Of a stretch of 56,236 nt of DNA, positions 1-56,236 are shown piece by piece. Position 1 is the first letter of the stretch, and every line of letters starts with the position of its first letter. Source of the stretch: Chloroflexota bacterium (lineage in GTDB: Bacteria > Chloroflexota > Chloroflexia > QHBQ01 > JADMIH01); contig DAHVFG010000004.1 in assembly GCA_027317125.1 (NCBI GenBank), forward strand, positions 1 to 56,236. Reading direction: 5' to 3'. The notes below the pieces were generated by a model that saw only the letters and a program-made list of their open reading frames with translations, did not search any database and was not told where the DNA came from. Made by a program: the position numbers and the translations under genes.

Positions 1-3000
1 GCTCTGGCTATTCTGTTGCCCACTGCCTGGGGCGGTCGTAAGCGGAGTAATCATGGGACTGCTGGACCCTGTCTGACCAGGCGTTGCGGGAGGAGCAGGC
101 ATAGTCCCGGCGTTCTGTGGCTGGCTCGGTGTTGTCGTCTGGCTTGTGGGTCCCGGCGTAGCCGTAGCTGTAGTTGTGCCCATAGTTGTGCTCATAGCCA
201 TCGCGGGCCGGAGGAAGTAGAGGGAGGCTGCGCCCACCAGCAGCGCGACCAGCCCGATGGTGACCAGATAGCTGATGTCCGCGAGCCTGCGGCGCAGCGG
301 CGGGTGGAGGATCTCCTGCGCGCTCTTGGGCTGCGTGAAGCTTCGCAAGCGCAAGCTGTTCGTCACCACGCTCACCGAGGACATCGCCATAGCTGCTGCT
401 GCCATGATAGGGCTGAGCAGAAGCCCAAAGAAGGGGTAGAGTATACCCGCAGCGACCGGTATCAGCACTATATTGTAGAAGAAAGCCCAGAAGAGGTTCT
501 GCCGTATGTTGCTTATCGTGCGTCGAGAGAGGGCAATGGCGGTCACCACGCCTCGCACATCTCCGCCCACCAGCGTGATGTCCGACGCTTCCATTGCCAC
601 GTCGGCTCCCGTGCCTATAGCGATGCCAAGATCGGCCTGTACGAGGGCAGGCGCGTCGTTAATGCCGTCCCCGACCATCGCCACTACCTTGCCTCGCGAT
701 TGCAGTTCCTTGACCTTTTCTGCCTTCTGATGGGGGAGCACCTCCGCCATGATGTTGGTGATCCCGACCTGGGCAGCTACGGCGCGAGCCGTGGCCTCGT
801 TGTCGCCGGTGAGCATCCATACCTCAAGCCCCAGCGCCTGCAACTCCCGCACCGCTTCTGCGCTCTCCGGCTTTAGTGTGTCGGCCACCATCAAGAGGCC
901 CGCAGGCTTGCCGTCAACCGCCACATACATAGGCGTCTTGCCGGAGGTGGCGTACGCGGCTGCCTTGTCACCGAGGCCATTTAGACTTATGCCATGCTGG
1001 GAGAGGAGAAGGCTGTTACCCACCAGTAGATTATGGCTCTCCACGGTAGCAGTAATGCCATGGCCCGCTACAGCCTGAAAGCCGGTAGCAGCCGAGAGGT
1101 TGAGCCGGGCCTCTGCGGCCTTGTTCACAATTGCCTCACCGAGCGGGTGCTCTGAGCCTTGCTCAGCACTTGCCACCCACCGGAGCAGGTCATGCCCGTC
1201 AAAGTCCGGGGCCACCAGCATGTCGGTAACAGCGGGTTTGCCGCGCGTCAGGGTGCCGGTCTTGTCCAGCACGATGGCGTTCACCTTGTAGGCCCCTTCA
1301 AGGGCCTCTCCACCTCTGATCAGAACGCCATACTCCGCGCCTTTGCCCGTGCCCACCATGATAGCTGTGGGCGTGGCAAGGCCGAGAGCGCAAGGGCATG
1401 CAATGATGAGCACCGAAATCATTGTAATAAAAGCAAAGGTAAAGCGTGGCTCCGGGCCGAAGAAGTACCAGGTGGCAAAGCTGAGGGCTGCCAGAGTGAG
1501 CACGACGGGAACGAAGTAGGAGGCAATCTGATCAGCTAATCGCTGAATAGGAGCCTTCGAGCCTTGCGCGTCCTCCACCAGCTTCACTATTTGAGCAAGA
1601 GCAGTGTCACGCCCCACTCGGGTGGCACGCATCAGGAAAGAGCCTGTTTTGTTGAGAGTAGCGCCTATAGCCTGGCTGCCGGCCTCCTTCTCAATGGGCA
1701 GGCTCTCGCCTGTCAACATCGACTCATCAACTACCGAGCTTCCTTCAATAATCACGCCGTCAACGGGGACCTTATCGCCGGGGCGCACTCGCACCACGTC
1801 CCCTACCTCCACGAGTTCTACAGGCAGGTCGATCTCCTGGTTGTCGCGTATCACACGGGCAGTGCGGGGGGCCAGGCCCATTAATTTCTTGATCGCCTCG
1901 CTCGTTTGACCACGAGCCTGCGCTTCAAGGTACCGGCCCATGAGGATGAGGCCGATAATTATAGTGGACGTGTCATAATAGACATCGGGAGGCAGGCTTA
2001 GAGACCGCACAAGATCGGGAAAGAAGGTGACAAAGACGCTGTACAGGTAAGCCGCGGACGTCCCCACCGCAATGAGGGTGTTCATGTTGGTAGAGAGGTG
2101 GCGAGCGGCCATCCAGGCGCCCTTGTAGAACTGCTTGCCTGCCCAGAATTGTATCGGAGTTGCAAGCAAGAACATCAGGAGGAAGCGCGTATCAATGTTC
2201 GGAAGCCACTGTAGAGGCACAAGGGTGCGGAGTGCGGGCCACTGGAGCGGCACCAACATCCCTGCCATTATTAGCAACCCTGCGATGATGCTGACGATAA
2301 ACTTGCGCCGCACAGTCACTAGCTCTAGTCTTCGGCGCTCTGCATCTTCGTCTACAGGGCCTTGCGTCTGCGCTTCTATCTGTGATGCGCCTGGTATCTG
2401 TGTGGAAGCTGCGGATTGAGAGGAGGAGGGCATCTTCCGTCCTGAAGCGGATCCGTCGGGCAGCAACTTTGTGCTGCTCTCGGTGCCTGGCAGCAGCACG
2501 CTATCCCAGGCGGGTGCCGTCGAGGTAGTGGCAGGGGTAGACACCTGCGGCATAGTAGTAGAAGGTACCGCTATTGCGACAGGAGCTGGGGTTACACCAG
2601 AGCCCGTTGAAGGCAAACTGGCCCCTGCTCCACCAGGTGCCGGAGGAGGCGTAGCGCTGTTGGGCGCAGCATTGGGCGCAGCCCAGGCCTTTCTTTGCTC
2701 CTGTATAACAGGTGTAGGGCCACTCGCGGCGACGCCTGGTTTAGGAGGCGATACTATCTCGCCCTCACCTCTCACCGCGTAGCCTGCTTTCTTCACAGCC
2801 TGTCGTAGCTCGGCAAGGCCGACCGAAGATGGATCGAAGCGCACTGTGGCCTTCTCTGTGGCAAGATTCACCAGGGCGCTTTCTACACCCGGCACCTTAT
2901 CCAGAGATTTCTCGATCCGCCTCACGCAGGAGGCGCAGGTCATACCCTCTATGGGCAGAACCGCCTCAGCGGGCGAGGCACCGCTTAATTGCTCAATAGC

Positions 3001-3003
3001 CAT
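1..3003 (-). CDS. copA: Cu(I)-translocating P1B-type ATPase, 3'-truncated by the window edge
   Basis: Not in the ORF track because it runs off the window. Manual translation from ATG at 3003 gives [50 protein letters not shown] and MAMSS, with no stop before base 1. Confidence 0.96.
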
Positions 3004-3098
3004 CTAAATTAATCTCCCCAAGTGTGGAAAATCCACTTTTGCATACTATATTGGTAAAACTTTTTGCATACCATTTGTTAAATCTATAGTGTACATGT

Positions 3099-3368
3099 TC
3101 AACGCTGCGAAATCTGGAATAGCTCAGCGAGTTCGCCTATTACCTCGTTCTCTCGACCTTCCTTTATGCCATCGAGCACACAGGCCTGTAGATGGCCCTC
3201 CAGGAGAACCCCTTCGAACTTGTCAATAGCGCGCTGCACAGCATAAGTCTGCTTGAGAACGTCAACGCAGTACTGATCTTCTTCAACCATCCGGCGAATA
3301 GCCTTCAGGTGTCCTTCAATATAGGCCAGCCGCCTGAGCGCTTCCTGCTTGCTTGTCTCTGTTCTCAT
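3099..3368 (-). CDS. csoR: CsoR/RcnR family copper-sensing repressor
   Basis: RLAYIEGHL...YCVDVLKQ...HLQAC carries the Cys, His and Cys Cu(I) ligands; directly upstream of copA; RBS AGGAG. Confidence 0.93.
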   Translation of the reverse strand: MRTETSKQEALRRLAYIEGHLKAIRRMVEEDQYCVDVLKQTYAVQRAIDKFEGVLLEGHLQACVLDGIKEGRENEVIGELAELFQISQR

Positions 3369-3384
3369 TGTTTACTCCTACCCT

Positions 3385-3439
3385 ACCCCCCTGGTGGGGG
3401 TTCTGTGATAATGATACCAGAGTAAAGGGCGGTTGTCAA
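3385..3439 (-). promoter_or_regulatory. sigma70 promoter of csoR-copA with CsoR-type operator
   Basis: Minus-strand TTGACA (3439-3434), 17 bp, TATCAT (3416-3411). C/G-tract palindrome ACCCCC-CTGGT-GGGGGT at 3385-3401, typical of CsoR operators. Confidence 0.85.
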
Positions 3440-3643
3440 TAGGTCCAGAGGTGTATAAGCGACCGCATTTGAAGTGGGGACGGCGTTTCCTCATCACTAC
3501 CCTGACGTGAATAGTGGGAGTTTACATCTTGCTCTCAATTCGGCTGCGTTTGCACCCAGGGTTGCCAGACGGAGGCTGGCCCAGGAATTGCACAAATGGC
3601 TGAATAGCCGCTGTGAAATTGGTGTTCAGTATGGAGGGGTCCG

Positions 3644-5053
3644 ATGCTCAAGCAAGTCGCTCTGGGAGTTGCTCTGTTAGGCAGTGCCGTTACCCTTGCT
3701 CGCAGGCTGAAGCGCGCCAAACCGGTGCCCGCGCTTCAGCCGCACACGAGCGAGACCGAGGCAGCCTACCGTAAAGCTAGCCACCGCATTTTGATCCTGG
3801 GCGCTGGCTTTGGGGGGCTCAATACTGCCCTTGAGTTGGACCGCCAGCTGCACGGGGAGGTTGGCACAAGCATCCTGCTGGCAGACCGTAACAACGACCT
3901 GCTCTTTGCCCCGCTGCTCTGGATCGTGGCTAACGGCAGGGCGAATCCGAGCGATGTGATGGTTCCTGTGCGCGCCTTTCAGCGCGGGCGCAGATTTCAT
4001 GTACTGTACGCCGGTGTGACCGCTATAGAGCTGGAAGATCACCTGGTAACAACTACTGCTGGTTCACGTCCCTACGATTACCTGGTGATCTCACTGGGCA
4101 GTAGAACCGCCGTCCCTGACCTTCCCGGCCTGCGCGAGCACGCTCTCCTCTTTCATAGTCCCGCTGATGCTTTGCAGCTACGCAACCACCTTATAGAGGC
4201 TATAGAAAACGCGCATCAAGCTACGGACCCGGCAGAGAGGGAAGCCTGGCTGACATTCGTGGTGGGAGGAGGGGGTGATACTGGCGTGGAGTTAGCGGCC
4301 ACGATATACTCATACCTGGTGGGAGGTATGTTCGCGCGTTACCCCTGGCTGGCTGGTGCCCCTATTCGGGTTGTAGTGGTGGGCCATGCCTCTCGACTCG
4401 TACCGATGGGTACACTGAAAGCCTCCGATGCTGTAAGGCGAACACTTGAGGCCGAGGATATTGAAGTCATGACGGGAGTAGCTGTGACGGGAGCAACGGA
4501 CCGTGCAGTCCTGACCGAGAAGGGCGAGATCCCGTGCCGTACCCTCTTCTGGGCTGCGGGCATCACAGCGCCGGACATTGTACGCTCCGTGCCAGGCAGC
4601 CATGCTCAGAACGGCGCACTAATCGTGGATGACCACCTCCGCTTGCCCGACCACCCGGAAGTCTATGTTGTAGGTGACGTAGCCTGGGCATTCGATGCAG
4701 CCACTCACCAGCCGATACCACCCACAGCGCAGGCCGCCGAACACGAGGCCGCCTATGTAGGGAAGGCCATCGCAGCCGCAATACGGGGAGAGCAGTCGCC
4801 GCCCTTTCACTTCAAGCCCCTCGGCCATCTGGCGCTGCTGGGCAACTACACAGGTGTGGCCGAGGTCGGGCCGTTCACATTCACAGGCCCCCTGGCATGG
4901 ATCATGTGGCACGGTTACTATTTATGGCATGTCCCCTCCTGGCGTAACCGTGTGCATCTCTTAGCCGACTGGCTGCTATCGTGGCTCACCGGCCCCGACA
5001 CCACCAAGCTGCCTCTGAACACAGCCTATCCGCTACCTCTACCGGCGAGATGA
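3644..5053 (+). CDS. ndh: Type II NADH dehydrogenase-like FAD-dependent oxidoreductase with N-terminal hydrophobic segment
   Basis: GAGFGG FAD motif, VGGGGDTGVELA second Rossmann motif, VYVVGD, PPTAQAA, and a W..W..YYLW...NR..DW C-terminus. Confidence 0.8.
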   Translation: MLKQVALGVALLGSAVTLARRLKRAKPVPALQPHTSETEAAYRKASHRILILGAGFGGLNTALELDRQLHGEVGTSILLADRNNDLLFAPLLWIVANGRANPSDVMVPVRAFQRGRRFHVLYAGVTAIELEDHLVTTTAGSRPYDYLVISLGSRTAVPDLPGLREHALLFHSPADALQLRNHLIEAIENAHQATDPAEREAWLTFVVGGGGDTGVELAATIYSYLVGGMFARYPWLAGAPIRVVVVGHASRLVPMGTLKASDAVRRTLEAEDIEVMTGVAVTGATDRAVLTEKGEIPCRTLFWAAGITAPDIVRSVPGSHAQNGALIVDDHLRLPDHPEVYVVGDVAWAFDAATHQPIPPTAQAAEHEAAYVGKAIAAAIRGEQSPPFHFKPLGHLALLGNYTGVAEVGPFTFTGPLAWIMWHGYYLWHVPSWRNRVHLLADWLLSWLTGPDTTKLPLNTAYPLPLPAR

Positions 5054-5109
5054 TGAATAACCTAACTTTGATCAACCCTGTAACACAAACCCGAAAGGAT
5101 GACCCGCTC

Positions 5110-5532
5110 ATGTCAAACAACACGCCTGACAACTGGAATCAGAGTATCATCGAGGAGTTCCGCGCCAATAGCGGCAAGGTGGGAGGGCCGTTTGCAGGCA
5201 ATCGCCTGCTCCTGCTGACCACCACAGGTGCCCGGACAGGCCGCCGGCTCACCAGCCCCCTCATGTATAACACAGATGGAGACCGCCTGGTCGTCTTTGG
5301 CTCTAAAGGCGGTGCACCCACCCACCCCGCCTGGTACTACAATCTCCTCGCCAACCCCCAGGTAACGGTCGAGCTAGGAAACGAGACTTTCAAGGCAAAT
5401 GCTAAGCCCCTCACAGGCGAGGAGAGAGACCGCCTCTATCGCAAGCAAGCCGAGGAGGTCCCACAGTTCGCCACCTACCAGGAGAATACCAGCCGCAAAA
5501 TCCCGGTCATCGCCATCGAGCGCATAGACTGA
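5110..5532 (+). CDS. F420-dependent nitroreductase family (FDOR-A/Ddn-like) oxidoreductase
   Basis: IIEEFRAN.GKVGGPF, LLLTTTGARTG, SKGGAPTHPAWYYNL, YQENTSRKIPV; start moved to ATG 5110 after AAAGGA. Confidence 0.9.
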   Translation: MSNNTPDNWNQSIIEEFRANSGKVGGPFAGNRLLLLTTTGARTGRRLTSPLMYNTDGDRLVVFGSKGGAPTHPAWYYNLLANPQVTVELGNETFKANAKPLTGEERDRLYRKQAEEVPQFATYQENTSRKIPVIAIERID

Positions 5533-5538
5533 GGTGTA

Positions 5539-5690
5539 GTAAACGCTCAGACTTGGCTTGCAAGTGCTTGCCCCTGCCCTCACCCCATGCCCCTCTCCCT
5601 GCATGGGAGAGGGGCATGGGGTGAGGGTACGTAAGGGTAGGTGAGGGCTGCCCCTTGACGATTGCTCCACCCCTTACTCTGAACAGTTAT
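5539..5690. mobile_element. Short copy of MITE/REP-like repeat family
   Basis: Degenerate left end GTAAACGCTCAGAC, CCCTCACCCCATGCCCCTCTCCC...GGGAGAGGGGCATGGGGTGAGGG hairpin, and right end CCCTTACTCTGAACAGTTA shared with 23200 and 42180. Confidence 0.75.
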
Positions 5691-5833
5691 CTCCACCATT
5701 CCTATTGTATCCAGCCTCGCATGGGTATATAATAGCGCTACGGTATCGCACTTGTATACTCCAGCAATGCCTTTTGCCATTGCCAACTTTTTCATCAGTC
5801 CAGGTTTCTTCAGGTTGCAAAGGAGAGAACGAC

Positions 5834-6316
5834 ATGCACAGCGATGCTACTTTGGAGAGCGCCCTGGGGGTGTTGCGCCAGCACTATGACAGCAAGCTTG
5901 CAGGCTCGCGTGAGCGTACTGAAGCACAGATGCGCCATACGTTGAGGGAGCAGCTCGGCCTGGACGAAACATCCGCGGCCCAACTACTCCGCCAACTATG
6001 TGACACGGGCCGTTTGCAGTATGTTGTGGGTACCGGCCAGACTGTTGAGAAGGACGCATCCAGCACGACAGGCCCCGTGATCAGTATGCCGGGTACTCAG
6101 AGCGGCGGCGGTGGGGGAGAGTTGATCACAACCGCCTCACCCGCTATGATATTGGGCGCTGTGGATTACGAAGGTGGTGATGTGAACCGCGGCCTCGAAG
6201 ATGCGTCCCTGCCGGCGACGACCGGCGAGTATGAAGGCGACAACAACAGCGAGGCTGAAAATAAGGACGGGCGCATAGCAGCCCAGGCCGCCGCCGGCTA
6301 TTGGCGTATAGGCTAG
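5834..6316 (+). CDS. Hypothetical protein (helical N-terminus, low-complexity insert, C-terminal GYWRIG)
   Basis: Strong RBS AAAGGAG before ATG 5834; TATAAT near 5728. Confidence 0.6.
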   Translation: MHSDATLESALGVLRQHYDSKLAGSRERTEAQMRHTLREQLGLDETSAAQLLRQLCDTGRLQYVVGTGQTVEKDASSTTGPVISMPGTQSGGGGGELITTASPAMILGAVDYEGGDVNRGLEDASLPATTGEYEGDNNSEAENKDGRIAAQAAAGYWRIG

Positions 6317-6559
6317 GTAGGTTGCGCCATGATGCGCTATGCTCTCGGAAGCACCCATAAGCGGGCACGAAGCTTGTTGTGTTGCTCCTAAACTTTCTAC
6401 CAGGCGGCCCGATCGGGCGGGGTCGCAGCCCGCGAGAGGGGGGATGTGCAGGCAGCCAGTTACTTACTCACATGAAATAGTTGTCTTTGTAGAGAGGAGC
6501 GCAGGCCCCAAGTGGTGTGGCCTGTAGCTAAAGGTAAGGCACTTAGGAGGAAAATCACC

Positions 6560-8026
6560 ATGAGGAAGTTGTTCAGATCAACAGTTCCCTTGGCTCTGCT
6601 TATCACCGGCTCGATGGTGCTCAGCGCCTGTGGCACCGCAAACCCGACCGCCACAGCGCCGGCGGGGGCCACAGATACTACCGGGGCGGGAGCCGCCCCG
6701 ACAGACACTACAGTTATGGTAGGGGCTACGGATACCACAGTTATGGTAGCGCCTACAGATACCGCAGCTATGACAGGCGGAGCGACCGCAACAATGGGCA
6801 GCAGTAGCTCCAAGTTTGACCCCACCGCTTACAAAAAGAACGCAGTAGAAACGGGCGCAACTCTGCGCGTGTCGACCTGGGGAGACACTTCCGAGCAGAA
6901 GATAAACCAGGACGCCATAGCCCGCTTCAATCAGGTATATCCTGACGTCAAGATCACCTACGAACCGCAGCCGTCTGACTACCAGACCAAGCTCCTAGCC
7001 CAGATCTCCGGCAACTCGGAGCCTGATGTCTTCTATGTAGACCCCGGCCTCGCCTACCAGCTCATTCCCAACAATATATTACTCGACTTGACCCCTGCCT
7101 TGCAGGAGGTTGGGCGCAGCAAGGCCGACTATTTCCCCAACCTGATGGGCCCCTTCACTGGCTCTGACGGCAAGGTCTATGGCCTGCCGAAGGACTTCGG
7201 CTCGCTGGCCTTCTTCTACAACACCGATATGGTCAAGACCCCCCCGTCGGCAACCTGGACGCAGGACGACATGACCAACTTTGTCAAGAGCAATGTCTCC
7301 GGCAGCGGCCAGACGAAAACTTACGGTTTCTCTGCCGACCCCGACCCTGAGCGCTGGATGGCTTTTGCTCTGGCAAACGGCGCCAAGATCATTGACAACA
7401 ACAAGTGCGCGATCAACAGCGACGCAGGCGTTTCGACGTTGGATTGGTGGTATGGCTTATATACCTCCGGCAACGCCACTCAGCCCTCTGATGTAGGAGC
7501 CGGTTGGTCGGGCGAAGCCTTCGCCAAGAAGCGCATCGCCTCAACCGCGCAGGGCGGCTGGCTGATTCCTTTCCTGGATGATCCAAAGGCGGCCTTCGGA
7601 GTGAAGTACGATGCAGTGCCTCTGCCTACCGGCAAAGCGGGCAAGGCCGACCTCCTCTTCTTCAACGCCTGGGGCGCCTCGGCCCGCAGCAAATACCCCA
7701 AGGCAGCGGCGGCGCTGGCCCTCTTCCTCGCCAGCCGAGAGAACGAGGGTGCGATCTTGCAGACCGGTTTCGCCCTCCCCGCGCTCCAGGGCTTCGACAA
7801 CGATCCCTACTTCCAGGGGAGTGGAGTTGAAAACAAGATCTCCTCAATACTCTACCAGACCGGCAGCTACGGCACACCCGACTACTATGGCGGCGTCAAC
7901 GATCCCAAGATCAAGAAGTCGCTCAAAGACGCTACCGACCGTGTATATGCCAAGCAACAATCGTCCAAGGACGCCCTCAACCAGGCTTGCCAGGAGATAG
8001 ACCCGTTGCTCGCTGCAGGCAGATAG
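6560..8026 (+). CDS. Carbohydrate ABC transporter substrate-binding lipoprotein
   Basis: RBS AGGAGG; lipobox LSAC; Thr-rich linker with TDTTVMV repeats; family-1 SBP motifs PDVFYVD and YGLPKDF. Confidence 0.92.
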   Translation: MRKLFRSTVPLALLITGSMVLSACGTANPTATAPAGATDTTGAGAAPTDTTVMVGATDTTVMVAPTDTAAMTGGATATMGSSSSKFDPTAYKKNAVETGATLRVSTWGDTSEQKINQDAIARFNQVYPDVKITYEPQPSDYQTKLLAQISGNSEPDVFYVDPGLAYQLIPNNILLDLTPALQEVGRSKADYFPNLMGPFTGSDGKVYGLPKDFGSLAFFYNTDMVKTPPSATWTQDDMTNFVKSNVSGSGQTKTYGFSADPDPERWMAFALANGAKIIDNNKCAINSDAGVSTLDWWYGLYTSGNATQPSDVGAGWSGEAFAKKRIASTAQGGWLIPFLDDPKAAFGVKYDAVPLPTGKAGKADLLFFNAWGASARSKYPKAAAALALFLASRENEGAILQTGFALPALQGFDNDPYFQGSGVENKISSILYQTGSYGTPDYYGGVNDPKIKKSLKDATDRVYAKQQSSKDALNQACQEIDPLLAAGR

Positions 8027-8040
8027 ACTCCACTAACTAC

Positions 8041-8065
8041 AAAGGCGGGAAGTAATCCCGCCTTT
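8041..8065 (+). terminator. Stem-loop after the SBP gene
   Basis: AAAGGCGGGA-AGTAA-TCCCGCCTTT, a perfect 10-bp stem. Confidence 0.65.
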
Positions 8066-8071
8066 GGCGGC

Positions 8072-8150
8072 GTTATGAATTATGAATTAGCAGTTGCTTG
8101 CTACTATCTCGATTGTAGCCTGCGCCTAATTCATAATTCATAACTTATAA
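8072..8150. repeat. Inverted heptamer (TTATGAA/TTCATAA) tandem repeat
   Basis: 19-bp perfect inverted repeat GTTATGAATTATGAATTAG (8072-8090) / CTAATTCATAATTCATAAC (8126-8144). Confidence 0.85.
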
Positions 8151-8168
8151 TTCGCAGAGGGGGGTGTT

Positions 8169-9104
8169 ATGGCTACACAGGTCCAAAGTGCACGTGGGCC
8201 GAAGATGTCGAGGCTGAACCGTAAGACCGCTGAGGCTCTAACGGGCTATCTCTTCGTCTTCCCCTGGATCATTTCTGCCCTCGTCTTTACCTTCGGGGCC
8301 ATGATTTATGTTTTCTACCTGAGCTTCACGAACCTGCAACTGCTCAACACGCCGCAACTGACAGGCTTCAACAACTACACCAGGATCCTTAGCGACCCGC
8401 TCTTCCGAAGGGCGGTCTTCAACACTCTGCTCTATGCAGTCGTGGTGACATTCTCTCAGACCTGGTTTGCGCTCATTCTGGCCGTCGCCCTCAATGCCAA
8501 GCTGCGTGCGAAACAGTTCTTCCGCACCGCCTGGTACATCCCAAGCGTCACCTCCTCGGTGGTGATTTCGCTGATCTTCGTCTGGGTATTCCAGAAAGAG
8601 GGTATCCTGAACTTCGCCCTCGCCACATTGTTCGGTTGGACAGGCTTCCAGCCCGTAGCATGGCTCACGGACGCGAGCGCCCGCACAGCTTTGCCGGCGA
8701 TCATGCTCCTGAATATCCTGACCACCGCGCCTACTTTTATGCTCTACTTCCTGGCCGGTTTGCAAGACATCCCGGAAGAGGTTTACGAGGCGGCGAGTCT
8801 TGACGGCTCCGTTGGCGCCCATCGCTTCTTCCGCATAACGGTGCCCATGATGCGCCCGATTATCTTCCTGGTGGTAGTGCTGGGCACAATCGGCACGCTA
8901 CAGGTCTTCGATCAAGTATACATCATGACCAGCGGTGGGCCGCTCAACCAGACAACAACAATCAATCTGCTGATTTATCAGTCAGCTTTCAGGGACTACA
9001 GTATGGCCTACGCCTCGGCGATGGCCGTTGTCCTCTTCGTAATGATCCTGGTGCTCTACCTCTTCCAGCAGCGGCTACTGGGCAGGAGCGATACAGGTCA
9101 ATAG
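8169..9104 (+). CDS. Sugar ABC transporter permease (MalF/UgpA-like)
   Basis: Six hydrophobic segments and EAA loop LQDIPEEVYEAASLDG. Confidence 0.93.
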   Translation: MATQVQSARGPKMSRLNRKTAEALTGYLFVFPWIISALVFTFGAMIYVFYLSFTNLQLLNTPQLTGFNNYTRILSDPLFRRAVFNTLLYAVVVTFSQTWFALILAVALNAKLRAKQFFRTAWYIPSVTSSVVISLIFVWVFQKEGILNFALATLFGWTGFQPVAWLTDASARTALPAIMLLNILTTAPTFMLYFLAGLQDIPEEVYEAASLDGSVGAHRFFRITVPMMRPIIFLVVVLGTIGTLQVFDQVYIMTSGGPLNQTTTINLLIYQSAFRDYSMAYASAMAVVLFVMILVLYLFQQRLLGRSDTGQ

Positions 9105-9134
9105 TGCACCCCACGTTTTCAGGGAGGTCAATTC

Positions 9135-10049
9135 ATGTCGACGACAACCACCACCCAGCGTGCGGAGGCTCTGGCTCCCGTCTCCGCAGTGCGGAAGGAA
9201 GAAAAAGAGCCGAGCTACTATGTCGTCCTGGTGATCCGTTATATCCTGCTGATCATCTTTACGATCATATTTCTTGGCCCTTTCATTATGGCGCTGCTCG
9301 GCTCCTTCAAGACGACACAGGAAGTGCTGGCCTGGCCGCCAACCTTCCTGCCCCAAAACTGGCGGTTTCAGAACTATGTGGACGTTTGGAACACTCAGAC
9401 GGGCGCGGGGGGAGGCTCTCCCTTCCCGCGCTGGATTCTGAACAGCGTGATACTGGCTACCTCGGTTACCGTGGCGCAACTCTTCTTCTGTTCGCTGGCC
9501 GGTTTCGCCTTCGCACGGCTGAGATTTCCGGCCAAAGGCTTTATCTTCGCCGCGATGCTCTCGACGCTGATGCTCCCAGGGATGGTGCTTCTGATCCCCC
9601 AGTACCAGATCCTCAACAGCCTGCACCTGATCAACACCTACGGGGCGATCATCGTCCCTAACCTGACCAGCGCGGGGATGATCTTCCTCCTCACGCAGTT
9701 CTTCCGGGGCGTCCCCAGAGAGCTTGACGAGGCCGCCCACATCGATGGCGCGAGCATCTTCACAACCTTCTGGCGAGTAATCCTGCCCCTCGCTAAACCG
9801 GCGCTTGCCACGATGGCTCTCCTTACTTTCCAGGGGATGTGGAACAACTTCCAGGCTCCCCTCGTATTTCTCAATGATCCAAACCTCTACCCGCTTACAG
9901 TCGGGCTGGGCTTCCTGAAAGGCCAGTACGGCACCTTCTACAACGTGGTGCTGGCAGGCTCGATGTTTAACACTTTGCCAATGGTGCTGCTGTTCATCTT
10001 CTTCTCGCGCTTCTATGTTCAAGGCGTGTCGTACAGTGGTATCAAATAA
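9135..10049 (+). CDS. Sugar ABC transporter permease (MalG/UgpE-like)
   Basis: EAA loop VPRELDEAAHIDGA; LPLAKPA. Confidence 0.93.
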   Translation: MSTTTTTQRAEALAPVSAVRKEEKEPSYYVVLVIRYILLIIFTIIFLGPFIMALLGSFKTTQEVLAWPPTFLPQNWRFQNYVDVWNTQTGAGGGSPFPRWILNSVILATSVTVAQLFFCSLAGFAFARLRFPAKGFIFAAMLSTLMLPGMVLLIPQYQILNSLHLINTYGAIIVPNLTSAGMIFLLTQFFRGVPRELDEAAHIDGASIFTTFWRVILPLAKPALATMALLTFQGMWNNFQAPLVFLNDPNLYPLTVGLGFLKGQYGTFYNVVLAGSMFNTLPMVLLFIFFSRFYVQGVSYSGIK

Positions 10050-10722
10050 AGCAGCAAGGCGCGGGCGCAGCCCCAGCGCGCTGCGCCTTGCCTTCACACG
10101 AGCCGTGCAGGACTGGTATTACGGCCTAATCCCTTTTGCTATAATGAACTTCTTCTGGATCGTGCTGACCGTCACGGTGGTCGCGGCCCCGCCTGCGACC
10201 GCCGCGATGCTTGGGGTGGCGCGAGATGCGGCGGCAGGCCAGGGAGGAGAGCCGAGGATGTTCTTCTTCTACCTGCGGCGTTTCTTCTGGCGGGCCTGGG
10301 CACTGGGCGGCCTAACATTTCTGGGCAGCGCGATCCTGTTGAGCGACCTCAACTTTTTCGCCAGCATGTTGAGCGCGGTGCCCTCCGCCTTCAATGTGGG
10401 CATCTTCTTCCTCCTCTACGTGCTGGTCGTCTGGCTCGAGTTTCTGCTCATCGCCTGGCCGTTGCTGGTTGACCAACCTGAGATGACGCTGCGTAACGTG
10501 CTGCGTAACGCAGCGATCCTCACGCTGCGCTCACCCGGGGCGAACCTGGGGCTGGTGGTGCTCGTGATCCTCATCTTCACGCTTTCACTCTTCCTCGCCG
10601 TTCTCCTCGCTCTCGCCTTTGCCGCCTTCGTCGCCTTGCTCGCGCAGCACTATCTCCATCTTCAGGCCGCGCTCCTCGCTAACTTCCCTCGGCTCCCCGG
10701 TGATGAGATTTCCCAGGACTAA
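10036..10722 (+). CDS. DUF624/YesL-like integral membrane protein
   Basis: Hydrophobic; PPATAAM motif; typical position after sugar permeases; GTG start overlaps the upstream stop. Confidence 0.7.
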   Translation: MVSNKAARRGRSPSALRLAFTRAVQDWYYGLIPFAIMNFFWIVLTVTVVAAPPATAAMLGVARDAAAGQGGEPRMFFFYLRRFFWRAWALGGLTFLGSAILLSDLNFFASMLSAVPSAFNVGIFFLLYVLVVWLEFLLIAWPLLVDQPEMTLRNVLRNAAILTLRSPGANLGLVVLVILIFTLSLFLAVLLALAFAAFVALLAQHYLHLQAALLANFPRLPGDEISQD

Positions 10723-10802
10723 CCGGCAATAATGAGTGAGTGCTGAGTTGGACTACTGCTTACTCAGCACTTGGCCCTCATTGCTTGTAAGGAGATTACT
10801 GT

Positions 10803-12401
10803 ATGGAAGAAGACTATCTGTGGTGGCAAAGAGGTACTATATACCAGATATACCCACGCAGCTTTATGGACGCAAACGGCGACGGCGTGGGCGACCTGCC
10901 CGGCATCCTGGCCCGTATGGATTACCTGCAATGGCTGGGGGTGGACGCTCTCTGGCTTTCACCTATCTATCCTTCGCCAATGGCCGATTTCGGCTACGAT
11001 GTTGCTGATTATAGGGGCATAGAGCCGCTCTTCGGCACGATGGGCGATTTTGATCGCCTGCTGACCGATACTCACCGGCGCGGCATGAAGTTGCTCCTCG
11101 ACCTGGTGCCCAACCACACGTCAGACCTGCACCCCTGGTTTATCGAGTCGCGCGCCAGCCGGGAGAACCCCAGGCGGGATTGGTATATCTGGCGCGAGCC
11201 GTCGCCCAGCGGCGGCCCCCCCAATAACTGGCTCAGCGTATTCGGCGGCAGCGCCTGGCAGTACGATGAGGAGACCGGGCAGTATTACCTTCATTCCTTC
11301 GCCGTGCAGCAGCCGGACCTCAACTGGCGTAACCCCCAGGTTGAAGCCGCCGTTTTCGATGTCATCCGCTTCTGGCTCGATAAGGGCGTTGACGGCTTTC
11401 GTGTGGACGTTATCTACTATTTGATCAAGGACGAGCTTTTCCGCGACAACCCGCCCAACCCTGACTATAAGCCGGGTGAGGACCAGTACAACTCACAGAG
11501 GCAGATATACACCTATAACCGCCCGGAGGTACATGCCATTATCCGGCGCATGCGCGCACTTTTCGACGAGTATGCCGAGCGCGTTATGATAGGTGAGATA
11601 TACCTGCCTGTTGCCGAACTGATGAGCTACTACGGCACGAACAACGACGAGGCGCACCTGCCTTTTAACTTCCAACTTATACTTTTGCCCTGGCGCGCCT
11701 CTGTGATACGCGAGGCGGTGAGGGCATATGAGGCCCGACTGCCTGCGGGTGGCTGGCCCAACTGGGTACTCGGCAACCATGACAACCATCGTATAGCCAC
11801 ACGCGTTGGCCGCGCCCAGGCTCGCGTCGCCGCTATGCTCTTGCTGACGCTGCGCGGCACGCCGACGAGCTACTACGGCGATGAGCTAGCAATGCTAGAT
11901 GTAGAGATTCCGCTTGAGATGGTGCGTGACGTGCAAGAGCTGGGCAAGCCCGGCCTGGGGTTGGGGCGCGACCCTGAGCGCACACCGATGCAATGGGACG
12001 GCAGCGCAAACGCCGGGTTCGCCACAGGCCGACCGTGGCTGCCCATCTCCCCCGACTACGCGCTATACAATGTCGCCACCGAGCAAGAAGACCCAGCTTC
12101 GATGCTTCGCCTCTTCCGCCAACTCCTCGCCCTGCGCCGCTCGTCCCCGGCCTTGAGCACCGGCAGCTACATGGACCTTCCATCGAGCTCGCCAGACGTA
12201 TTCTCCTTCCTGCGCGAGCAAGACGACGAGCGCCTGCTCATAGTGCTCAACTTCAGCCATGAGGCACGCGTCTTCAGCATGGGTGGGGGTTCGGCTGAGG
12301 TCGTCCTCGCCACTGTGCCTGGTCATGGCGGCTTTGTGGAGTTGGCACTCCTTGAGCTTGCTCCCGACGCGGGGCTTATTTTGCGCGTCGGTCAGATGTG
12401 A
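10803..12401 (+). CDS. GH13 alpha-glucosidase / oligo-1,6-glucosidase
   Basis: WWQ..IYQIYPRSF.D.NGDGVGDL, DLVPNHTS, GVDGFRVD (nucleophile), IGE, LGNHD. Confidence 0.93.
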   Translation: MEEDYLWWQRGTIYQIYPRSFMDANGDGVGDLPGILARMDYLQWLGVDALWLSPIYPSPMADFGYDVADYRGIEPLFGTMGDFDRLLTDTHRRGMKLLLDLVPNHTSDLHPWFIESRASRENPRRDWYIWREPSPSGGPPNNWLSVFGGSAWQYDEETGQYYLHSFAVQQPDLNWRNPQVEAAVFDVIRFWLDKGVDGFRVDVIYYLIKDELFRDNPPNPDYKPGEDQYNSQRQIYTYNRPEVHAIIRRMRALFDEYAERVMIGEIYLPVAELMSYYGTNNDEAHLPFNFQLILLPWRASVIREAVRAYEARLPAGGWPNWVLGNHDNHRIATRVGRAQARVAAMLLLTLRGTPTSYYGDELAMLDVEIPLEMVRDVQELGKPGLGLGRDPERTPMQWDGSANAGFATGRPWLPISPDYALYNVATEQEDPASMLRLFRQLLALRRSSPALSTGSYMDLPSSSPDVFSFLREQDDERLLIVLNFSHEARVFSMGGGSAEVVLATVPGHGGFVELALLELAPDAGLILRVGQM

Positions 12402-12508
12402 GCACAGAGGATAGATGTGACTTTAACATGCCCCTTCACGGCCTGTGCGCCCGCCAATGGGCCAAAGTGGTGTATAGTTGGGCTACGATGACCTCAAGGA
12501 CCTAAAGA

Positions 12509-14542
12509 ATGACCCCGCGCAACGATGATATATCAACCATCGAGGAGCTTGATCCGGAGCCTGAGCGGACGGGCGGCCCGCGCTGGTGGCGTTCGCCAGG
12601 GGTGCGTGAACTTGTGCTGGGGTTACTGCTTCTATCTGGAGTGTTCGGCTGGGCAGGGTACTTGTGGTGGCGGGACGCCGACAATAGCAGCAACTATTCA
12701 CAAGCTACGCAGGCTGCAACACTCCAGCGCTGGGACGAGGCGCTGACCCACTACTCGGCTGCAAGCGGCTACAAAGACGCCGATGCACGCGCTGCCGAGG
12801 CTAGAGGGCAAATAAAGGCTCGCGACAGCCAGTACAGGCTGGCCAAAGATTACCAGCAAACCGGCTCTGCTTTGCAGACGCTTCTGGCCGCGCGGGCGGT
12901 GCAGACAATCCAGCCTGATTACAAAGATGTAGCCCAAGTGGCCGCGCAAGCTGAAAGCCAGGTGTACACAGACGCACTTAGCGACACTGTGGTCATGCGC
13001 GCCGAGGCTAGCCCGCCGGGGCTTTATTACAGAGGCCCAGCGGGCTGGGAATATCTGGAAGGGAGCGACCGGTGGAGTAGCGTGCTCAGCATCCCCTTCG
13101 GCGCGTCAAAGAGGCAAAGCATTGTATACGATGTGCCCGGCCCTGACTGGACCCCTCCTGTACCCCTCACCCGGCCTCTCTACGACCCTTACGGCTACAT
13201 CATGCCACAAGGCTCGCCCGACAAGGTTGGCCGCCGCCTGGTCATGGATACTCTCTCCAGCGGCGAACAGCTAGTTGTGAAGCTTCAATTCAGCCCTCTC
13301 GATTACAACTTCTACATTTGCGGGCAGAACGGCGTGTGGGGTCTGCGCTATGATCCGAGCATATCGGAAACGCCAATAGCCAAAGGGATCCTTAACAGCT
13401 TTACCTGGACGTATGAGGAGGTTGGGGGAAAAGTAGCACCTGTAGTGATAGATAGCACAAGGGGCACCGTAGCGGACATCGGGCAAGGTGGGGCAGGGGG
13501 GCACGACATGCTCCTTTTCGCACGACGTATTTCACCGGATAACAAGGCTGCCGGTACTCAGCTGTATCTCGCGGGGGCCGACGGGAGCAACCCGCGTTTT
13601 GTCTACACGACAACGATCCCAATCATCAGCGCGCTTCTGAGCGGGGACGGCAAGCACGCACTTGTGGTGGAAGCTCAGCCTATAGAGGGCATAAATAAAG
13701 CAACGGTGGCGGCCAGCCTCCTTACCCTGGACGGTAGCGTGCCGCCCATAACGCTGCAGAAAGTACCACTGGGCGGCTTCACAGACTCCTCCGGTATGTC
13801 GTCTCTGCTTACAGGCCAACTAAGCATTAGCGGCGTCTTTCTTCAGAAGGGCGCGTTCAAAGGCAAACTGCTACTGGGCTGGGCGAATGGCACACCCGCC
13901 TCGAGCGTCACCGTCTGGCTGCTCGACGTCTCCGACCCCGGTAAGCCGCTGGTCGAGGCGACTATTCCCTACGCCCACACCGGCTCGTTGCCTGTCTTGG
14001 AGGGTATAGACGGCAGCGCGATGCTGCTGTACAACCAGGGCGTACCTGCCGTACCTGTTGGCGATAAATGGCCGGCAGCTAGTTTGCTGGTGCTGCGTGC
14101 CGTCGCAGGGACAAACAAAGTAGAGGCAAGCAGTTACAGCGTGCCTGTGCCCTTGAACGACACAAGCAGTGATAGCACCCCTTACTTTATGAACCCCACC
14201 CTGCGCGGAGCCAACCTTGTTTACAGTGTCGAAACGTTTTCTACCATGCCCGACTCCTCCAGCGTCTACAGCCTGACCCTGCCGGATAAAGCAAGCACGG
14301 GGCAGGTGGGAGAGCCTGGGCAGCCTGTACAAATCTTCAGCCGCACCTGGCCCGCCGGGCGGATTTTTGGGAAGGGCGGTGCGAACTCAGGCGTCGCCGG
14401 ACCAGGCGCCTACGCATACACAGATAACGTGGGCGCTCTGCATGCTCACCAGTATGGTGCGAATGTTGATGTACAGTTGGAGAAAGGCGTAGGCGCTATT
14501 TTTGCACTGAACTCCGACGAGATTTCCGAAATCATGCACTGA
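12509..14542 (+). CDS. Large membrane-anchored hypothetical protein (TPR-like N-terminal helices, beta-rich remainder)
   Basis: Single TM at about residues 33-54, two YKD(A/V) helix-capping motifs, 677-aa ORF. Confidence 0.7.
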   Translation: MTPRNDDISTIEELDPEPERTGGPRWWRSPGVRELVLGLLLLSGVFGWAGYLWWRDADNSSNYSQATQAATLQRWDEALTHYSAASGYKDADARAAEARGQIKARDSQYRLAKDYQQTGSALQTLLAARAVQTIQPDYKDVAQVAAQAESQVYTDALSDTVVMRAEASPPGLYYRGPAGWEYLEGSDRWSSVLSIPFGASKRQSIVYDVPGPDWTPPVPLTRPLYDPYGYIMPQGSPDKVGRRLVMDTLSSGEQLVVKLQFSPLDYNFYICGQNGVWGLRYDPSISETPIAKGILNSFTWTYEEVGGKVAPVVIDSTRGTVADIGQGGAGGHDMLLFARRISPDNKAAGTQLYLAGADGSNPRFVYTTTIPIISALLSGDGKHALVVEAQPIEGINKATVAASLLTLDGSVPPITLQKVPLGGFTDSSGMSSLLTGQLSISGVFLQKGAFKGKLLLGWANGTPASSVTVWLLDVSDPGKPLVEATIPYAHTGSLPVLEGIDGSAMLLYNQGVPAVPVGDKWPAASLLVLRAVAGTNKVEASSYSVPVPLNDTSSDSTPYFMNPTLRGANLVYSVETFSTMPDSSSVYSLTLPDKASTGQVGEPGQPVQIFSRTWPAGRIFGKGGANSGVAGPGAYAYTDNVGALHAHQYGANVDVQLEKGVGAIFALNSDEISEIMH

Positions 14543-14702
14543 TCCGAAGATTGTGCTGGCATGCCGGTACAAGCAAGCGAAGGCCAGAAGCGCACAGCCC
14601 CAGAGAGAGAATCAGCGCTGCTCCGTGCTAAGCCATGCTAACCCAAAGCAACCACTATCCACTGCAATCGCTCATCGTCTGTATGAGCAGAAGGAGACGA
14701 GA

Positions 14703-15662
14703 TTGACCACCAGGGACGAAATACTCTTCCGGCGGCACCCATCGAACCCTATCCTGACTGCCGCCGACTGGCCCTACCCTGCGCATAGTATCTTCAACGC
14801 AGGCGCAACGCTCTTGCGCGATGGCACCACGCTGCTCCTCTGTCGTGTTGAGGAGCGGACCGGCTTCTCCCATCTATGCGCGGCCCGCTCGCGCAACGGC
14901 ATAGACGGCTGGGAGATAGATCCTGAGCCGACCTTTGCCGCCGATCCAGGCAACTATCCCGAAGAGTTATGGGGTGTGGAAGACCCGCGTATCACATATG
15001 TGCCGGAAGTGGGGGAGTACATCCTCACCTACACGGCGTACGGGCCGGCAGGCCCTGGGGTGTCGCTGGCTGCTACAAAGGACTTCCGAACGTTCCGGCG
15101 GCTAGGGGTCGCCATGCGGCCTGAGAACAAGGACGCGGCGCTCTTGCCGAGGCGCATCGGCGGTCGCTGGGCGCTCTTGCACCGCCCTGTGCCGGGGCCG
15201 GAGCCGCATGAGGCAGGAGCGCACCTCTGGCTCTCTTATTCGGGTGACATGCGCCACTGGCAAGACCCTGTTATGGTGCTGGAGGCACGGCAGGGCGGCT
15301 GGTGGGACGCGCGCAAGATAGGGCTTTCTCCACCACCCATCGAAACGCCGGAGGGCTGGCTCCTTATCTATCATGGCGTGCGCACGCCCTGCTCAGGCTG
15401 CATTTACCGCCTTGGCCTTGCGCTGCTAGACCTTGAAAGGCCGGATCGGTGCTTACTACGGGGCGACCGTTGGGTTTTCGGCCCCGAAACGGATTACGAA
15501 CTCCTGGGCGATGTCGGCAATGTCGTCTTTCCGTGTGGCTACACCATTGGGGCAGACGGTGACACGATCAATCTCTACTATGGCGCTGCCGACACCTGCA
15601 TGGCGCTGGCGACCGGCAGCGTTCGCGCTATGTTGGATTGGCTGCACAAGTATGGCGTATGA
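14703..15662 (+). CDS. GH130 family glycosidase/mannoside phosphorylase-like protein
   Basis: NPIL, FNAGA, GVEDPRIT, ENKDAAL, LIYHGV, NVVFPCG, YYGAAD; TTG start after AAGGAG. Confidence 0.88.
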   Translation: MTTRDEILFRRHPSNPILTAADWPYPAHSIFNAGATLLRDGTTLLLCRVEERTGFSHLCAARSRNGIDGWEIDPEPTFAADPGNYPEELWGVEDPRITYVPEVGEYILTYTAYGPAGPGVSLAATKDFRTFRRLGVAMRPENKDAALLPRRIGGRWALLHRPVPGPEPHEAGAHLWLSYSGDMRHWQDPVMVLEARQGGWWDARKIGLSPPPIETPEGWLLIYHGVRTPCSGCIYRLGLALLDLERPDRCLLRGDRWVFGPETDYELLGDVGNVVFPCGYTIGADGDTINLYYGAADTCMALATGSVRAMLDWLHKYGV

Positions 15663-15906
15663 ATTACTTCCCGCTTCGCGCCATTATGAACTCATGTGAC
15701 GCACGATAACAGACGATCTCTCAAGACCACACAATAAAGCGTGTGTCCCTCGGTTTTGTTGTATGGGCCTGAGAGCGGCTGTCGTCTGTATCATTCGCTC
15801 TTGCCTGAGGGTCAAGGGTGTAGGAGTTTGCCTGGCAAGATGCACAGGCTGCTTGAACTACGCAAAGTTGGAAACCCTTCAAAGGGCGATGATAAGCGAA
15901 CCGGCG

Positions 15907-16131
15907 TCAGCCCTCGCCCCGCACCCGCCAGAGGCTATATGCAAGCAGCACCACTATGAATAGCGGCAGCAGCACGGCTCCATAACTACTTATGCTGCCG
16001 CTCGCACTCCCCAGGTAGTGTGTTCCCAGGTAGAGCATCAGCAGGCTGAGCATTACTCCGGCGGCTACCTCGCCTGCGTCGCCGACAATAAAGTCGTACC
16101 AGAAGGCAAAGAATCCTTTGATATAGTTCAT
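15907..16131 (-). CDS. Small membrane protein (74 aa, FFAFWYDFIVGD motif)
   Basis: ATG overlaps the TGA of the upstream gene (ATGA coupling); two TM segments. Confidence 0.7.
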   Translation of the reverse strand: MNYIKGFFAFWYDFIVGDAGEVAAGVMLSLLMLYLGTHYLGSASGSISSYGAVLLPLFIVVLLAYSLWRVRGEG

Positions 16132-16916
16132 GCTTTGCTTGCCACCTTTCCGCCTGCGGCTCTTCTTTGGCGCAGCAGAGTGATTATTGCGCCCGATGTG
16201 ATTGCGTAGAAGACGAGCAGGCCGAGTATAGACAGGTCTTCCCCCGGCCAACTCAATCCGACTCCTTCGCCTGCCCAGAATGTGCCGAAGGTCGTAAGCA
16301 TAATGCCCACGATAAACTTGAGCGTATTCTCAGGTACTCTGCTCAATGGTTGGTGGATAAACAAGGCAACAGCCACTACTGCGACAGCCGCGGCTACTGA
16401 GCCTGCAAGCACCGGAGCAATGTCTCCAGCGCTAATCCCAAATGTAATAATGATAAAGACCACTTCCAGCCCTTCCAGCAGCACGCCCTTGAAGGCCACA
16501 GTAAACGCCGTCCAGTCCATACCGCCTGCGGTCACAGCCTGCGGTTCGGCGCTCAGCTGCTCTACCTCGCGCTGATATATACGGGCTTCATCGTGTAGCT
16601 CCTTCAAGCCCGTGTAGCGCATGACAGCTTTGCGTACCCATTGTAAACCGAAGATCAGAAGCAGCGTGCCAATGACGATTCGCAAGGCATCCAGCGGCAA
16701 GTACTGGAGAGTGGGGCCGAGCACAGCCACAATCGCGGCGAGCGCGACGGCTGCTGTGCCTACTCCGATCCATGTGCTGCGCCAGCCGCGAGTCACCCCC
16801 ACCGCCAGCACTATCGTTACTGCCTCCACCACTTCTACGCCGCTAGCCAGGAAGCCTGATAGGAGGCCTATCCACCAATGTGTAGTCAGTCCCATTAGTC
16901 CCATTGTTTTTGGCAC
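16128..16916 (-). CDS. COG4280-type membrane protein with duplicated ExxE motifs (FTR1/GDT1-like putative metal transporter)
   Basis: VEVVEAVTIV and LEGLEVVFII in repeated halves; LSRVPENTLKF. Confidence 0.75.
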   Translation of the reverse strand: MPKTMGLMGLTTHWWIGLLSGFLASGVEVVEAVTIVLAVGVTRGWRSTWIGVGTAAVALAAIVAVLGPTLQYLPLDALRIVIGTLLLIFGLQWVRKAVMRYTGLKELHDEARIYQREVEQLSAEPQAVTAGGMDWTAFTVAFKGVLLEGLEVVFIIITFGISAGDIAPVLAGSVAAAVAVVAVALFIHQPLSRVPENTLKFIVGIMLTTFGTFWAGEGVGLSWPGEDLSILGLLVFYAITSGAIITLLRQRRAAGGKVASKA

Positions 16917-17040
16917 ACCTTCTGGTCAGTAGCCGGTCTTCGCTTATCCTCTATCCGGCTCCTGATCTCTACTCATAGCCTGTCGCTCAACTGTATATTA
17001 TACGTCCTGTGCGCAGAAGGCACTAGGGTAAGTGAAAGGA

Positions 17041-17304
17041 GTAAATGTTCAGAGTAAGCCATGACCCTGCGGGCCACCATTACGGATGAAAATACGAGTG
17101 ATTTAGCACCCCTCTATACTACTACCCTTCTCATTTTCAGAGGAGTTGGGGTGTAGCAATCTTCTTGGGGTATCCGTGCGGGTGTTGCGCCATCTGCCCT
17201 CACCCCCCTACCACATGCTCCTCTCCCATCATGGGAGAGGGGGCTTTATTGCTGGGGAGTATCGGGGGCATCGCCCTTGCACCCCTATTCGCTTACGTGA
17301 AAGG
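17041..17304. repeat. Two modules of the MITE/REP-like family
   Basis: 17041-17093 is the reverse-complement homolog of 42181-42234. 17132-17205 is the reverse-complement homolog of about 23128-23195, followed by a CTCTCCC/GGGAGAG hairpin. Confidence 0.75.
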
Positions 17305-17372
17305 CAGATGAGGGGCATAAGCAGGAGAGGCACCTGTTGGCGATTGGTAACACTTCAATCGCCGTTGGTCTG

Positions 17373-17837
17373 TCAGGGTCGCCATTCGCGGCGTATCGTG
17401 TCGCGGATGGCGTTATAGCTTTTGCCGCTTTGCACCGCCTCGCCGATCGCCGGGACAAATACGTTGTCGTAAAACTCCTGGCCCATGCGACGCACTACCT
17501 CCTGCTCGAACAATTCGTCAGTTTGTGGTTTGCCGTTGAGCGCGTGCCACTTAGGCTTGTCGGCAGGCTCCTTGCCCCCTTCGGCATGCTCTGTCTCGTG
17601 CTGTTTCGCCGCCGCGCGCGAGAGCATCCCTCCGCCAAAGCTGCGCGACGCCACTACCTTTGCCACCCATAGACCGTACCCTTCGGCTTCGTCGGGCGGC
17701 AGCCCTTCCTGAAGCCCTTTCAGGCGATTATACTCGGCGAAAACATCAAAACGTCGGATAGGCGCTTTTGGCTTGATCAATCTCCCCTCCTGGCGGTTGC
17801 CGATTTCTTCGCTAACTTTGCTGCCAGTCATCTTCAC
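17373..17837 (-). CDS. Hypothetical cytoplasmic protein
   Basis: Globular-looking 154-aa ORF (IRRFDVFAEY...YGLWVAKVVA...YNAIRDTIR). Confidence 0.65.
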   Translation of the reverse strand: MKMTGSKVSEEIGNRQEGRLIKPKAPIRRFDVFAEYNRLKGLQEGLPPDEAEGYGLWVAKVVASRSFGGGMLSRAAAKQHETEHAEGGKEPADKPKWHALNGKPQTDELFEQEVVRRMGQEFYDNVFVPAIGEAVQSGKSYNAIRDTIRREWRP

Positions 17838-18149
17838 AGCTAACGAGCAAGTTCTATTCCAGAAGCTGTATACTCACGGTTTGGCGATTATCTGCTCTTT
17901 GGTATTATCGTGGCCTAGCGTGAGTGGCACGACTTTGTAGCTCCCATTTGTTACATATATGTGCTTGCCAGCCTCAAGCGCTCACTCGCCTCCCGGCTAA
18001 CCCCGTTGACAGGCTACACCCTTAATGCACTCTTAACTTTTCTACATCTCTATTTTAATTCTTAGCTCATACAATGATAAAAGACGACCAGGCAACATCC
18101 AGCAGCCCTATACTTTATCTGTAAAGAGTACTAAAAGGAGAAACCTAGA

Positions 18150-19049
18150 ATGAATATGAAGACAGCACTAGCCACGCTCGGCGCTTCTGTCGTGGCGTCG
18201 GTGATAGCTATTGGCACAGTGGTAATCAATGCCGCGGCGCAAGCGCCCCCCGTTTTACCTACTGCTTCAGCTACAGCGGCACCCACTAACCCGTCAGGGT
18301 CTCAGACAACGCCTGCCCCATCCGGTGGAGCAGAGGCTGGGGTGCATGGCGGCTGGGATGGTCCAGGAGGCGGCAAGCGCGGTTTCGGTCCGGAAGGCTT
18401 TGGGGGTCCTGGGCCGGGCAAAGACGGCTTCACAGTTGATGGAGCTAACCGGCAGATCACTAACGCTACCAGCTTTCTCACCCTCGCCAAAAGCGACTTG
18501 ACATACGCCACCGGCAAGATGGACACAACCAGCATACAAAATTGGCTGACCAGCGCCGATACGCTGCTGAAGGATGCCCAGACGGCTGTAACCGCCACGC
18601 AGTATGAGCGCGCAAGCGAGGATGCGCAGGCCGCGTCGGGCCTCGCCTCAGCAGCCGAGAGCCAGATGGCCCAGGCGCTTGGGGCTGACAAACTTCCTTC
18701 CGCAAGTCAGCGGCCCCAGGGACGACTTGGGCACATACCGAACGATCCGGCTACCGCCAACGCCAGCATAACCCAGGCACAGGCCAGCCGTATTCTCTCC
18801 AACACTTATAACCAACTGGTAGCCCAGAAAGCGCTGATCAAATCAGCCGATGCAACGCCTTATCTCGTAGAAGCGCAAAAGGCATACCAGAGCGCCTATA
18901 CAGCTTACGGCGCGGGCAAGTACAGTGATGCGGTCTCCTCGGCAAAGCTGGCCGAGCAGCTATCCGGCGTAGCCAGGTCTGTGCAGGCGGCGGCGGATGC
19001 TACCGACAGCCCCAATACAGCGGTCCCTGTACCCGCGCCCAACTTCTAA
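18150..19049 (+). CDS. Secreted Ala-rich helical protein with Gly-rich linker
   Basis: Signal peptide ending AAA-Q; RBS AAAAGGAG; upstream of the two-component system. Confidence 0.75.
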   Translation: MNMKTALATLGASVVASVIAIGTVVINAAAQAPPVLPTASATAAPTNPSGSQTTPAPSGGAEAGVHGGWDGPGGGKRGFGPEGFGGPGPGKDGFTVDGANRQITNATSFLTLAKSDLTYATGKMDTTSIQNWLTSADTLLKDAQTAVTATQYERASEDAQAASGLASAAESQMAQALGADKLPSASQRPQGRLGHIPNDPATANASITQAQASRILSNTYNQLVAQKALIKSADATPYLVEAQKAYQSAYTAYGAGKYSDAVSSAKLAEQLSGVARSVQAAADATDSPNTAVPVPAPNF

Positions 19050-19074
19050 ACTACCTCTACACCTTTACTCTTTT

Positions 19075-19104
19075 CACCTCCACCTGGACGCCCAGGTGGA
19101 GGTG
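19075..19104 (+). terminator. Stem-loop downstream of the secreted protein gene
   Basis: CACCTCCACCTGG-ACGC-CCAGGTGGAGGTG, a 13-bp perfect stem. Confidence 0.6.
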
Positions 19105-19297
19105 CATCCGTATGTTGATATTCGTCTCAGAAGGAGGGACGAAGGCCGATGGACGGCGAAGCCCTCAAGGCGCAAATGGCGCACACGGCATAGAGCAGAA
19201 GACACCAGGTCGTCCGCCGTCCAGTGACTAAATTAAGTAGTGTTATACTCTCTACATGAAGTTAGAAGTAGGGAGCGTGTTGAAACAAGGAGCATCT

Positions 19298-20017
19298 ATG
19301 ATGCGCGGCGGTGTGGGCGGTGGCAACACAGGGCTTCCTGTGCGTGTGCTGGTGGTGGATGACGAAGAGTTGATAGTTGAGATCTTGAGCATGGGTCTCA
19401 ACTACGAAGGCTTTCAAGTGAGTGTAGCGCGAGACGGGTTCAGTGCGCTGGAAGAGGTGCGCGCTTATAAACCGGACCTTGTGATCCTTGATGTCATGCT
19501 TCCAGGCATCGACGGAGTAGAGGTGTGCAAGCGGCTACGCGCCGGCAGTGACGTGGGCATTCTTATGCTCACAGCGCGGGGTGAACTGGAGGACCGTGTA
19601 GCAGGGCTAGATAGCGGGGCCGATGACTATCTGGTGAAGCCCTTTACTTTCAGGGAGCTGCTTGCGAGGGTCGGCGCGATCCTGAGGCGCAAAGGGATCA
19701 ATTTGCAGCAGGCTTTACGTGTTGGCGACGTGGTGTTGGACAGGCAGACGCGCCGTGTTACTCGCGGTGGTAAGATAATCGACCTTACCCTTCGCGAGTT
19801 CGAGATGCTGGAGCTTTTTCTCATGCACCCGCGACAGGTATTCCCCCGCGAAGTTATTCTAAATCGCGTCTGGGGGTACGACTACATGGGTGACACAAAT
19901 GTGATTGACGTACATATAAGGCACCTGCGTGAGAAGCTTGGAGATGATAGCCGGAGCCTGATCCGAAGCGTACGAGGTATCGGCTACAGTCTGGAGCCGC
20001 CTGATGTCACCCGCTAG
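19298..20017 (+). CDS. OmpR/PhoB family response regulator (MprA-like)
   Basis: VVDDE, LDVMLP phosphoacceptor, GADDYLVKPF, NVIDVHIRHLREK, SVRGIGY. Confidence 0.95.
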   Translation: MMRGGVGGGNTGLPVRVLVVDDEELIVEILSMGLNYEGFQVSVARDGFSALEEVRAYKPDLVILDVMLPGIDGVEVCKRLRAGSDVGILMLTARGELEDRVAGLDSGADDYLVKPFTFRELLARVGAILRRKGINLQQALRVGDVVLDRQTRRVTRGGKIIDLTLREFEMLELFLMHPRQVFPREVILNRVWGYDYMGDTNVIDVHIRHLREKLGDDSRSLIRSVRGIGYSLEPPDVTR

Positions 20018-21581
20018 GCGCATAAGCAGCTTTATCTGGAATGTGCCTGTAGGATTGCAGCTAAGCGTGGTTTACGCGCTCTTGTTAACCACGGTGCTGG
20101 TGTTGCTCGGCTTTGTTTTGTACTCACAGCTGGACAGCTTCCTCATACAGAACACTGTAGCGCGTCTTGATAGAACCACCAGCCTGTCGTTGGCGCAACT
20201 CTCCCCTTCTCCATTTGACCGTGAGCCGATTGATCGCTCGGCACCCGACTTCACATCGCCTCGCGACCGCCGCCCGCCGCGCTCGCCCGAACAAGTAGCC
20301 GCCGCGCTGGTAGGTGGGCTAAGTAGCTCTGATGTAGCTGTGGCTGTGTTGGCTGAGCCGGGCAAGGTGATTACTTCAACCCAATCTTTACTTGGAGGTA
20401 GTCCGCCATATATTCCGCCCCTTCTGGCAGGCTGGTCAGCCAGGGTCGCAAGCGGCTCATCTGCTCAGTGGGTTGTCTCCGCACCGGGGGGCGGGCGCGA
20501 CCTGGTGGTTTTGACACCTGTAAAGATTGCGGCGACGCCCGGATCCGCCGAAAGTCGTCTGCTTGTAGAGCAGGTAGCTTCTCTGGAGGCAGCCGATGCG
20601 GTGCTGAACCAGTTGCGTCTTTACCTCGCCCTGGGCATCCTGATTGGTGTGCTGGTGGGGGTGATCGCGGGCCTCGCCCTGACCCGTGTGGTGCTAAAGC
20701 CTCTTGAGCGGATTTCTCGTACAGCGGAGGCAATTTCCGGGGGCGACCTGGACCGCCGCCTGCGCCTGCCACCTGGGCGCAACGAGGTGGCGCGCCTGGG
20801 CCACGCCTTTGACAGCATGGTAGAGCGCCTAGCTTCTACACTTGAGGCGCAACGCCGATTTGTGGCCGATGCCTCCCACGAGCTGCGTACGCCCCTCACC
20901 TCACTTGACGGGCTGAGCGAAATGCTGCTCATGGGCGCCGATAGGGGCGACAGCAAGATAGTGCAGCGCAGCGTTCGCTCAATGCACAGCGAGTTGAGCC
21001 GCCTGGGCCGCCTCGTGGCAGACCTTCTGACCCTTTCACGGCTCGATAGCACCGCGCCGACCATGGTCTTTCAACTCCTGAGGCCATGCGGGTTACTCAC
21101 AGGCGCGGTCGAGCAGATGACCCCTGTGGCCGAGGCTAGAGGCGTACATCTCGCTATGCAGTGTGATCCAGTCGCCCAAATGGCTCTCTTGAGGGCCGAC
21201 CCCGATAGATTGAAGCAGGTTTTGCTCAATCTGCTTGATAATGCCCTACGTTACACGCCGGCAGGAGGCAAGGTGTGCGTGAAGGTCACTGCTGACTCGG
21301 CGCAGCGGCGGCTGCAAATCACAGTACAGGATACGGGGCAGGGCGTTTTAGAGCAGGACTTGCCACATGTCTTCGACCGGTTTTTCAGAGGTGATCCTTC
21401 CAGGGCGCGAGCAACAGGAAACACGGGGCTGGGGCTCTCTATCGCGCGTGCCATTGTGCTGGCCCACGGTGGCGTCATCAGTGTGGAATCGCCCCCAGGC
21501 CGAGGGGCTTGCTTCACGATTTCGCTTCCCCTGGCGAAGGTAGATGCCGCGCAAGAAGCAGTGATGGTGGAGAGCCGCTAA
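20004..21581 (+). CDS. HAMP-domain sensor histidine kinase
   Basis: Two TMs, HAMP, H-box DASHELRTPL, N-box NLLDNA, DTGQG, GLGLSIA. Confidence 0.95.
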   Translation: MSPARRISSFIWNVPVGLQLSVVYALLLTTVLVLLGFVLYSQLDSFLIQNTVARLDRTTSLSLAQLSPSPFDREPIDRSAPDFTSPRDRRPPRSPEQVAAALVGGLSSSDVAVAVLAEPGKVITSTQSLLGGSPPYIPPLLAGWSARVASGSSAQWVVSAPGGGRDLVVLTPVKIAATPGSAESRLLVEQVASLEAADAVLNQLRLYLALGILIGVLVGVIAGLALTRVVLKPLERISRTAEAISGGDLDRRLRLPPGRNEVARLGHAFDSMVERLASTLEAQRRFVADASHELRTPLTSLDGLSEMLLMGADRGDSKIVQRSVRSMHSELSRLGRLVADLLTLSRLDSTAPTMVFQLLRPCGLLTGAVEQMTPVAEARGVHLAMQCDPVAQMALLRADPDRLKQVLLNLLDNALRYTPAGGKVCVKVTADSAQRRLQITVQDTGQGVLEQDLPHVFDRFFRGDPSRARATGNTGLGLSIARAIVLAHGGVISVESPPGRGACFTISLPLAKVDAAQEAVMVESR

Positions 21582-21600
21582 CGCCCCGGCCTATCGTGAC

Positions 21601-22629
21601 CTACTCTCCTGCTCCAAGCGCCTTGCGAACAGCCGGGGCAACCTCGGTGCCAAGCAGCTCTACTGCCCGCATGATGTTGGCGTGCGGCATCGGGCCGACG
21701 CTCACCTGGGCAAGAAAGCGCTCGTGCCCAAAAAGCTCATGCTCGAAGAGGATCTTCTCTACCACCTCCGATGGGCTGCCCACGAGCAGTGCCCCGCGGG
21801 GTGAGCAAAGCGCATCGAACTGCTGGCGTGTTATACTCGGCCAACCGCGCTCACGACCTATCCGGTTCATCACAGTGGCGTAAGCCGGGAAGAAGTCGTC
21901 GCGGGCCTGCGCTGAACTCTCTGCCACGTATGTGTGCGAGTTGATGCTCACTGGCAACCGTGCAGCGCCGTGGCCTGCGCGAGCGCCTGTTTGCCTGTAG
22001 AGTTTGACGAGCGGCACGAAACTCTCAGGCGTACCGCCGATGATCGCCAGCGCCATCGGCAAGCCACGTGTAGCGGCGCGCACAACTGATTGCGGAGTAC
22101 CCCCCACTGCCACCCACATCGGCAGCGGGTCCTGTAGCGGGCGCGGATACACCCCCTGGCCGCTCAAGGCTGCCCGGTGCTTGCCCTCCCACGTCACATG
22201 TTCATTGGCGCGCAGCTTCAGCAGGAGATCCAGCTTTTCATCGAACAACGAGTCGTAATCATCAAGATCGTAGCCGAAGAGGGGGAACGATTCGATAAAG
22301 GAGCCGCGTCCTACCATGATCTCGGCGCGACCGCCGGACAGCAGGTCAAGGGTCGCGAAGCTCTGAAAGACACGTATGGGGTCATCGGAGCTAAGCACCG
22401 TGACTGCACTGGTCAGGCGAATGCGCTCTGTACGCATGGCAGCCGCTGCGAGGAGAACGGCGGGCGCGGAGACCGCGAAGTCAGGGCGGTGGTGCTCACC
22501 GACGCCGAAGACCTCCAGGCCCACCCGGTCGGCCAGCTCGATCTCCTCAACGAGGTCGCGCAGCCGCTGTGCAGCGCTGGACGCGGCGCTATCGGCGACT
22601 TCGCCAAAGCTGTAAAGACCAATTTCCAT
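21601..22629 (-). CDS. LLM-class flavin-dependent oxidoreductase (luciferase-like)
   Basis: [36 protein letters not shown]. Confidence 0.92.
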
Positions 22630-22902
22630 TGTAGATTCCTTTCGCTATGCACATCACGAGCGGCAAGGGTGTCGTGAGCGTTACTCATTGATTTTACAAC
22701 ATCCACACCCCACAAGAGGGGTGTTACTCGTCGCCTGTGGCTGGCACTACAGGTTCCGCCAGGCTCAACATCTTTTCCACAAGCTTTTCCTCGTTACTCG
22801 CGTTGTCTTTGCGGCCAATTGCCGGCGGGATGAGACGGTATAAACGAGTGGGAACCGGTTACTCCACGAAAGTCAGATGCCAGCCTTGAGAACGCTGTTG
22901 GG

Positions 22903-23200
22903 GTAAGTGTTCAGAGTTAGGGTGGAGGAACAAAGTTCAAGGGGTATATGTGCGGGTGTTGCTCCCTCAACTACCCCTCACCCGCCCCCTCACCCCCAAA
23001 CCCCCTCTCCCATGAAGGGAGAGGGGGCTTTGTGCATGCTGAGTGCACAGGGGCAGGCCCCTGACGGGGTTACATGGATTAAAGCCCCCTCTCCCCTTGT
23101 GGGAGAGGGGGTTTGGGGGTGAGGGCCGGTGAGGGCAGATGGCGCTGCACCCTCACAGATACCCCAAGGAGATTGCTCCACCCCTATCCTGAACAGTTAC
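22903..23200. mobile_element. MITE-like element, 298 bp
   Basis: Ends GTAAGTGTTCAGAG...CCTGAACAGTTAC; two inverted CCCCCTCTCCC/GGGAGAGGGG hairpin units inside. Confidence 0.8.
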
Positions 23201-23517
23201 CTGTTGGGTCCATGTATGCTGTAGAGCAAGTTAGTGGTATAACTATGTCGTGGATTATGCTTAACAGCATCGCCACCGCCAGAGTAGAGGCGGCAGGAGT
23301 AATATGAGCGTGGTGCTGCGGCCCGAAGGCATTGGGCCAGGCGATAGGCGCTGATCCACATCGGCTTTGCCACGAGCAAGTTAGACGGGCAGGAAGCACA
23401 CTAAACACTCGATTGGCTGTATGATGTGGGTGATATATTGGCGAGATGCGGAGCCAGGCTACAAGGCAGGGATCTCGAGTAGCTATGACTTGCAAAGCGT
23501 TGCTGATACCAGGATAG

Positions 23518-24150
23518 ATGGAAAGTCAAGACTCAAAACTCAAAGCTCAGAATCTGCTTGACCTGGCCGCGCTGGTAGATGCGCGCTTTCAGCAGAGCAT
23601 CCTTGTCCCTGAGGCATTCTTCACGGCGCAGTCGCACCTGATAGCCGAGGCTTGCTGGGCGATGGCAAAGCGATTTCACCAGGGCGGTAGGCTGCTCGCT
23701 TTCGGCAACGGCAGCGCTGCTACTGATGCCCAGCACGTTTCGGTGGAGTTCGTGCACCCTGTGATAGTCGGTAAACGCGCCCTCCCCGCCCTGGCGCTTA
23801 CCAACGATAGCGCCACTATGAGTGGGCTGGCTCGTGGCAATATCGACGGTGTACCTTTTGGGTGCCAGCTAGCCATATTGTCACGGCCTCAAGATATTGC
23901 AATGGGTATCTCGCCCAATGGCCGAGATACCAATGTGGTAGACGCGTTGATCGAAGCCAAGCGTTTGGGCTTGCTCACACTAGGGCTGGCCGGCGGCGAT
24001 GGAGGGTTTTTCTCCAGCGCCGGCCTCGACTTCTGCTTCGTCGTTCCATCTAATGACGCGATGGCGGTACAGGAAACACACGAAACGCTGTACCATGTCC
24101 TGTGGGAGCTGGTGCACATATTCTTTGAGCACGAAGGACTTTTGGAGTGA
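23518..24150 (+). CDS. SIS-domain protein, GmhA/DiaA-like (copy 1)
   Basis: LLAFGNGSAATDAQHVSVEF, RALPALALTND, VQETHETLYH. Confidence 0.85.
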   Translation: MESQDSKLKAQNLLDLAALVDARFQQSILVPEAFFTAQSHLIAEACWAMAKRFHQGGRLLAFGNGSAATDAQHVSVEFVHPVIVGKRALPALALTNDSATMSGLARGNIDGVPFGCQLAILSRPQDIAMGISPNGRDTNVVDALIEAKRLGLLTLGLAGGDGGFFSSAGLDFCFVVPSNDAMAVQETHETLYHVLWELVHIFFEHEGLLE

Positions 24151-24410
24151 GCCGGAACTTTGCAAAAAAGAAGGGCCTGAGCAGTGACTATCAGGAGCAG
24201 CTAGATTTTCACTGCGTCACCTGCTCTGACGAGGCGTTACCCGCCAGGGTGTTGAGCGTAAATGAGGCTGCGGCACTGGCACAGGTAGAGGTCGGGGGCA
24301 TCACAGAAGAAGTGGACGTCAGCCTGGTAGATGCCGTTGCGCCCGGCGACTTGCTCCTGGTGCATGGTGGTGTGGCTCTCAGCAACCTGCTAGGGCCTCT
24401 TTGCGGTTAG
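24147..24410 (+). CDS. hypC: HypC/HybG/HupF family protein with internal CxxC (HCVTCSDE)
   Basis: PARVLSV...A.VEVGG..EEVDVSLVD.V.PGDLLLVHGGVAL OB-fold signature; GTGA coupling to the upstream gene. Confidence 0.8.
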   Translation: MSRNFAKKKGLSSDYQEQLDFHCVTCSDEALPARVLSVNEAAALAQVEVGGITEEVDVSLVDAVAPGDLLLVHGGVALSNLLGPLCG

Positions 24411-25234
24411 CTCAAGCAAGGGCGGGTGTAGTGGATAAAGATCAGAGAATACGGGAGCCAAAGTTCGAAGCTGAGGGCGGGGAGGGTTCTGAATACGACC
24501 GCCTCTTCTACCCCTACCTCTTTGAGGGTGGCACCTCCAATGTGGACGAGGTGCTGGCGCAAGTAGAGCACTCTACCCTTGAGAAGTGCCGCGAGGTGGT
24601 CGCCCTCAGGCACGCATTGCTTGCGGGGTACCGCGATACAGTTGTCGCGACGGGCACGGCGATGTCGCGTGCTTTCGCATCGGGAGGGACTTTACTGGCT
24701 TTCGGCAACGGGGGTAGCGCCACCGACGCGCAGGACATTGTCGCGGACCTGAGCAACCCACCTGTCTCTTTCAGTTTGCCACCTTCAGGCTTTGGATCGA
24801 AAGAAGGGGGAGACGCTTTAACCCGAAAAGAAGGCGTTCAACTGGAAAAGCTAAAATCTAGAACGCCGCGGCCTCTCCCCGCGATTTCACTGACAGGAGA
24901 TATAGCCGTAGTAACAGCTGTAGCTAATGACGTGGGAGCCGACAATATCTTCGCTCGCCAGGTGATCGCCTTCGGCAGGCCAGGAGATATAGCCCTCGGC
25001 ATATCGACCAGTGGCAACTCGGCCAACGTATTGGCGGCTCTTGAGCAGGCGAAGAAGCAGGGCATGCTTACTGTGGCGCTTGCGGGGTATGATGGGGGCA
25101 AGGTAGCACGCTCTCCTGCTGTGGACTTCTGTATTGTTGCCGTAAGCGACCACATCCCACGCATACAAGAGGCTCAAGCAACCGCATATCACGCGCTTCT
25201 GGAGGTGATATGGGCAGTCCAGGGTCAAGGGTGA
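24401..25234 (+). CDS. SIS-domain protein, GmhA-like (copy 2)
   Basis: FGNGGSATDAQD, TAVANDVG, GISTSGNSANV, RIQEAQATAYH; start codon uncertain. Confidence 0.85.
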   Translation: MRLAQARAGVVDKDQRIREPKFEAEGGEGSEYDRLFYPYLFEGGTSNVDEVLAQVEHSTLEKCREVVALRHALLAGYRDTVVATGTAMSRAFASGGTLLAFGNGGSATDAQDIVADLSNPPVSFSLPPSGFGSKEGGDALTRKEGVQLEKLKSRTPRPLPAISLTGDIAVVTAVANDVGADNIFARQVIAFGRPGDIALGISTSGNSANVLAALEQAKKQGMLTVALAGYDGGKVARSPAVDFCIVAVSDHIPRIQEAQATAYHALLEVIWAVQGQG

Positions 25235-25521
25235 ATAGCTAAGTTGCAAGCATCAGGTTAGCGGAGCTACGTTTTGCTGCGCCGGACCCGCCGGTGGCCG
25301 CACCTTCACCTTCTTAATCCTCTTCTCCTATGAGGGAGAGGGAGCTTTACTCTCGGTGAGTATTACGGGATAGATGTTCTACACATGTGTGGAGGGGATG
25401 AGCCAGATGAAACGGCGCAACCAGGAAGGGGGCGGAGGGTGCTGGATACGCACTCTGCTGATCTGCTCAGTGGCTACACCCCAGGTCTGAGCTCTTACCT
25501 CCACTGGTAAAGGTTCTAAGC

Positions 25522-25680
25522 TTATCTTCCCGCTGTCTCCTCACCTGCCGCGCTGCCTGCATCAGCTTCCAGGCTTTGCTGTGCAGCGCGCAAGCGCCGC
25601 GATAAGTAGGCAAGATAAGCTGCCAGGGTTGTAAAGACGATTACAAAGGCAACTAGCAAGTACAAGGTCCCGTTATCCAA
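25522..25680 (-). CDS. ccmD: Heme exporter protein CcmD-like
   Basis: Single TM plus basic amphipathic tail, immediately after ccmC with an overlapping TTG start. Confidence 0.75.
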   Translation of the reverse strand: MDNGTLYLLVAFVIVFTTLAAYLAYLSRRLRAAQQSLEADAGSAAGEETAGR

Positions 25681-26437
25681 TGCGTTGGCCCTCAACGAGC
25701 GCAGCATGGCGCTTCTGCTCAACCGCAGCCGCTTCAAGGTTGGCGATCTGAATGCGCTTGAGCAGGAAATAGAGAAAAAGCAGCGTAAAAGCCAGTAAGT
25801 TCACCATCAACGTCGCCAACATTGTGCCAGGTAACTGCGGCCCGTTTGCATTGAGCACCACTGGGTCGGGGTGGAGGGAGCGCCACCACACCACTGACTG
25901 GTGTACGATAGGCACATCAATGAACCCCACTATGCCAAGTACAGCAGACATGCGCCGCCCACGTTCCGCTTCCGTAGTGAATTGTCGCACCATAATATAT
26001 CCGAGGTATATGAACCATAGGACGAGTGTGGCTGTCAGTCTGGGGTCCCAGGACCACCAGGTGCCCCATATCGTTTTCCCCCAGAGCGAGCCTGTTATAA
26101 GCACAAGCGTTGTAAGGAAGAGACCTAGCTCGGCTGAGGAGTGGGCCAGCGTATCCCAGCGCCTTTCGCGCTTCCAAAGGTAGCCGATGCTGCCGATCAA
26201 CACCAGAAAGAAGGCCAGGTACGCCACCCATGCCAGAGGCACGTGAAAGTAAAATATGCGCTGAGCCTGCCCTTGAACCGCATCGGTCGGGGCGTAGAAG
26301 AAGGCCATGCCTGTGCTTACTGCCAGTGTAAGGACCGTCACCCAGCCCAAGGCCAGACGGAGACGGTCTGCAATCACGTGAGCCGTTTGCCCGGGCTTCG
26401 TCATACTCTTTCGCCCGCTCGTATCCACAGAAATCAT
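25673..26437 (-). CDS. ccmC: Heme exporter/chaperone CcmC
   Basis: RIFYFHVP, WWD motif WGKTIWGTWWSWDPRLT, WWRSLHP. Confidence 0.95.
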   Translation of the reverse strand: MISVDTSGRKSMTKPGQTAHVIADRLRLALGWVTVLTLAVSTGMAFFYAPTDAVQGQAQRIFYFHVPLAWVAYLAFFLVLIGSIGYLWKRERRWDTLAHSSAELGLFLTTLVLITGSLWGKTIWGTWWSWDPRLTATLVLWFIYLGYIMVRQFTTEAERGRRMSAVLGIVGFIDVPIVHQSVVWWRSLHPDPVVLNANGPQLPGTMLATLMVNLLAFTLLFLYFLLKRIQIANLEAAAVEQKRHAALVEGQRIG

Positions 26438-26480
26438 GGAAGCTCCTTATTCTTGATGCCTGCACAGGCAATATCTCTTT

Positions 26481-27227
26481 TCATTCTCCCAATAGCTGGC
26501 CGTAAAGCAAGTAGCCCGCGCCGAGAAAGAGCGCAGCGCACGCCCCTTGCAGGCCGGTCCAGGGGGGTCCCCCCGCAACCGTAGGCTCTATAGCTGTAAC
26601 TGTGGCTTGCACCGATCCGATGATCACAGGCACCAGCAGTGGCAGCAGCAGCACCGGCAGCAGGATCTCTCGTGCTCTCGTCTGCCCGGCCATAGGCACA
26701 AAGAGTGTGCCCGCAGCGCCCAGGCAAAGGGTGCCCAATGCGATTGCTACCAGCGGACCGAGCGCCAGCAGAGGCAGGTTGTACAGCCCGGCAAAGGCGG
26801 GCACGATCACGATGTCAAGCGCAACCAGGAGCAAGAGGTTACTAACCAGCTTGGCCGCGAACAACACTCCTGGCTCTATGGGAGCCAGGGTTAACCCTTC
26901 CCATACGGCGTTCTCCTGCTCCAGCGCGAAGGCGCGCCCCAAACCGAGGAGCATGGCAAAGAGCAGAGCGGTCCACAGCGCCCCCACTGATGCCAGCAGA
27001 CGCTGTTCAATAGCAAGGCTAAAGGTAAAGTTCAACGCCAGCCCTGTTGTCAGCGCGAAAGGCAGCATAAGCCCTACAACCTCGCGCCCACGCCACTCTC
27101 TTACTATATCGTTGCGTATAAGCGCGCCAACCTGCCCCCAAAAGCTGCTCCGAAGAGCGCGGGCTGGGCGAGCTGGGCGTAGCGCATCAGGCGCACCGTT
27201 CGAGGCACGCGTATCAGTGGCTCGCAT
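26481..27227 (-). CDS. ccmB: Heme exporter permease CcmB
   Basis: RAFALEQEN..EGL, REILLPVLLLPLLVPVII. Confidence 0.9.
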   Translation of the reverse strand: MRATDTRASNGAPDALRPARPARALRSSFWGQVGALIRNDIVREWRGREVVGLMLPFALTTGLALNFTFSLAIEQRLLASVGALWTALLFAMLLGLGRAFALEQENAVWEGLTLAPIEPGVLFAAKLVSNLLLLVALDIVIVPAFAGLYNLPLLALGPLVAIALGTLCLGAAGTLFVPMAGQTRAREILLPVLLLPLLVPVIIGSVQATVTAIEPTVAGGPPWTGLQGACAALFLGAGYLLYGQLLGE

Positions 27228-27963
27228 TGCCCGCCCCTCTGTCGGCCTCTAGAACGATGCTGCGCCACTCTTCGACAGAGTGGCGGCCGGTCGGCGCTGA
27301 GTAATAAATCTTGCCACTTGCCAGGACGAACGCCCTATGGCTTAGAGCGAGGCCAAGCTCCAGCTGGTGTGTGGTCAAAACTACCGTCTGCCCCTGCTCG
27401 CGTCCGAAGGCCAGCAGTTTTTCCAGGCACTCTACGCCGTTGGCATCGAGGCCGCTGTCAGGTTCATCAAGCAGCCACACAGCAGGTAAATGAATGACAG
27501 AGCGCGCCAGCGCCAGCCTCTGCTGCATGCCGCGGGATAGCTCGCGCACCCGCTTCTCAGCCGATGCTGCGAGGCCCACCATCTTCAGCGCGTCCATCAC
27601 CTGTTTTTCTATATCGTTGAGGCTATATAACTTCGCATAGAGCCTCAGATTCTCGGCGGCAGTCAGGTCCTGGTAAAGATAGCTCTGGTGCGCCAGCACG
27701 CCCAGGGCCCTTCGCACCAACCTGGTGTAACGGGTTGTATCATAGCCTACGACCTGCAATGTGCCTACGGTGGGTGTTATCAACGTAGCCAGCAGGCGGA
27801 TTAGCGTGCTTTTGCCCGTCCCGTTAGCGCCAAAGACCGCCACAGTTTCACCTGCCGCAACGCTCAGGCTGACGTTGCGCAACGCCCATGCGCTCCCGTA
27901 AAGCTTGCTCAGCCCTTCGGCCCGCAGCGCGAGAGGGTGAGTTTGCCTTGCGGCGGCGTTCAT
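27214..27963 (-). CDS. ccmA: Heme ABC exporter ATP-binding protein CcmA
   Basis: Walker A GANGTGKST, LSRGMQQR, LLDEP; adjacent to ccmB. Confidence 0.92.
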   Translation of the reverse strand: MNAAARQTHPLALRAEGLSKLYGSAWALRNVSLSVAAGETVAVFGANGTGKSTLIRLLATLITPTVGTLQVVGYDTTRYTRLVRRALGVLAHQSYLYQDLTAAENLRLYAKLYSLNDIEKQVMDALKMVGLAASAEKRVRELSRGMQQRLALARSVIHLPAVWLLDEPDSGLDANGVECLEKLLAFGREQGQTVVLTTHQLELGLALSHRAFVLASGKIYYSAPTGRHSVEEWRSIVLEADRGAGNASH

Positions 27964-29060
27964 ACGCCCGGCTCCTTCTCTATTGGTGGCACCCTTACAC
28001 GCCGGGCGGCTCGTATCTCACGTGTACTGTCTCCTTCTGTCTGGGGTTCCGCCAGTGCGTTGTGCATATACCGGCGCCTGTAGATAAAAGGCAAGGCGGC
28101 GGCAGCTAACAAAAGTATGCCTATGCTAACTTGCAGCCAGGGGTTTCCTGGGCGAAGCGCCGGTTGGATAAGAGGAAGGTTTATCAGATCGACGCTTAGC
28201 TGCGTGTTCGCCGGAAGGCTCTTGGCCGAGTATTGACGATATGTCCGGCTTCCAACTACAACGCTGCCATCGCTGGCGAGCTGCGGGCTTTCGATATTGA
28301 AGTCGCCCGTCGCCGCCAGCAGCCGGAAGTTGTCTGCTCCGTAGGGCAAAGCTTTGTTCAGTTGAGCGAAGCCACCGTCCGAAAGAGCGCCGTAGGCGAT
28401 CTCATAAGCATATGAAACGTCGGTGTTCCCTGGAGGCAAGGGCATATCGCTGGAGAAGCCCGTGTCCACCTGTATTACGTTGCTGGCAGATAGCTGCCCC
28501 ATCGTCGTTAGATTGCCTGCCCCGTCGGGAAGCCCGAAGCGAAGTAACCCCATGGGCCCGCGAGCGCCGGCTGCGGTGGGGAGATAAGTCCGATTACCAC
28601 TGTTAGCAAAGGTAGCCGATTCCAGCGCCTGGATGCGCTGCGTGGGCGCATCTACGTTCGCTATCACGAGACCGGCGCTTACGACGCGTATATTGGTGTC
28701 GTCACTCGTAGTTTCGTAGACACGCAGAACAACCGGCGGAGCCGGTAAGGTTACAGTCCCACTGTTGTACGCCACTCCTGCATAGGTAGTTGAAACGACA
28801 TAGCTGGCGCCGACCTGCCCCACAGCTCCTGTCCAGGAGAAAGCGCCCTGCGTGTCGGTGCGTCCGGCTCCCGCAACTAGCTGCTGACCCCCGGCGGTTG
28901 AATATATAGTGATGGGCAATCCCGCTATAGGCCCGCCGCCCGGTGTGCCATTCGTTACCTGCACCTTGAGATCACTGCCTGCCTGGGCCGAAGCGGAGAG
29001 GCTTGTCATCGCAGCCAACAAGACTAGCAACGGGAGGAGGGCAACACGACGTATCATCAT
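27960..29060 (-). CDS. Exported beta-sandwich protein (carboxypeptidase-regulatory-like) with C-terminal membrane anchor, in the ccm operon
   Basis: Signal peptide ending ASA-Q, V.NGT.GG / TD.QG.F motifs, C-terminal TM followed by RRR; coupled on both sides. Confidence 0.75.
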   Translation of the reverse strand: MMIRRVALLPLLVLLAAMTSLSASAQAGSDLKVQVTNGTPGGGPIAGLPITIYSTAGGQQLVAGAGRTDTQGAFSWTGAVGQVGASYVVSTTYAGVAYNSGTVTLPAPPVVLRVYETTSDDTNIRVVSAGLVIANVDAPTQRIQALESATFANSGNRTYLPTAAGARGPMGLLRFGLPDGAGNLTTMGQLSASNVIQVDTGFSSDMPLPPGNTDVSYAYEIAYGALSDGGFAQLNKALPYGADNFRLLAATGDFNIESPQLASDGSVVVGSRTYRQYSAKSLPANTQLSVDLINLPLIQPALRPGNPWLQVSIGILLLAAAALPFIYRRRYMHNALAEPQTEGDSTREIRAARRVRVPPIEKEPGV

Positions 29061-30391
29061 GGCTGCGCGCTCCAATGCAAACCTCGGTCCTGGCTCCTCC
29101 AAAGACGAGCACGGCTATCTACAGCCAGGATGAGCGGGTCTGGTTGGGAGCGCGCACTGACCGCGACGAGAGATTGCTGCAAAGAGAGGCTGCTCCAACT
29201 GCTGCCCCCATCGATGCTTTTGAAAAGGCCCAGATCGGTGCCCACGTAGATCGCTCCGTTGAATAGAGTGCCATCCGCCGCCTGGAACCGGTCTCCACTG
29301 GCCGGATCAACGGCCACTGTGCGCACCGCCAACGTCGGCAGCACTCCGTTCAGAACGCCGCTAGCGCTTCCCCACGCCCGCCCATCGCTGCTCGCCAGCA
29401 GGCCGTCTCCCGGGCTGGCTGCATAAAAGGCCGAATAGCTCCCTGGTTGCCACACCAGAGCTGCTGCATTTGTGGGCAGTCCATCGCCAACAAGGTTCCA
29501 TTCCTTTTGGTCGTTAGTACGGTATAGGCCCGCTCCACGTACGCTTGCGTAGAGGGGCTGCGGAACCCCAGGGCCTGTAGCGATAGCCTGGATTTGAGCT
29601 TTAGGAACCGGTAAAGGCAGGGGCAACCAGGTCAGCCCCTCATCATCGCTGCGCATTACCTGTTCAGATGTCGTAAGAAAGATTGCATCACCTTTCGCTG
29701 AAGCGCCGGCGAACGCCAGCACGTCTCCAGCTACGCCCTGCACGGGGAGCCAGCTGCGGCCACTGTCGCTGCTGCGCAGTAAGCCTTCATGATGGCCGAT
29801 AAGGACAACCTGTGTGCCGGGGACCAGCAGCGCTGCGTGTGTGTGCAGCACGGGCAACGCTGGCGCATCCTCCGCCGCAGGTGCTACACGACTGTTCGCC
29901 AGCCAAACAGCCATCGTACCAAAGACAAGCATTCCCAGCACGGCAAGCCCACTAGTCACTCGAAGGAATCTGCGCCTGTTCACAGTTGATAGCTGCGTGC
30001 CCTGTGACGAGCTCTGTGGGGCCTTAGTTGATGTCGCTTGCACCGCTTCTGCACTCTGCCATTGGCTGCCGACCTGCTCCCGCACTCCTGCTTGCTCCAG
30101 GCGCTGAAGCACGCCTATGGCTTGATCACGGTAGTGCACCTTCAAATCGCGGTAATCTGCTTCGTTCAGGTTCCCAAGAGTGTAGTCAAAATCAAGCTCA
30201 GCCAGCCCTGCGATAGCGGCCTCTCGCTGCTCAAGGAGCGCCGCAACAGGATCGCCTCCTTTGGACGCAGAGGGTTGTAGCTGCGCCGGAGTTGAGGTTG
30301 AAATGCCCCGTTTGCCTCTGAGGGGCGCTAACACGTAAGCTAGCGCCAGGCAAGCCATCGCCAGTGCAAACAAGGTCAGCAGTACCGGCAT
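29057..30391 (-). CDS. CcmI-N-like domain fused to a BNR/Asp-box beta-propeller
   Basis: TM plus LAELDFDY.LG.L...DY helix; second TM; Asp-boxes SSDSGRSW, SDDEGLTW, SSDGRAW, SIDGGSSW, SQDRGLHW. Confidence 0.78.
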   Translation of the reverse strand: MPVLLTLFALAMACLALAYVLAPLRGKRGISTSTPAQLQPSASKGGDPVAALLEQREAAIAGLAELDFDYTLGNLNEADYRDLKVHYRDQAIGVLQRLEQAGVREQVGSQWQSAEAVQATSTKAPQSSSQGTQLSTVNRRRFLRVTSGLAVLGMLVFGTMAVWLANSRVAPAAEDAPALPVLHTHAALLVPGTQVVLIGHHEGLLRSSDSGRSWLPVQGVAGDVLAFAGASAKGDAIFLTTSEQVMRSDDEGLTWLPLPLPVPKAQIQAIATGPGVPQPLYASVRGAGLYRTNDQKEWNLVGDGLPTNAAALVWQPGSYSAFYAASPGDGLLASSDGRAWGSASGVLNGVLPTLAVRTVAVDPASGDRFQAADGTLFNGAIYVGTDLGLFKSIDGGSSWSSLSLQQSLVAVSARSQPDPLILAVDSRARLWRSQDRGLHWSAQP

Positions 30392-30906
30392 TAGAACTCT
30401 CCGCTCTTGTAAAGCGATAACTCCGCATCAAGCATCGCCTCGTAGCGGTCTCGCTCCACGATGGGGAGAGCGCACTCCCCTGGTAAAGTAGAGATAGCTT
30501 TGCTTGCGAGCGCACTCCGCACGCGCACGACCATGAGCAAGCCGCCCGCTACAACTGCCAGAGCCGCGCCAAGCCATATCAATAGTGTGAAACCCTCTTT
30601 AGGTGGGTCGAGCAAGATCCCATTGCCATAATTTTGGACGAAGTACTGGGTGATCTCCTCTCGTGATGCTCCTGCCTCTAGCTTCTGGCGGATCACCGCC
30701 CGCATCTCAGTCGCCAACTGCGAGGGCGAGTCAGCCACTGATAGGTTCTGACAGACAGGGCAGCGCAGGGTGAGCGCGATTTCGCGCACCTTTTGGTTCA
30801 GGTCCTGATCCTGGCTTTGTGCAAGCGCGCTCGTGGGCAGCAACCACACCAGCACCCAGGCGAGGAGCAGTGCCGCACTCGCTCTGAGCGTAAGGGTTCT
30901 AAGCAT
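30391..30906 (-). CDS. ccmH: Cytochrome c biogenesis protein CcmH
   Basis: LRCPVCQNLSVADS...A.EMR..I...YG..ILL.PP. Confidence 0.93.
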   Translation of the reverse strand: MLRTLTLRASAALLLAWVLVWLLPTSALAQSQDQDLNQKVREIALTLRCPVCQNLSVADSPSQLATEMRAVIRQKLEAGASREEITQYFVQNYGNGILLDPPKEGFTLLIWLGAALAVVAGGLLMVVRVRSALASKAISTLPGECALPIVERDRYEAMLDAELSLYKSGEF

Positions 30907-32920
30907 CTGCAAGTGACCCTCCTGGCACCGGCACAGTAGTCGGTAAGGCCCGCCTTACAGCCAGGCCATGAGGCCATACTGCTACCACTGTACCCGCCAA
31001 CAGCAACAACCCTCCGAACCAGATCAGTGACACCAGCGGATTTATGAAGATCCGAAAGCTGGCTACCTGCGCTGCGCCACTTGTACTGCTGTCGGTGAGG
31101 AGGATGTAAACGTCGTCGAGCCACGGAAAGGTTGTGCCGATAGCCACTCCAGTGACCGGCTGCTGTTCCCAATTGGTGTAGACGCGCTTTTCTGCCTGAA
31201 GCTGTAAGGTCGAAGTATTGCCGCCCTCTACTCTCAGTGCAGCCGCGACTGCGTCTACGCCCGGTTCCCGGTAACTTGAAAGCCCGCTGTAAGTTACCTT
31301 GTAGCGACCGATGGTGTAGCTTTCACCTGGGCGCAATTGTATGTCGGCGGTTTGCTGGAAAAAGCTTGAGCCGATCACGCCGAAGGCCACCGCCACTATG
31401 CCCAGATGGACGATATACCCACCGTAGCGGCGGCGGTTAGCCGCTACCAGGCTGCGGAGCGCTCTCAATGGCCCGCTCCCTGCCCGCTTACGGGTGCGCA
31501 CACCCCGCGCAAACTCCAACGCGATAGCGCCGAGCACAAAGGTGCATGCGCCATATGCAATCGCAGCCCCTGCTGTGGCGAAACCGAGCAGCGCCAGCAA
31601 TGCGAGCGTAACTGCTACTGCGGCCACAACGGGCCAGGTAAAGTTGTGCAGCAGGCTGGGGCGAGAGGTGCGCCGCCAGGCGAGGAGAGGGCCAATGCCC
31701 ATGAGCACGATCAGCCCCAGGAAAATCGGGCCATTGACCTGCTTGTAGAACTGTGGGCCAATCGCCACTTTCGTGCCTTGTATCGCCTCAGAGAGGAGAG
31801 GGAAGATCGTCCCCCAAAAAGTAGCTCCGGCCACGGCCAGAAGCAACCAGTTATTGGCCAGGAAGCCCGCTTCCCTGGAGAGAAGGGCGTCAAAGTGCCC
31901 CTCGGCTTTCAGGCTGGGCAGGCGGTAGATGAGCAAGCCTGCCGCTCCGAGCACCACTATGGTGAGGAAAGCAAAAAAGTAGGGGCCAATGACAGATAGA
32001 GAGAAGGAGTGGACGGAAGATATAACCCCGCTTCGCACCACAAAGGTGCCGAAAACGGCCAGCACGAAGGCGCCTATCGCAAGCCCCAGGTTCCAAACCT
32101 TGAGCATACCCCGCCGCTCCTGCACCATAATAGAGTGCAGCAAAGCGGTAGCTATCAGCCATGGCAAGAGAGCGGCGTTCTCTACAGGGTCCCAGCCCCA
32201 ATAGCCTCCCCAGCCGAGTACGTGGTACGCCCACCAGGCTCCCATCAACAGACCTGCTCCCTGGATAGCCCATGAGAGTAGAACCCAGCCGCGTAATGCT
32301 TTGAGCCATGACCGCCCCAGGTCGCCCGTCACCAGCGCGGCGATAGCGAAGGCGAAGGGCACAGAGAAGCTCATATACCCTGTGAGGAGGAGCGGGGGGT
32401 GGATCCGCATTCCGGCGTCGAGAAGCAAAGGGTTCAGACCGCGCCCGTCGCCAGGAGCCAGGGGCACACGCTCAAATGGATTGGAGACCATAGTAAGGAC
32501 AAAGAGGAAGAAGGTCTGCACGCTCAACAGCACAGCCACGATTACAGGCATCAGGTGTGGGTATTGGGCGCGATGCTTCCAAAGGACCAGCACCATGAGA
32601 AGCGCCTGCATTGTTGCCCAGAAAAGGAGTGACCCCTCTTGACCTCCCCAGAAGGCGCTGAGCAGAGCCAGGGTATCCATAGAGCGGCTGGACGTTTCAG
32701 CCACGAAGCGCAAACCGAAATCATGGTTCAACAGTGATAACCAGAGCACCAGGGCCGCCAGCGTCACCAGCGAAGCCACAGCAATAACGCCGCGGTAGGC
32801 GCTGGTCAACAACGCGGGCACTCGTCGCCCCACGATCGCCGCTACTGCGCTGTAGGCTGAAACGAGGAGCGCGGCCAGCAGGGCCACGTAGCCAATATCT
32901 GAGAATTGCGCGACTATCAT
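30899..32920 (-). CDS. ccmF: Cytochrome c synthetase (heme lyase) CcmF
   Basis: WGGQEGSLL, GLNPLL, IHPP, WGGYWGWDPVENAALLPW, SVHSF; start ATG 32920 coupled to the ccmE stop. Confidence 0.96.
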   Translation of the reverse strand: MIVAQFSDIGYVALLAALLVSAYSAVAAIVGRRVPALLTSAYRGVIAVASLVTLAALVLWLSLLNHDFGLRFVAETSSRSMDTLALLSAFWGGQEGSLLFWATMQALLMVLVLWKHRAQYPHLMPVIVAVLLSVQTFFLFVLTMVSNPFERVPLAPGDGRGLNPLLLDAGMRIHPPLLLTGYMSFSVPFAFAIAALVTGDLGRSWLKALRGWVLLSWAIQGAGLLMGAWWAYHVLGWGGYWGWDPVENAALLPWLIATALLHSIMVQERRGMLKVWNLGLAIGAFVLAVFGTFVVRSGVISSVHSFSLSVIGPYFFAFLTIVVLGAAGLLIYRLPSLKAEGHFDALLSREAGFLANNWLLLAVAGATFWGTIFPLLSEAIQGTKVAIGPQFYKQVNGPIFLGLIVLMGIGPLLAWRRTSRPSLLHNFTWPVVAAVAVTLALLALLGFATAGAAIAYGACTFVLGAIALEFARGVRTRKRAGSGPLRALRSLVAANRRRYGGYIVHLGIVAVAFGVIGSSFFQQTADIQLRPGESYTIGRYKVTYSGLSSYREPGVDAVAAALRVEGGNTSTLQLQAEKRVYTNWEQQPVTGVAIGTTFPWLDDVYILLTDSSTSGAAQVASFRIFINPLVSLIWFGGLLLLAGTVVAVWPHGLAVRRALPTTVPVPGGSLADA

Positions 32921-33369
32921 GGCTGAGATGCTCCACCGGGTGTGGGTACGACAGCAGCAAATCGCGATGGACACTTGGCAAGGAGTGTTTGCGCCTGAAA
33001 GACGCCGCTAGCGTCGCGCTGCCCCTCAACCACCACCTGCACGCCTGGCCCAAAGATGTCGGGAACCACACCGCTGTATGTTACCGGCAAACGATCACTG
33101 CCATCAAGGATGTCGAACGAGAGGCGTGACGGCGCAGAGGCGCGCTGCACAGAGCCACTGGCGACAATGCCTGCCACCCGAACCGGCTGGGCGCTTGCCG
33201 GCTTTGCCTTAAGCTCTTTTACCGTCTGGTAATAGACTGTGCCTTGCGGCAGGCTGGCCATCACCAGGTAGGCAAGCCCTCCTAGAACAAGAACCCCCGC
33301 CAACAGCACACGAAACTGGCCGGCCCAACTCTTTTTGGCTTGTACAGGCCACTCTAACTCTTGTGCCAA
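32917..33369 (-). CDS. ccmE: Heme chaperone CcmE, Cys variant (AKCPSRF)
   Basis: N-terminal TM, VYY.TV.E, VRVAG.V..GS, V.Y.G.VPD.F..G..VVVEG, LLAKCPSRF. Confidence 0.92.
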   Translation of the reverse strand: MAQELEWPVQAKKSWAGQFRVLLAGVLVLGGLAYLVMASLPQGTVYYQTVKELKAKPASAQPVRVAGIVASGSVQRASAPSRLSFDILDGSDRLPVTYSGVVPDIFGPGVQVVVEGQRDASGVFQAQTLLAKCPSRFAAVVPTPGGASQP

Positions 33370-33418
33370 CTCTCTTATCCCTCCCCTCGGGTCAAGCTCG
33401 CCAGCGCGTAGCTGTGAC

Positions 33419-33874
33419 CTATATTCTCCCCGTTTCGGCCTCGTATATAAGGGTGAGCGCCACGCCCAGTGCCAGCGCCCCAGCGCCCAACGCTAACACG
33501 AGCCGCCCCCGGTCACGCCACCACGGGCGGGCTCCCGCCATCGTGGAGCGTACCTGCCGCACCCCTTGCCGCCCGCCGCTCACCAGCCATACAATGCCCG
33601 CTGTCATAATTAACTTTATCACCAGCACCACGACATATGTTAACCCAACCTGTGGGTTTGATAGTCGGTCAAAGATCAGATAAACACCGCTGCCAACTAA
33701 CAACACGAGAGAGCGCGCCATCAGCAGTCGCAGTGTGTTGTAGTACCCGCCCGTTACCGTCCCCTGGGCAGAACGCGCCAGGAAGTAGAGCAATCCGCAC
33801 CCGATCCAGACTGCTGCTCCACCTGTATGCGTAAGACGCATCGCAAAGCGCAGAACCTCGGCCAGCGTCACCAT
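33419..33874 (-). CDS. CopD-like four-TM membrane protein
   Basis: RLTH...AAVWIG motif, L..SG.Y, Y...LVIKL; located between ccmG and ccmE. Confidence 0.6.
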   Translation of the reverse strand: MVTLAEVLRFAMRLTHTGGAAVWIGCGLLYFLARSAQGTVTGGYYNTLRLLMARSLVLLVGSGVYLIFDRLSNPQVGLTYVVVLVIKLIMTAGIVWLVSGGRQGVRQVRSTMAGARPWWRDRGRLVLALGAGALALGVALTLIYEAETGRI

Positions 33875-33884
33875 GTCCGTTCTA

Positions 33885-34454
33885 TCATGGTGTGGGTGTG
33901 GCTTTCGGTTCTGCTACCAGTACATCGAGCTGGTCACGAGTGATCGGCCCGATCCAGTGCATAGTTATCATGCCTTGAGCGTCCACCACGAACGTTTCGG
34001 GTATGCCTGTCACCCCATAATCAACGGCAGCCGCCCCGGTGTCCTGCCCGTTGGGGTAGGCTATGCCGAACTCGTTCAGAAAAGCCTCTGCCGCCGTTTT
34101 GTCGTCCCAGACATTCACTCCTACCAGTATAATGTTGCGCGCTTTGTAATCGCGAGCGGCTTGCGCCAGCACAGGAGCCTCAGTACGACAAGGGTTGCAC
34201 CAGGAAGCCCAGAAATTGACGACAACCATCTTGCCACGTTGCTCCGACAGAGTCCAGGGCGTATCCTTCCCATCAAAGAGGCGCAAACGCAGCTCAGGCG
34301 CGGGCCGTTGCTGGGCGCGAGCTATGACGCCCTGAGAGTTGACACCCGGGCTGGCAGACCCGGTGTCGGGGCGTATCATGCCCCAACCAAGCAAAGCCAA
34401 CAGCCCCACTGCCGCCGCAAGGCCCAGGACGCTAATCAAGCGCTGTGCTGTCAT
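33885..34454 (-). CDS. ccmG: CcmG/TlpA thiol-disulfide oxidoreductase
   Basis: N-terminal TM, VVVNFWASWCNPCR, YGVTGIPETF; first gene of the ccm run. Confidence 0.85.
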   Translation of the reverse strand: MTAQRLISVLGLAAAVGLLALLGWGMIRPDTGSASPGVNSQGVIARAQQRPAPELRLRLFDGKDTPWTLSEQRGKMVVVNFWASWCNPCRTEAPVLAQAARDYKARNIILVGVNVWDDKTAAEAFLNEFGIAYPNGQDTGAAAVDYGVTGIPETFVVDAQGMITMHWIGPITRDQLDVLVAEPKATPTP

Positions 34455-34726
34455 TCAACCCCCTGAGTACACGCTTTCGGCTTTATGCTACTGCTAAAGA
34501 CCCTCGCCCGAAAGCGCTTTGTTTACAGTTACCGCACATGGCAAGCTGTAGTAGCTCTTGCTGCAATTTTTATTAAGCTAATACCGAAAATCTATCACAA
34601 ACACCAGCCTGATGTCCAGCCATGATAGCTACATTGAGCGTGAAGAGTAGAGAAGTGCAGCAATTTTTTAACCTATATTAATCCTGGGGCAATGCAATAC
34701 GACACTATCGGCTGCGCTTTCATCCC

Positions 34727-35905
34727 CTACCGGGCAGCGCCCAACCGTTGTTGGAGAGTAGAGGCATCCATTTGCCCGATCTGCACGGCCCGGATCATAC
34801 CATCTTTATCAATAAAGTATGATGTGGGTATAGGTCCGACCTGGTAAAGATCGGTCACATAATTCTGGAGATCCATTGCCACAGGAAAGGTCACTCCAAA
34901 CTCTTCCACAAAAGCACTGACACTTGGCAGCTCGCTTTGAGTTGCCACAGCGATTATCTCAAATCTACTGGCCTCTCCGTTGCTCTCTTGAGACTTGTAA
35001 GCCTCCTCCAGGATAGGCACCACAGCCCGGCAAGCTGGGCACCAGGGCGCCCAGAGGTAGAGCACAACTCTCGTGCCGCGCAGCGCGCTAAGTTGGATAG
35101 CTTTGCCGTCAACCCCCTTGAGGCTAAAGTCGGGCGCCCGGGTACCAACCCGTGGGGCTATGCCATTGTTTGGGTCGCGCAGCCTTTCTATGTTAGCTTT
35201 TTGCACCAGGCCCAGCTGCCACTGGTTTACTCTGGCAGCTCGAACCTTAGGGTCGTTCGAGCCGCCAGTAATATAGCGTTCTTCAAATCGCTCGACAAGC
35301 GTAACGTCGGCAAGACTTGTCTTCAGATCATCATACGTCAAGCCGTTACTGCGCAATCTCTCATCAAGCTTACCGGGCGCAACGTTGCCTTGCTTTATAA
35401 TCAGAGCGACTTCATCACCTATATCCTGTGTGGTTACGCTAAAGCCTGCCTGACGCGCAGCCTGCGCTTGTATCTCAACAAGTATGACCTGTTCGAGCAC
35501 TGAGGGAGCAGATAGGGCTTCTTCTTTGCCGGTGGAGGCGGCAGAAAGGGCTTTATTTACCTTGATCTGGCGGTCGACCTGCTCAAGAGTGATAGGTTGG
35601 CCGTTTACACGGGCTACTACGCTGCCCTGGAGGAGCGGCTGCCACCAAAAGGCCAAACTCCAGATGGTGAGAATGATGGCCGAAATTAAGCCTGTGAGCG
35701 CGAGGAGCCTTCGCCTCTGCCGGATCCGCTTACGGCGCTGTACAATCACAAAGCTCCGAAGGGGTACCTTACGTTTACTGTCAACCTTTACAGGGTGCGA
35801 GACCGGGACACCATCACTCCGGTTGCCTGTCTCTATCTCAACCTCAAAAAGAGATGCCGGCTCCTGCCTCTTTTCAGGGCGTTTTACTGGAGATGACTTG
35901 CTCAT
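34727..35905 (-). CDS. SurA N-terminal-like chaperone domain fused to a TlpA/ResA redoxin
   Basis: TM, VVARVNGQPIT...LEQVI...Q.A...G.SVT.QDI (SurA-N), then APDFSL, WAPWCPAC, IPTSYFID. Confidence 0.82.
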   Translation of the reverse strand: MSKSSPVKRPEKRQEPASLFEVEIETGNRSDGVPVSHPVKVDSKRKVPLRSFVIVQRRKRIRQRRRLLALTGLISAIILTIWSLAFWWQPLLQGSVVARVNGQPITLEQVDRQIKVNKALSAASTGKEEALSAPSVLEQVILVEIQAQAARQAGFSVTTQDIGDEVALIIKQGNVAPGKLDERLRSNGLTYDDLKTSLADVTLVERFEERYITGGSNDPKVRAARVNQWQLGLVQKANIERLRDPNNGIAPRVGTRAPDFSLKGVDGKAIQLSALRGTRVVLYLWAPWCPACRAVVPILEEAYKSQESNGEASRFEIIAVATQSELPSVSAFVEEFGVTFPVAMDLQNYVTDLYQVGPIPTSYFIDKDGMIRAVQIGQMDASTLQQRLGAAR

Positions 35906-35984
35906 AGCTCTGCCTACTCCAAAAGCAATGCTCCACCGCTCCACCCCCACCCGCACACCCTACAGCTTGGGGCGATCTGCCCAA

Positions 35985-36023
35985 CTACTAAACGATTATA
36001 GTTGAATGCCTAGCCTCTGTCAA
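35985..36023 (-). promoter_or_regulatory. sigma70 promoter of surA-tlpA with shared operator copy 1
   Basis: Minus-strand TTGACA (36023-36018), 17 bp, TATAAT (36000-35995). Motif CTACTAAACGATTATAGTTG at 35985-36004. Confidence 0.85.
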
Positions 36024-36231
36024 CGATGGACCCCGGTGATTTACCTGTATATCGATGAGACCATCAGGAAAGAGCCGCCGGCCACGGTAAGAGTGTTGTA
36101 GGCATTGTTGCTGAGAATCCAGTATAATAGTGATAACAGACCCAAACACGACCTTTTCTTGGCGGCTTTGACAGCTCTGATCATTTGCATAGATATTCCA
36201 TGTAAGAGTAGCCACCAGGGAAATAAATATC

Positions 36232-36270
36232 TTGACAACTCTGCCATAATCTACTAATATAGCTTCGTAG
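36232..36270 (+). promoter_or_regulatory. sigma70 promoter of tlpA with shared operator copy 2
   Basis: TTGACA (36232-36237), 17 bp, TAATAT (36255-36260). Near-palindrome CTACTAATATAGCTTCGTAG at 36251-36270. Confidence 0.8.
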
Positions 36271-36327
36271 AATAACTTTGTTGCAGGATTGGTCACCCTG
36301 CGGTCTATGAAAAGAGGGAGATAGGCA

Positions 36328-37167
36328 ATGGAAGGAAACGTGCGTCGCGATGAGGTAAGCTTGGGTCGCCGCTCCACGAAAGGCGGGCCATCTTCCGCAA
36401 GTAGGGCTGCGGGATCTGTGCCCATTGCGCCTTCCAGACGCAACCGTACCTACACCGTGAATGAGGCTTCTCAGTTGAGAGGTAGAGCAGCATCCGAGAC
36501 TTCCGTCCAGTATGAAGATGACCTGGATTACGAAGATGACCTGGATTACGAGGGTAGCTGGGAAGAAAGCGAGAGCGTAGAGCGAGACCCGCTTCGGACG
36601 CGGCTTGTCATTATAGCGGGCGCACTGGCAGGTATCCTTATAGTGTTAGTGGCGCTGCTCTTATTGCAGACGCAGCGTAGAGGGCAACTGGCTGCTGCCG
36701 GTAACGCCGGTGGCGCTTCGAATAGTGGCTCTGCTTTACCGGCGGCCCCAATAGTGGGGCGATACCCACCCGACTTCACGCTGACCACTCTGGATGGGAA
36801 GTCTGTAACGCTGAGCAGCCTGCGTGGGAAGCCCGTCTGGGTAAACTTTTGGGCCACCTGGTGCCCGCCCTGTCGCGCCGAAATGCCTGAGATGAAGCTG
36901 CGCTATGCCAAGTTCAAGGACCAGGGCCTGGTAATTCTGGGTGTTGATAACGCGGAAAATCCCGACACAGTGAAACAGTTTACTAGCAGTAACGGGTATG
37001 ACTGGACCTTTCTGCTCGACAGCGACACCGCTGTGGGCCAGCAGTATTATGTGACAGGCATACCGACCCACATATTTGTGGGTAAAGATGGCATTATCAA
37101 AGCCATCCAGGTGGGTGGTATACCGGGTACAATGATGGACCGCTACCTGGGCCTTATTATGAATTAG
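36328..37167 (+). CDS. TlpA/ResA family redoxin with long cytoplasmic N-terminal tail
   Basis: TM after about 90 aa, PDFTL.TLDG, VNFWATWCPPCRAEMP, GIPTH. Confidence 0.9.
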   Translation: MEGNVRRDEVSLGRRSTKGGPSSASRAAGSVPIAPSRRNRTYTVNEASQLRGRAASETSVQYEDDLDYEDDLDYEGSWEESESVERDPLRTRLVIIAGALAGILIVLVALLLLQTQRRGQLAAAGNAGGASNSGSALPAAPIVGRYPPDFTLTTLDGKSVTLSSLRGKPVWVNFWATWCPPCRAEMPEMKLRYAKFKDQGLVILGVDNAENPDTVKQFTSSNGYDWTFLLDSDTAVGQQYYVTGIPTHIFVGKDGIIKAIQVGGIPGTMMDRYLGLIMN

Positions 37168-37327
37168 CAGCCCGTGCCGTCACGGATGAGACCGGCTTCG
37201 CAAGTAGCCGTAAGAGACTCACCCCGAAGGCACAGAAGCGGTGAGTTGACATAAAAGGGAGCAGAGAGAAAGAGGAACAATCCTTGCGCACCTCTATCTC
37301 TGCGCAGGGCGTTCGTACATCGCTATA

Positions 37328-37365
37328 CCCCTACTCTGAACAGTTACCGGTTTCATGCCCCGTTG
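37328..37365. repeat. Isolated right end of the MITE family
   Basis: CCCCTACTCTGAACAGTTAC followed by TTTCATGCCC.GTTG, as at 42160-42198. Confidence 0.65.
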
Positions 37366-37391
37366 ACAGCAGCGCCAGTACAGTATAAGCT
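37363..37391 (+). promoter_or_regulatory. Putative sigma70 promoter of the DUF3105 gene
   Basis: TTGACA, 17 bp, TAAGCT; RBS TAAGGAG follows. Confidence 0.55.
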
Positions 37392-37431
37392 TGAGGAAGC
37401 AGCACTTCTAACTAAGGAGAAATAGAGCAAG

Positions 37432-38172
37432 ATGAGTAAAGCCTCCGGATCAAAGCCGCCTGTGCGCCGAAGTGGTACCGGTGCGCGGCCCAACACTACA
37501 CAGCGCCGAGCAAGCAGCTACGTACCCGCCAGACGTGATCCTTTCCCGTTCATAATAGGCGGGTTAATAGGAGTGTTGGTAGTTGGCATCGTGTTAGTGC
37601 TGGTGTTGGTCACTTCTACTATAAATACACCTGCGCCAAGCACAGTGCCGCAGGTTGGAGCAACGCAAGGGGCAAATACCTCCGGTAACGTCGGCAACCC
37701 CATCGTCCTGCCAACTCGCCCTCTGCCCGCCGCAGGCCCCGGCACGCCTGTGCTGGGCACAGCCGTCCTGGACGAAGGCAAGACCCATGTGCCCGATGGT
37801 ACGGCCATTACTTATAAATCTTATCCCCCCTCGTCAGGCTCACATTACTCGAAGCCTGCCAGCTACGGCTTTTCAGCCACGGAAATACCGGAAGGCAATC
37901 TCGTTCACGCCCTTGAGCACGGGGCTATCATTCTCTATTACCAACCTGGGCTGCCAGCCAGCACCATCCAGCAAATACAGGCAGCTTATACAACCTTGCC
38001 TCCCGCTAAATACGGCACTGTAAAGATGGTGATCACACCCTATGCCAAGCTCCAGACGCCTGTGGCAGTTGTCGGCTGGGCACGTGTGTTGACGCTACCC
38101 AGCTTTGATTACAACTCTATAAGCACCTTTTATCAGGAGTGGGTAGACAAAGGGCCTGAGGACGTGCCGTAG
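37432..38172 (+). CDS. DUF3105 domain membrane-anchored protein (copy 1)
   Basis: TM, THV...Y.SYPPSSGSHY, LVHALEHGAIILYY, GPEDVP C-terminus. Confidence 0.85.
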   Translation: MSKASGSKPPVRRSGTGARPNTTQRRASSYVPARRDPFPFIIGGLIGVLVVGIVLVLVLVTSTINTPAPSTVPQVGATQGANTSGNVGNPIVLPTRPLPAAGPGTPVLGTAVLDEGKTHVPDGTAITYKSYPPSSGSHYSKPASYGFSATEIPEGNLVHALEHGAIILYYQPGLPASTIQQIQAAYTTLPPAKYGTVKMVITPYAKLQTPVAVVGWARVLTLPSFDYNSISTFYQEWVDKGPEDVP

Positions 38173-38199
38173 TGCTCATACAACCGATGAGGTATCCTG

Positions 38200-38412
38200 G
38201 TGCCTAAGCGACGGAAGCGGCGGGCGAGCAACCAGGGCGAAGAGCTAATAGGGCTATTCCTGGGGTTTTTCGGTGGCTACATCTTCGCCGAGCTCCTCCT
38301 TGCACGCTTCCTGCACCCTCTCCACTGGCTCGTTGCCTTCTCCGTAGCTGCCGTAGGTTACTACGGGGTTTTGATCTGGTACCGCTGGCACCGCCCTACG
38401 CAGCATCACTGA
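38200..38412 (+). CDS. Small two-TM membrane protein (HPLHW loop)
   Basis: GAGG RBS before GTG; two hydrophobic helices. Confidence 0.55.
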   Translation: MPKRRKRRASNQGEELIGLFLGFFGGYIFAELLLARFLHPLHWLVAFSVAAVGYYGVLIWYRWHRPTQHH

Positions 38413-38652
38413 GCAAGCTGTGTTGCCACGCGGCTTGGGGTGGGGACTTACTTGGGCAGTTGCAGGTGGTGCGGAAAGTTGCCTCGAGCTAGCATGCGCC
38501 GCAAGAAAATCAAGCAGACCTTGTTTCACGAGTGATTCACATCTCACTTCTTAGCTTACAAGCGGCAAGATTCCTCGGAAGCGGGGATAACGACAGACAA
38601 GGCTTCACCGCCGCCCCGATACGCAGGCGCAGATCAGGGCATCCCTAGCCCT

Positions 38653-39531
38653 ATGGATTTGCCCGTTGTCCTCATCAAGTTCCGAGACTATATCTTCTGG
38701 TTTGGGCCTGCGTACCTTGTCGCTCTGCTCCTTAGCGCAACAACAGAAGTCATTCTGCGCCGTACGCTCAAACTGCCCCCTGCTGGTGGTGAGGGCAAGC
38801 AGACTCAGCCCGAAGCCGATTTGTTGCCTGCACTCTGGGAGCGCCTGAGCGTTAGCATAGATGCCCGTCAGCCTCTCTCCTTACGGCTCTACATCTGGCT
38901 CTCAGTAATGTCGGCCTCCGCCTCCTGGGTCGCCCTGTTGATGACTGGGGTCCTCAGCTGGGCGCTGTCACTGCTGAGAATAGGTGTTGCTTTCATCTTT
39001 GCTGCGGCTTTAGCCACCCTTGTACCACTCGTCGCAGGCAGCCGAAAGGAGCTTCAGGCCCCAGCACCCGGTAGAATTGGGGATACGCCTACACCCGCAC
39101 CACCTGCCCATATAGAGTGGTGGCGCGCATTGAACCACAGCTTCTCAAAGAGCAGTAACCAGGTGATAGCCGGCGCGGCCCTGGGTGGCGCTTTGATCGG
39201 ACTGACAGTACAGCTTTACGGCTTCCTCCATTTTGTGCTCGGAACGCCCGTAGCTTATCTATTCGCCTCCGTAATAGCTACCCTGACTACCCTGACGCCC
39301 GGCACCGACGCACCACTGCTGGCAGCTATGCAGACGAAGGAGCTGGAGCCCGGAGTTGTCGCATTAATGCTCGCTGTCTCTGTAACCCCTTTTGGCCTCC
39401 TACGTAAGCTGAAAGAAGACCTGAAGCTGGAAGTGAAGGCCATGGTCGCGTATGTACTGCTCGCCTGGCTCCTTGTGGCGGTAATTGCCTGGCTGCTGAA
39501 TGCTACAGGGCTAATAGCAGGAGTGCTCTAG
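38653..39531 (+). CDS. Permease-like membrane protein (weakly DUF318/ArsP-like)
   Basis: About eight TMs in two halves; DAPLLAAM..K...PG..ALML pattern. Confidence 0.55.
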   Translation: MDLPVVLIKFRDYIFWFGPAYLVALLLSATTEVILRRTLKLPPAGGEGKQTQPEADLLPALWERLSVSIDARQPLSLRLYIWLSVMSASASWVALLMTGVLSWALSLLRIGVAFIFAAALATLVPLVAGSRKELQAPAPGRIGDTPTPAPPAHIEWWRALNHSFSKSSNQVIAGAALGGALIGLTVQLYGFLHFVLGTPVAYLFASVIATLTTLTPGTDAPLLAAMQTKELEPGVVALMLAVSVTPFGLLRKLKEDLKLEVKAMVAYVLLAWLLVAVIAWLLNATGLIAGVL

Positions 39532-39723
39532 AATGCTGCTCTGCACATTCCGCAGATGTGCCACAGGCACCTCAGATGTGAACAAGCGCCGGACGTTGGG
39601 TAGCGCCGCTGAGGATAAGATCTCAACAATAAGATATCGCAACCTCGCAATCCAAAGTTCAAAACGCCATCTACCCCGATAGAAAGCTAGCGAGTCATGC
39701 CAGATGACAGCAGGCAGATCTGT

Positions 39724-41061
39724 TCACTGGAGAGGCTCTTCGGGCAGGGGAGTACGCAGCAAGCGCAACCCCAGAAGCCCGGCGAGCAGCACCAGTGCTA
39801 CTCCAGCGGCGACAAGCGCTACCCCAGGAGCGGTGCCATACATAAGCGTGCCTAATATCCACCCGCCAAGTGCAGGCATCCCTGCCGCCAGTGTGGTGTA
39901 CAAGCTCAGGACGCGCCCTCGCACAGTGTCCGGTGTTGCGCTTTGCAGTCCTGCATTAAGGAGCGTCATGGTGCCGGTCGAGGCGAAGCCCACAACTCCA
40001 AGCACCGCACCTGCCGCGAGCAGTCCCGGAGAGAGCCCCAGCGCTATCAGGGCGCAACCTAATAGCAAAGCGCCGAGGCGTATAGGCCTGAGATAGCGGT
40101 TGTGCTCTCCTGCGCTGTGCTGCCCAAGCAACCAGGCAGTAAACCCTGCCGCGAGAATCGCGCCGACGCCGGGAAGAGCCGCCAACGTGCCATACGATGT
40201 AACATCGCCTCTCCAATGCATCTTCACAAGTGCAGGTAAGACATGCACATAAGAACGGCCTAGAAGGCTGAGAGCAGCAACCAGTGCGAGCATTAAAAGT
40301 GTCTTTGGCGCGCCCCGCAGGTATCTCGCTACCACACGCATGCCTCTCTCTCCTCTGCCGCCTCCGCTTCTTCCTGAATTACCCGGCGCTCCTGGTGATG
40401 GCTCCGGGCGGCCCGCTGGCCCTCGCACAAGCCATGCTGCCACCAGCAAGTAAGTCAAGGAGTTGGCGAGAAAACAGATGCCTGCTCCTGCCAGCGGGAG
40501 CAACAGCCCGGCAAGTGCGGGGCCCACGACGGCCCCGGAATTGTAGGAGAGCGCGTTCAACCCCACAACTCGCCCACGCTGGCTTACATGCACAACTCCC
40601 GGTAGATAGACCTGGCGTACAGGATTATCAAGCGCCATCACAGTTGAGAGTAATCCCGCAAGCACCAGTAGCACGCCGGGCGAGAGCGCTCCTGCGAAAG
40701 CCAGGACAGCCATCAGCGCCGGTATAGTGGCCAGCGCTGCCTGTGTGAATAGCAGCAGCGATCTTCGAGGCCACGCGTCAGCCATCATGCCCCCGAGTAG
40801 CGGTATACCGAGTAGAGGTGTGGCCTGCACCAGAGCTAGCAGGCCGAGCTGTTGCGCGTTCTGTGTCTTCTCCCACATGAACCACGCCTGGGCTGCTATC
40901 TGCAGCGCTGACCCCGCATTAGAGGCAAAGAGAGCCAGGAGCATACCTCTGACCCAGCCGGTTAGCTTTCCAGGCTGTTCCGGTGCTTCCGGCACCCCTG
41001 GTTGCGAAAGTGCAACGCACGTTGCTTGCCCTGGCGGTCGTGAGCGATGAGAGGTGGGCAC
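39724..41061 (-). CDS. MFS transporter (MFS_3/EntS-like)
   Basis: GGMMADAWPRRSLL, DNPVRQ, GPALAG, QSATPDTVRGRVLSLY. Confidence 0.9.
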   Translation of the reverse strand: MPTSHRSRPPGQATCVALSQPGVPEAPEQPGKLTGWVRGMLLALFASNAGSALQIAAQAWFMWEKTQNAQQLGLLALVQATPLLGIPLLGGMMADAWPRRSLLLFTQAALATIPALMAVLAFAGALSPGVLLVLAGLLSTVMALDNPVRQVYLPGVVHVSQRGRVVGLNALSYNSGAVVGPALAGLLLPLAGAGICFLANSLTYLLVAAWLVRGPAGRPEPSPGAPGNSGRSGGGRGERGMRVVARYLRGAPKTLLMLALVAALSLLGRSYVHVLPALVKMHWRGDVTSYGTLAALPGVGAILAAGFTAWLLGQHSAGEHNRYLRPIRLGALLLGCALIALGLSPGLLAAGAVLGVVGFASTGTMTLLNAGLQSATPDTVRGRVLSLYTTLAAGMPALGGWILGTLMYGTAPGVALVAAGVALVLLAGLLGLRLLRTPLPEEPLQ

Positions 41062-41062
41062 G

Positions 41063-41806
41063 TTAATCGAGGTGGAGTATGACGAAAGCCTCAGCGAGCG
41101 GCAATCCTACTTGAGCGCCAATACCCTCCGCTCGCTTACGCCAGTTCGTCGCGAGACCTACCGGATCGCTAGTCTGGCTCCGGTGAGCGAGGCGGGCCGC
41201 GATTTTCTTGTCCATACCCGCTGTGATATCAACATACGCGTTCGGGCTTGTAGTGGAGAAGAGCCAGAGTTGTGAGACCGAATGAGGCTGAAGGGCACTC
41301 TCTAGCTGACCAGGAAACGAGAGACGGTCACGAGCAAGAGGGTAAGCGGCATCAAGGGCAGCACGCCCCACAATCCTGTGGTCTCTGTGGCTCAGATATG
41401 GCGGGTATGGGTTCTCAGGGTCGTGGGTGAATAGTGCCAGAGGCCGCCAACTGCGGATCGCTTCGACAAGCTCTCCTCGCAACGTCCTGGTCTCCTCCAC
41501 CTCCCCATCAGAGTAACGCAGAAAGCTAACTTCGCAGATACCCAGTAGCTCTGCCGCCTCTCGCGCCTCTGCCTCTCGTTGCCGGGCAACCGTCTCCGAA
41601 GTAGACGTGGCGTCGCTTGACCCCTTATCACCGGAGGTGACAAGAAGGAGCTTTACTTCCACGTCCTTATCTATTGAGCGCGCAAGCGTACCTGCACACC
41701 AGCTCTCCATGTCATCGGGGTGGGCCGCAATAACCATGATAGGCCCCTTGTCGGGCGGCTCGACCACTTCACTATGTATCATAACTACCTCTCCTTTGTC
41801 TCCCAT
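41063..41806 (-). CDS. PIG-L/LmbE family deacetylase
   Basis: IAAHPDDME, TSGDKG, HRDHRIVG, AHRSQ, AEAF. Confidence 0.92.
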   Translation of the reverse strand: MGDKGEVVMIHSEVVEPPDKGPIMVIAAHPDDMESWCAGTLARSIDKDVEVKLLLVTSGDKGSSDATSTSETVARQREAEAREAAELLGICEVSFLRYSDGEVEETRTLRGELVEAIRSWRPLALFTHDPENPYPPYLSHRDHRIVGRAALDAAYPLARDRLSFPGQLESALQPHSVSQLWLFSTTSPNAYVDITAGMDKKIAARLAHRSQTSDPVGLATNWRKRAEGIGAQVGLPLAEAFVILHLD

Positions 41807-41816
41807 AGCGCATAGG

Positions 41817-42234
41817 GTAACTGTTCAGAGTAAGGGTAGAACAAAGTCCAAGTCGTGCCTGTGCGGGTACACCTGCCCTCACCCCCAACCCCTCTCCCAC
41901 AAGGGGAGAGGGGCTTTGTGCATGGTGAGTGCACAAGGGACACCCCTGTAACCCTCTCAGGAGCTTGGCCCTTGCACCCTATTCTTCTGAAAATAGGCTC
42001 TCAGCAGCCTACTTTCATGGTAAGCGTTCAGACTAAGGGTGGATGGGCCAGCCTAGCCCCCTCTCCCTTCATGGGAGAGGGGCATGGGGTGAGGGTAGGT
42101 GAGGGTAGGTGAGGGTAGGTGAGGGTACGCCTCCATAGCTACTCCTTGAAGATTGCTCCACCCTTACTCTGAACAGTTACACTTTCATGCCCAGTTGGTG
42201 ACCCGAAGGGTCATGAGTTATTCTGAACATTTAC
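41817..42234. mobile_element. Composite MITE-like element
   Basis: Perfect 21-bp inverted ends GTAACTGTTCAGAGTAAGGGT (41817-41837) / ACCCTTACTCTGAACAGTTAC (42160-42180). Also an internal second left end at about 42020, tandem GGTGAGGGTA units, and an appended module 42181-42234. Confidence 0.85.
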
Positions 42235-42247
42235 CCATGGGGCTAGC

Positions 42248-42303
42248 TTGACAAAAGCTGCCTGGATAGATATTATACAATATGTGAGCATCTACTCATA
42301 TAA
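42248..42303 (+). promoter_or_regulatory. sigma70 promoter and SmtB/ArsR-type operator
   Basis: TTGACA (42248-42253), 17 bp, TATTAT (42271-42276). Imperfect palindrome ATATGTGAGCATCTACTCATAT at 42280-42301. Confidence 0.8.
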
Positions 42304-42326
42304 GCTATAACGCAGGCAACGGCGAT

Positions 42327-42779
42327 ATGTTGCACCAGTTGCCGTCAAGAGGAACTGTAAAAGGGCAGAGTGATGGTAAGGACGCAGGTGACCAGATGTT
42401 AAGGCAACGAAGGCATACCCAGTTGACTGCTATTGAGCCCGAGGCGGTGGCCGAAGCGCGCGTCGATATACCGTCCGAGGGGATAGTGGCGCTGGTGGTG
42501 GAGACCTTCGAGGCGCTCGCCGATCCTACCCGTGCACGGATACTGTATGCGCTCAGCAGGCGCCGCTTGTGTGTGCGTGACCTTGCGATACTGGTAGGTG
42601 TCTCCGAGTCGGCGGTCTCTCATCAGATGCGCTTGCTGCGCACCCGGCGCCTGGTCAAAGGAGAGCGAGAAGGTACTGTCATCTTTTACTCGCTCGTCAA
42701 CCACCATCTTGATGTTCTGTTCAGAGAGGCCGAGTACCACGCCGATCACCTGCTACAGGAACGGCCAGATCATCCCTAA
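42327..42779 (+). CDS. ArsR/SmtB family metal-sensing repressor
   Basis: FEALADPTRARIL, LCVRDLA, SESAVSHQMRLLR, alpha5 NHH...HADH; alternative start ATG 42396. Confidence 0.92.
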   Translation: MLHQLPSRGTVKGQSDGKDAGDQMLRQRRHTQLTAIEPEAVAEARVDIPSEGIVALVVETFEALADPTRARILYALSRRRLCVRDLAILVGVSESAVSHQMRLLRTRRLVKGEREGTVIFYSLVNHHLDVLFREAEYHADHLLQERPDHP

Positions 42780-42844
42780 TGGTGCGTAGACCGACGCAAA
42801 GCAGTCGCTGAGTAATACATATATCAGTAGGGCGTCAAAGTAAC

Positions 42845-44115
42845 TTGAAAGAACAAGAGCATTCTCACGCCGGTGAGCACGAAGGCCACCGCCACCCCAC
42901 GCTGACGGTCTTGCAACGCCTGCCGACGCGCATGAGCATGAGCACGGCGACAGTAAAGCGGCTCATAGTCACAACCCTGCCGTTTCTCCTGCTAACAGCC
43001 AGACCATGCGCATGCTGACGCTGCGGACCACGGCCACGAGCACGATACTGACGGGGGCGATGGCCACGGTGATGGCCACGGTCACGGCCATGATCACCCC
43101 GATCACCCTGAAGGTCCGCTGGGGTGGCTGCGCGAACTGCTACCCTTCGCGCACGGGCACAGCCACGGGGGCGTGAACGTCGATACGGCAATGGAGACCA
43201 GCGACCGGGGTCTATAGGCGCTCAAAGTCTCCCTGGCTGGGCTTGGCGCTACAGCCCTGTTTCAACTGGTGATAGTGCTTATCAGTGGCAGTGTAGCGCT
43301 ACTGGCCGATACGATACACAACTTCTCGGACGCCCTTACCGCTATTCCGTTGGGTATAGCTTTTGTTCTAGGCAGGCGTGCCGCCAGCCGCCGCTACACC
43401 TACGGATAAGGCCGGGCGGAAGATGTAGCGGGTGTGGTAATCGTCTTCGTGATCTTCGCGAGCTCCTTAGTAGCAGACTGGGAGAGTTACCAGAAGTTCT
43501 TGAACCCGCAGCCCTTGAGCAACCAACGTCTGGTGGGTCGTTGTGGCCGCGATAGTCGGTTTCGCGGGCAATGAAGGGGTGGCGGTCTTTCGCATCCGTG
43601 TAGGTAAGGAGATAGGCTCGGCCGCTCTCATCGCAGACGGGCAGCACGCCAGGGTGGACGGAATAACATCGCTGGCCGTGCTATTCGGCGCAATAGGCAG
43701 CCTGCTGGGCTTCCCCCTTGCCGATCCTATTGTTGGTATGCTGATCACAATTGCTATACTATTTATAGTTACAGACACAGCCCTCACAATGTATCGCAGG
43801 CTCATGGACGCCATAGACCCCGAAATATTGGAGAGCATTGAGCAGACCGCGGCAAGCGTACCAGGGGCAGAAGATGCCCATGACGTGCGAGTCCGATGGT
43901 TGGGCCACGGGCTGCAAACCGAGCTGCACATCATAGTGGACGAGGACCTTCCGATCAGGGAGAGCCACAGGATAGTTGAGGAAGTGCGCCATGCCCTGTT
44001 CCACGCACAGCCCAAGCTGGCGGTGGTCAATGTACATGTGGACCCGTGCGGGCACAGTGGCGAAGATGCCCACAGCCGGACCGAGCACCACGCGAAACCT
44101 GTGCGCACTTCTTGA
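42845..44115 (+). pseudogene. Cation diffusion facilitator (CDF) pseudogene with His-rich N-terminus
   Basis: SGSVALLADTIHNFSD, SAALIADGQHARVD and VHVDP motifs, broken by TAG (43215-43217), TAA (43407-43409), a CAAC duplication (43520-43527) and upstream frameshifts. Confidence 0.9.
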
Positions 44116-44127
44116 GCAGTAGGGGTA

Positions 44128-44171
44128 TCAGGCTACACTCAGGCTACACTCAGGTTGCATTCAGGATTGGC
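44128..44171 (+). repeat. 11-bp period direct repeats (TCAGG x4)
   Basis: TCAGGCTACAC TCAGGCTACAC TCAGGTTGCAT TCAGGATTGGC. Confidence 0.75.
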
Positions 44172-44205
44172 AGTTAGAGTGGCTGAGAACAAGGAGTTTG
44201 TGAGT

Positions 44206-45009
44206 ATGCCAGAAGAACCGGCGAAAAGTGCGGAACCTCTCTCTCCGGCACTATCCACCACCGAGACGGCTCAGGATACCGCGCCTGCGGAGGGCGCTTC
44301 AGGTCCCAAGCTGGAGAGCCATGAGAGCGTTATTGGTGGGAACGTGCTGCGGGCAGGAGTGCTGGGCGTCAACGATGGGCTGGTATCGAATCTGAGCCTG
44401 GTGATGGGTGTGGCAGGAGCGGGGTTGGAGGCGAGAGCGATACTTATCACCGGCCTGGCGGGGCTGCTCGCGGGGGCCTGGGCTATGTCGATGGGGGAAT
44501 GGCTCTCGGTGCAAAGTGCGCGGGAGCTACACACACGGCAGCTACAGATAGAGAAGCAGCACCTGACGCTGATACCGCAACTTGAGCACAAAGAATTTGT
44601 GGAGATGTATGAGGCTAAAGGTTTATCGCAGGACCTGGCGCAACAGGTGGCGACTCAATTGATGAAGAACCCTGATCGCGCTCTTGACACGATGGCGCGA
44701 GAGGAGCTTGGCATCAACCCGGATGACCTGGGTGGTTCGGCGTGGCAGGCTGCCGGCGCGTCGGGCGTGCTATTTACAGTGGGGGCTATTGTGCCCGTTG
44801 CTCCATTCATCTTTCTATCGGGGATGGTGGCGGTGATAGGCAGCCTGGTTGCGAGCGGCGTTGCGCTCTTGATCGTCGGCGCTGTCATCAGCCGGCTGAC
44901 GGGGCGTGGAGCGCTATTTTCGGCAATAAGGCAGCTCCTCTTCGGTATGGCAGCCGCAGGGCTAACCTTCGGGATCGGGAAGCTCCTCCGTGTGAGCCTC
45001 ATCCGTTGA
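44206..45009 (+). CDS. VIT1/CCC1 family Fe/Mn transporter
   Basis: LRAGVLGVNDGLVSN, AMSMGEWLSV, REELGINPD; ATG 44206 after AAGGAG. Confidence 0.93.
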   Translation: MPEEPAKSAEPLSPALSTTETAQDTAPAEGASGPKLESHESVIGGNVLRAGVLGVNDGLVSNLSLVMGVAGAGLEARAILITGLAGLLAGAWAMSMGEWLSVQSARELHTRQLQIEKQHLTLIPQLEHKEFVEMYEAKGLSQDLAQQVATQLMKNPDRALDTMAREELGINPDDLGGSAWQAAGASGVLFTVGAIVPVAPFIFLSGMVAVIGSLVASGVALLIVGAVISRLTGRGALFSAIRQLLFGMAAAGLTFGIGKLLRVSLIR

Positions 45010-45256
45010 TACCCCAGGAGAGCACTGGAAGCCATCGACTTGCTTACCTTGCGGGCACAACGAGCGGCTAGTACATAGCTTGACAGCACACCACAACGCT
45101 GTCAACCTCGCTCGACAAGAGGCTGCACGCTAACGAAATAGCTGGGGAGGGCGCAAAGTGCAGGGTGAGGCTGCTAGCGAGGTAGCTCCTGGCCGTTCCG
45201 CTATCAGGGTTCCCTTCCCGGGTGACCGGCAGTCGCCCGCCGCAAACGATATATTC

Positions 45257-46063
45257 TTATATTCCGAAGTTGGGCGCTATGCGCTGGAAGAGGGAAAGGG
45301 AGTTGGTGAAAACGAGGAAGCCCATTACCACCAGCAACACGCCACTGACAAGCGAGATCACATTAACGTCCCTTATGAGCGGCCACTCTCCTAGCTTCAG
45401 CGAGTAAGTACGCCTGGTCAGCCTCTTGAGGCCCACAGAAATACGGCCCATGGCCATAGCCGTTAGCAAGAAAGGTATACCAAGACCTAGTGAGTAGGCG
45501 AGCGCCGGCAGGAAAGCCTGTGATTGCTGGCCGTTCAATGCGAGCGTGAAAATAATTCCTAACGTTGGCCCAATACAGGGTGTCCACCCTATACCGAAGC
45601 CCATACCTATCAACAGAGAGCGTAAGTACCCCAGATTGCTGGCAGGGCGGATCTCCAGCCGGCGTGTATAGTTCAGGAAGGGTATATTTATAGCGCCCAC
45701 CGTGTGGAGGCCGAAGACCACCAGCACCACACCCATAATCTGTTGTAGCACCCTGATGTTGCCTTTCAACAAATAGCTGAAGGTGCCTGCCAGCCCTCCT
45801 ATCACCACCACGAAGACCACCGTTAGGCCCAACACAAAAAGCAGTGCGTGCCCCAGTACGACCCACCGTGCTGAACTGCTGGACATGGTGGCAGTAGCAG
45901 CCCCACCGCGTCCTGTAACTACGGCATCGCCTCTAGCGGCTGCGAGAGCCGGGCCGCTCATATAGCCGATGTATGCAGGCACAAGGGGCAGCACACACGG
46001 CGAGAGGAACGAAACAAGGCCCGCGAACAGAGCTATCAAGAGAGAAGGAGCTTCGATTCCCAT
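45257..46063 (-). CDS. ccdA: CcdA (DsbD-beta) transmembrane electron transporter
   Basis: SFLSPCVLPLVP and GWTPCIGP catalytic Cys motifs; YSLGLGIPF. Confidence 0.95.
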   Translation of the reverse strand: MGIEAPSLLIALFAGLVSFLSPCVLPLVPAYIGYMSGPALAAARGDAVVTGRGGAATATMSSSSARWVVLGHALLFVLGLTVVFVVVIGGLAGTFSYLLKGNIRVLQQIMGVVLVVFGLHTVGAINIPFLNYTRRLEIRPASNLGYLRSLLIGMGFGIGWTPCIGPTLGIIFTLALNGQQSQAFLPALAYSLGLGIPFLLTAMAMGRISVGLKRLTRRTYSLKLGEWPLIRDVNVISLVSGVLLVVMGFLVFTNSLSLFQRIAPNFGI

Positions 46064-46232
46064 GGGTTGCTTTACCTTTCTTCCAGGATATAGAAACAAA
46101 TGTCGCAATGCGAGTCGCTAAATATGAGCTTTGCAAATTCGGAGGCGGCGACCACGAGCGTGGGGCGATTAGTGGCGTCCAAGAGATTATCAGGGCACTG
46201 TAAATAATTTATACCATGTTGGAGCGTCAGGA

Positions 46233-47162
46233 TCAACAGCCTCCAAGAAGAGAGTGAGCCTGATTCCAGAAGGCGCTGGACACTGCGGCCCAGATAGTGA
46301 TAGCCACAACGCTAGTAATGCTCGCTACTACAAAAGAACTGATAAAGAGGGAAGTGACATGCGGACCCGCAGGTGCGACGCCATCCAGCAGGTAGTCTAG
46401 CCGCCGATTGATCGCGTCAGTCGCGCCCACTCCTGTAGCGCCCACACCGGTTAGCTTGTTAGCCTTATGAGCTTGCTGCATGAGTAGCTTATACAAGGCC
46501 GCCAGCAAAGGCCGGTCGGTCCCCTGAGTGCGTAGCGCGTACTCATCAGCTTCTATCTCCTTGGCCAGCAGATATTGCTTTTGCCAGGCCTTGATAACAG
46601 GCAGGAAAAAAAAGGTGGTAGAGAGGGCATGTGATACCGCGCTTCTCAGAGGATCACGGTGCAAGAGGTGCAGATACTCGTGTAGGAGAAGGGCTTCTAC
46701 CTCTCGCACCTGTAACCCTGCTACCGCGCCCCTGGACAGACATATGCGCGGTCGTACCCACCCATAGCAAAAGGCTAAAGGTCTCTCGGTATCTATAAAG
46801 TCGAGATGGCTATATATCTCTACTATAGCCAACCTGCCCCAGGCCTGAGCATCTGCACTAACGCGGAGGCGCAACAAGCTTCGCATCATTCGCCTGGTAC
46901 GATACCACTGTCTCAGCAAAGAACAAAGAGCTGCAAAGAGGCTGACGCTCAGTACAGCCGCTATAGCGTAGCTCAGGGTGTGTGAGAGCCAGTCGGAGGG
47001 TGTAGGTACCATGAGGCAAACGAGCAGGTCGTCTCGCCCAACTGGGGCCTTCTTACTTAGCAGGCTGCCTGCTATCAGCGGACCGGCGATGGCTACAATG
47101 AATAGCAGCGTGATAGAGAGGGCCGCTACCAGCACCCGGCGGAAGCTCCCTTGCGCACTCAC
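46233..47162 (-). CDS. M56 family (BlaR1/MecR1 N-terminal) zinc metallopeptidase lacking a penicillin-binding sensor domain
   Basis: PLAFCYGWVRPRICLS.G, LLHEYLH...RDPLR, EIEADE, RRLDYL; GTGA coupling to the repressor gene. Confidence 0.92.
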   Translation of the reverse strand: MSAQGSFRRVLVAALSITLLFIVAIAGPLIAGSLLSKKAPVGRDDLLVCLMVPTPSDWLSHTLSYAIAAVLSVSLFAALCSLLRQWYRTRRMMRSLLRLRVSADAQAWGRLAIVEIYSHLDFIDTERPLAFCYGWVRPRICLSRGAVAGLQVREVEALLLHEYLHLLHRDPLRSAVSHALSTTFFFLPVIKAWQKQYLLAKEIEADEYALRTQGTDRPLLAALYKLLMQQAHKANKLTGVGATGVGATDAINRRLDYLLDGVAPAGPHVTSLFISSFVVASITSVVAITIWAAVSSAFWNQAHSLLGGC

Positions 47163-47632
47163 CCTCTCTCCTCCCTCTCCGCCGTCTCAACTCCTTGCCC
47201 TTTTGCCTCCTCCAGGAGCTTGTGTAATCGCTCAAGGTGCTTGGGTTCGACTTGCTCTACAGCCTCCAGAAACTGCGCCAAAACCAGATCCCCAAAGTCC
47301 GCGACGAGCGTATCGACCATATGCTGGCTGCAACGTACGAGGAACTCCTCTTTCGTTAGCGCCACATGATACATATGTGTCTTTTTGTCTATAGCAGTAC
47401 GCCTGAGCAGCCCTTTTTCTGCAAGATGCACCATAACAGTCATCACAGTGGTGTACGCTGCGGGCCTGCTCTTCCTTATTTCGGTGGTAATATCTCGTAC
47501 AGTAGCCTCACCTGCTTCTCCGCGCAGCCACATCAACTCCATAACTTCAACTTCCAGCTCTCCAAGCAGCTTATGCAGGCTGTTGCTCTGTGGGCGGCTC
47601 ATTCTATCGTACGGCGTCCAGCGACGTGGCAT
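47159..47632 (-). CDS. BlaI/MecI/CopY family transcriptional repressor
   Basis: LGELEVEVMELMW, ATVRDI, AYTTVMTVM..L.EKGLL.R; strong RBS GAGGAGG before ATG 47632. Confidence 0.93.
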   Translation of the reverse strand: MPRRWTPYDRMSRPQSNSLHKLLGELEVEVMELMWLRGEAGEATVRDITTEIRKSRPAAYTTVMTVMVHLAEKGLLRRTAIDKKTHMYHVALTKEEFLVRCSQHMVDTLVADFGDLVLAQFLEAVEQVEPKHLERLHKLLEEAKGQGVETAEREERG

Positions 47633-47691
47633 AAGATCCTCCTCTTCCCGTTCCGGTTCCATTTCGGGATTGCTCTGCCTCTCGATCTTTG

Positions 47692-48429
47692 TTAACTGCC
47701 GCTCTGTAAGTGATGATCTTTACCCTTGTATGCGTCAATAAAGCGCTTTACGCGCGCCTCATCAAATGTGCTCAGGCGATCTATGCGCGTCCAGGCGGTC
47801 AGTACTATAGGGTTCGTGAGGCCCGTGTAAGGCGCCATTAGCACCTGCGTGTCATAGCCGCCGACCACTTTAGCCAGATTGTCCACAGTAGCCTTGTCGA
47901 GGTTGGGCTGATAGTAAATTACTACACCCCCATCCTCCAGATTATGTACCGCTTGCTCTTTTATCACAGGCTGGGCGCTCACGCCCCAGGCCGCTAAATT
48001 GATAAGGTGAGGACCCGATGTAGGAGGGTCGGTATTATAGCTGTGTGGTGCGTCTACGCTGGCGATATGGGTGCTAGGCTCCTGTGTTATTGATTGTCCG
48101 GGCTTACTCGCCTCGTTGATGATAAGAGCGGTAATGCCCCCTCCCACGAGTAGGACCACAGCTGCCGCTATTCCCAGGTTGCGCAGCGACGACCTCCGCT
48201 TGCGCCGCTCCGCAGCGGCACGCGCTTCACTCTGCCTCTGCATCCTGGCTGCGCGCTTCGCCTCCTGGTCTACAGCCACTTGCGGGTTAGTGCCCGGAGC
48301 GGCTGCGGTCAGAGTGGCTGCGGACGGAGATGTGGAGGCGCTCTGTTTGCGCCCCTGCCCTTGTCGCTGTTTTTGGCCTTGTCCTTGTCTCTTCTGATTG
48401 GGGGTTTGTGTGCCGTGCCTGCTGCTCAA
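47692..48429 (-). CDS. DUF3105 domain membrane-anchored protein (copy 2)
   Basis: TM, THI, YNTDPPTSGPH, VHNLEDGGVVIYY, LTAW, GKDHH; TTG start after GAGGAG. Confidence 0.87.
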   Translation of the reverse strand: MSSRHGTQTPNQKRQGQGQKQRQGQGRKQSASTSPSAATLTAAAPGTNPQVAVDQEAKRAARMQRQSEARAAAERRKRRSSLRNLGIAAAVVLLVGGGITALIINEASKPGQSITQEPSTHIASVDAPHSYNTDPPTSGPHLINLAAWGVSAQPVIKEQAVHNLEDGGVVIYYQPNLDKATVDNLAKVVGGYDTQVLMAPYTGLTNPIVLTAWTRIDRLSTFDEARVKRFIDAYKGKDHHLQSGS

Positions 48430-48571
48430 AGTGATGCTCCTCGTCTCGTAAAGTTCCGGCAAGAAGATAGTTTTATACTTTTTACCACACTTATATTCAC
48501 CGGTAGCCCGCTCCGATGCACCTTGTAGATACGTATAACCGTAGAGTGAAACGGCTACCGGCTGGCGGTAT

Positions 48572-48610
48572 CTACTAACAGATTATAGTGTAATTGCTCG
48601 TGGTCGTCAA
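48572..48610 (-). promoter_or_regulatory. sigma70 promoter of DUF3105-blaI-M56-ccdA with shared operator copy 3
   Basis: Minus-strand TTGACG (48610-48605), 17 bp, TATAAT (48587-48582). Motif CTACTAACAGATTATAGTGT at 48572-48591. Confidence 0.85.
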
Positions 48611-48851
48611 CGGTTTAGGAGCTTCGTAAGCAGGGCGATTGCATCTAAATTGAGGCACGAGAGAACCGCGCGCCTTTGCGGCTCGTATTACTGTTGGCTC
48701 ACACCCGCGCACGAAAATTGCTATCCTCATATGTATGCCGCGGTAAAGTTAGTCGCACTTGTGGCGCGCTGCATACATAATTTATATTTACGTGGGCAAC
48801 ATAGTAGAATCGGTGGTGTAGTCTCTGATAAAACGAAGAGGAGTGAGCAAA

Positions 48852-49685
48852 ATGAACATGAACACAGCGAGTGGGGCAAACTCTGATCTGATAAACAACG
48901 TATTGATAGTGTGGTTTGTCCTCGTAGCGTTCTCGGCTCTTTACGTTGCCTGGGACGCTTTTACAAACAATCCTGAGATGACGGTGATGAAGTGGGGCTG
49001 GCTCCTTGTGACGCTTTACACAGGGCCTGTCGGTTTAGCGATCTACATTCTTTCCTGTAAAGAGCCGAGGCCGGGGACGCATGAGAAGTTCATCCAGCCG
49101 CTCTGGAAGCAAGCCGTTGGCTCCACCATCCACTGTCTCGCGGGCGATGCCACAGGCATCATTGTGGCGGCGGTAGTCACCATGACCCTTGGTTTTCCGA
49201 TGTGGCTGGATTCGATCTCCGAGTACGTTTTCGGCTTCGCGTTCGGCCTGCTAATCTTCCAGTCTCTCTTTATGAAAGACATCATGGGGCTTTCTTATCT
49301 GCAAGCTGTCAAGCGCTCCTTGCTGCCGGAGTGGGTGTCAATGAACAGCGTGATGGCAGGGATGATCCCAACAATGGTGATACTTATGAGCCTCGATGGC
49401 AGCGCGATGGAGGCCACTTCAATCCGCTTCTGGGGCGTGATGTCGCTCGCCACCCTCGCAGGCTTGGTCGTCGCCTACCCGGTGAATGCGTGGCTGGTAG
49501 CCGTAGGGCTGAAGCATGGCATGGGCACTGTGCGGGCACTGGGTAAGGGCGGGCACAGCCTGGCATCTGAAGCGGAAGTAAGCCGGAAGGGATCAGGGGC
49601 AGCGCCCGCCCTGAGTGCAGCTACCGCGCAGAGCGCGGGAGCCCCGGCCTCTGAGAGCAGTATGGGCAGCATGAAAGGAATGTAA
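48852..49685 (+). CDS. DUF4396 domain membrane protein
   Basis: W.LVTLYTGP.GL, STIHCLAGDATG, AYPVNAWLV..GLKHGM; Met-rich tail. Confidence 0.85.
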   Translation: MNMNTASGANSDLINNVLIVWFVLVAFSALYVAWDAFTNNPEMTVMKWGWLLVTLYTGPVGLAIYILSCKEPRPGTHEKFIQPLWKQAVGSTIHCLAGDATGIIVAAVVTMTLGFPMWLDSISEYVFGFAFGLLIFQSLFMKDIMGLSYLQAVKRSLLPEWVSMNSVMAGMIPTMVILMSLDGSAMEATSIRFWGVMSLATLAGLVVAYPVNAWLVAVGLKHGMGTVRALGKGGHSLASEAEVSRKGSGAAPALSAATAQSAGAPASESSMGSMKGM

Positions 49686-49689
49686 AGCG

Positions 49690-51054
49690 ATGGAAAATCA
49701 AGATAAAATGGATATGAGTGGTATGAGCGCCGCGGGAAGCGGCAACGACAGTAAACAGGGGATGGGAGAAGGCAGTGGCAAGGCGATGGAAAAGCCCAAA
49801 ATTACTACCCCTCAGCTGGTGGCGGTCTCGCTACTGACGCTGCTGGCCCTGGCCGGCGGGGTGTTACTGGCCGCGCTCTTTGGCAATTTTGGAATGAGCG
49901 CCGCGGATATGAAAAGCGGAGGAGCCGCGCCCGGCCAGGCCCAGGCCATGCCCACCCAGATGAGTGGTAACAACGGCGCGATGGGAGGAATGGGGGGCTC
50001 CAATGGGCCTATGCCCATTTCTTCGATGCCTCAGGCGCAGATGAGCGGCCTCACCCAGATGAATGGGCTTGTCATGCCACCGGGTATGATTATGACGCAG
50101 GGCATGAGTCCGGAGGCCATGAAGGACATGTCGGCGGTGGACATGAGCAAGGTCTCATATACCGCCCCTGCCGATGCGAGAGGCGACCAGCCTCTGGCCT
50201 CTTCCGTGGTCTCGGATGGTGTCAAAGTCTTCAACCTCGATGTTTCTCTCATAAAGTGGAATATTCTGCCTAATGTGCAGGTGGCAGCTTACGCTTTTAA
50301 CCGCCAGGTTCCTGGGCCGCGAATCACCGTCACTGAAGGCGACCGCGTGCGCATCATCGTCAAGAACAACCTGCCGGAGGCGACCACAGTACACTGGCAT
50401 GGGCTGATTGTACCCAACGGAATGGACGGGCCTGCTGACATAACACAGAAGCCAATCGAGCCGGGGGCGACTTTCACTTATGAGTTCACAACCCAGCAGA
50501 GCGGCACTTACTTTTACCATTCACATAAGAACCCCGACCGCCAGCAAGCTCTTGGGATGTACGGCGCGCTGATCATTGAGCCGAAGGCCAAGCCTGCTAC
50601 CCCCGCGTACAACAAGGACGTCACGATCCAATTGCAGGAGTGGACTGTCAAGGAAGGTTACACCTTCCCAGCCATGCCGATGGAAGGCCTGATGCCAAAC
50701 TTCTTCACCATCAACGGCAAAGCCTACCCCGCGACGGAAACTATCAACGCTAAGGTGGGTGACAATATACTCGTGCGCTTCATCGGCTCAAACAGCGCTT
50801 TCATACACCCTATGCACATACATGGCGGGCCATTCAAGATAGTTGCTACCGATGGCAACGCGGTGCCCGAAGCGGCTCAAATACAAAAGGATACTGTGGA
50901 GGTAGGCCCTGGGGAGCGATACGACGTGATCTGGCCGGCCCGTCTGCCCGGTAAGTGGCTGATACACTGCCACATCAACCATCACACCACCAACGACAAT
51001 GTGGAGGAGCAGGGCGGCGGCGGTCTCACAATGATAATCAACGTGACGCCATAG
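49690..51054 (+). CDS. Two-domain multicopper oxidase with Met-rich N-terminal region
   Basis: HWHG, YHSH, HPMHIHG and HCHINHH copper motifs; TM anchor. Confidence 0.93.
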   Translation: MENQDKMDMSGMSAAGSGNDSKQGMGEGSGKAMEKPKITTPQLVAVSLLTLLALAGGVLLAALFGNFGMSAADMKSGGAAPGQAQAMPTQMSGNNGAMGGMGGSNGPMPISSMPQAQMSGLTQMNGLVMPPGMIMTQGMSPEAMKDMSAVDMSKVSYTAPADARGDQPLASSVVSDGVKVFNLDVSLIKWNILPNVQVAAYAFNRQVPGPRITVTEGDRVRIIVKNNLPEATTVHWHGLIVPNGMDGPADITQKPIEPGATFTYEFTTQQSGTYFYHSHKNPDRQQALGMYGALIIEPKAKPATPAYNKDVTIQLQEWTVKEGYTFPAMPMEGLMPNFFTINGKAYPATETINAKVGDNILVRFIGSNSAFIHPMHIHGGPFKIVATDGNAVPEAAQIQKDTVEVGPGERYDVIWPARLPGKWLIHCHINHHTTNDNVEEQGGGGLTMIINVTP

Positions 51055-51195
51055 CGCCGATGGGCACATAACTTGCTGTGAACAGTTAGACAGCGAGCGT
51101 ACGCAGATGCACTCCCCTCGTTGTCAGACAATTGTGCAGATGCTCTTCTGCAACGTTAATTCAGCAAGTAAAGCTATCATTCAGGAGGAACTACA

Positions 51196-51555
51196 ATGCC
51201 CCACACAATGGACCCACAGATGAACCAGCAAATGCAACAATGTATCCAGGAGTGTCTGAACTGCCACAGTATCTGCTTACAGACGGTGTCGTACTGTTTG
51301 CAGCAAGGAGGGCAGCACGCTGAAGTTCACCATATAACGTCGCTGCTCGATTGCGCGGAGAGCTGCCAGACGAGCGCCAACTTCATGCTGCGTGGCTCTG
51401 AGCTGCATGCGCAAGCCTGCGGCTTTTGCGCTGCGGCATGCGAGATGTGCGCTCAAAGCTGTGAGCAGATGGGCAGCGATGCTCAGATGCAAGCCTGCGC
51501 CCAGGAGTGCCGCCGCTGCGCCGAGTCATGCCGGCGTATGGCGTCTATGGCGTAG
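51196..51555 (+). CDS. Four-helix-bundle copper storage protein (Csp3/DUF326-like)
   Basis: 16 Cys in CxxxC/CxxC spacing, no signal peptide; RBS AGGAGG. Confidence 0.9.
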   Translation: MPHTMDPQMNQQMQQCIQECLNCHSICLQTVSYCLQQGGQHAEVHHITSLLDCAESCQTSANFMLRGSELHAQACGFCAAACEMCAQSCEQMGSDAQMQACAQECRRCAESCRRMASMA

Positions 51556-51725
51556 AGCAAAGCGCCACATCCAGCTGCTACTCGCCAGCCGTCTCAGGCT
51601 CCATGTTGGCACGGAGCTTGAGACGGCTGCTACCTACTCAGAGGCTCGTTCATCCCACCGTCAGCGGCGCAACGCCGAGGCACAGTTATATTCTCACCTG
51701 TGCCCATGAGTCTCTCCCCTTCCCC

Positions 51726-52229
51726 TTACTTCCCCTCCGGGATAATCTCGAAACCGGCGCTTTTCCATGCGTCCATGCCACCCGCAAGGTTGTAGACGTT
51801 TGTGTAACCCAGCCTCGTGAGGGTTTCGCTGGCGATACCGCTCATGCGCCCACTCCGGCACGTTATGACCAACTTAGCGCCTTTGTCTGCCGGAAACTTG
51901 CTTATTTGCTGCTCGACCAGGTTGTAGGCTATGCGCGCATCAGTTTTGGGCAACCTGCCTTCAGGCGGTGTATGGACATCAACCAGGAAGAAATCCTTGT
52001 TGTCGAGCATTGGCTTCAACTCGGCGGGCGTAAGATTGGTGTACGAGCCATAAGCCGTCTTAACTACCGTTCCAATCTGCCCGGATACAGTGGCCTTACC
52101 AGACGAGCTATCAGGTGTTGATGTCGAGTTACCCCCTTGCCCTTGCCCGCAACCGGTAAGGAGGAATGTCAAGGCGAGAATGCAGAAAAGTATAGAGCTC
52201 CGAGAAGCTGGACGGGGCATGTGGTTCAA
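51726..52229 (-). CDS. Rhodanese-domain lipoprotein
   Basis: Lipobox LTGC; active loop CRSGRMS; NLAGGMDAW. Confidence 0.88.
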   Translation of the reverse strand: MNHMPRPASRSSILFCILALTFLLTGCGQGQGGNSTSTPDSSSGKATVSGQIGTVVKTAYGSYTNLTPAELKPMLDNKDFFLVDVHTPPEGRLPKTDARIAYNLVEQQISKFPADKGAKLVITCRSGRMSGIASETLTRLGYTNVYNLAGGMDAWKSAGFEIIPEGK

Positions 52230-52276
52230 CAGAGTTCTCCTTTCAGGAATCGTTTCGCTACCTTATTCATTTACTG

Positions 52277-53749
52277 TTAGCGCGCTGTGCCGCCCGACAG
52301 CAAAGTTGACGCATGGACAGCAAGGGCCACCCATACCTGCGGCAGCACGCCGCTTACCAGCGTTCCCACGCCTAGCACAAAGAGGGAAATGCGGAGTGCC
52401 ACAGGCTCCGGCACAAAGCGCACATTGATATTGCCTGCGGGCGCACGTAGATACAACGGCTCCAGGACCCGCACGTAGTAGAAGAGCGAGAGGGCAACGT
52501 TACCAGCCATAACGACGGCCAGCCAGCTCCAGCCCGCGCCGAGCGCAGCGCCAAAGAGCATCGTCTTGCCGACGAAGCCTCCCAGGGGTGGGAAGCCGGC
52601 GAGCGACAGGAGACAAAGCGCCAGCAATGCAGCGGAGAATGGAAGCTGGCGTCCCAGTCCGGCGAAGCCCCGGATGTCGTCAGAGCCGGTTTGCCGCTCA
52701 ATGGCGTCCACGGCCAGGAAAGCGCCCAGATTCATAAAGAGATAGATCGCCAGGTAAAAGAGGAGCCCCGGTGTGCCGAGGGGGTCCCGCCCGGCTGCGG
52801 CTACACCCACAAGCAAGTATCCCGCCTGCCCAATAGAGGAGTAGGCTAACAGCCGTTTTGCGCTCGCCTGGCGCATAGCGAAGAGGTTGCCCACCGTCAT
52901 AGTTACAGCCGCCAGGATCGCCAGGAGCAGAGGCCAATCGCCGAGTTCGCCGGGGAAAGAGACCAGGAGCGTGCGCAGCAGCACAGCCAGCCCCGCCGCC
53001 TTCGGCCCCACCGACAGATAGCCGGCGATAGGAGTGGGCGCGCCCTGGTAAGTGTCGGGCGCCCAGGCGTGAAAGGGCACAAGCGTGATCTTGAACCCAT
53101 ACCCCGCAATCACAAGTCCCAACGCCACAAGTACGGTCACAAGGGGCGCGGTGGGAAGGCGGCTTGCAAGCTCAGGCAGACGCAATGTGCCTGTAAGCCC
53201 GAACAGGAGAGTCATCCCGTAAATCATCACCGCTCCGGCAGAGGCCGAGAAGAGAAAGAGTTTGAGCGCCGCTTCGGTCGCCAGGCGGTTGCCTTTAGCG
53301 ATGCCCACCAGGATATAGGAGCCGACGGTGATAAGCTGGATGAAGAGCGCGATCAGCGTCAAGTCCTGGCTGGCCGACAACCCGACAATCCCCAGGCAGG
53401 TAAGTAACAGGATGGCAGGCACCTCGCCCGCATGGGGCCTCCCCTCAAAGTGGCTGTGCGTCGCCAGCAGGACCAACCCAGTCGCGAGGATCGCGAAGAG
53501 CTTAAAGTAAACCGCAAAAGGATCAACAGCGTAGGTGCCGAGAAATATGGCTTGCGGCTGCAAGGTGAGCATATAGACGCTGGCGACAGCAGCAGCGCCA
53601 AGCCCTATGAGCGCGGCCCAGGTAGCCAGGCCCTTACGCGTCGGGGGCAAGAGCGCGCCAAGGGGCAGGAGCAACAACGCCAGGCCAGCCAAGATTAGCT
53701 CAGGCACAATCGCCCACAGCTCCATTCCCATACCGCCCGTGCCGGTCAT
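52277..53749 (-). CDS. nuoN: NADH-quinone oxidoreductase subunit N-like antiporter subunit
   Basis: EAALK, GFKITLVPFHAWAPDTYQGAPTP, KRLLAYSSI, SLAGFPPLGGFVGK. Confidence 0.9.
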   Translation of the reverse strand: MTGTGGMGMELWAIVPELILAGLALLLLPLGALLPPTRKGLATWAALIGLGAAAVASVYMLTLQPQAIFLGTYAVDPFAVYFKLFAILATGLVLLATHSHFEGRPHAGEVPAILLLTCLGIVGLSASQDLTLIALFIQLITVGSYILVGIAKGNRLATEAALKLFLFSASAGAVMIYGMTLLFGLTGTLRLPELASRLPTAPLVTVLVALGLVIAGYGFKITLVPFHAWAPDTYQGAPTPIAGYLSVGPKAAGLAVLLRTLLVSFPGELGDWPLLLAILAAVTMTVGNLFAMRQASAKRLLAYSSIGQAGYLLVGVAAAGRDPLGTPGLLFYLAIYLFMNLGAFLAVDAIERQTGSDDIRGFAGLGRQLPFSAALLALCLLSLAGFPPLGGFVGKTMLFGAALGAGWSWLAVVMAGNVALSLFYYVRVLEPLYLRAPAGNINVRFVPEPVALRISLFVLGVGTLVSGVLPQVWVALAVHASTLLSGGTAR

Positions 53750-53813
53750 AACCTGCTCCTTCTTCCCCGCACCTTCGCACCTTTAGCGCCGATTGGTTCA
53801 AAATGCATAAAAG

Positions 53814-55325
53814 CTACCTTCCCACTATCAACGCTGCGAGAGGCCCCACAGGCATGCTGCGTAACGCTCCCTCGAATGCGCCCACCAGTGGGCCCGGCGC
53901 AATCCCCAGGAGGACTATGAGCAGAATTAAAGGGAGTAATACGGCGAGTTCGCGCGCATTGAGGCGCGGCAGCCCACGCCATTCGTCCGGCAGCTTGCCA
54001 AGCAGCACCCTCTGTAACGTCCACAGGAACATGGCGGTAGTGACAAGCACCCCCACCAGCATGCCCACAGCAGCCCAGGCATATATCCCAAGGGTGCCCA
54101 GGACTATCTGCACTTCGGCGGCGAAGTGAGCCAGGGCAGGCAGCCCGAAGGAGGCGAACATCATAAAGACCAGAATCGAACCGTAGAGTGGCAGAGCAGC
54201 CCAGATGCCGGAGAGTCGGGGTATATCCCGCGTGCCGGTGCGCTCAGAAAGCATCCCCACCAGTAAGAAAAGCCCGCCCGTCACGAGGCCGTGCGCGATG
54301 AGCTGGTAGCTGGCCCCGCTGGCTGCCGCCGTGCGGTCGGCGGGGCTGGCCCAGGAAGCTGCCGCCACAGCCACGCCCAGCAGCACGTAGCCCATGTGGT
54401 TGATGCTAGTGAAGGCCACAAGACGCTTGAGGTCGCGCTGGCCCATAGCTACAACTGCTCCATAAATCGCAGAGAATACAGCCAGCGCCGCAATAGGCCA
54501 CGCCCAGGCGCTGAAGGCGTCGGGCACGGTAGGTAGAGCCAGACGCAGGAATCCATACCCGCCCAGCTTGAGGAGAAGGCCCGCGAGCACTACACTACCG
54601 GCGGTGGGCGCTTCGGTGTGAGCATCTGGCAGCCAGGAGTGTAGTGGCACAACCGGCAGCTTGATACCAAAGCCTATCAAGAAGCCAAGCAGCACCAGCG
54701 TAGCCCCCAACCCGGTGCCCACGTAAGGCCTGGCAGCTATGATGGCAGGTAGGTCGAAGGTGCGGGGGTTGGTTCCGAGATAGAGCGCCAGGATCGAGAG
54801 GAGCATAGCCAGACTGCCCACGCGGGTGTATATGAAGAACTTGAGTGCGGCTTCCACCCTCCGTTCATGCCCCCACACGCCGATGATAAAATACATAGGC
54901 ACCAGGGCCAGCTCAAAGAAGACGTAGAAAAGGAGCAGGTCAAAGGTGCTGAATACCCCGTTGAGGCCCGTCTCCATGACCAAAAAGAGGGCGAAGAACT
55001 CGCGAGGCCGCTGCTCCTGGTTCCAGGAGAAGATCAGAGCAAGTAAGGTGAGCAGTGCCGAGAGTAGCAAGAGCGGCAGGGACAGCCCGTCGATAGCCAG
55101 GTGGTAGCTGGCCCCCAGGGAAGGTATCCAGTCTACCCTCTCCTCGAATTGCGGCGCGCCACTACTCCAGTTGAACAAGGCGGCCAGCACGATACCAAGC
55201 GCCAGCACTATCCCCGCTGTGCCTACAGCCACCCAGCGCCAGGCGTTACGATTCGGTACCAGGTAGAGAGCGAGCGCGCCCACAAGCGGTAAGAATATTA
55301 TGAGTGTCAGAAGTGGTACAAGCAC
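53814..55325 (-). CDS. nuoM: NADH-quinone oxidoreductase subunit M-like antiporter subunit
   Basis: DGLSLPL, FFELALVPMY, KLPVVPLHSWLPDAHTEAP, LLKLGGYG, DLKRLVAFTSINHMG; GTG start at 55325. Confidence 0.92.
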   Translation of the reverse strand: MLVPLLTLIIFLPLVGALALYLVPNRNAWRWVAVGTAGIVLALGIVLAALFNWSSGAPQFEERVDWIPSLGASYHLAIDGLSLPLLLLSALLTLLALIFSWNQEQRPREFFALFLVMETGLNGVFSTFDLLLFYVFFELALVPMYFIIGVWGHERRVEAALKFFIYTRVGSLAMLLSILALYLGTNPRTFDLPAIIAARPYVGTGLGATLVLLGFLIGFGIKLPVVPLHSWLPDAHTEAPTAGSVVLAGLLLKLGGYGFLRLALPTVPDAFSAWAWPIAALAVFSAIYGAVVAMGQRDLKRLVAFTSINHMGYVLLGVAVAAASWASPADRTAAASGASYQLIAHGLVTGGLFLLVGMLSERTGTRDIPRLSGIWAALPLYGSILVFMMFASFGLPALAHFAAEVQIVLGTLGIYAWAAVGMLVGVLVTTAMFLWTLQRVLLGKLPDEWRGLPRLNARELAVLLPLILLIVLLGIAPGPLVGAFEGALRSMPVGPLAALIVGR

Positions 55326-55335
55326 AGATATTTCC

Positions 55336-56236
55336 TCACTGCAAAACCATGAAAATAGCCGCCAGCACGAGCGCACTCAGGCCCCAGACAAAGATCAGTA
55401 GTAGATAGTTCTCGATAAGTCCAGTCTGCAATGCACGTACACGCTGGCTGACGGCGAGCACTCCGGCGGCAAAGCGGTTGAATAGAGCATCGAGACGATA
55501 CAGATCGAAGCGTGCGCCGGCCCGGATCGCGGCGAGTGTGCCTGACGCTATTCTACTGGCAGACGCATCAAAGACCGAGCGGTCAAAGTCGCTCAACGCC
55601 GTCGTTGCCCACAGGCCGAGACGCGGCACAGCACGGTAGAGCGCGGCTATGCCGAATTCATCCGCAAGCACAGGAGCTACTCGTTCGAGTGGGGGCCAAA
55701 TTAAGTTAGCAGGCCAGCGGCGACGTGCCCACAGGCCAATCGTAGCGCCGATAACCGCCACTCCAAGCCCAAGAGCTGTAGCTGTAACCGACTCCGGAGT
55801 GGCCACACCGAAGAACCGGCTCATCGGCTGCCCTAATAGAGCAGCATCCGCCAGCAGGCCGAGAGGGACCAACCCCGCCAGCACTATCACCGGGCGAAGA
55901 AGGCCCGTTTGAGCCTGGGAAGCATGTCGCGCAGCTTCGCTGGGAGGCCCAAGAAAGACCAGGCCAAGCATCCGAGCGGCGTAGAGGGCGGTGAGGAGGC
56001 TGGCAAGTAGCACAACTGCGAAGAGCGCCCAGTTGAGGCTTCCCGCCGCAGCCAGCACAGGGTCTTTAGGTGGGAGGGCCAGCGTCACAGGCAGCCCCGC
56101 AAGGGCGGCAGCGCCGATACAAAAAGAGGCAAAGGTGCCGGGCAGACGCCGAGCAAGCCCACCCATGCGGCTAAATCCGGTGCCCTCCACCGAGTGATCC
56201 ACCACCCCGGCGGCAAGGAAGAGGAGCGACTTGAAG
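55336..56236 (-). CDS. nuoL: NADH-quinone oxidoreductase subunit L-like, 5'-truncated by the window edge
   Basis: FKSLLFLAAG, MGGL, ALAGLP, LTALYAARM, C-terminal LQTG...NY. Confidence 0.88.
   Translation of the reverse strand, partial: FKSLLFLAAGVVDHSVEGTGFSRMGGLARRLPGTFASFCIGAAALAGLPVTLALPPKDPVLAAAGSLNWALFAVVLLASLLTALYAARMLGLVFLGPPSEAARHASQAQTGLLRPVIVLAGLVPLGLLADAALLGQPMSRFFGVATPESVTATALGLGVAVIGATIGLWARRRWPANLIWPPLERVAPVLADEFGIAALYRAVPRLGLWATTALSDFDRSVFDASASRIASGTLAAIRAGARFDLYRLDALFNRFAAGVLAVSQRVRALQTGLIENYLLLIFVWGLSALVLAAIFMVLQ

Follow-up and report, generated by a model that had tools for sequence, protein, structure and literature searches.

A sensor-less membrane zinc protease and the BlaI/CopY-family repressor encoded directly upstream of it probably form, by analogy with a related cyanobacterial pair, a switch for copper and thiol-repair genes in a Chloroflexota bacterium. 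The two genes lie in a stretch of 56,236 nucleotides (contig DAHVFG010000004.1, called the window below) that belongs to a metagenome bin with a completeness of 63.5%. The protein bears on a general question, namely by what means BlaR1-type proteases that have no sensor domain perceive their signal. Taking sequence, structural models and known systems together, the pair may well be a PetR/PetP-like repressor-cleaving switch, with copper or another thiophilic metal being read at an outer Cys2His2 site (Cys49, His61, His303 and Cys309). The repressor would bind operators of the form (T)CTAC-N12-GTAGA at three promoters, in each case across the −10 box, and the putative regulon would consist of the DUF3105-repressor-protease(-ccdA), DUF4396-multicopper oxidase and TlpA-DUF3105 operons. 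The signal would be copper or another thiophilic metal at the outer face of the membrane, either bound by the patch or oxidizing it. Cys49 and His61 in a loop, and His303 and Cys309 in the tail, would together form a single Cys2His2-type site; a metal bound there would fasten the tail onto the loop, thereby taking the role that the acylated sensor domain plays upon EL1 in BlaR1. This tie would shift TM2, which leads directly into the protease domain, after which the cytoplasmic active site would cleave the repressor near Gln130-Phe131. If true, protease-gated copper sensing is not confined to the plastocyanin switch of cyanobacteria but also covers the detoxification of copper and the repair of envelope thiols in Chloroflexota, and copper sensing is tied to the TlpA/CcdA reductant pathway. 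Since the clade offers four conserved candidate ligands, an operator-like motif and a small putative regulon, these ideas can be tested directly.

The M56/M48 protease gene (46233..47162, minus strand), as described by its open reading frame and translation, Pfam matches and an AF2 model, encodes 309 amino acids. Its GTG start codon (47162-47160), immediately preceded on the 5′ side by a GGAGG-rich stretch, overlaps the stop codon of the repressor gene (TGA, 47161-47159) in the 4-nt sequence GTGA. The last codons specify W N Q A H S L L G G C and are followed by TGA at 46233-46235. Pfam detects Peptidase_M56 (PF05569; 44 bits, cut-off 31) and Peptidase_M48 (PF01435; 30.6 bits, cut-off 20.3), while the NCBIfam model blaR1_generic scores only 17 bits against a cut-off of 400. 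The zinc-binding and catalytic motif HEYLH (residues 161-165; 46668..46682, minus strand) aligns with the HEXXH of BlaR1, and H161, E162 and H165 are each conserved in 27 of the 28 rows of the protease alignment, the query being included in this and all later counts from it. Glu202 (in AKEIEAD; 46557..46559, minus strand), found in all 28 rows and aligned with EVEAD of BlaR1, is the likely third zinc ligand by analogy with the gluzincin family. The region containing HEYLH and Glu202 aligns with BlaR1 residues 166-253.

The AF2 model of the protease (mean pLDDT 78.5) has the BlaR1 cryo-EM structure 8EXQ_A as its best structural match (Z 11.0, rmsd 4.2, 204 residues aligned), well separated from unrelated structures and followed by members of the Ste24 family (Z 8-9). 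BlaR1 cryo-EM chains also come out on top in Foldseek (probability 1.0), and an ESM Atlas search returned generic M48/M56 clusters only. The protein shares its fold and HEXXH...E site with BlaR1 and MecR1 of Staphylococcus aureus. Residues 1-241 of the model pair with BlaR1 residues 33-302, the first helix of BlaR1 (residues 1-32) having no counterpart. In contrast to BlaR1, it has neither a transpeptidase-like sensor domain nor acylation: the chain stops 12 residues past the last membrane helix, the SXXK penicillin-binding domain is absent and 26/28 aligned rows stop at the same Cys. No longer or fused relatives were found among candidates of 542-2000 amino acids, which is weak evidence. The earlier note had described a 309-residue protease with HEYLH, Cys49, His61 and a terminal Cys309, and without a sensor domain. 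All of these features are present in the translation.

The repressor gene (47159..47662, minus strand) encodes a winged-helix protein of 167 amino acids (Pfam Penicillinase_R, PF03965, E 9.5e-21). A BlaI-family gene lies directly upstream of the protease gene in 14 of 15 related loci; BlaI and MecI, which belong to the same repressor family, are likewise encoded next to their protease. The nearest solved relatives are MecI and 2G9W, the latter being the best PDB sequence match (E 4.9e-8). We take 2G9W to be BlaI of Mycobacterium tuberculosis (Rv1846c), and its neighbor Rv1845c (BlaR) presumably has no sensor domain either. If this identity is right, it represents another sensor-less pair, for which we know of no link to copper. 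CopY and TcrY of Firmicutes also belong to this winged-helix family and also have a copper context. CopY itself binds Cu(I) by means of a C-terminal Cys motif. The repressor in the window, in contrast, is cysteine-poor and lacks this C-terminal Cys-rich motif, and its match to NCBIfam CopY_TcrY (TIGR02698; E 3.4e-10) reaches 40 bits where the cut-off is 122. Neither the cop box TACAnnTGTA (0 matches) nor any other TACA/TGTA-type cop or bla box was found in the window. Here, the protease is the likely sensor. As for the cleavage site, the scissile bond Asn101-Phe102 of BlaI and MecI, as given in the cryo-EM study of BlaR1 (PMC9834060), aligns with Gln130-Phe131 of the repressor. Phe131, at the place of the P1′ residue Phe102, is conserved in 90% or more of 15 rows, making the Gln130-Phe131 bond the candidate site.

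PetR/PetP (Slr0240/Slr0241) of the cyanobacterium Synechocystis sp. PCC 6803 is the closest known system, the protease being set beside PetP by published description (bioRxiv 10.1101/2020.07.31.226407, Garcia-Canas et al.). According to that work, PetP degrades PetR only with copper added, also in E. coli extracts (bioRxiv 10.1101/2020.07.31.226407). Both systems, PetR/PetP by that account, combine a BlaI/CopY-family regulator that lacks the copper cysteines of CopY with a membrane protease of the M48/M56 type devoid of the penicillin-binding domain, and in both the start of the protease gene overlaps the stop codon of the regulator gene. A copper link is common to both as well, which in Chloroflexota consists of gene context only. 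Furthermore, the proposed sensing element is in either case a loop ahead of the helix that enters the protease domain; for PetP, the authors propose the TM2-TM3 loop as copper site (bioRxiv 10.1101/2020.07.31.226407; PMC7896320). There are clear differences as well. According to the same texts, PetP has four predicted helices, and its loop of 14 residues contains two conserved Met. In the protease of the window, the helices number three, the loop spans 27 residues and contains Cys-x11-His, and the tail is of the form His-x5-Cys-COOH. The ligands proposed for PetP are methionines instead of cysteines, which speaks against a Cys2His2 site. The passages on PetP available from a 2026 review give no copper-binding residues and list its membrane localization as unresolved. 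The operator reported for PetR is GACN5GTC, as opposed to (T)CTAC-N12-GTAGA, and the reported PetRP regulon consists of petE, petJ and two small genes, as opposed to putative copper detoxification and envelope thiol-redox genes. The earlier note had proposed a sensing mechanism different from the acylation of BlaR1. The sensor domain is indeed missing, but the novelty was overstated, as the copper-activated and sensor-less PetP had already been published.

An operator-like motif, (T)CTAC-N12-GTAGA, is present at three promoters of the window. It was first spotted by eye and then confirmed with pattern counts. Site 1, ACTATAATCTGTTAGTAGA (48571..48589, minus strand), overlaps the −10 box of the protease operon promoter, a promoter-like site TTGACG-17-TATAAT (48610-48582) that matches at 11 of 12 positions. 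The same arrangement of site over promoter is seen in L001, L003, L004, L006, L007, L008 and L009. Site 2 (48790..48808, plus strand) lies upstream of the DUF4396 and multicopper oxidase genes. Site 3, CTACGAAGCTATATTAGTAGA (36250..36270, minus strand), lies upstream of the TlpA and DUF3105 genes and is preceded, on the opposite strand, by a TTGAC −35-like box; an identical 21-mer occurs at G000:C136:106-126. The pattern AC-N10-TAGTAGR has three matches in the window, all at these promoters, where 0.5 are expected and only 1 of 100 shuffles reaches three. In L001-L015, 23 matches are found versus 1.15 in shuffles (maximum 5). The core CTAC-N12-GTAG by itself shows no enrichment in the window (2 matches versus 0.63 expected, with 13/100 shuffles reaching 2). 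A regex search for the PetR box GACN5GTC in 16 promoter regions gave no match, and perfect palindromes across promoter regions were never common to more than one locus. Altogether, 12 of the 15 related Chloroflexota loci have promoters with the motif, which lies upstream of genes for a multicopper oxidase (L008 and the window), TlpA, DUF3105, DUF326 and rhodanese. Going by these sequence patterns, it is most likely the operator of the protease-linked repressor.

The genes surrounding the pair point to copper and to thiol-redox functions. The operon starts with a gene for a membrane-anchored DUF3105 protein (47692..48462, minus strand; Pfam DUF3105, E 1.5e-29). Its domain model (pLDDT 95.8) has thioredoxin-like top matches in Foldseek (E 8e-3, probability 0.99, TM 0.45-0.50). 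At the other end, 124 nt 3′ of the protease gene and with no terminator-like site found in between, lies a gene for a CcdA/DsbD-type thiol-reductant transporter (45257..46108, minus strand; ATG at 46063 as alternative start). Its Pfam DsbD_TM score of 23.5 bits is below the cut-off of 27.1, and its counterparts adjoining the protease in L001-L003 score 27.2-33.9. Divergently oriented is an operon (48843..51555, plus strand) for DUF4396, a multicopper oxidase (Pfam Cu-oxidase domains) and a Cys-rich protein of 119 amino acids, which has no Pfam match in the window and the L001 counterpart of which matches DUF326. It is followed by a rhodanese gene (51726..52229, minus strand; Pfam Rhodanese) with a lipoprotein-like signal, LLTGC. 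Further away, a plus-strand unit (36328..38172) encodes a TlpA-like thioredoxin (36328-37167; Pfam AhpC-TSA/Redoxin), with a membrane anchor and WATWCPPC in its translation, and then a second DUF3105 protein.

In the related loci, copper-linked genes accompany the pair in 7/15 and thiol-redox genes, i.e., CcdA/DsbD, TlpA-like, Glrx-like, VKOR or rhodanese, in 10/15, rhodanese genes adjoining it in 6/15; the window has both kinds. One or the other is present in 13 of the 15 loci, and the two exceptions are contigs of less than 2.8 kb. That repressor turnover is constitutive or answers to an unrelated cue, the metal genes being a coincidental metal island, appears very improbable. The region does contain ArsR, a CDF gene and VIT1, so that several metal systems are clustered in it, and a paralogous pair on another contig of the same genome (C42) has no metal context. 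However, the promoter motif ties the pair to the multicopper oxidase, TlpA, DUF3105, DUF326 and rhodanese genes in the 12 loci mentioned, and coincidence would have to account for the neighbors in 13 loci as well.

The four residues proposed to read the metal are conserved among close relatives beyond what chance would give. Cys49 (codon 47016..47018, minus strand), in the TM1-TM2 loop that is equivalent to EL1, is present in 27/28 rows, the only row lacking it being P0029, a fragment missing the N-terminal region. His61 (46980..46982, minus strand), at the outer end of TM2, is His in 25 rows, Tyr in two and a gap in one. The tail motif His303-x5-Cys309-COOH (HSLLGGC; 46236..46256, minus strand), apparent from both sequence and alignment, ends in the Cys309 codon (46236-46238, minus strand), the last one of the protein. 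His303 is found in 25 of the 28 rows, and Cys309 is the final residue in 26; the ends of the other two, P0028 and P0029, appear cut or frameshifted. The conservation of both Cys that the earlier note had wanted to see checked is thus present, and both His are conserved too. The loop consensus in the clade is C-L-F-x-P-T-x-A-D-W-x-x-H, and Met51, in this loop, is not conserved. Similar tails, H-x4-5-GGC, are found in the distant loci L009, L011 and L012 (36-44% identity). An ICMT-family gene in L003 had brought up the terminal Cys as a site of lipidation or methylation. This idea was dropped, because the gene is 2.5 kb off, in one locus, and there was no other support.

The predicted orientation of all four residues is outward. 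By Kyte-Doolittle hydropathy there are three membrane segments (12-30, 59-77 and 272-290), and the AF2 helices are 3-36, 55-98 and 269-305. Of Lys and Arg residues taken together, the N-terminus has 2, the TM1-TM2 loop 3 and the part after TM2 8, and the tail has none. The loop (residues 34-60) is aligned by the model with EL1, the extracellular segment between helices a2 and a3 through which, in BlaR1, the protease is coupled to the outside (PMC9834060). The tail, for its part, occupies the place where the extracellular sensor of BlaR1 begins. Because of the Lys/Arg distribution, the alignment with EL1 and the position of the tail, the Cys49 loop and the tail are expected on the outside, in agreement with the orientation that the earlier note had drawn from hydrophobic segments. 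Loop and tail are the parts of the AF2 model with the lowest confidence (pLDDT 56-64), which counts against the reading of a single site. A predicted complex of two protease copies (homodimer, alignment A1) scored 0.01, a value that speaks neither for nor against a dimer.

Traces of the outer patch are also seen in the wider family of 5665 cluster representatives (E <= 1e-3). A loop Cys is present in 116 of 143 parsed relatives (60 +/- 5 in shuffles) and a tail Cys in 117 of 143 (52 +/- 5). The loop spacing C-x10-12-H occurs in 44 of 134 distant relatives, compared to 11.5 +/- 3 in shuffles. With an overall frequency of 1.8%, Cys is nevertheless the commonest terminal residue, found in 30 of 153 distant relatives. 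A His stands among the 8 residues before the terminal Cys in 19 of these 30 (background 17.6%, binomial p 3e-8), and of the remaining 11, 10 end in C-x2-C. Terminal dyads similar to that of the protease, H-x2-6-C-COOH or C-x2-C-COOH, are thereby seen again in distant relatives. The loop C-x10-12-H is associated with an H-xn-C end ([[11,33],[3,87]], Fisher p 2.9e-4, relatedness uncorrected). When corrected for relatedness, loop Cys versus tail Cys is not significant in an underpowered comparison of 7 independent pairs (1.3 same, 1.0 opposite), and loop motif versus end motif is likewise underpowered and not significant (9 pairs, 2.7 same, 0 opposite, median p 0.25). These patterns tentatively suggest a sensor-less M56 family in which the penicillin-binding domain is replaced by a minimal outward metal or thiol clamp, with copper or copper-driven oxidation firing the protease. 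The clamp would consist of an EL1-equivalent loop Cys(-x11-His) and a C-terminal H-xn-C-COOH or C-x2-C-COOH dyad, bridged by copper or by oxidation. Should this possibility be borne out, it would represent a general and undescribed extracytoplasmic sensing module, which would explain how PetP-type switches read copper.

The outer patch may also work as a plain redox switch, an explanation that is rather unlikely. A Cys49-Cys309 disulfide, formed in an oxidized envelope by oxidants or by Cu(II)-catalyzed thiol oxidation, would clamp the tail to the loop in place of a bound metal and activate the protease. The induced TlpA and CcdA would then reduce it and thereby end the response. The number of cysteines predicted on the outside is exactly two, and the C-x2-C ends of some relatives can be redox-active too. 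Moreover, since ccdA lies 3′ of the protease gene and the TlpA-like gene shares its operator-like motif with the protease operon, the link with CcdA and TlpA put forward in the earlier note is real, and a feedback loop through these proteins is plausible. Five of the ten loci with thiol-redox genes (L002, L003, L006, L007 and L010) have no copper gene within 4.5 kb, which argues for the redox switch and against a copper signal. However, a plain disulfide leaves the conservation of His61 and His303 unexplained, as well as the excess of His before the terminal Cys. In addition, the operator-like motif is shared with the multicopper oxidase genes, and the published precedent, PetP, responds to copper. 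A metal site is favored over a disulfide because of the co-conserved His and the H-xn-C or C-x2-C termini of the relatives. The two are compatible, as Cu(I) binding needs reduced cysteines. In Bradyrhizobium, CcdA-fed TlpA keeps an extracytoplasmic Cys/His copper site in ScoI and CoxB reduced before copper binding. The presence of TlpA and CcdA in the putative regulon is reminiscent of this route; ScoI is a thioredoxin-fold chaperone, neither a protease nor a relative, and no signaling is known to be involved.

A second cysteine pair, which the earlier note had missed, is found on the predicted cytoplasmic side. Cys132 and Cys141 (AFCYGWxRPRIC; 46740..46769, minus strand) are present in 28/28 rows and correspond to Trp and Ile in S. 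aureus BlaR1. They flank a segment right before the HEXXH helix, with AF2 strands at 120-123 and 140-143 around it. This invariant pair weighs against the reading of an outer metal site and is a serious rival sensor. The patch outside would then be structural, as a constitutive disulfide or zinc site, and the signal would be read by Cys132 and Cys141 as cytoplasmic Cu(I), or else by a protein such as DUF3105. Taken as a whole, there is only a modest chance that this is correct. The PetP assays, done in whole-cell extracts, leave the membrane side of copper unspecified, and DUF3105 heads the operon in the window and is near the pair in 5/15 loci. On the other hand, DUF3105 is absent from most loci, and the signal of BlaR1 enters via EL1. 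Among 153 distant relatives, Cys132 is found in 107, Cys141 in 89 and both in 76, so that the outer features are at least as widespread (116/143 and 117/143) as the inner pair. The C42 paralogue keeps a loop Cys and a GCGVH tail but lacks both Cys132 and Cys141, in line with the outer metal site. Its neighbors are nuo genes and a gene for a membrane protein with a DnaJ domain. The 6.7 kb examined contain no copper gene, and outer Cys and His without a copper gene nearby count against copper as the signal.

The sensor-less M56/M48 protease encoded by an ORF of 309 codons at 46233-47162 (-) very probably forms a switch with its neighbouring BlaI-family repressor, and this pair is likely to control a copper/thiol-stress regulon. 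The GTG start of the protease gene and the TGA that terminates the preceding gene overlap as GTGA, downstream of a GGAGG-rich stretch, and the protease ORF ends in W-N-Q-A-H-S-L-L-G-G-C-TGA. Cys49, His61, HEYLH (161-165) and Glu202 were all found in the translation, as the earlier note had described, and the tail histidine that it left unnumbered is His303. The sensor domain is indeed missing, with a 12-residue tail in its place, and the observation on the protease as a whole was confirmed. The Pfam scores of the protein are 44 bits for Peptidase_M56, where the cut-off is 31, and 30.6 bits for Peptidase_M48, where it is 20.3; the full-length BlaR1 models of NCBIfam, with cut-offs of 400-1200, reach no more than 16-17 bits. 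The AF2 model (28 sequences; mean pLDDT 78.5, with low confidence in loop and tail) contains helices at 3-36, 43-51, 55-98 and 269-305. Its top Foldseek matches are cryo-EM chains of S. aureus BlaR1 (E 1.7e-3, probability 1.0), and VIA-align places residues 1-241 on BlaR1 33-302 (Z 11.0, rmsd 4.2, 204 aligned residues), with the Ste24 family as runner-up (Z 8-9). In the clade profile, 125-214 matches BlaR1 166-253, including HEXXH and E-x-E-A-D. In the structural alignment, TM1 corresponds to helix a2 of BlaR1 and TM2 to a3, and the loop falls on EL1; EL1 of BlaR1 (residues 56-96) is extracellular (PMC9834060). As eight Lys/Arg residues follow TM2, three lie in loop 34-60 and none in the tail, the catalytic domain is predicted to be cytoplasmic, with loop and tail facing outward.

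A word-indexed search identified 36 relatives of the protease, 27 of which are 43-88% identical over the full length, resulting in an alignment of 28 rows with the query counted in. Trp58 and Cys49 are each kept in 27 of the 28 rows, the exception for Cys49 being the fragment P0029. His61 and His303 are both kept in 25 rows, with Tyr instead of His61 in two, and the last residue, Cys309, in 26; the ends of the two exceptions (P0028 and P0029) look cut or shifted. H-x4-5-GGC ends are also present in the proteases of three more distant loci (L009, L011 and L012), and that of L008 ends in C-x4-C-PLMP. Conservation beside ccdA had been put forward as a check on the cysteines; at the 15 related loci, they are kept with or without an adjoining ccdA. 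The main rival explanation is cytoplasmic sensing at Cys132/Cys141 instead of at the outer patch of Cys49, His61, His303 and Cys309. Both residues of this pair are kept in 28 of 28 rows and neither had been spotted in the earlier note, the interpretation of which holds in part: the sensor-less protease and the conserved Cys/His stand, but Cys132/Cys141 was missed.

Loop and tail were also compared more widely. When 1.84 billion cluster representatives were scanned in full with HMMER, 5665 matched at E <= 1e-3, of which the best 150 are listed. HEXXH was present in 179 sequences; a rough hydropathy criterion divided 143 of these into TM1-loop-TM2 ... last TM-tail, and 36 incomplete ones were dropped. 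Of the 143 parsed relatives, 116 have Cys in the loop (60 +/- 5 in shuffles) and 117 have it in the tail (52 +/- 5). Outside the close clade, the last residue is most often Cys (30 of the 153 relatives compared; overall Cys frequency 1.8%). For 19 of these 30, His occurs within the eight residues before it (background 17.6%, p 3e-8); all but one of the remaining 11 have C-x2-C as their end. The N-terminal membrane part carries C-x10-12-H in 44 of 134 relatives compared, compared to 11.5 +/- 3 in shuffles. This loop motif is associated with an H-xn-C end (11/33 vs 3/87, Fisher p 2.9e-4), in rows that are mutually related. On the catalytic-domain tree, coupling was not significant for loop Cys and tail Cys (seven independent pairs, 1.3 concordant and 1.0 discordant), nor for the loop motif and the H-xn-C end (nine independent pairs, 2.7 concordant, 0 discordant, p 0.25). 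The Cys/His enrichment in loop and tail is thus solid, but the independent pairs do not establish co-evolution.

In minus-strand order, the protease gene is preceded by a DUF3105 gene (47692-48462) and the repressor gene (47159-47662), and followed by a CcdA-like gene (45257-46108); no terminator-like site was found in the 124-nt gap between the last two genes. The divergent genes encode DUF4396, a multicopper oxidase and a protein of 119 aa rich in Cys; next comes the gene for a lipoprotein-type rhodanese. The window genome is a 63.5%-complete bin. A scan with one genome per species yielded 15 loci, all in Chloroflexota MAGs, and 139 neighbouring ORFs were run against Pfam. In 14 of these loci, the gene immediately upstream of the protease belongs to the BlaI family; at L006, which has a transposase nearby, no repressor ORF was found beside the protease. 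Copper-linked genes occur at seven loci (L001, L004, L005, L008, L013, L014 and L015), among them genes for HMA P-type ATPases, a multicopper oxidase together with YtkA, a CsoR-type repressor, cupredoxin, Cox11, DUF326 and DUF305, the last two being presumed copper-linked families. Thiol-redox genes are present at ten (L001-L004, L006, L007, L009, L010, L013 and L015), and a CcdA/DsbD-type gene at three (L001-L003). At L003 only, DUF2933 and an ICMT/PEMT-family methyltransferase (2455-3506) lie ~2.5 kb upstream of the pair; the free Cys at the end of the protease is the sole reason for mentioning them, and no other link was seen.

An operator-like motif recurs at promoters of the window and the loci. 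TAGTAGAW has eight copies in the window where 1.19 would be expected; two of them fall in the divergent promoter region (380 nt), and a third precedes a TlpA-like gene. The aligned contexts of window and loci revealed the two-fold motif (T)CTACTA-N6-TAGTAGA, perfectly palindromic in L013 and in most cases overlapping a TATAAT-like box. AC-N10-TAGTAGR matches the window three times (0.5 expected; 3 reached by 1/100 shuffles): at 48571-48589 (-), where it overlaps the -10 box of TTGACG-17-TATAAT, the best promoter-like site, at 48790-48808 (+) and at 36250-36268 (-). The 15 loci contain 23 such sites, compared to 1.15 in shuffles (maximum 5), spread over 12 loci. They typically lie upstream of the rhodanese or DUF3105 gene heading the repressor-protease operon; genes for DUF326, TlpA-like proteins and multicopper oxidase also have such sites upstream. 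A fourth operator-like site in the window's genome, at 106-126 of contig C136 (locus L028), is a 21-mer identical to one upstream of TlpA. Its target gene is cut off, as the site is at the contig start, and its neighbour is a DUF305-like ORF (656-1219, -). Because the motif is present at the promoters of the repressor-protease pair itself, it is taken as the putative operator of the repressor. Five more TAGTAGAW matches, without partner half-site, lie inside ORFs (2556, 11412, 37614, 52476 and 55399). A G+C-rich intergenic repeat is found on at least three contigs (window 41855-42112; L028 127-483; L022 about 5600-5800), and reads in one frame ...SPFMGEGHGVRVG...

The closest solved relatives of the repressor are 2G9W (E 4.9e-8) and MecI. 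A CopY-type cysteine motif was not found in it, and its lone Cys is not conserved among 15 aligned repressors. MecI/BlaI is cut at Asn101-Phe102 (PMC9834060), the alignment counterpart of which is Gln130-Phe131; Phe131 is kept in at least 90% of the 15. The same genome has a second BlaI-M56 pair, on contig C42 (L022 3959-5412, -), adjoining a DnaJ-domain membrane protein and nuo genes. Its 324-aa protease has a loop Cys (TQTCFQ) and a tail (...GSMGCGVHGLLVG) that reads ...GCGVHGLLVG, without the Cys132/Cys141 pair. No copper gene was found in the 6.7 kb covered there. As this paralogue has loop and tail Cys without copper context, the outer patch may not be limited to copper. An orphan BlaI-family repressor of 137 aa is encoded on contig C122 (L023 6056-6469, -), beside a peroxiredoxin-like ORF (5284-5766); no adjoining M56 gene was found.

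The nearest described system is PetR/PetP of Synechocystis, a BlaI/CopY-family regulator with an overlapping sensor-less M48/M56 protease, in which extracts of Synechocystis and of E. coli break down PetR only if both PetP and copper are present (bioRxiv 10.1101/2020.07.31.226407). Two Met in the TM2-TM3 loop were proposed there as the copper ligands of PetP, and the authors noted that in BlaR1 this loop contacts the sensor domain; the words cysteine and histidine are absent from the main text of this preprint. The accessible parts of a commentary (PMC7896320) and of two reviews, from 2025 (PMC12292863) and 2026 (PMC13421787), give no further binding site. In the portions available of the literature searched, no description of a comparable BlaI-M56 copper pair outside cyanobacteria was found. 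The window pair would be of the same proteolytic copper-switch type, to which it adds candidate Cys/His ligands, specific and testable, and an operator-like motif. A PetRP-like switch in which the outer Cys2His2 patch acts as sensor is the best-supported reading, held with even confidence for and against, and the sensor role of the patch itself is likewise evenly balanced. Metal binding at the patch is somewhat favoured over a disulfide. The two are not exclusive, since Cu(I) binding needs reduced thiols. In Bradyrhizobium, the thiols of ScoI are reduced by TlpA, itself fed by CcdA.

Several other features of the window were observed. Three TlpA-like thioredoxin genes lie next to one another within 33885-37167: one at 33885-34454 (-), one fused to a SurA_N-like domain at 34727-35956 (-), and a membrane-anchored one with WCPPC at 36328-37167 (+), which is the only one of the three with the operator-like motif and is followed by a second DUF3105 gene (37432-38172, +). 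The model of the DUF3105 domain, encoded here and at 47692-48462 (-), has a thioredoxin-like fold (pLDDT 95.8, 41 sequences), and thioredoxins account for all of its top Foldseek matches (E 8e-3, probability up to 0.99, TM 0.45-0.50). The domain belongs to a large family (1494 matches). As it lacks a Cys pair within this fold and has invariant His/Glu/Asp in Y-x-x-D-P-P-T-S-G-P-H, V-H-N-L-E and D-H-H, DUF3105 may be a metal-binding thioredoxin-fold protein. Finally, a CDF (cation efflux) gene at 42996-44115 (+) looks degraded. It has two in-frame stops, as three consecutive stop-to-stop pieces (42996-43217, 43218-43409 and 43410-43574) share one frame, and its C-terminal half (43519-44115; Cation_efflux profile 109-198 and ZT_dimer) is in another frame.
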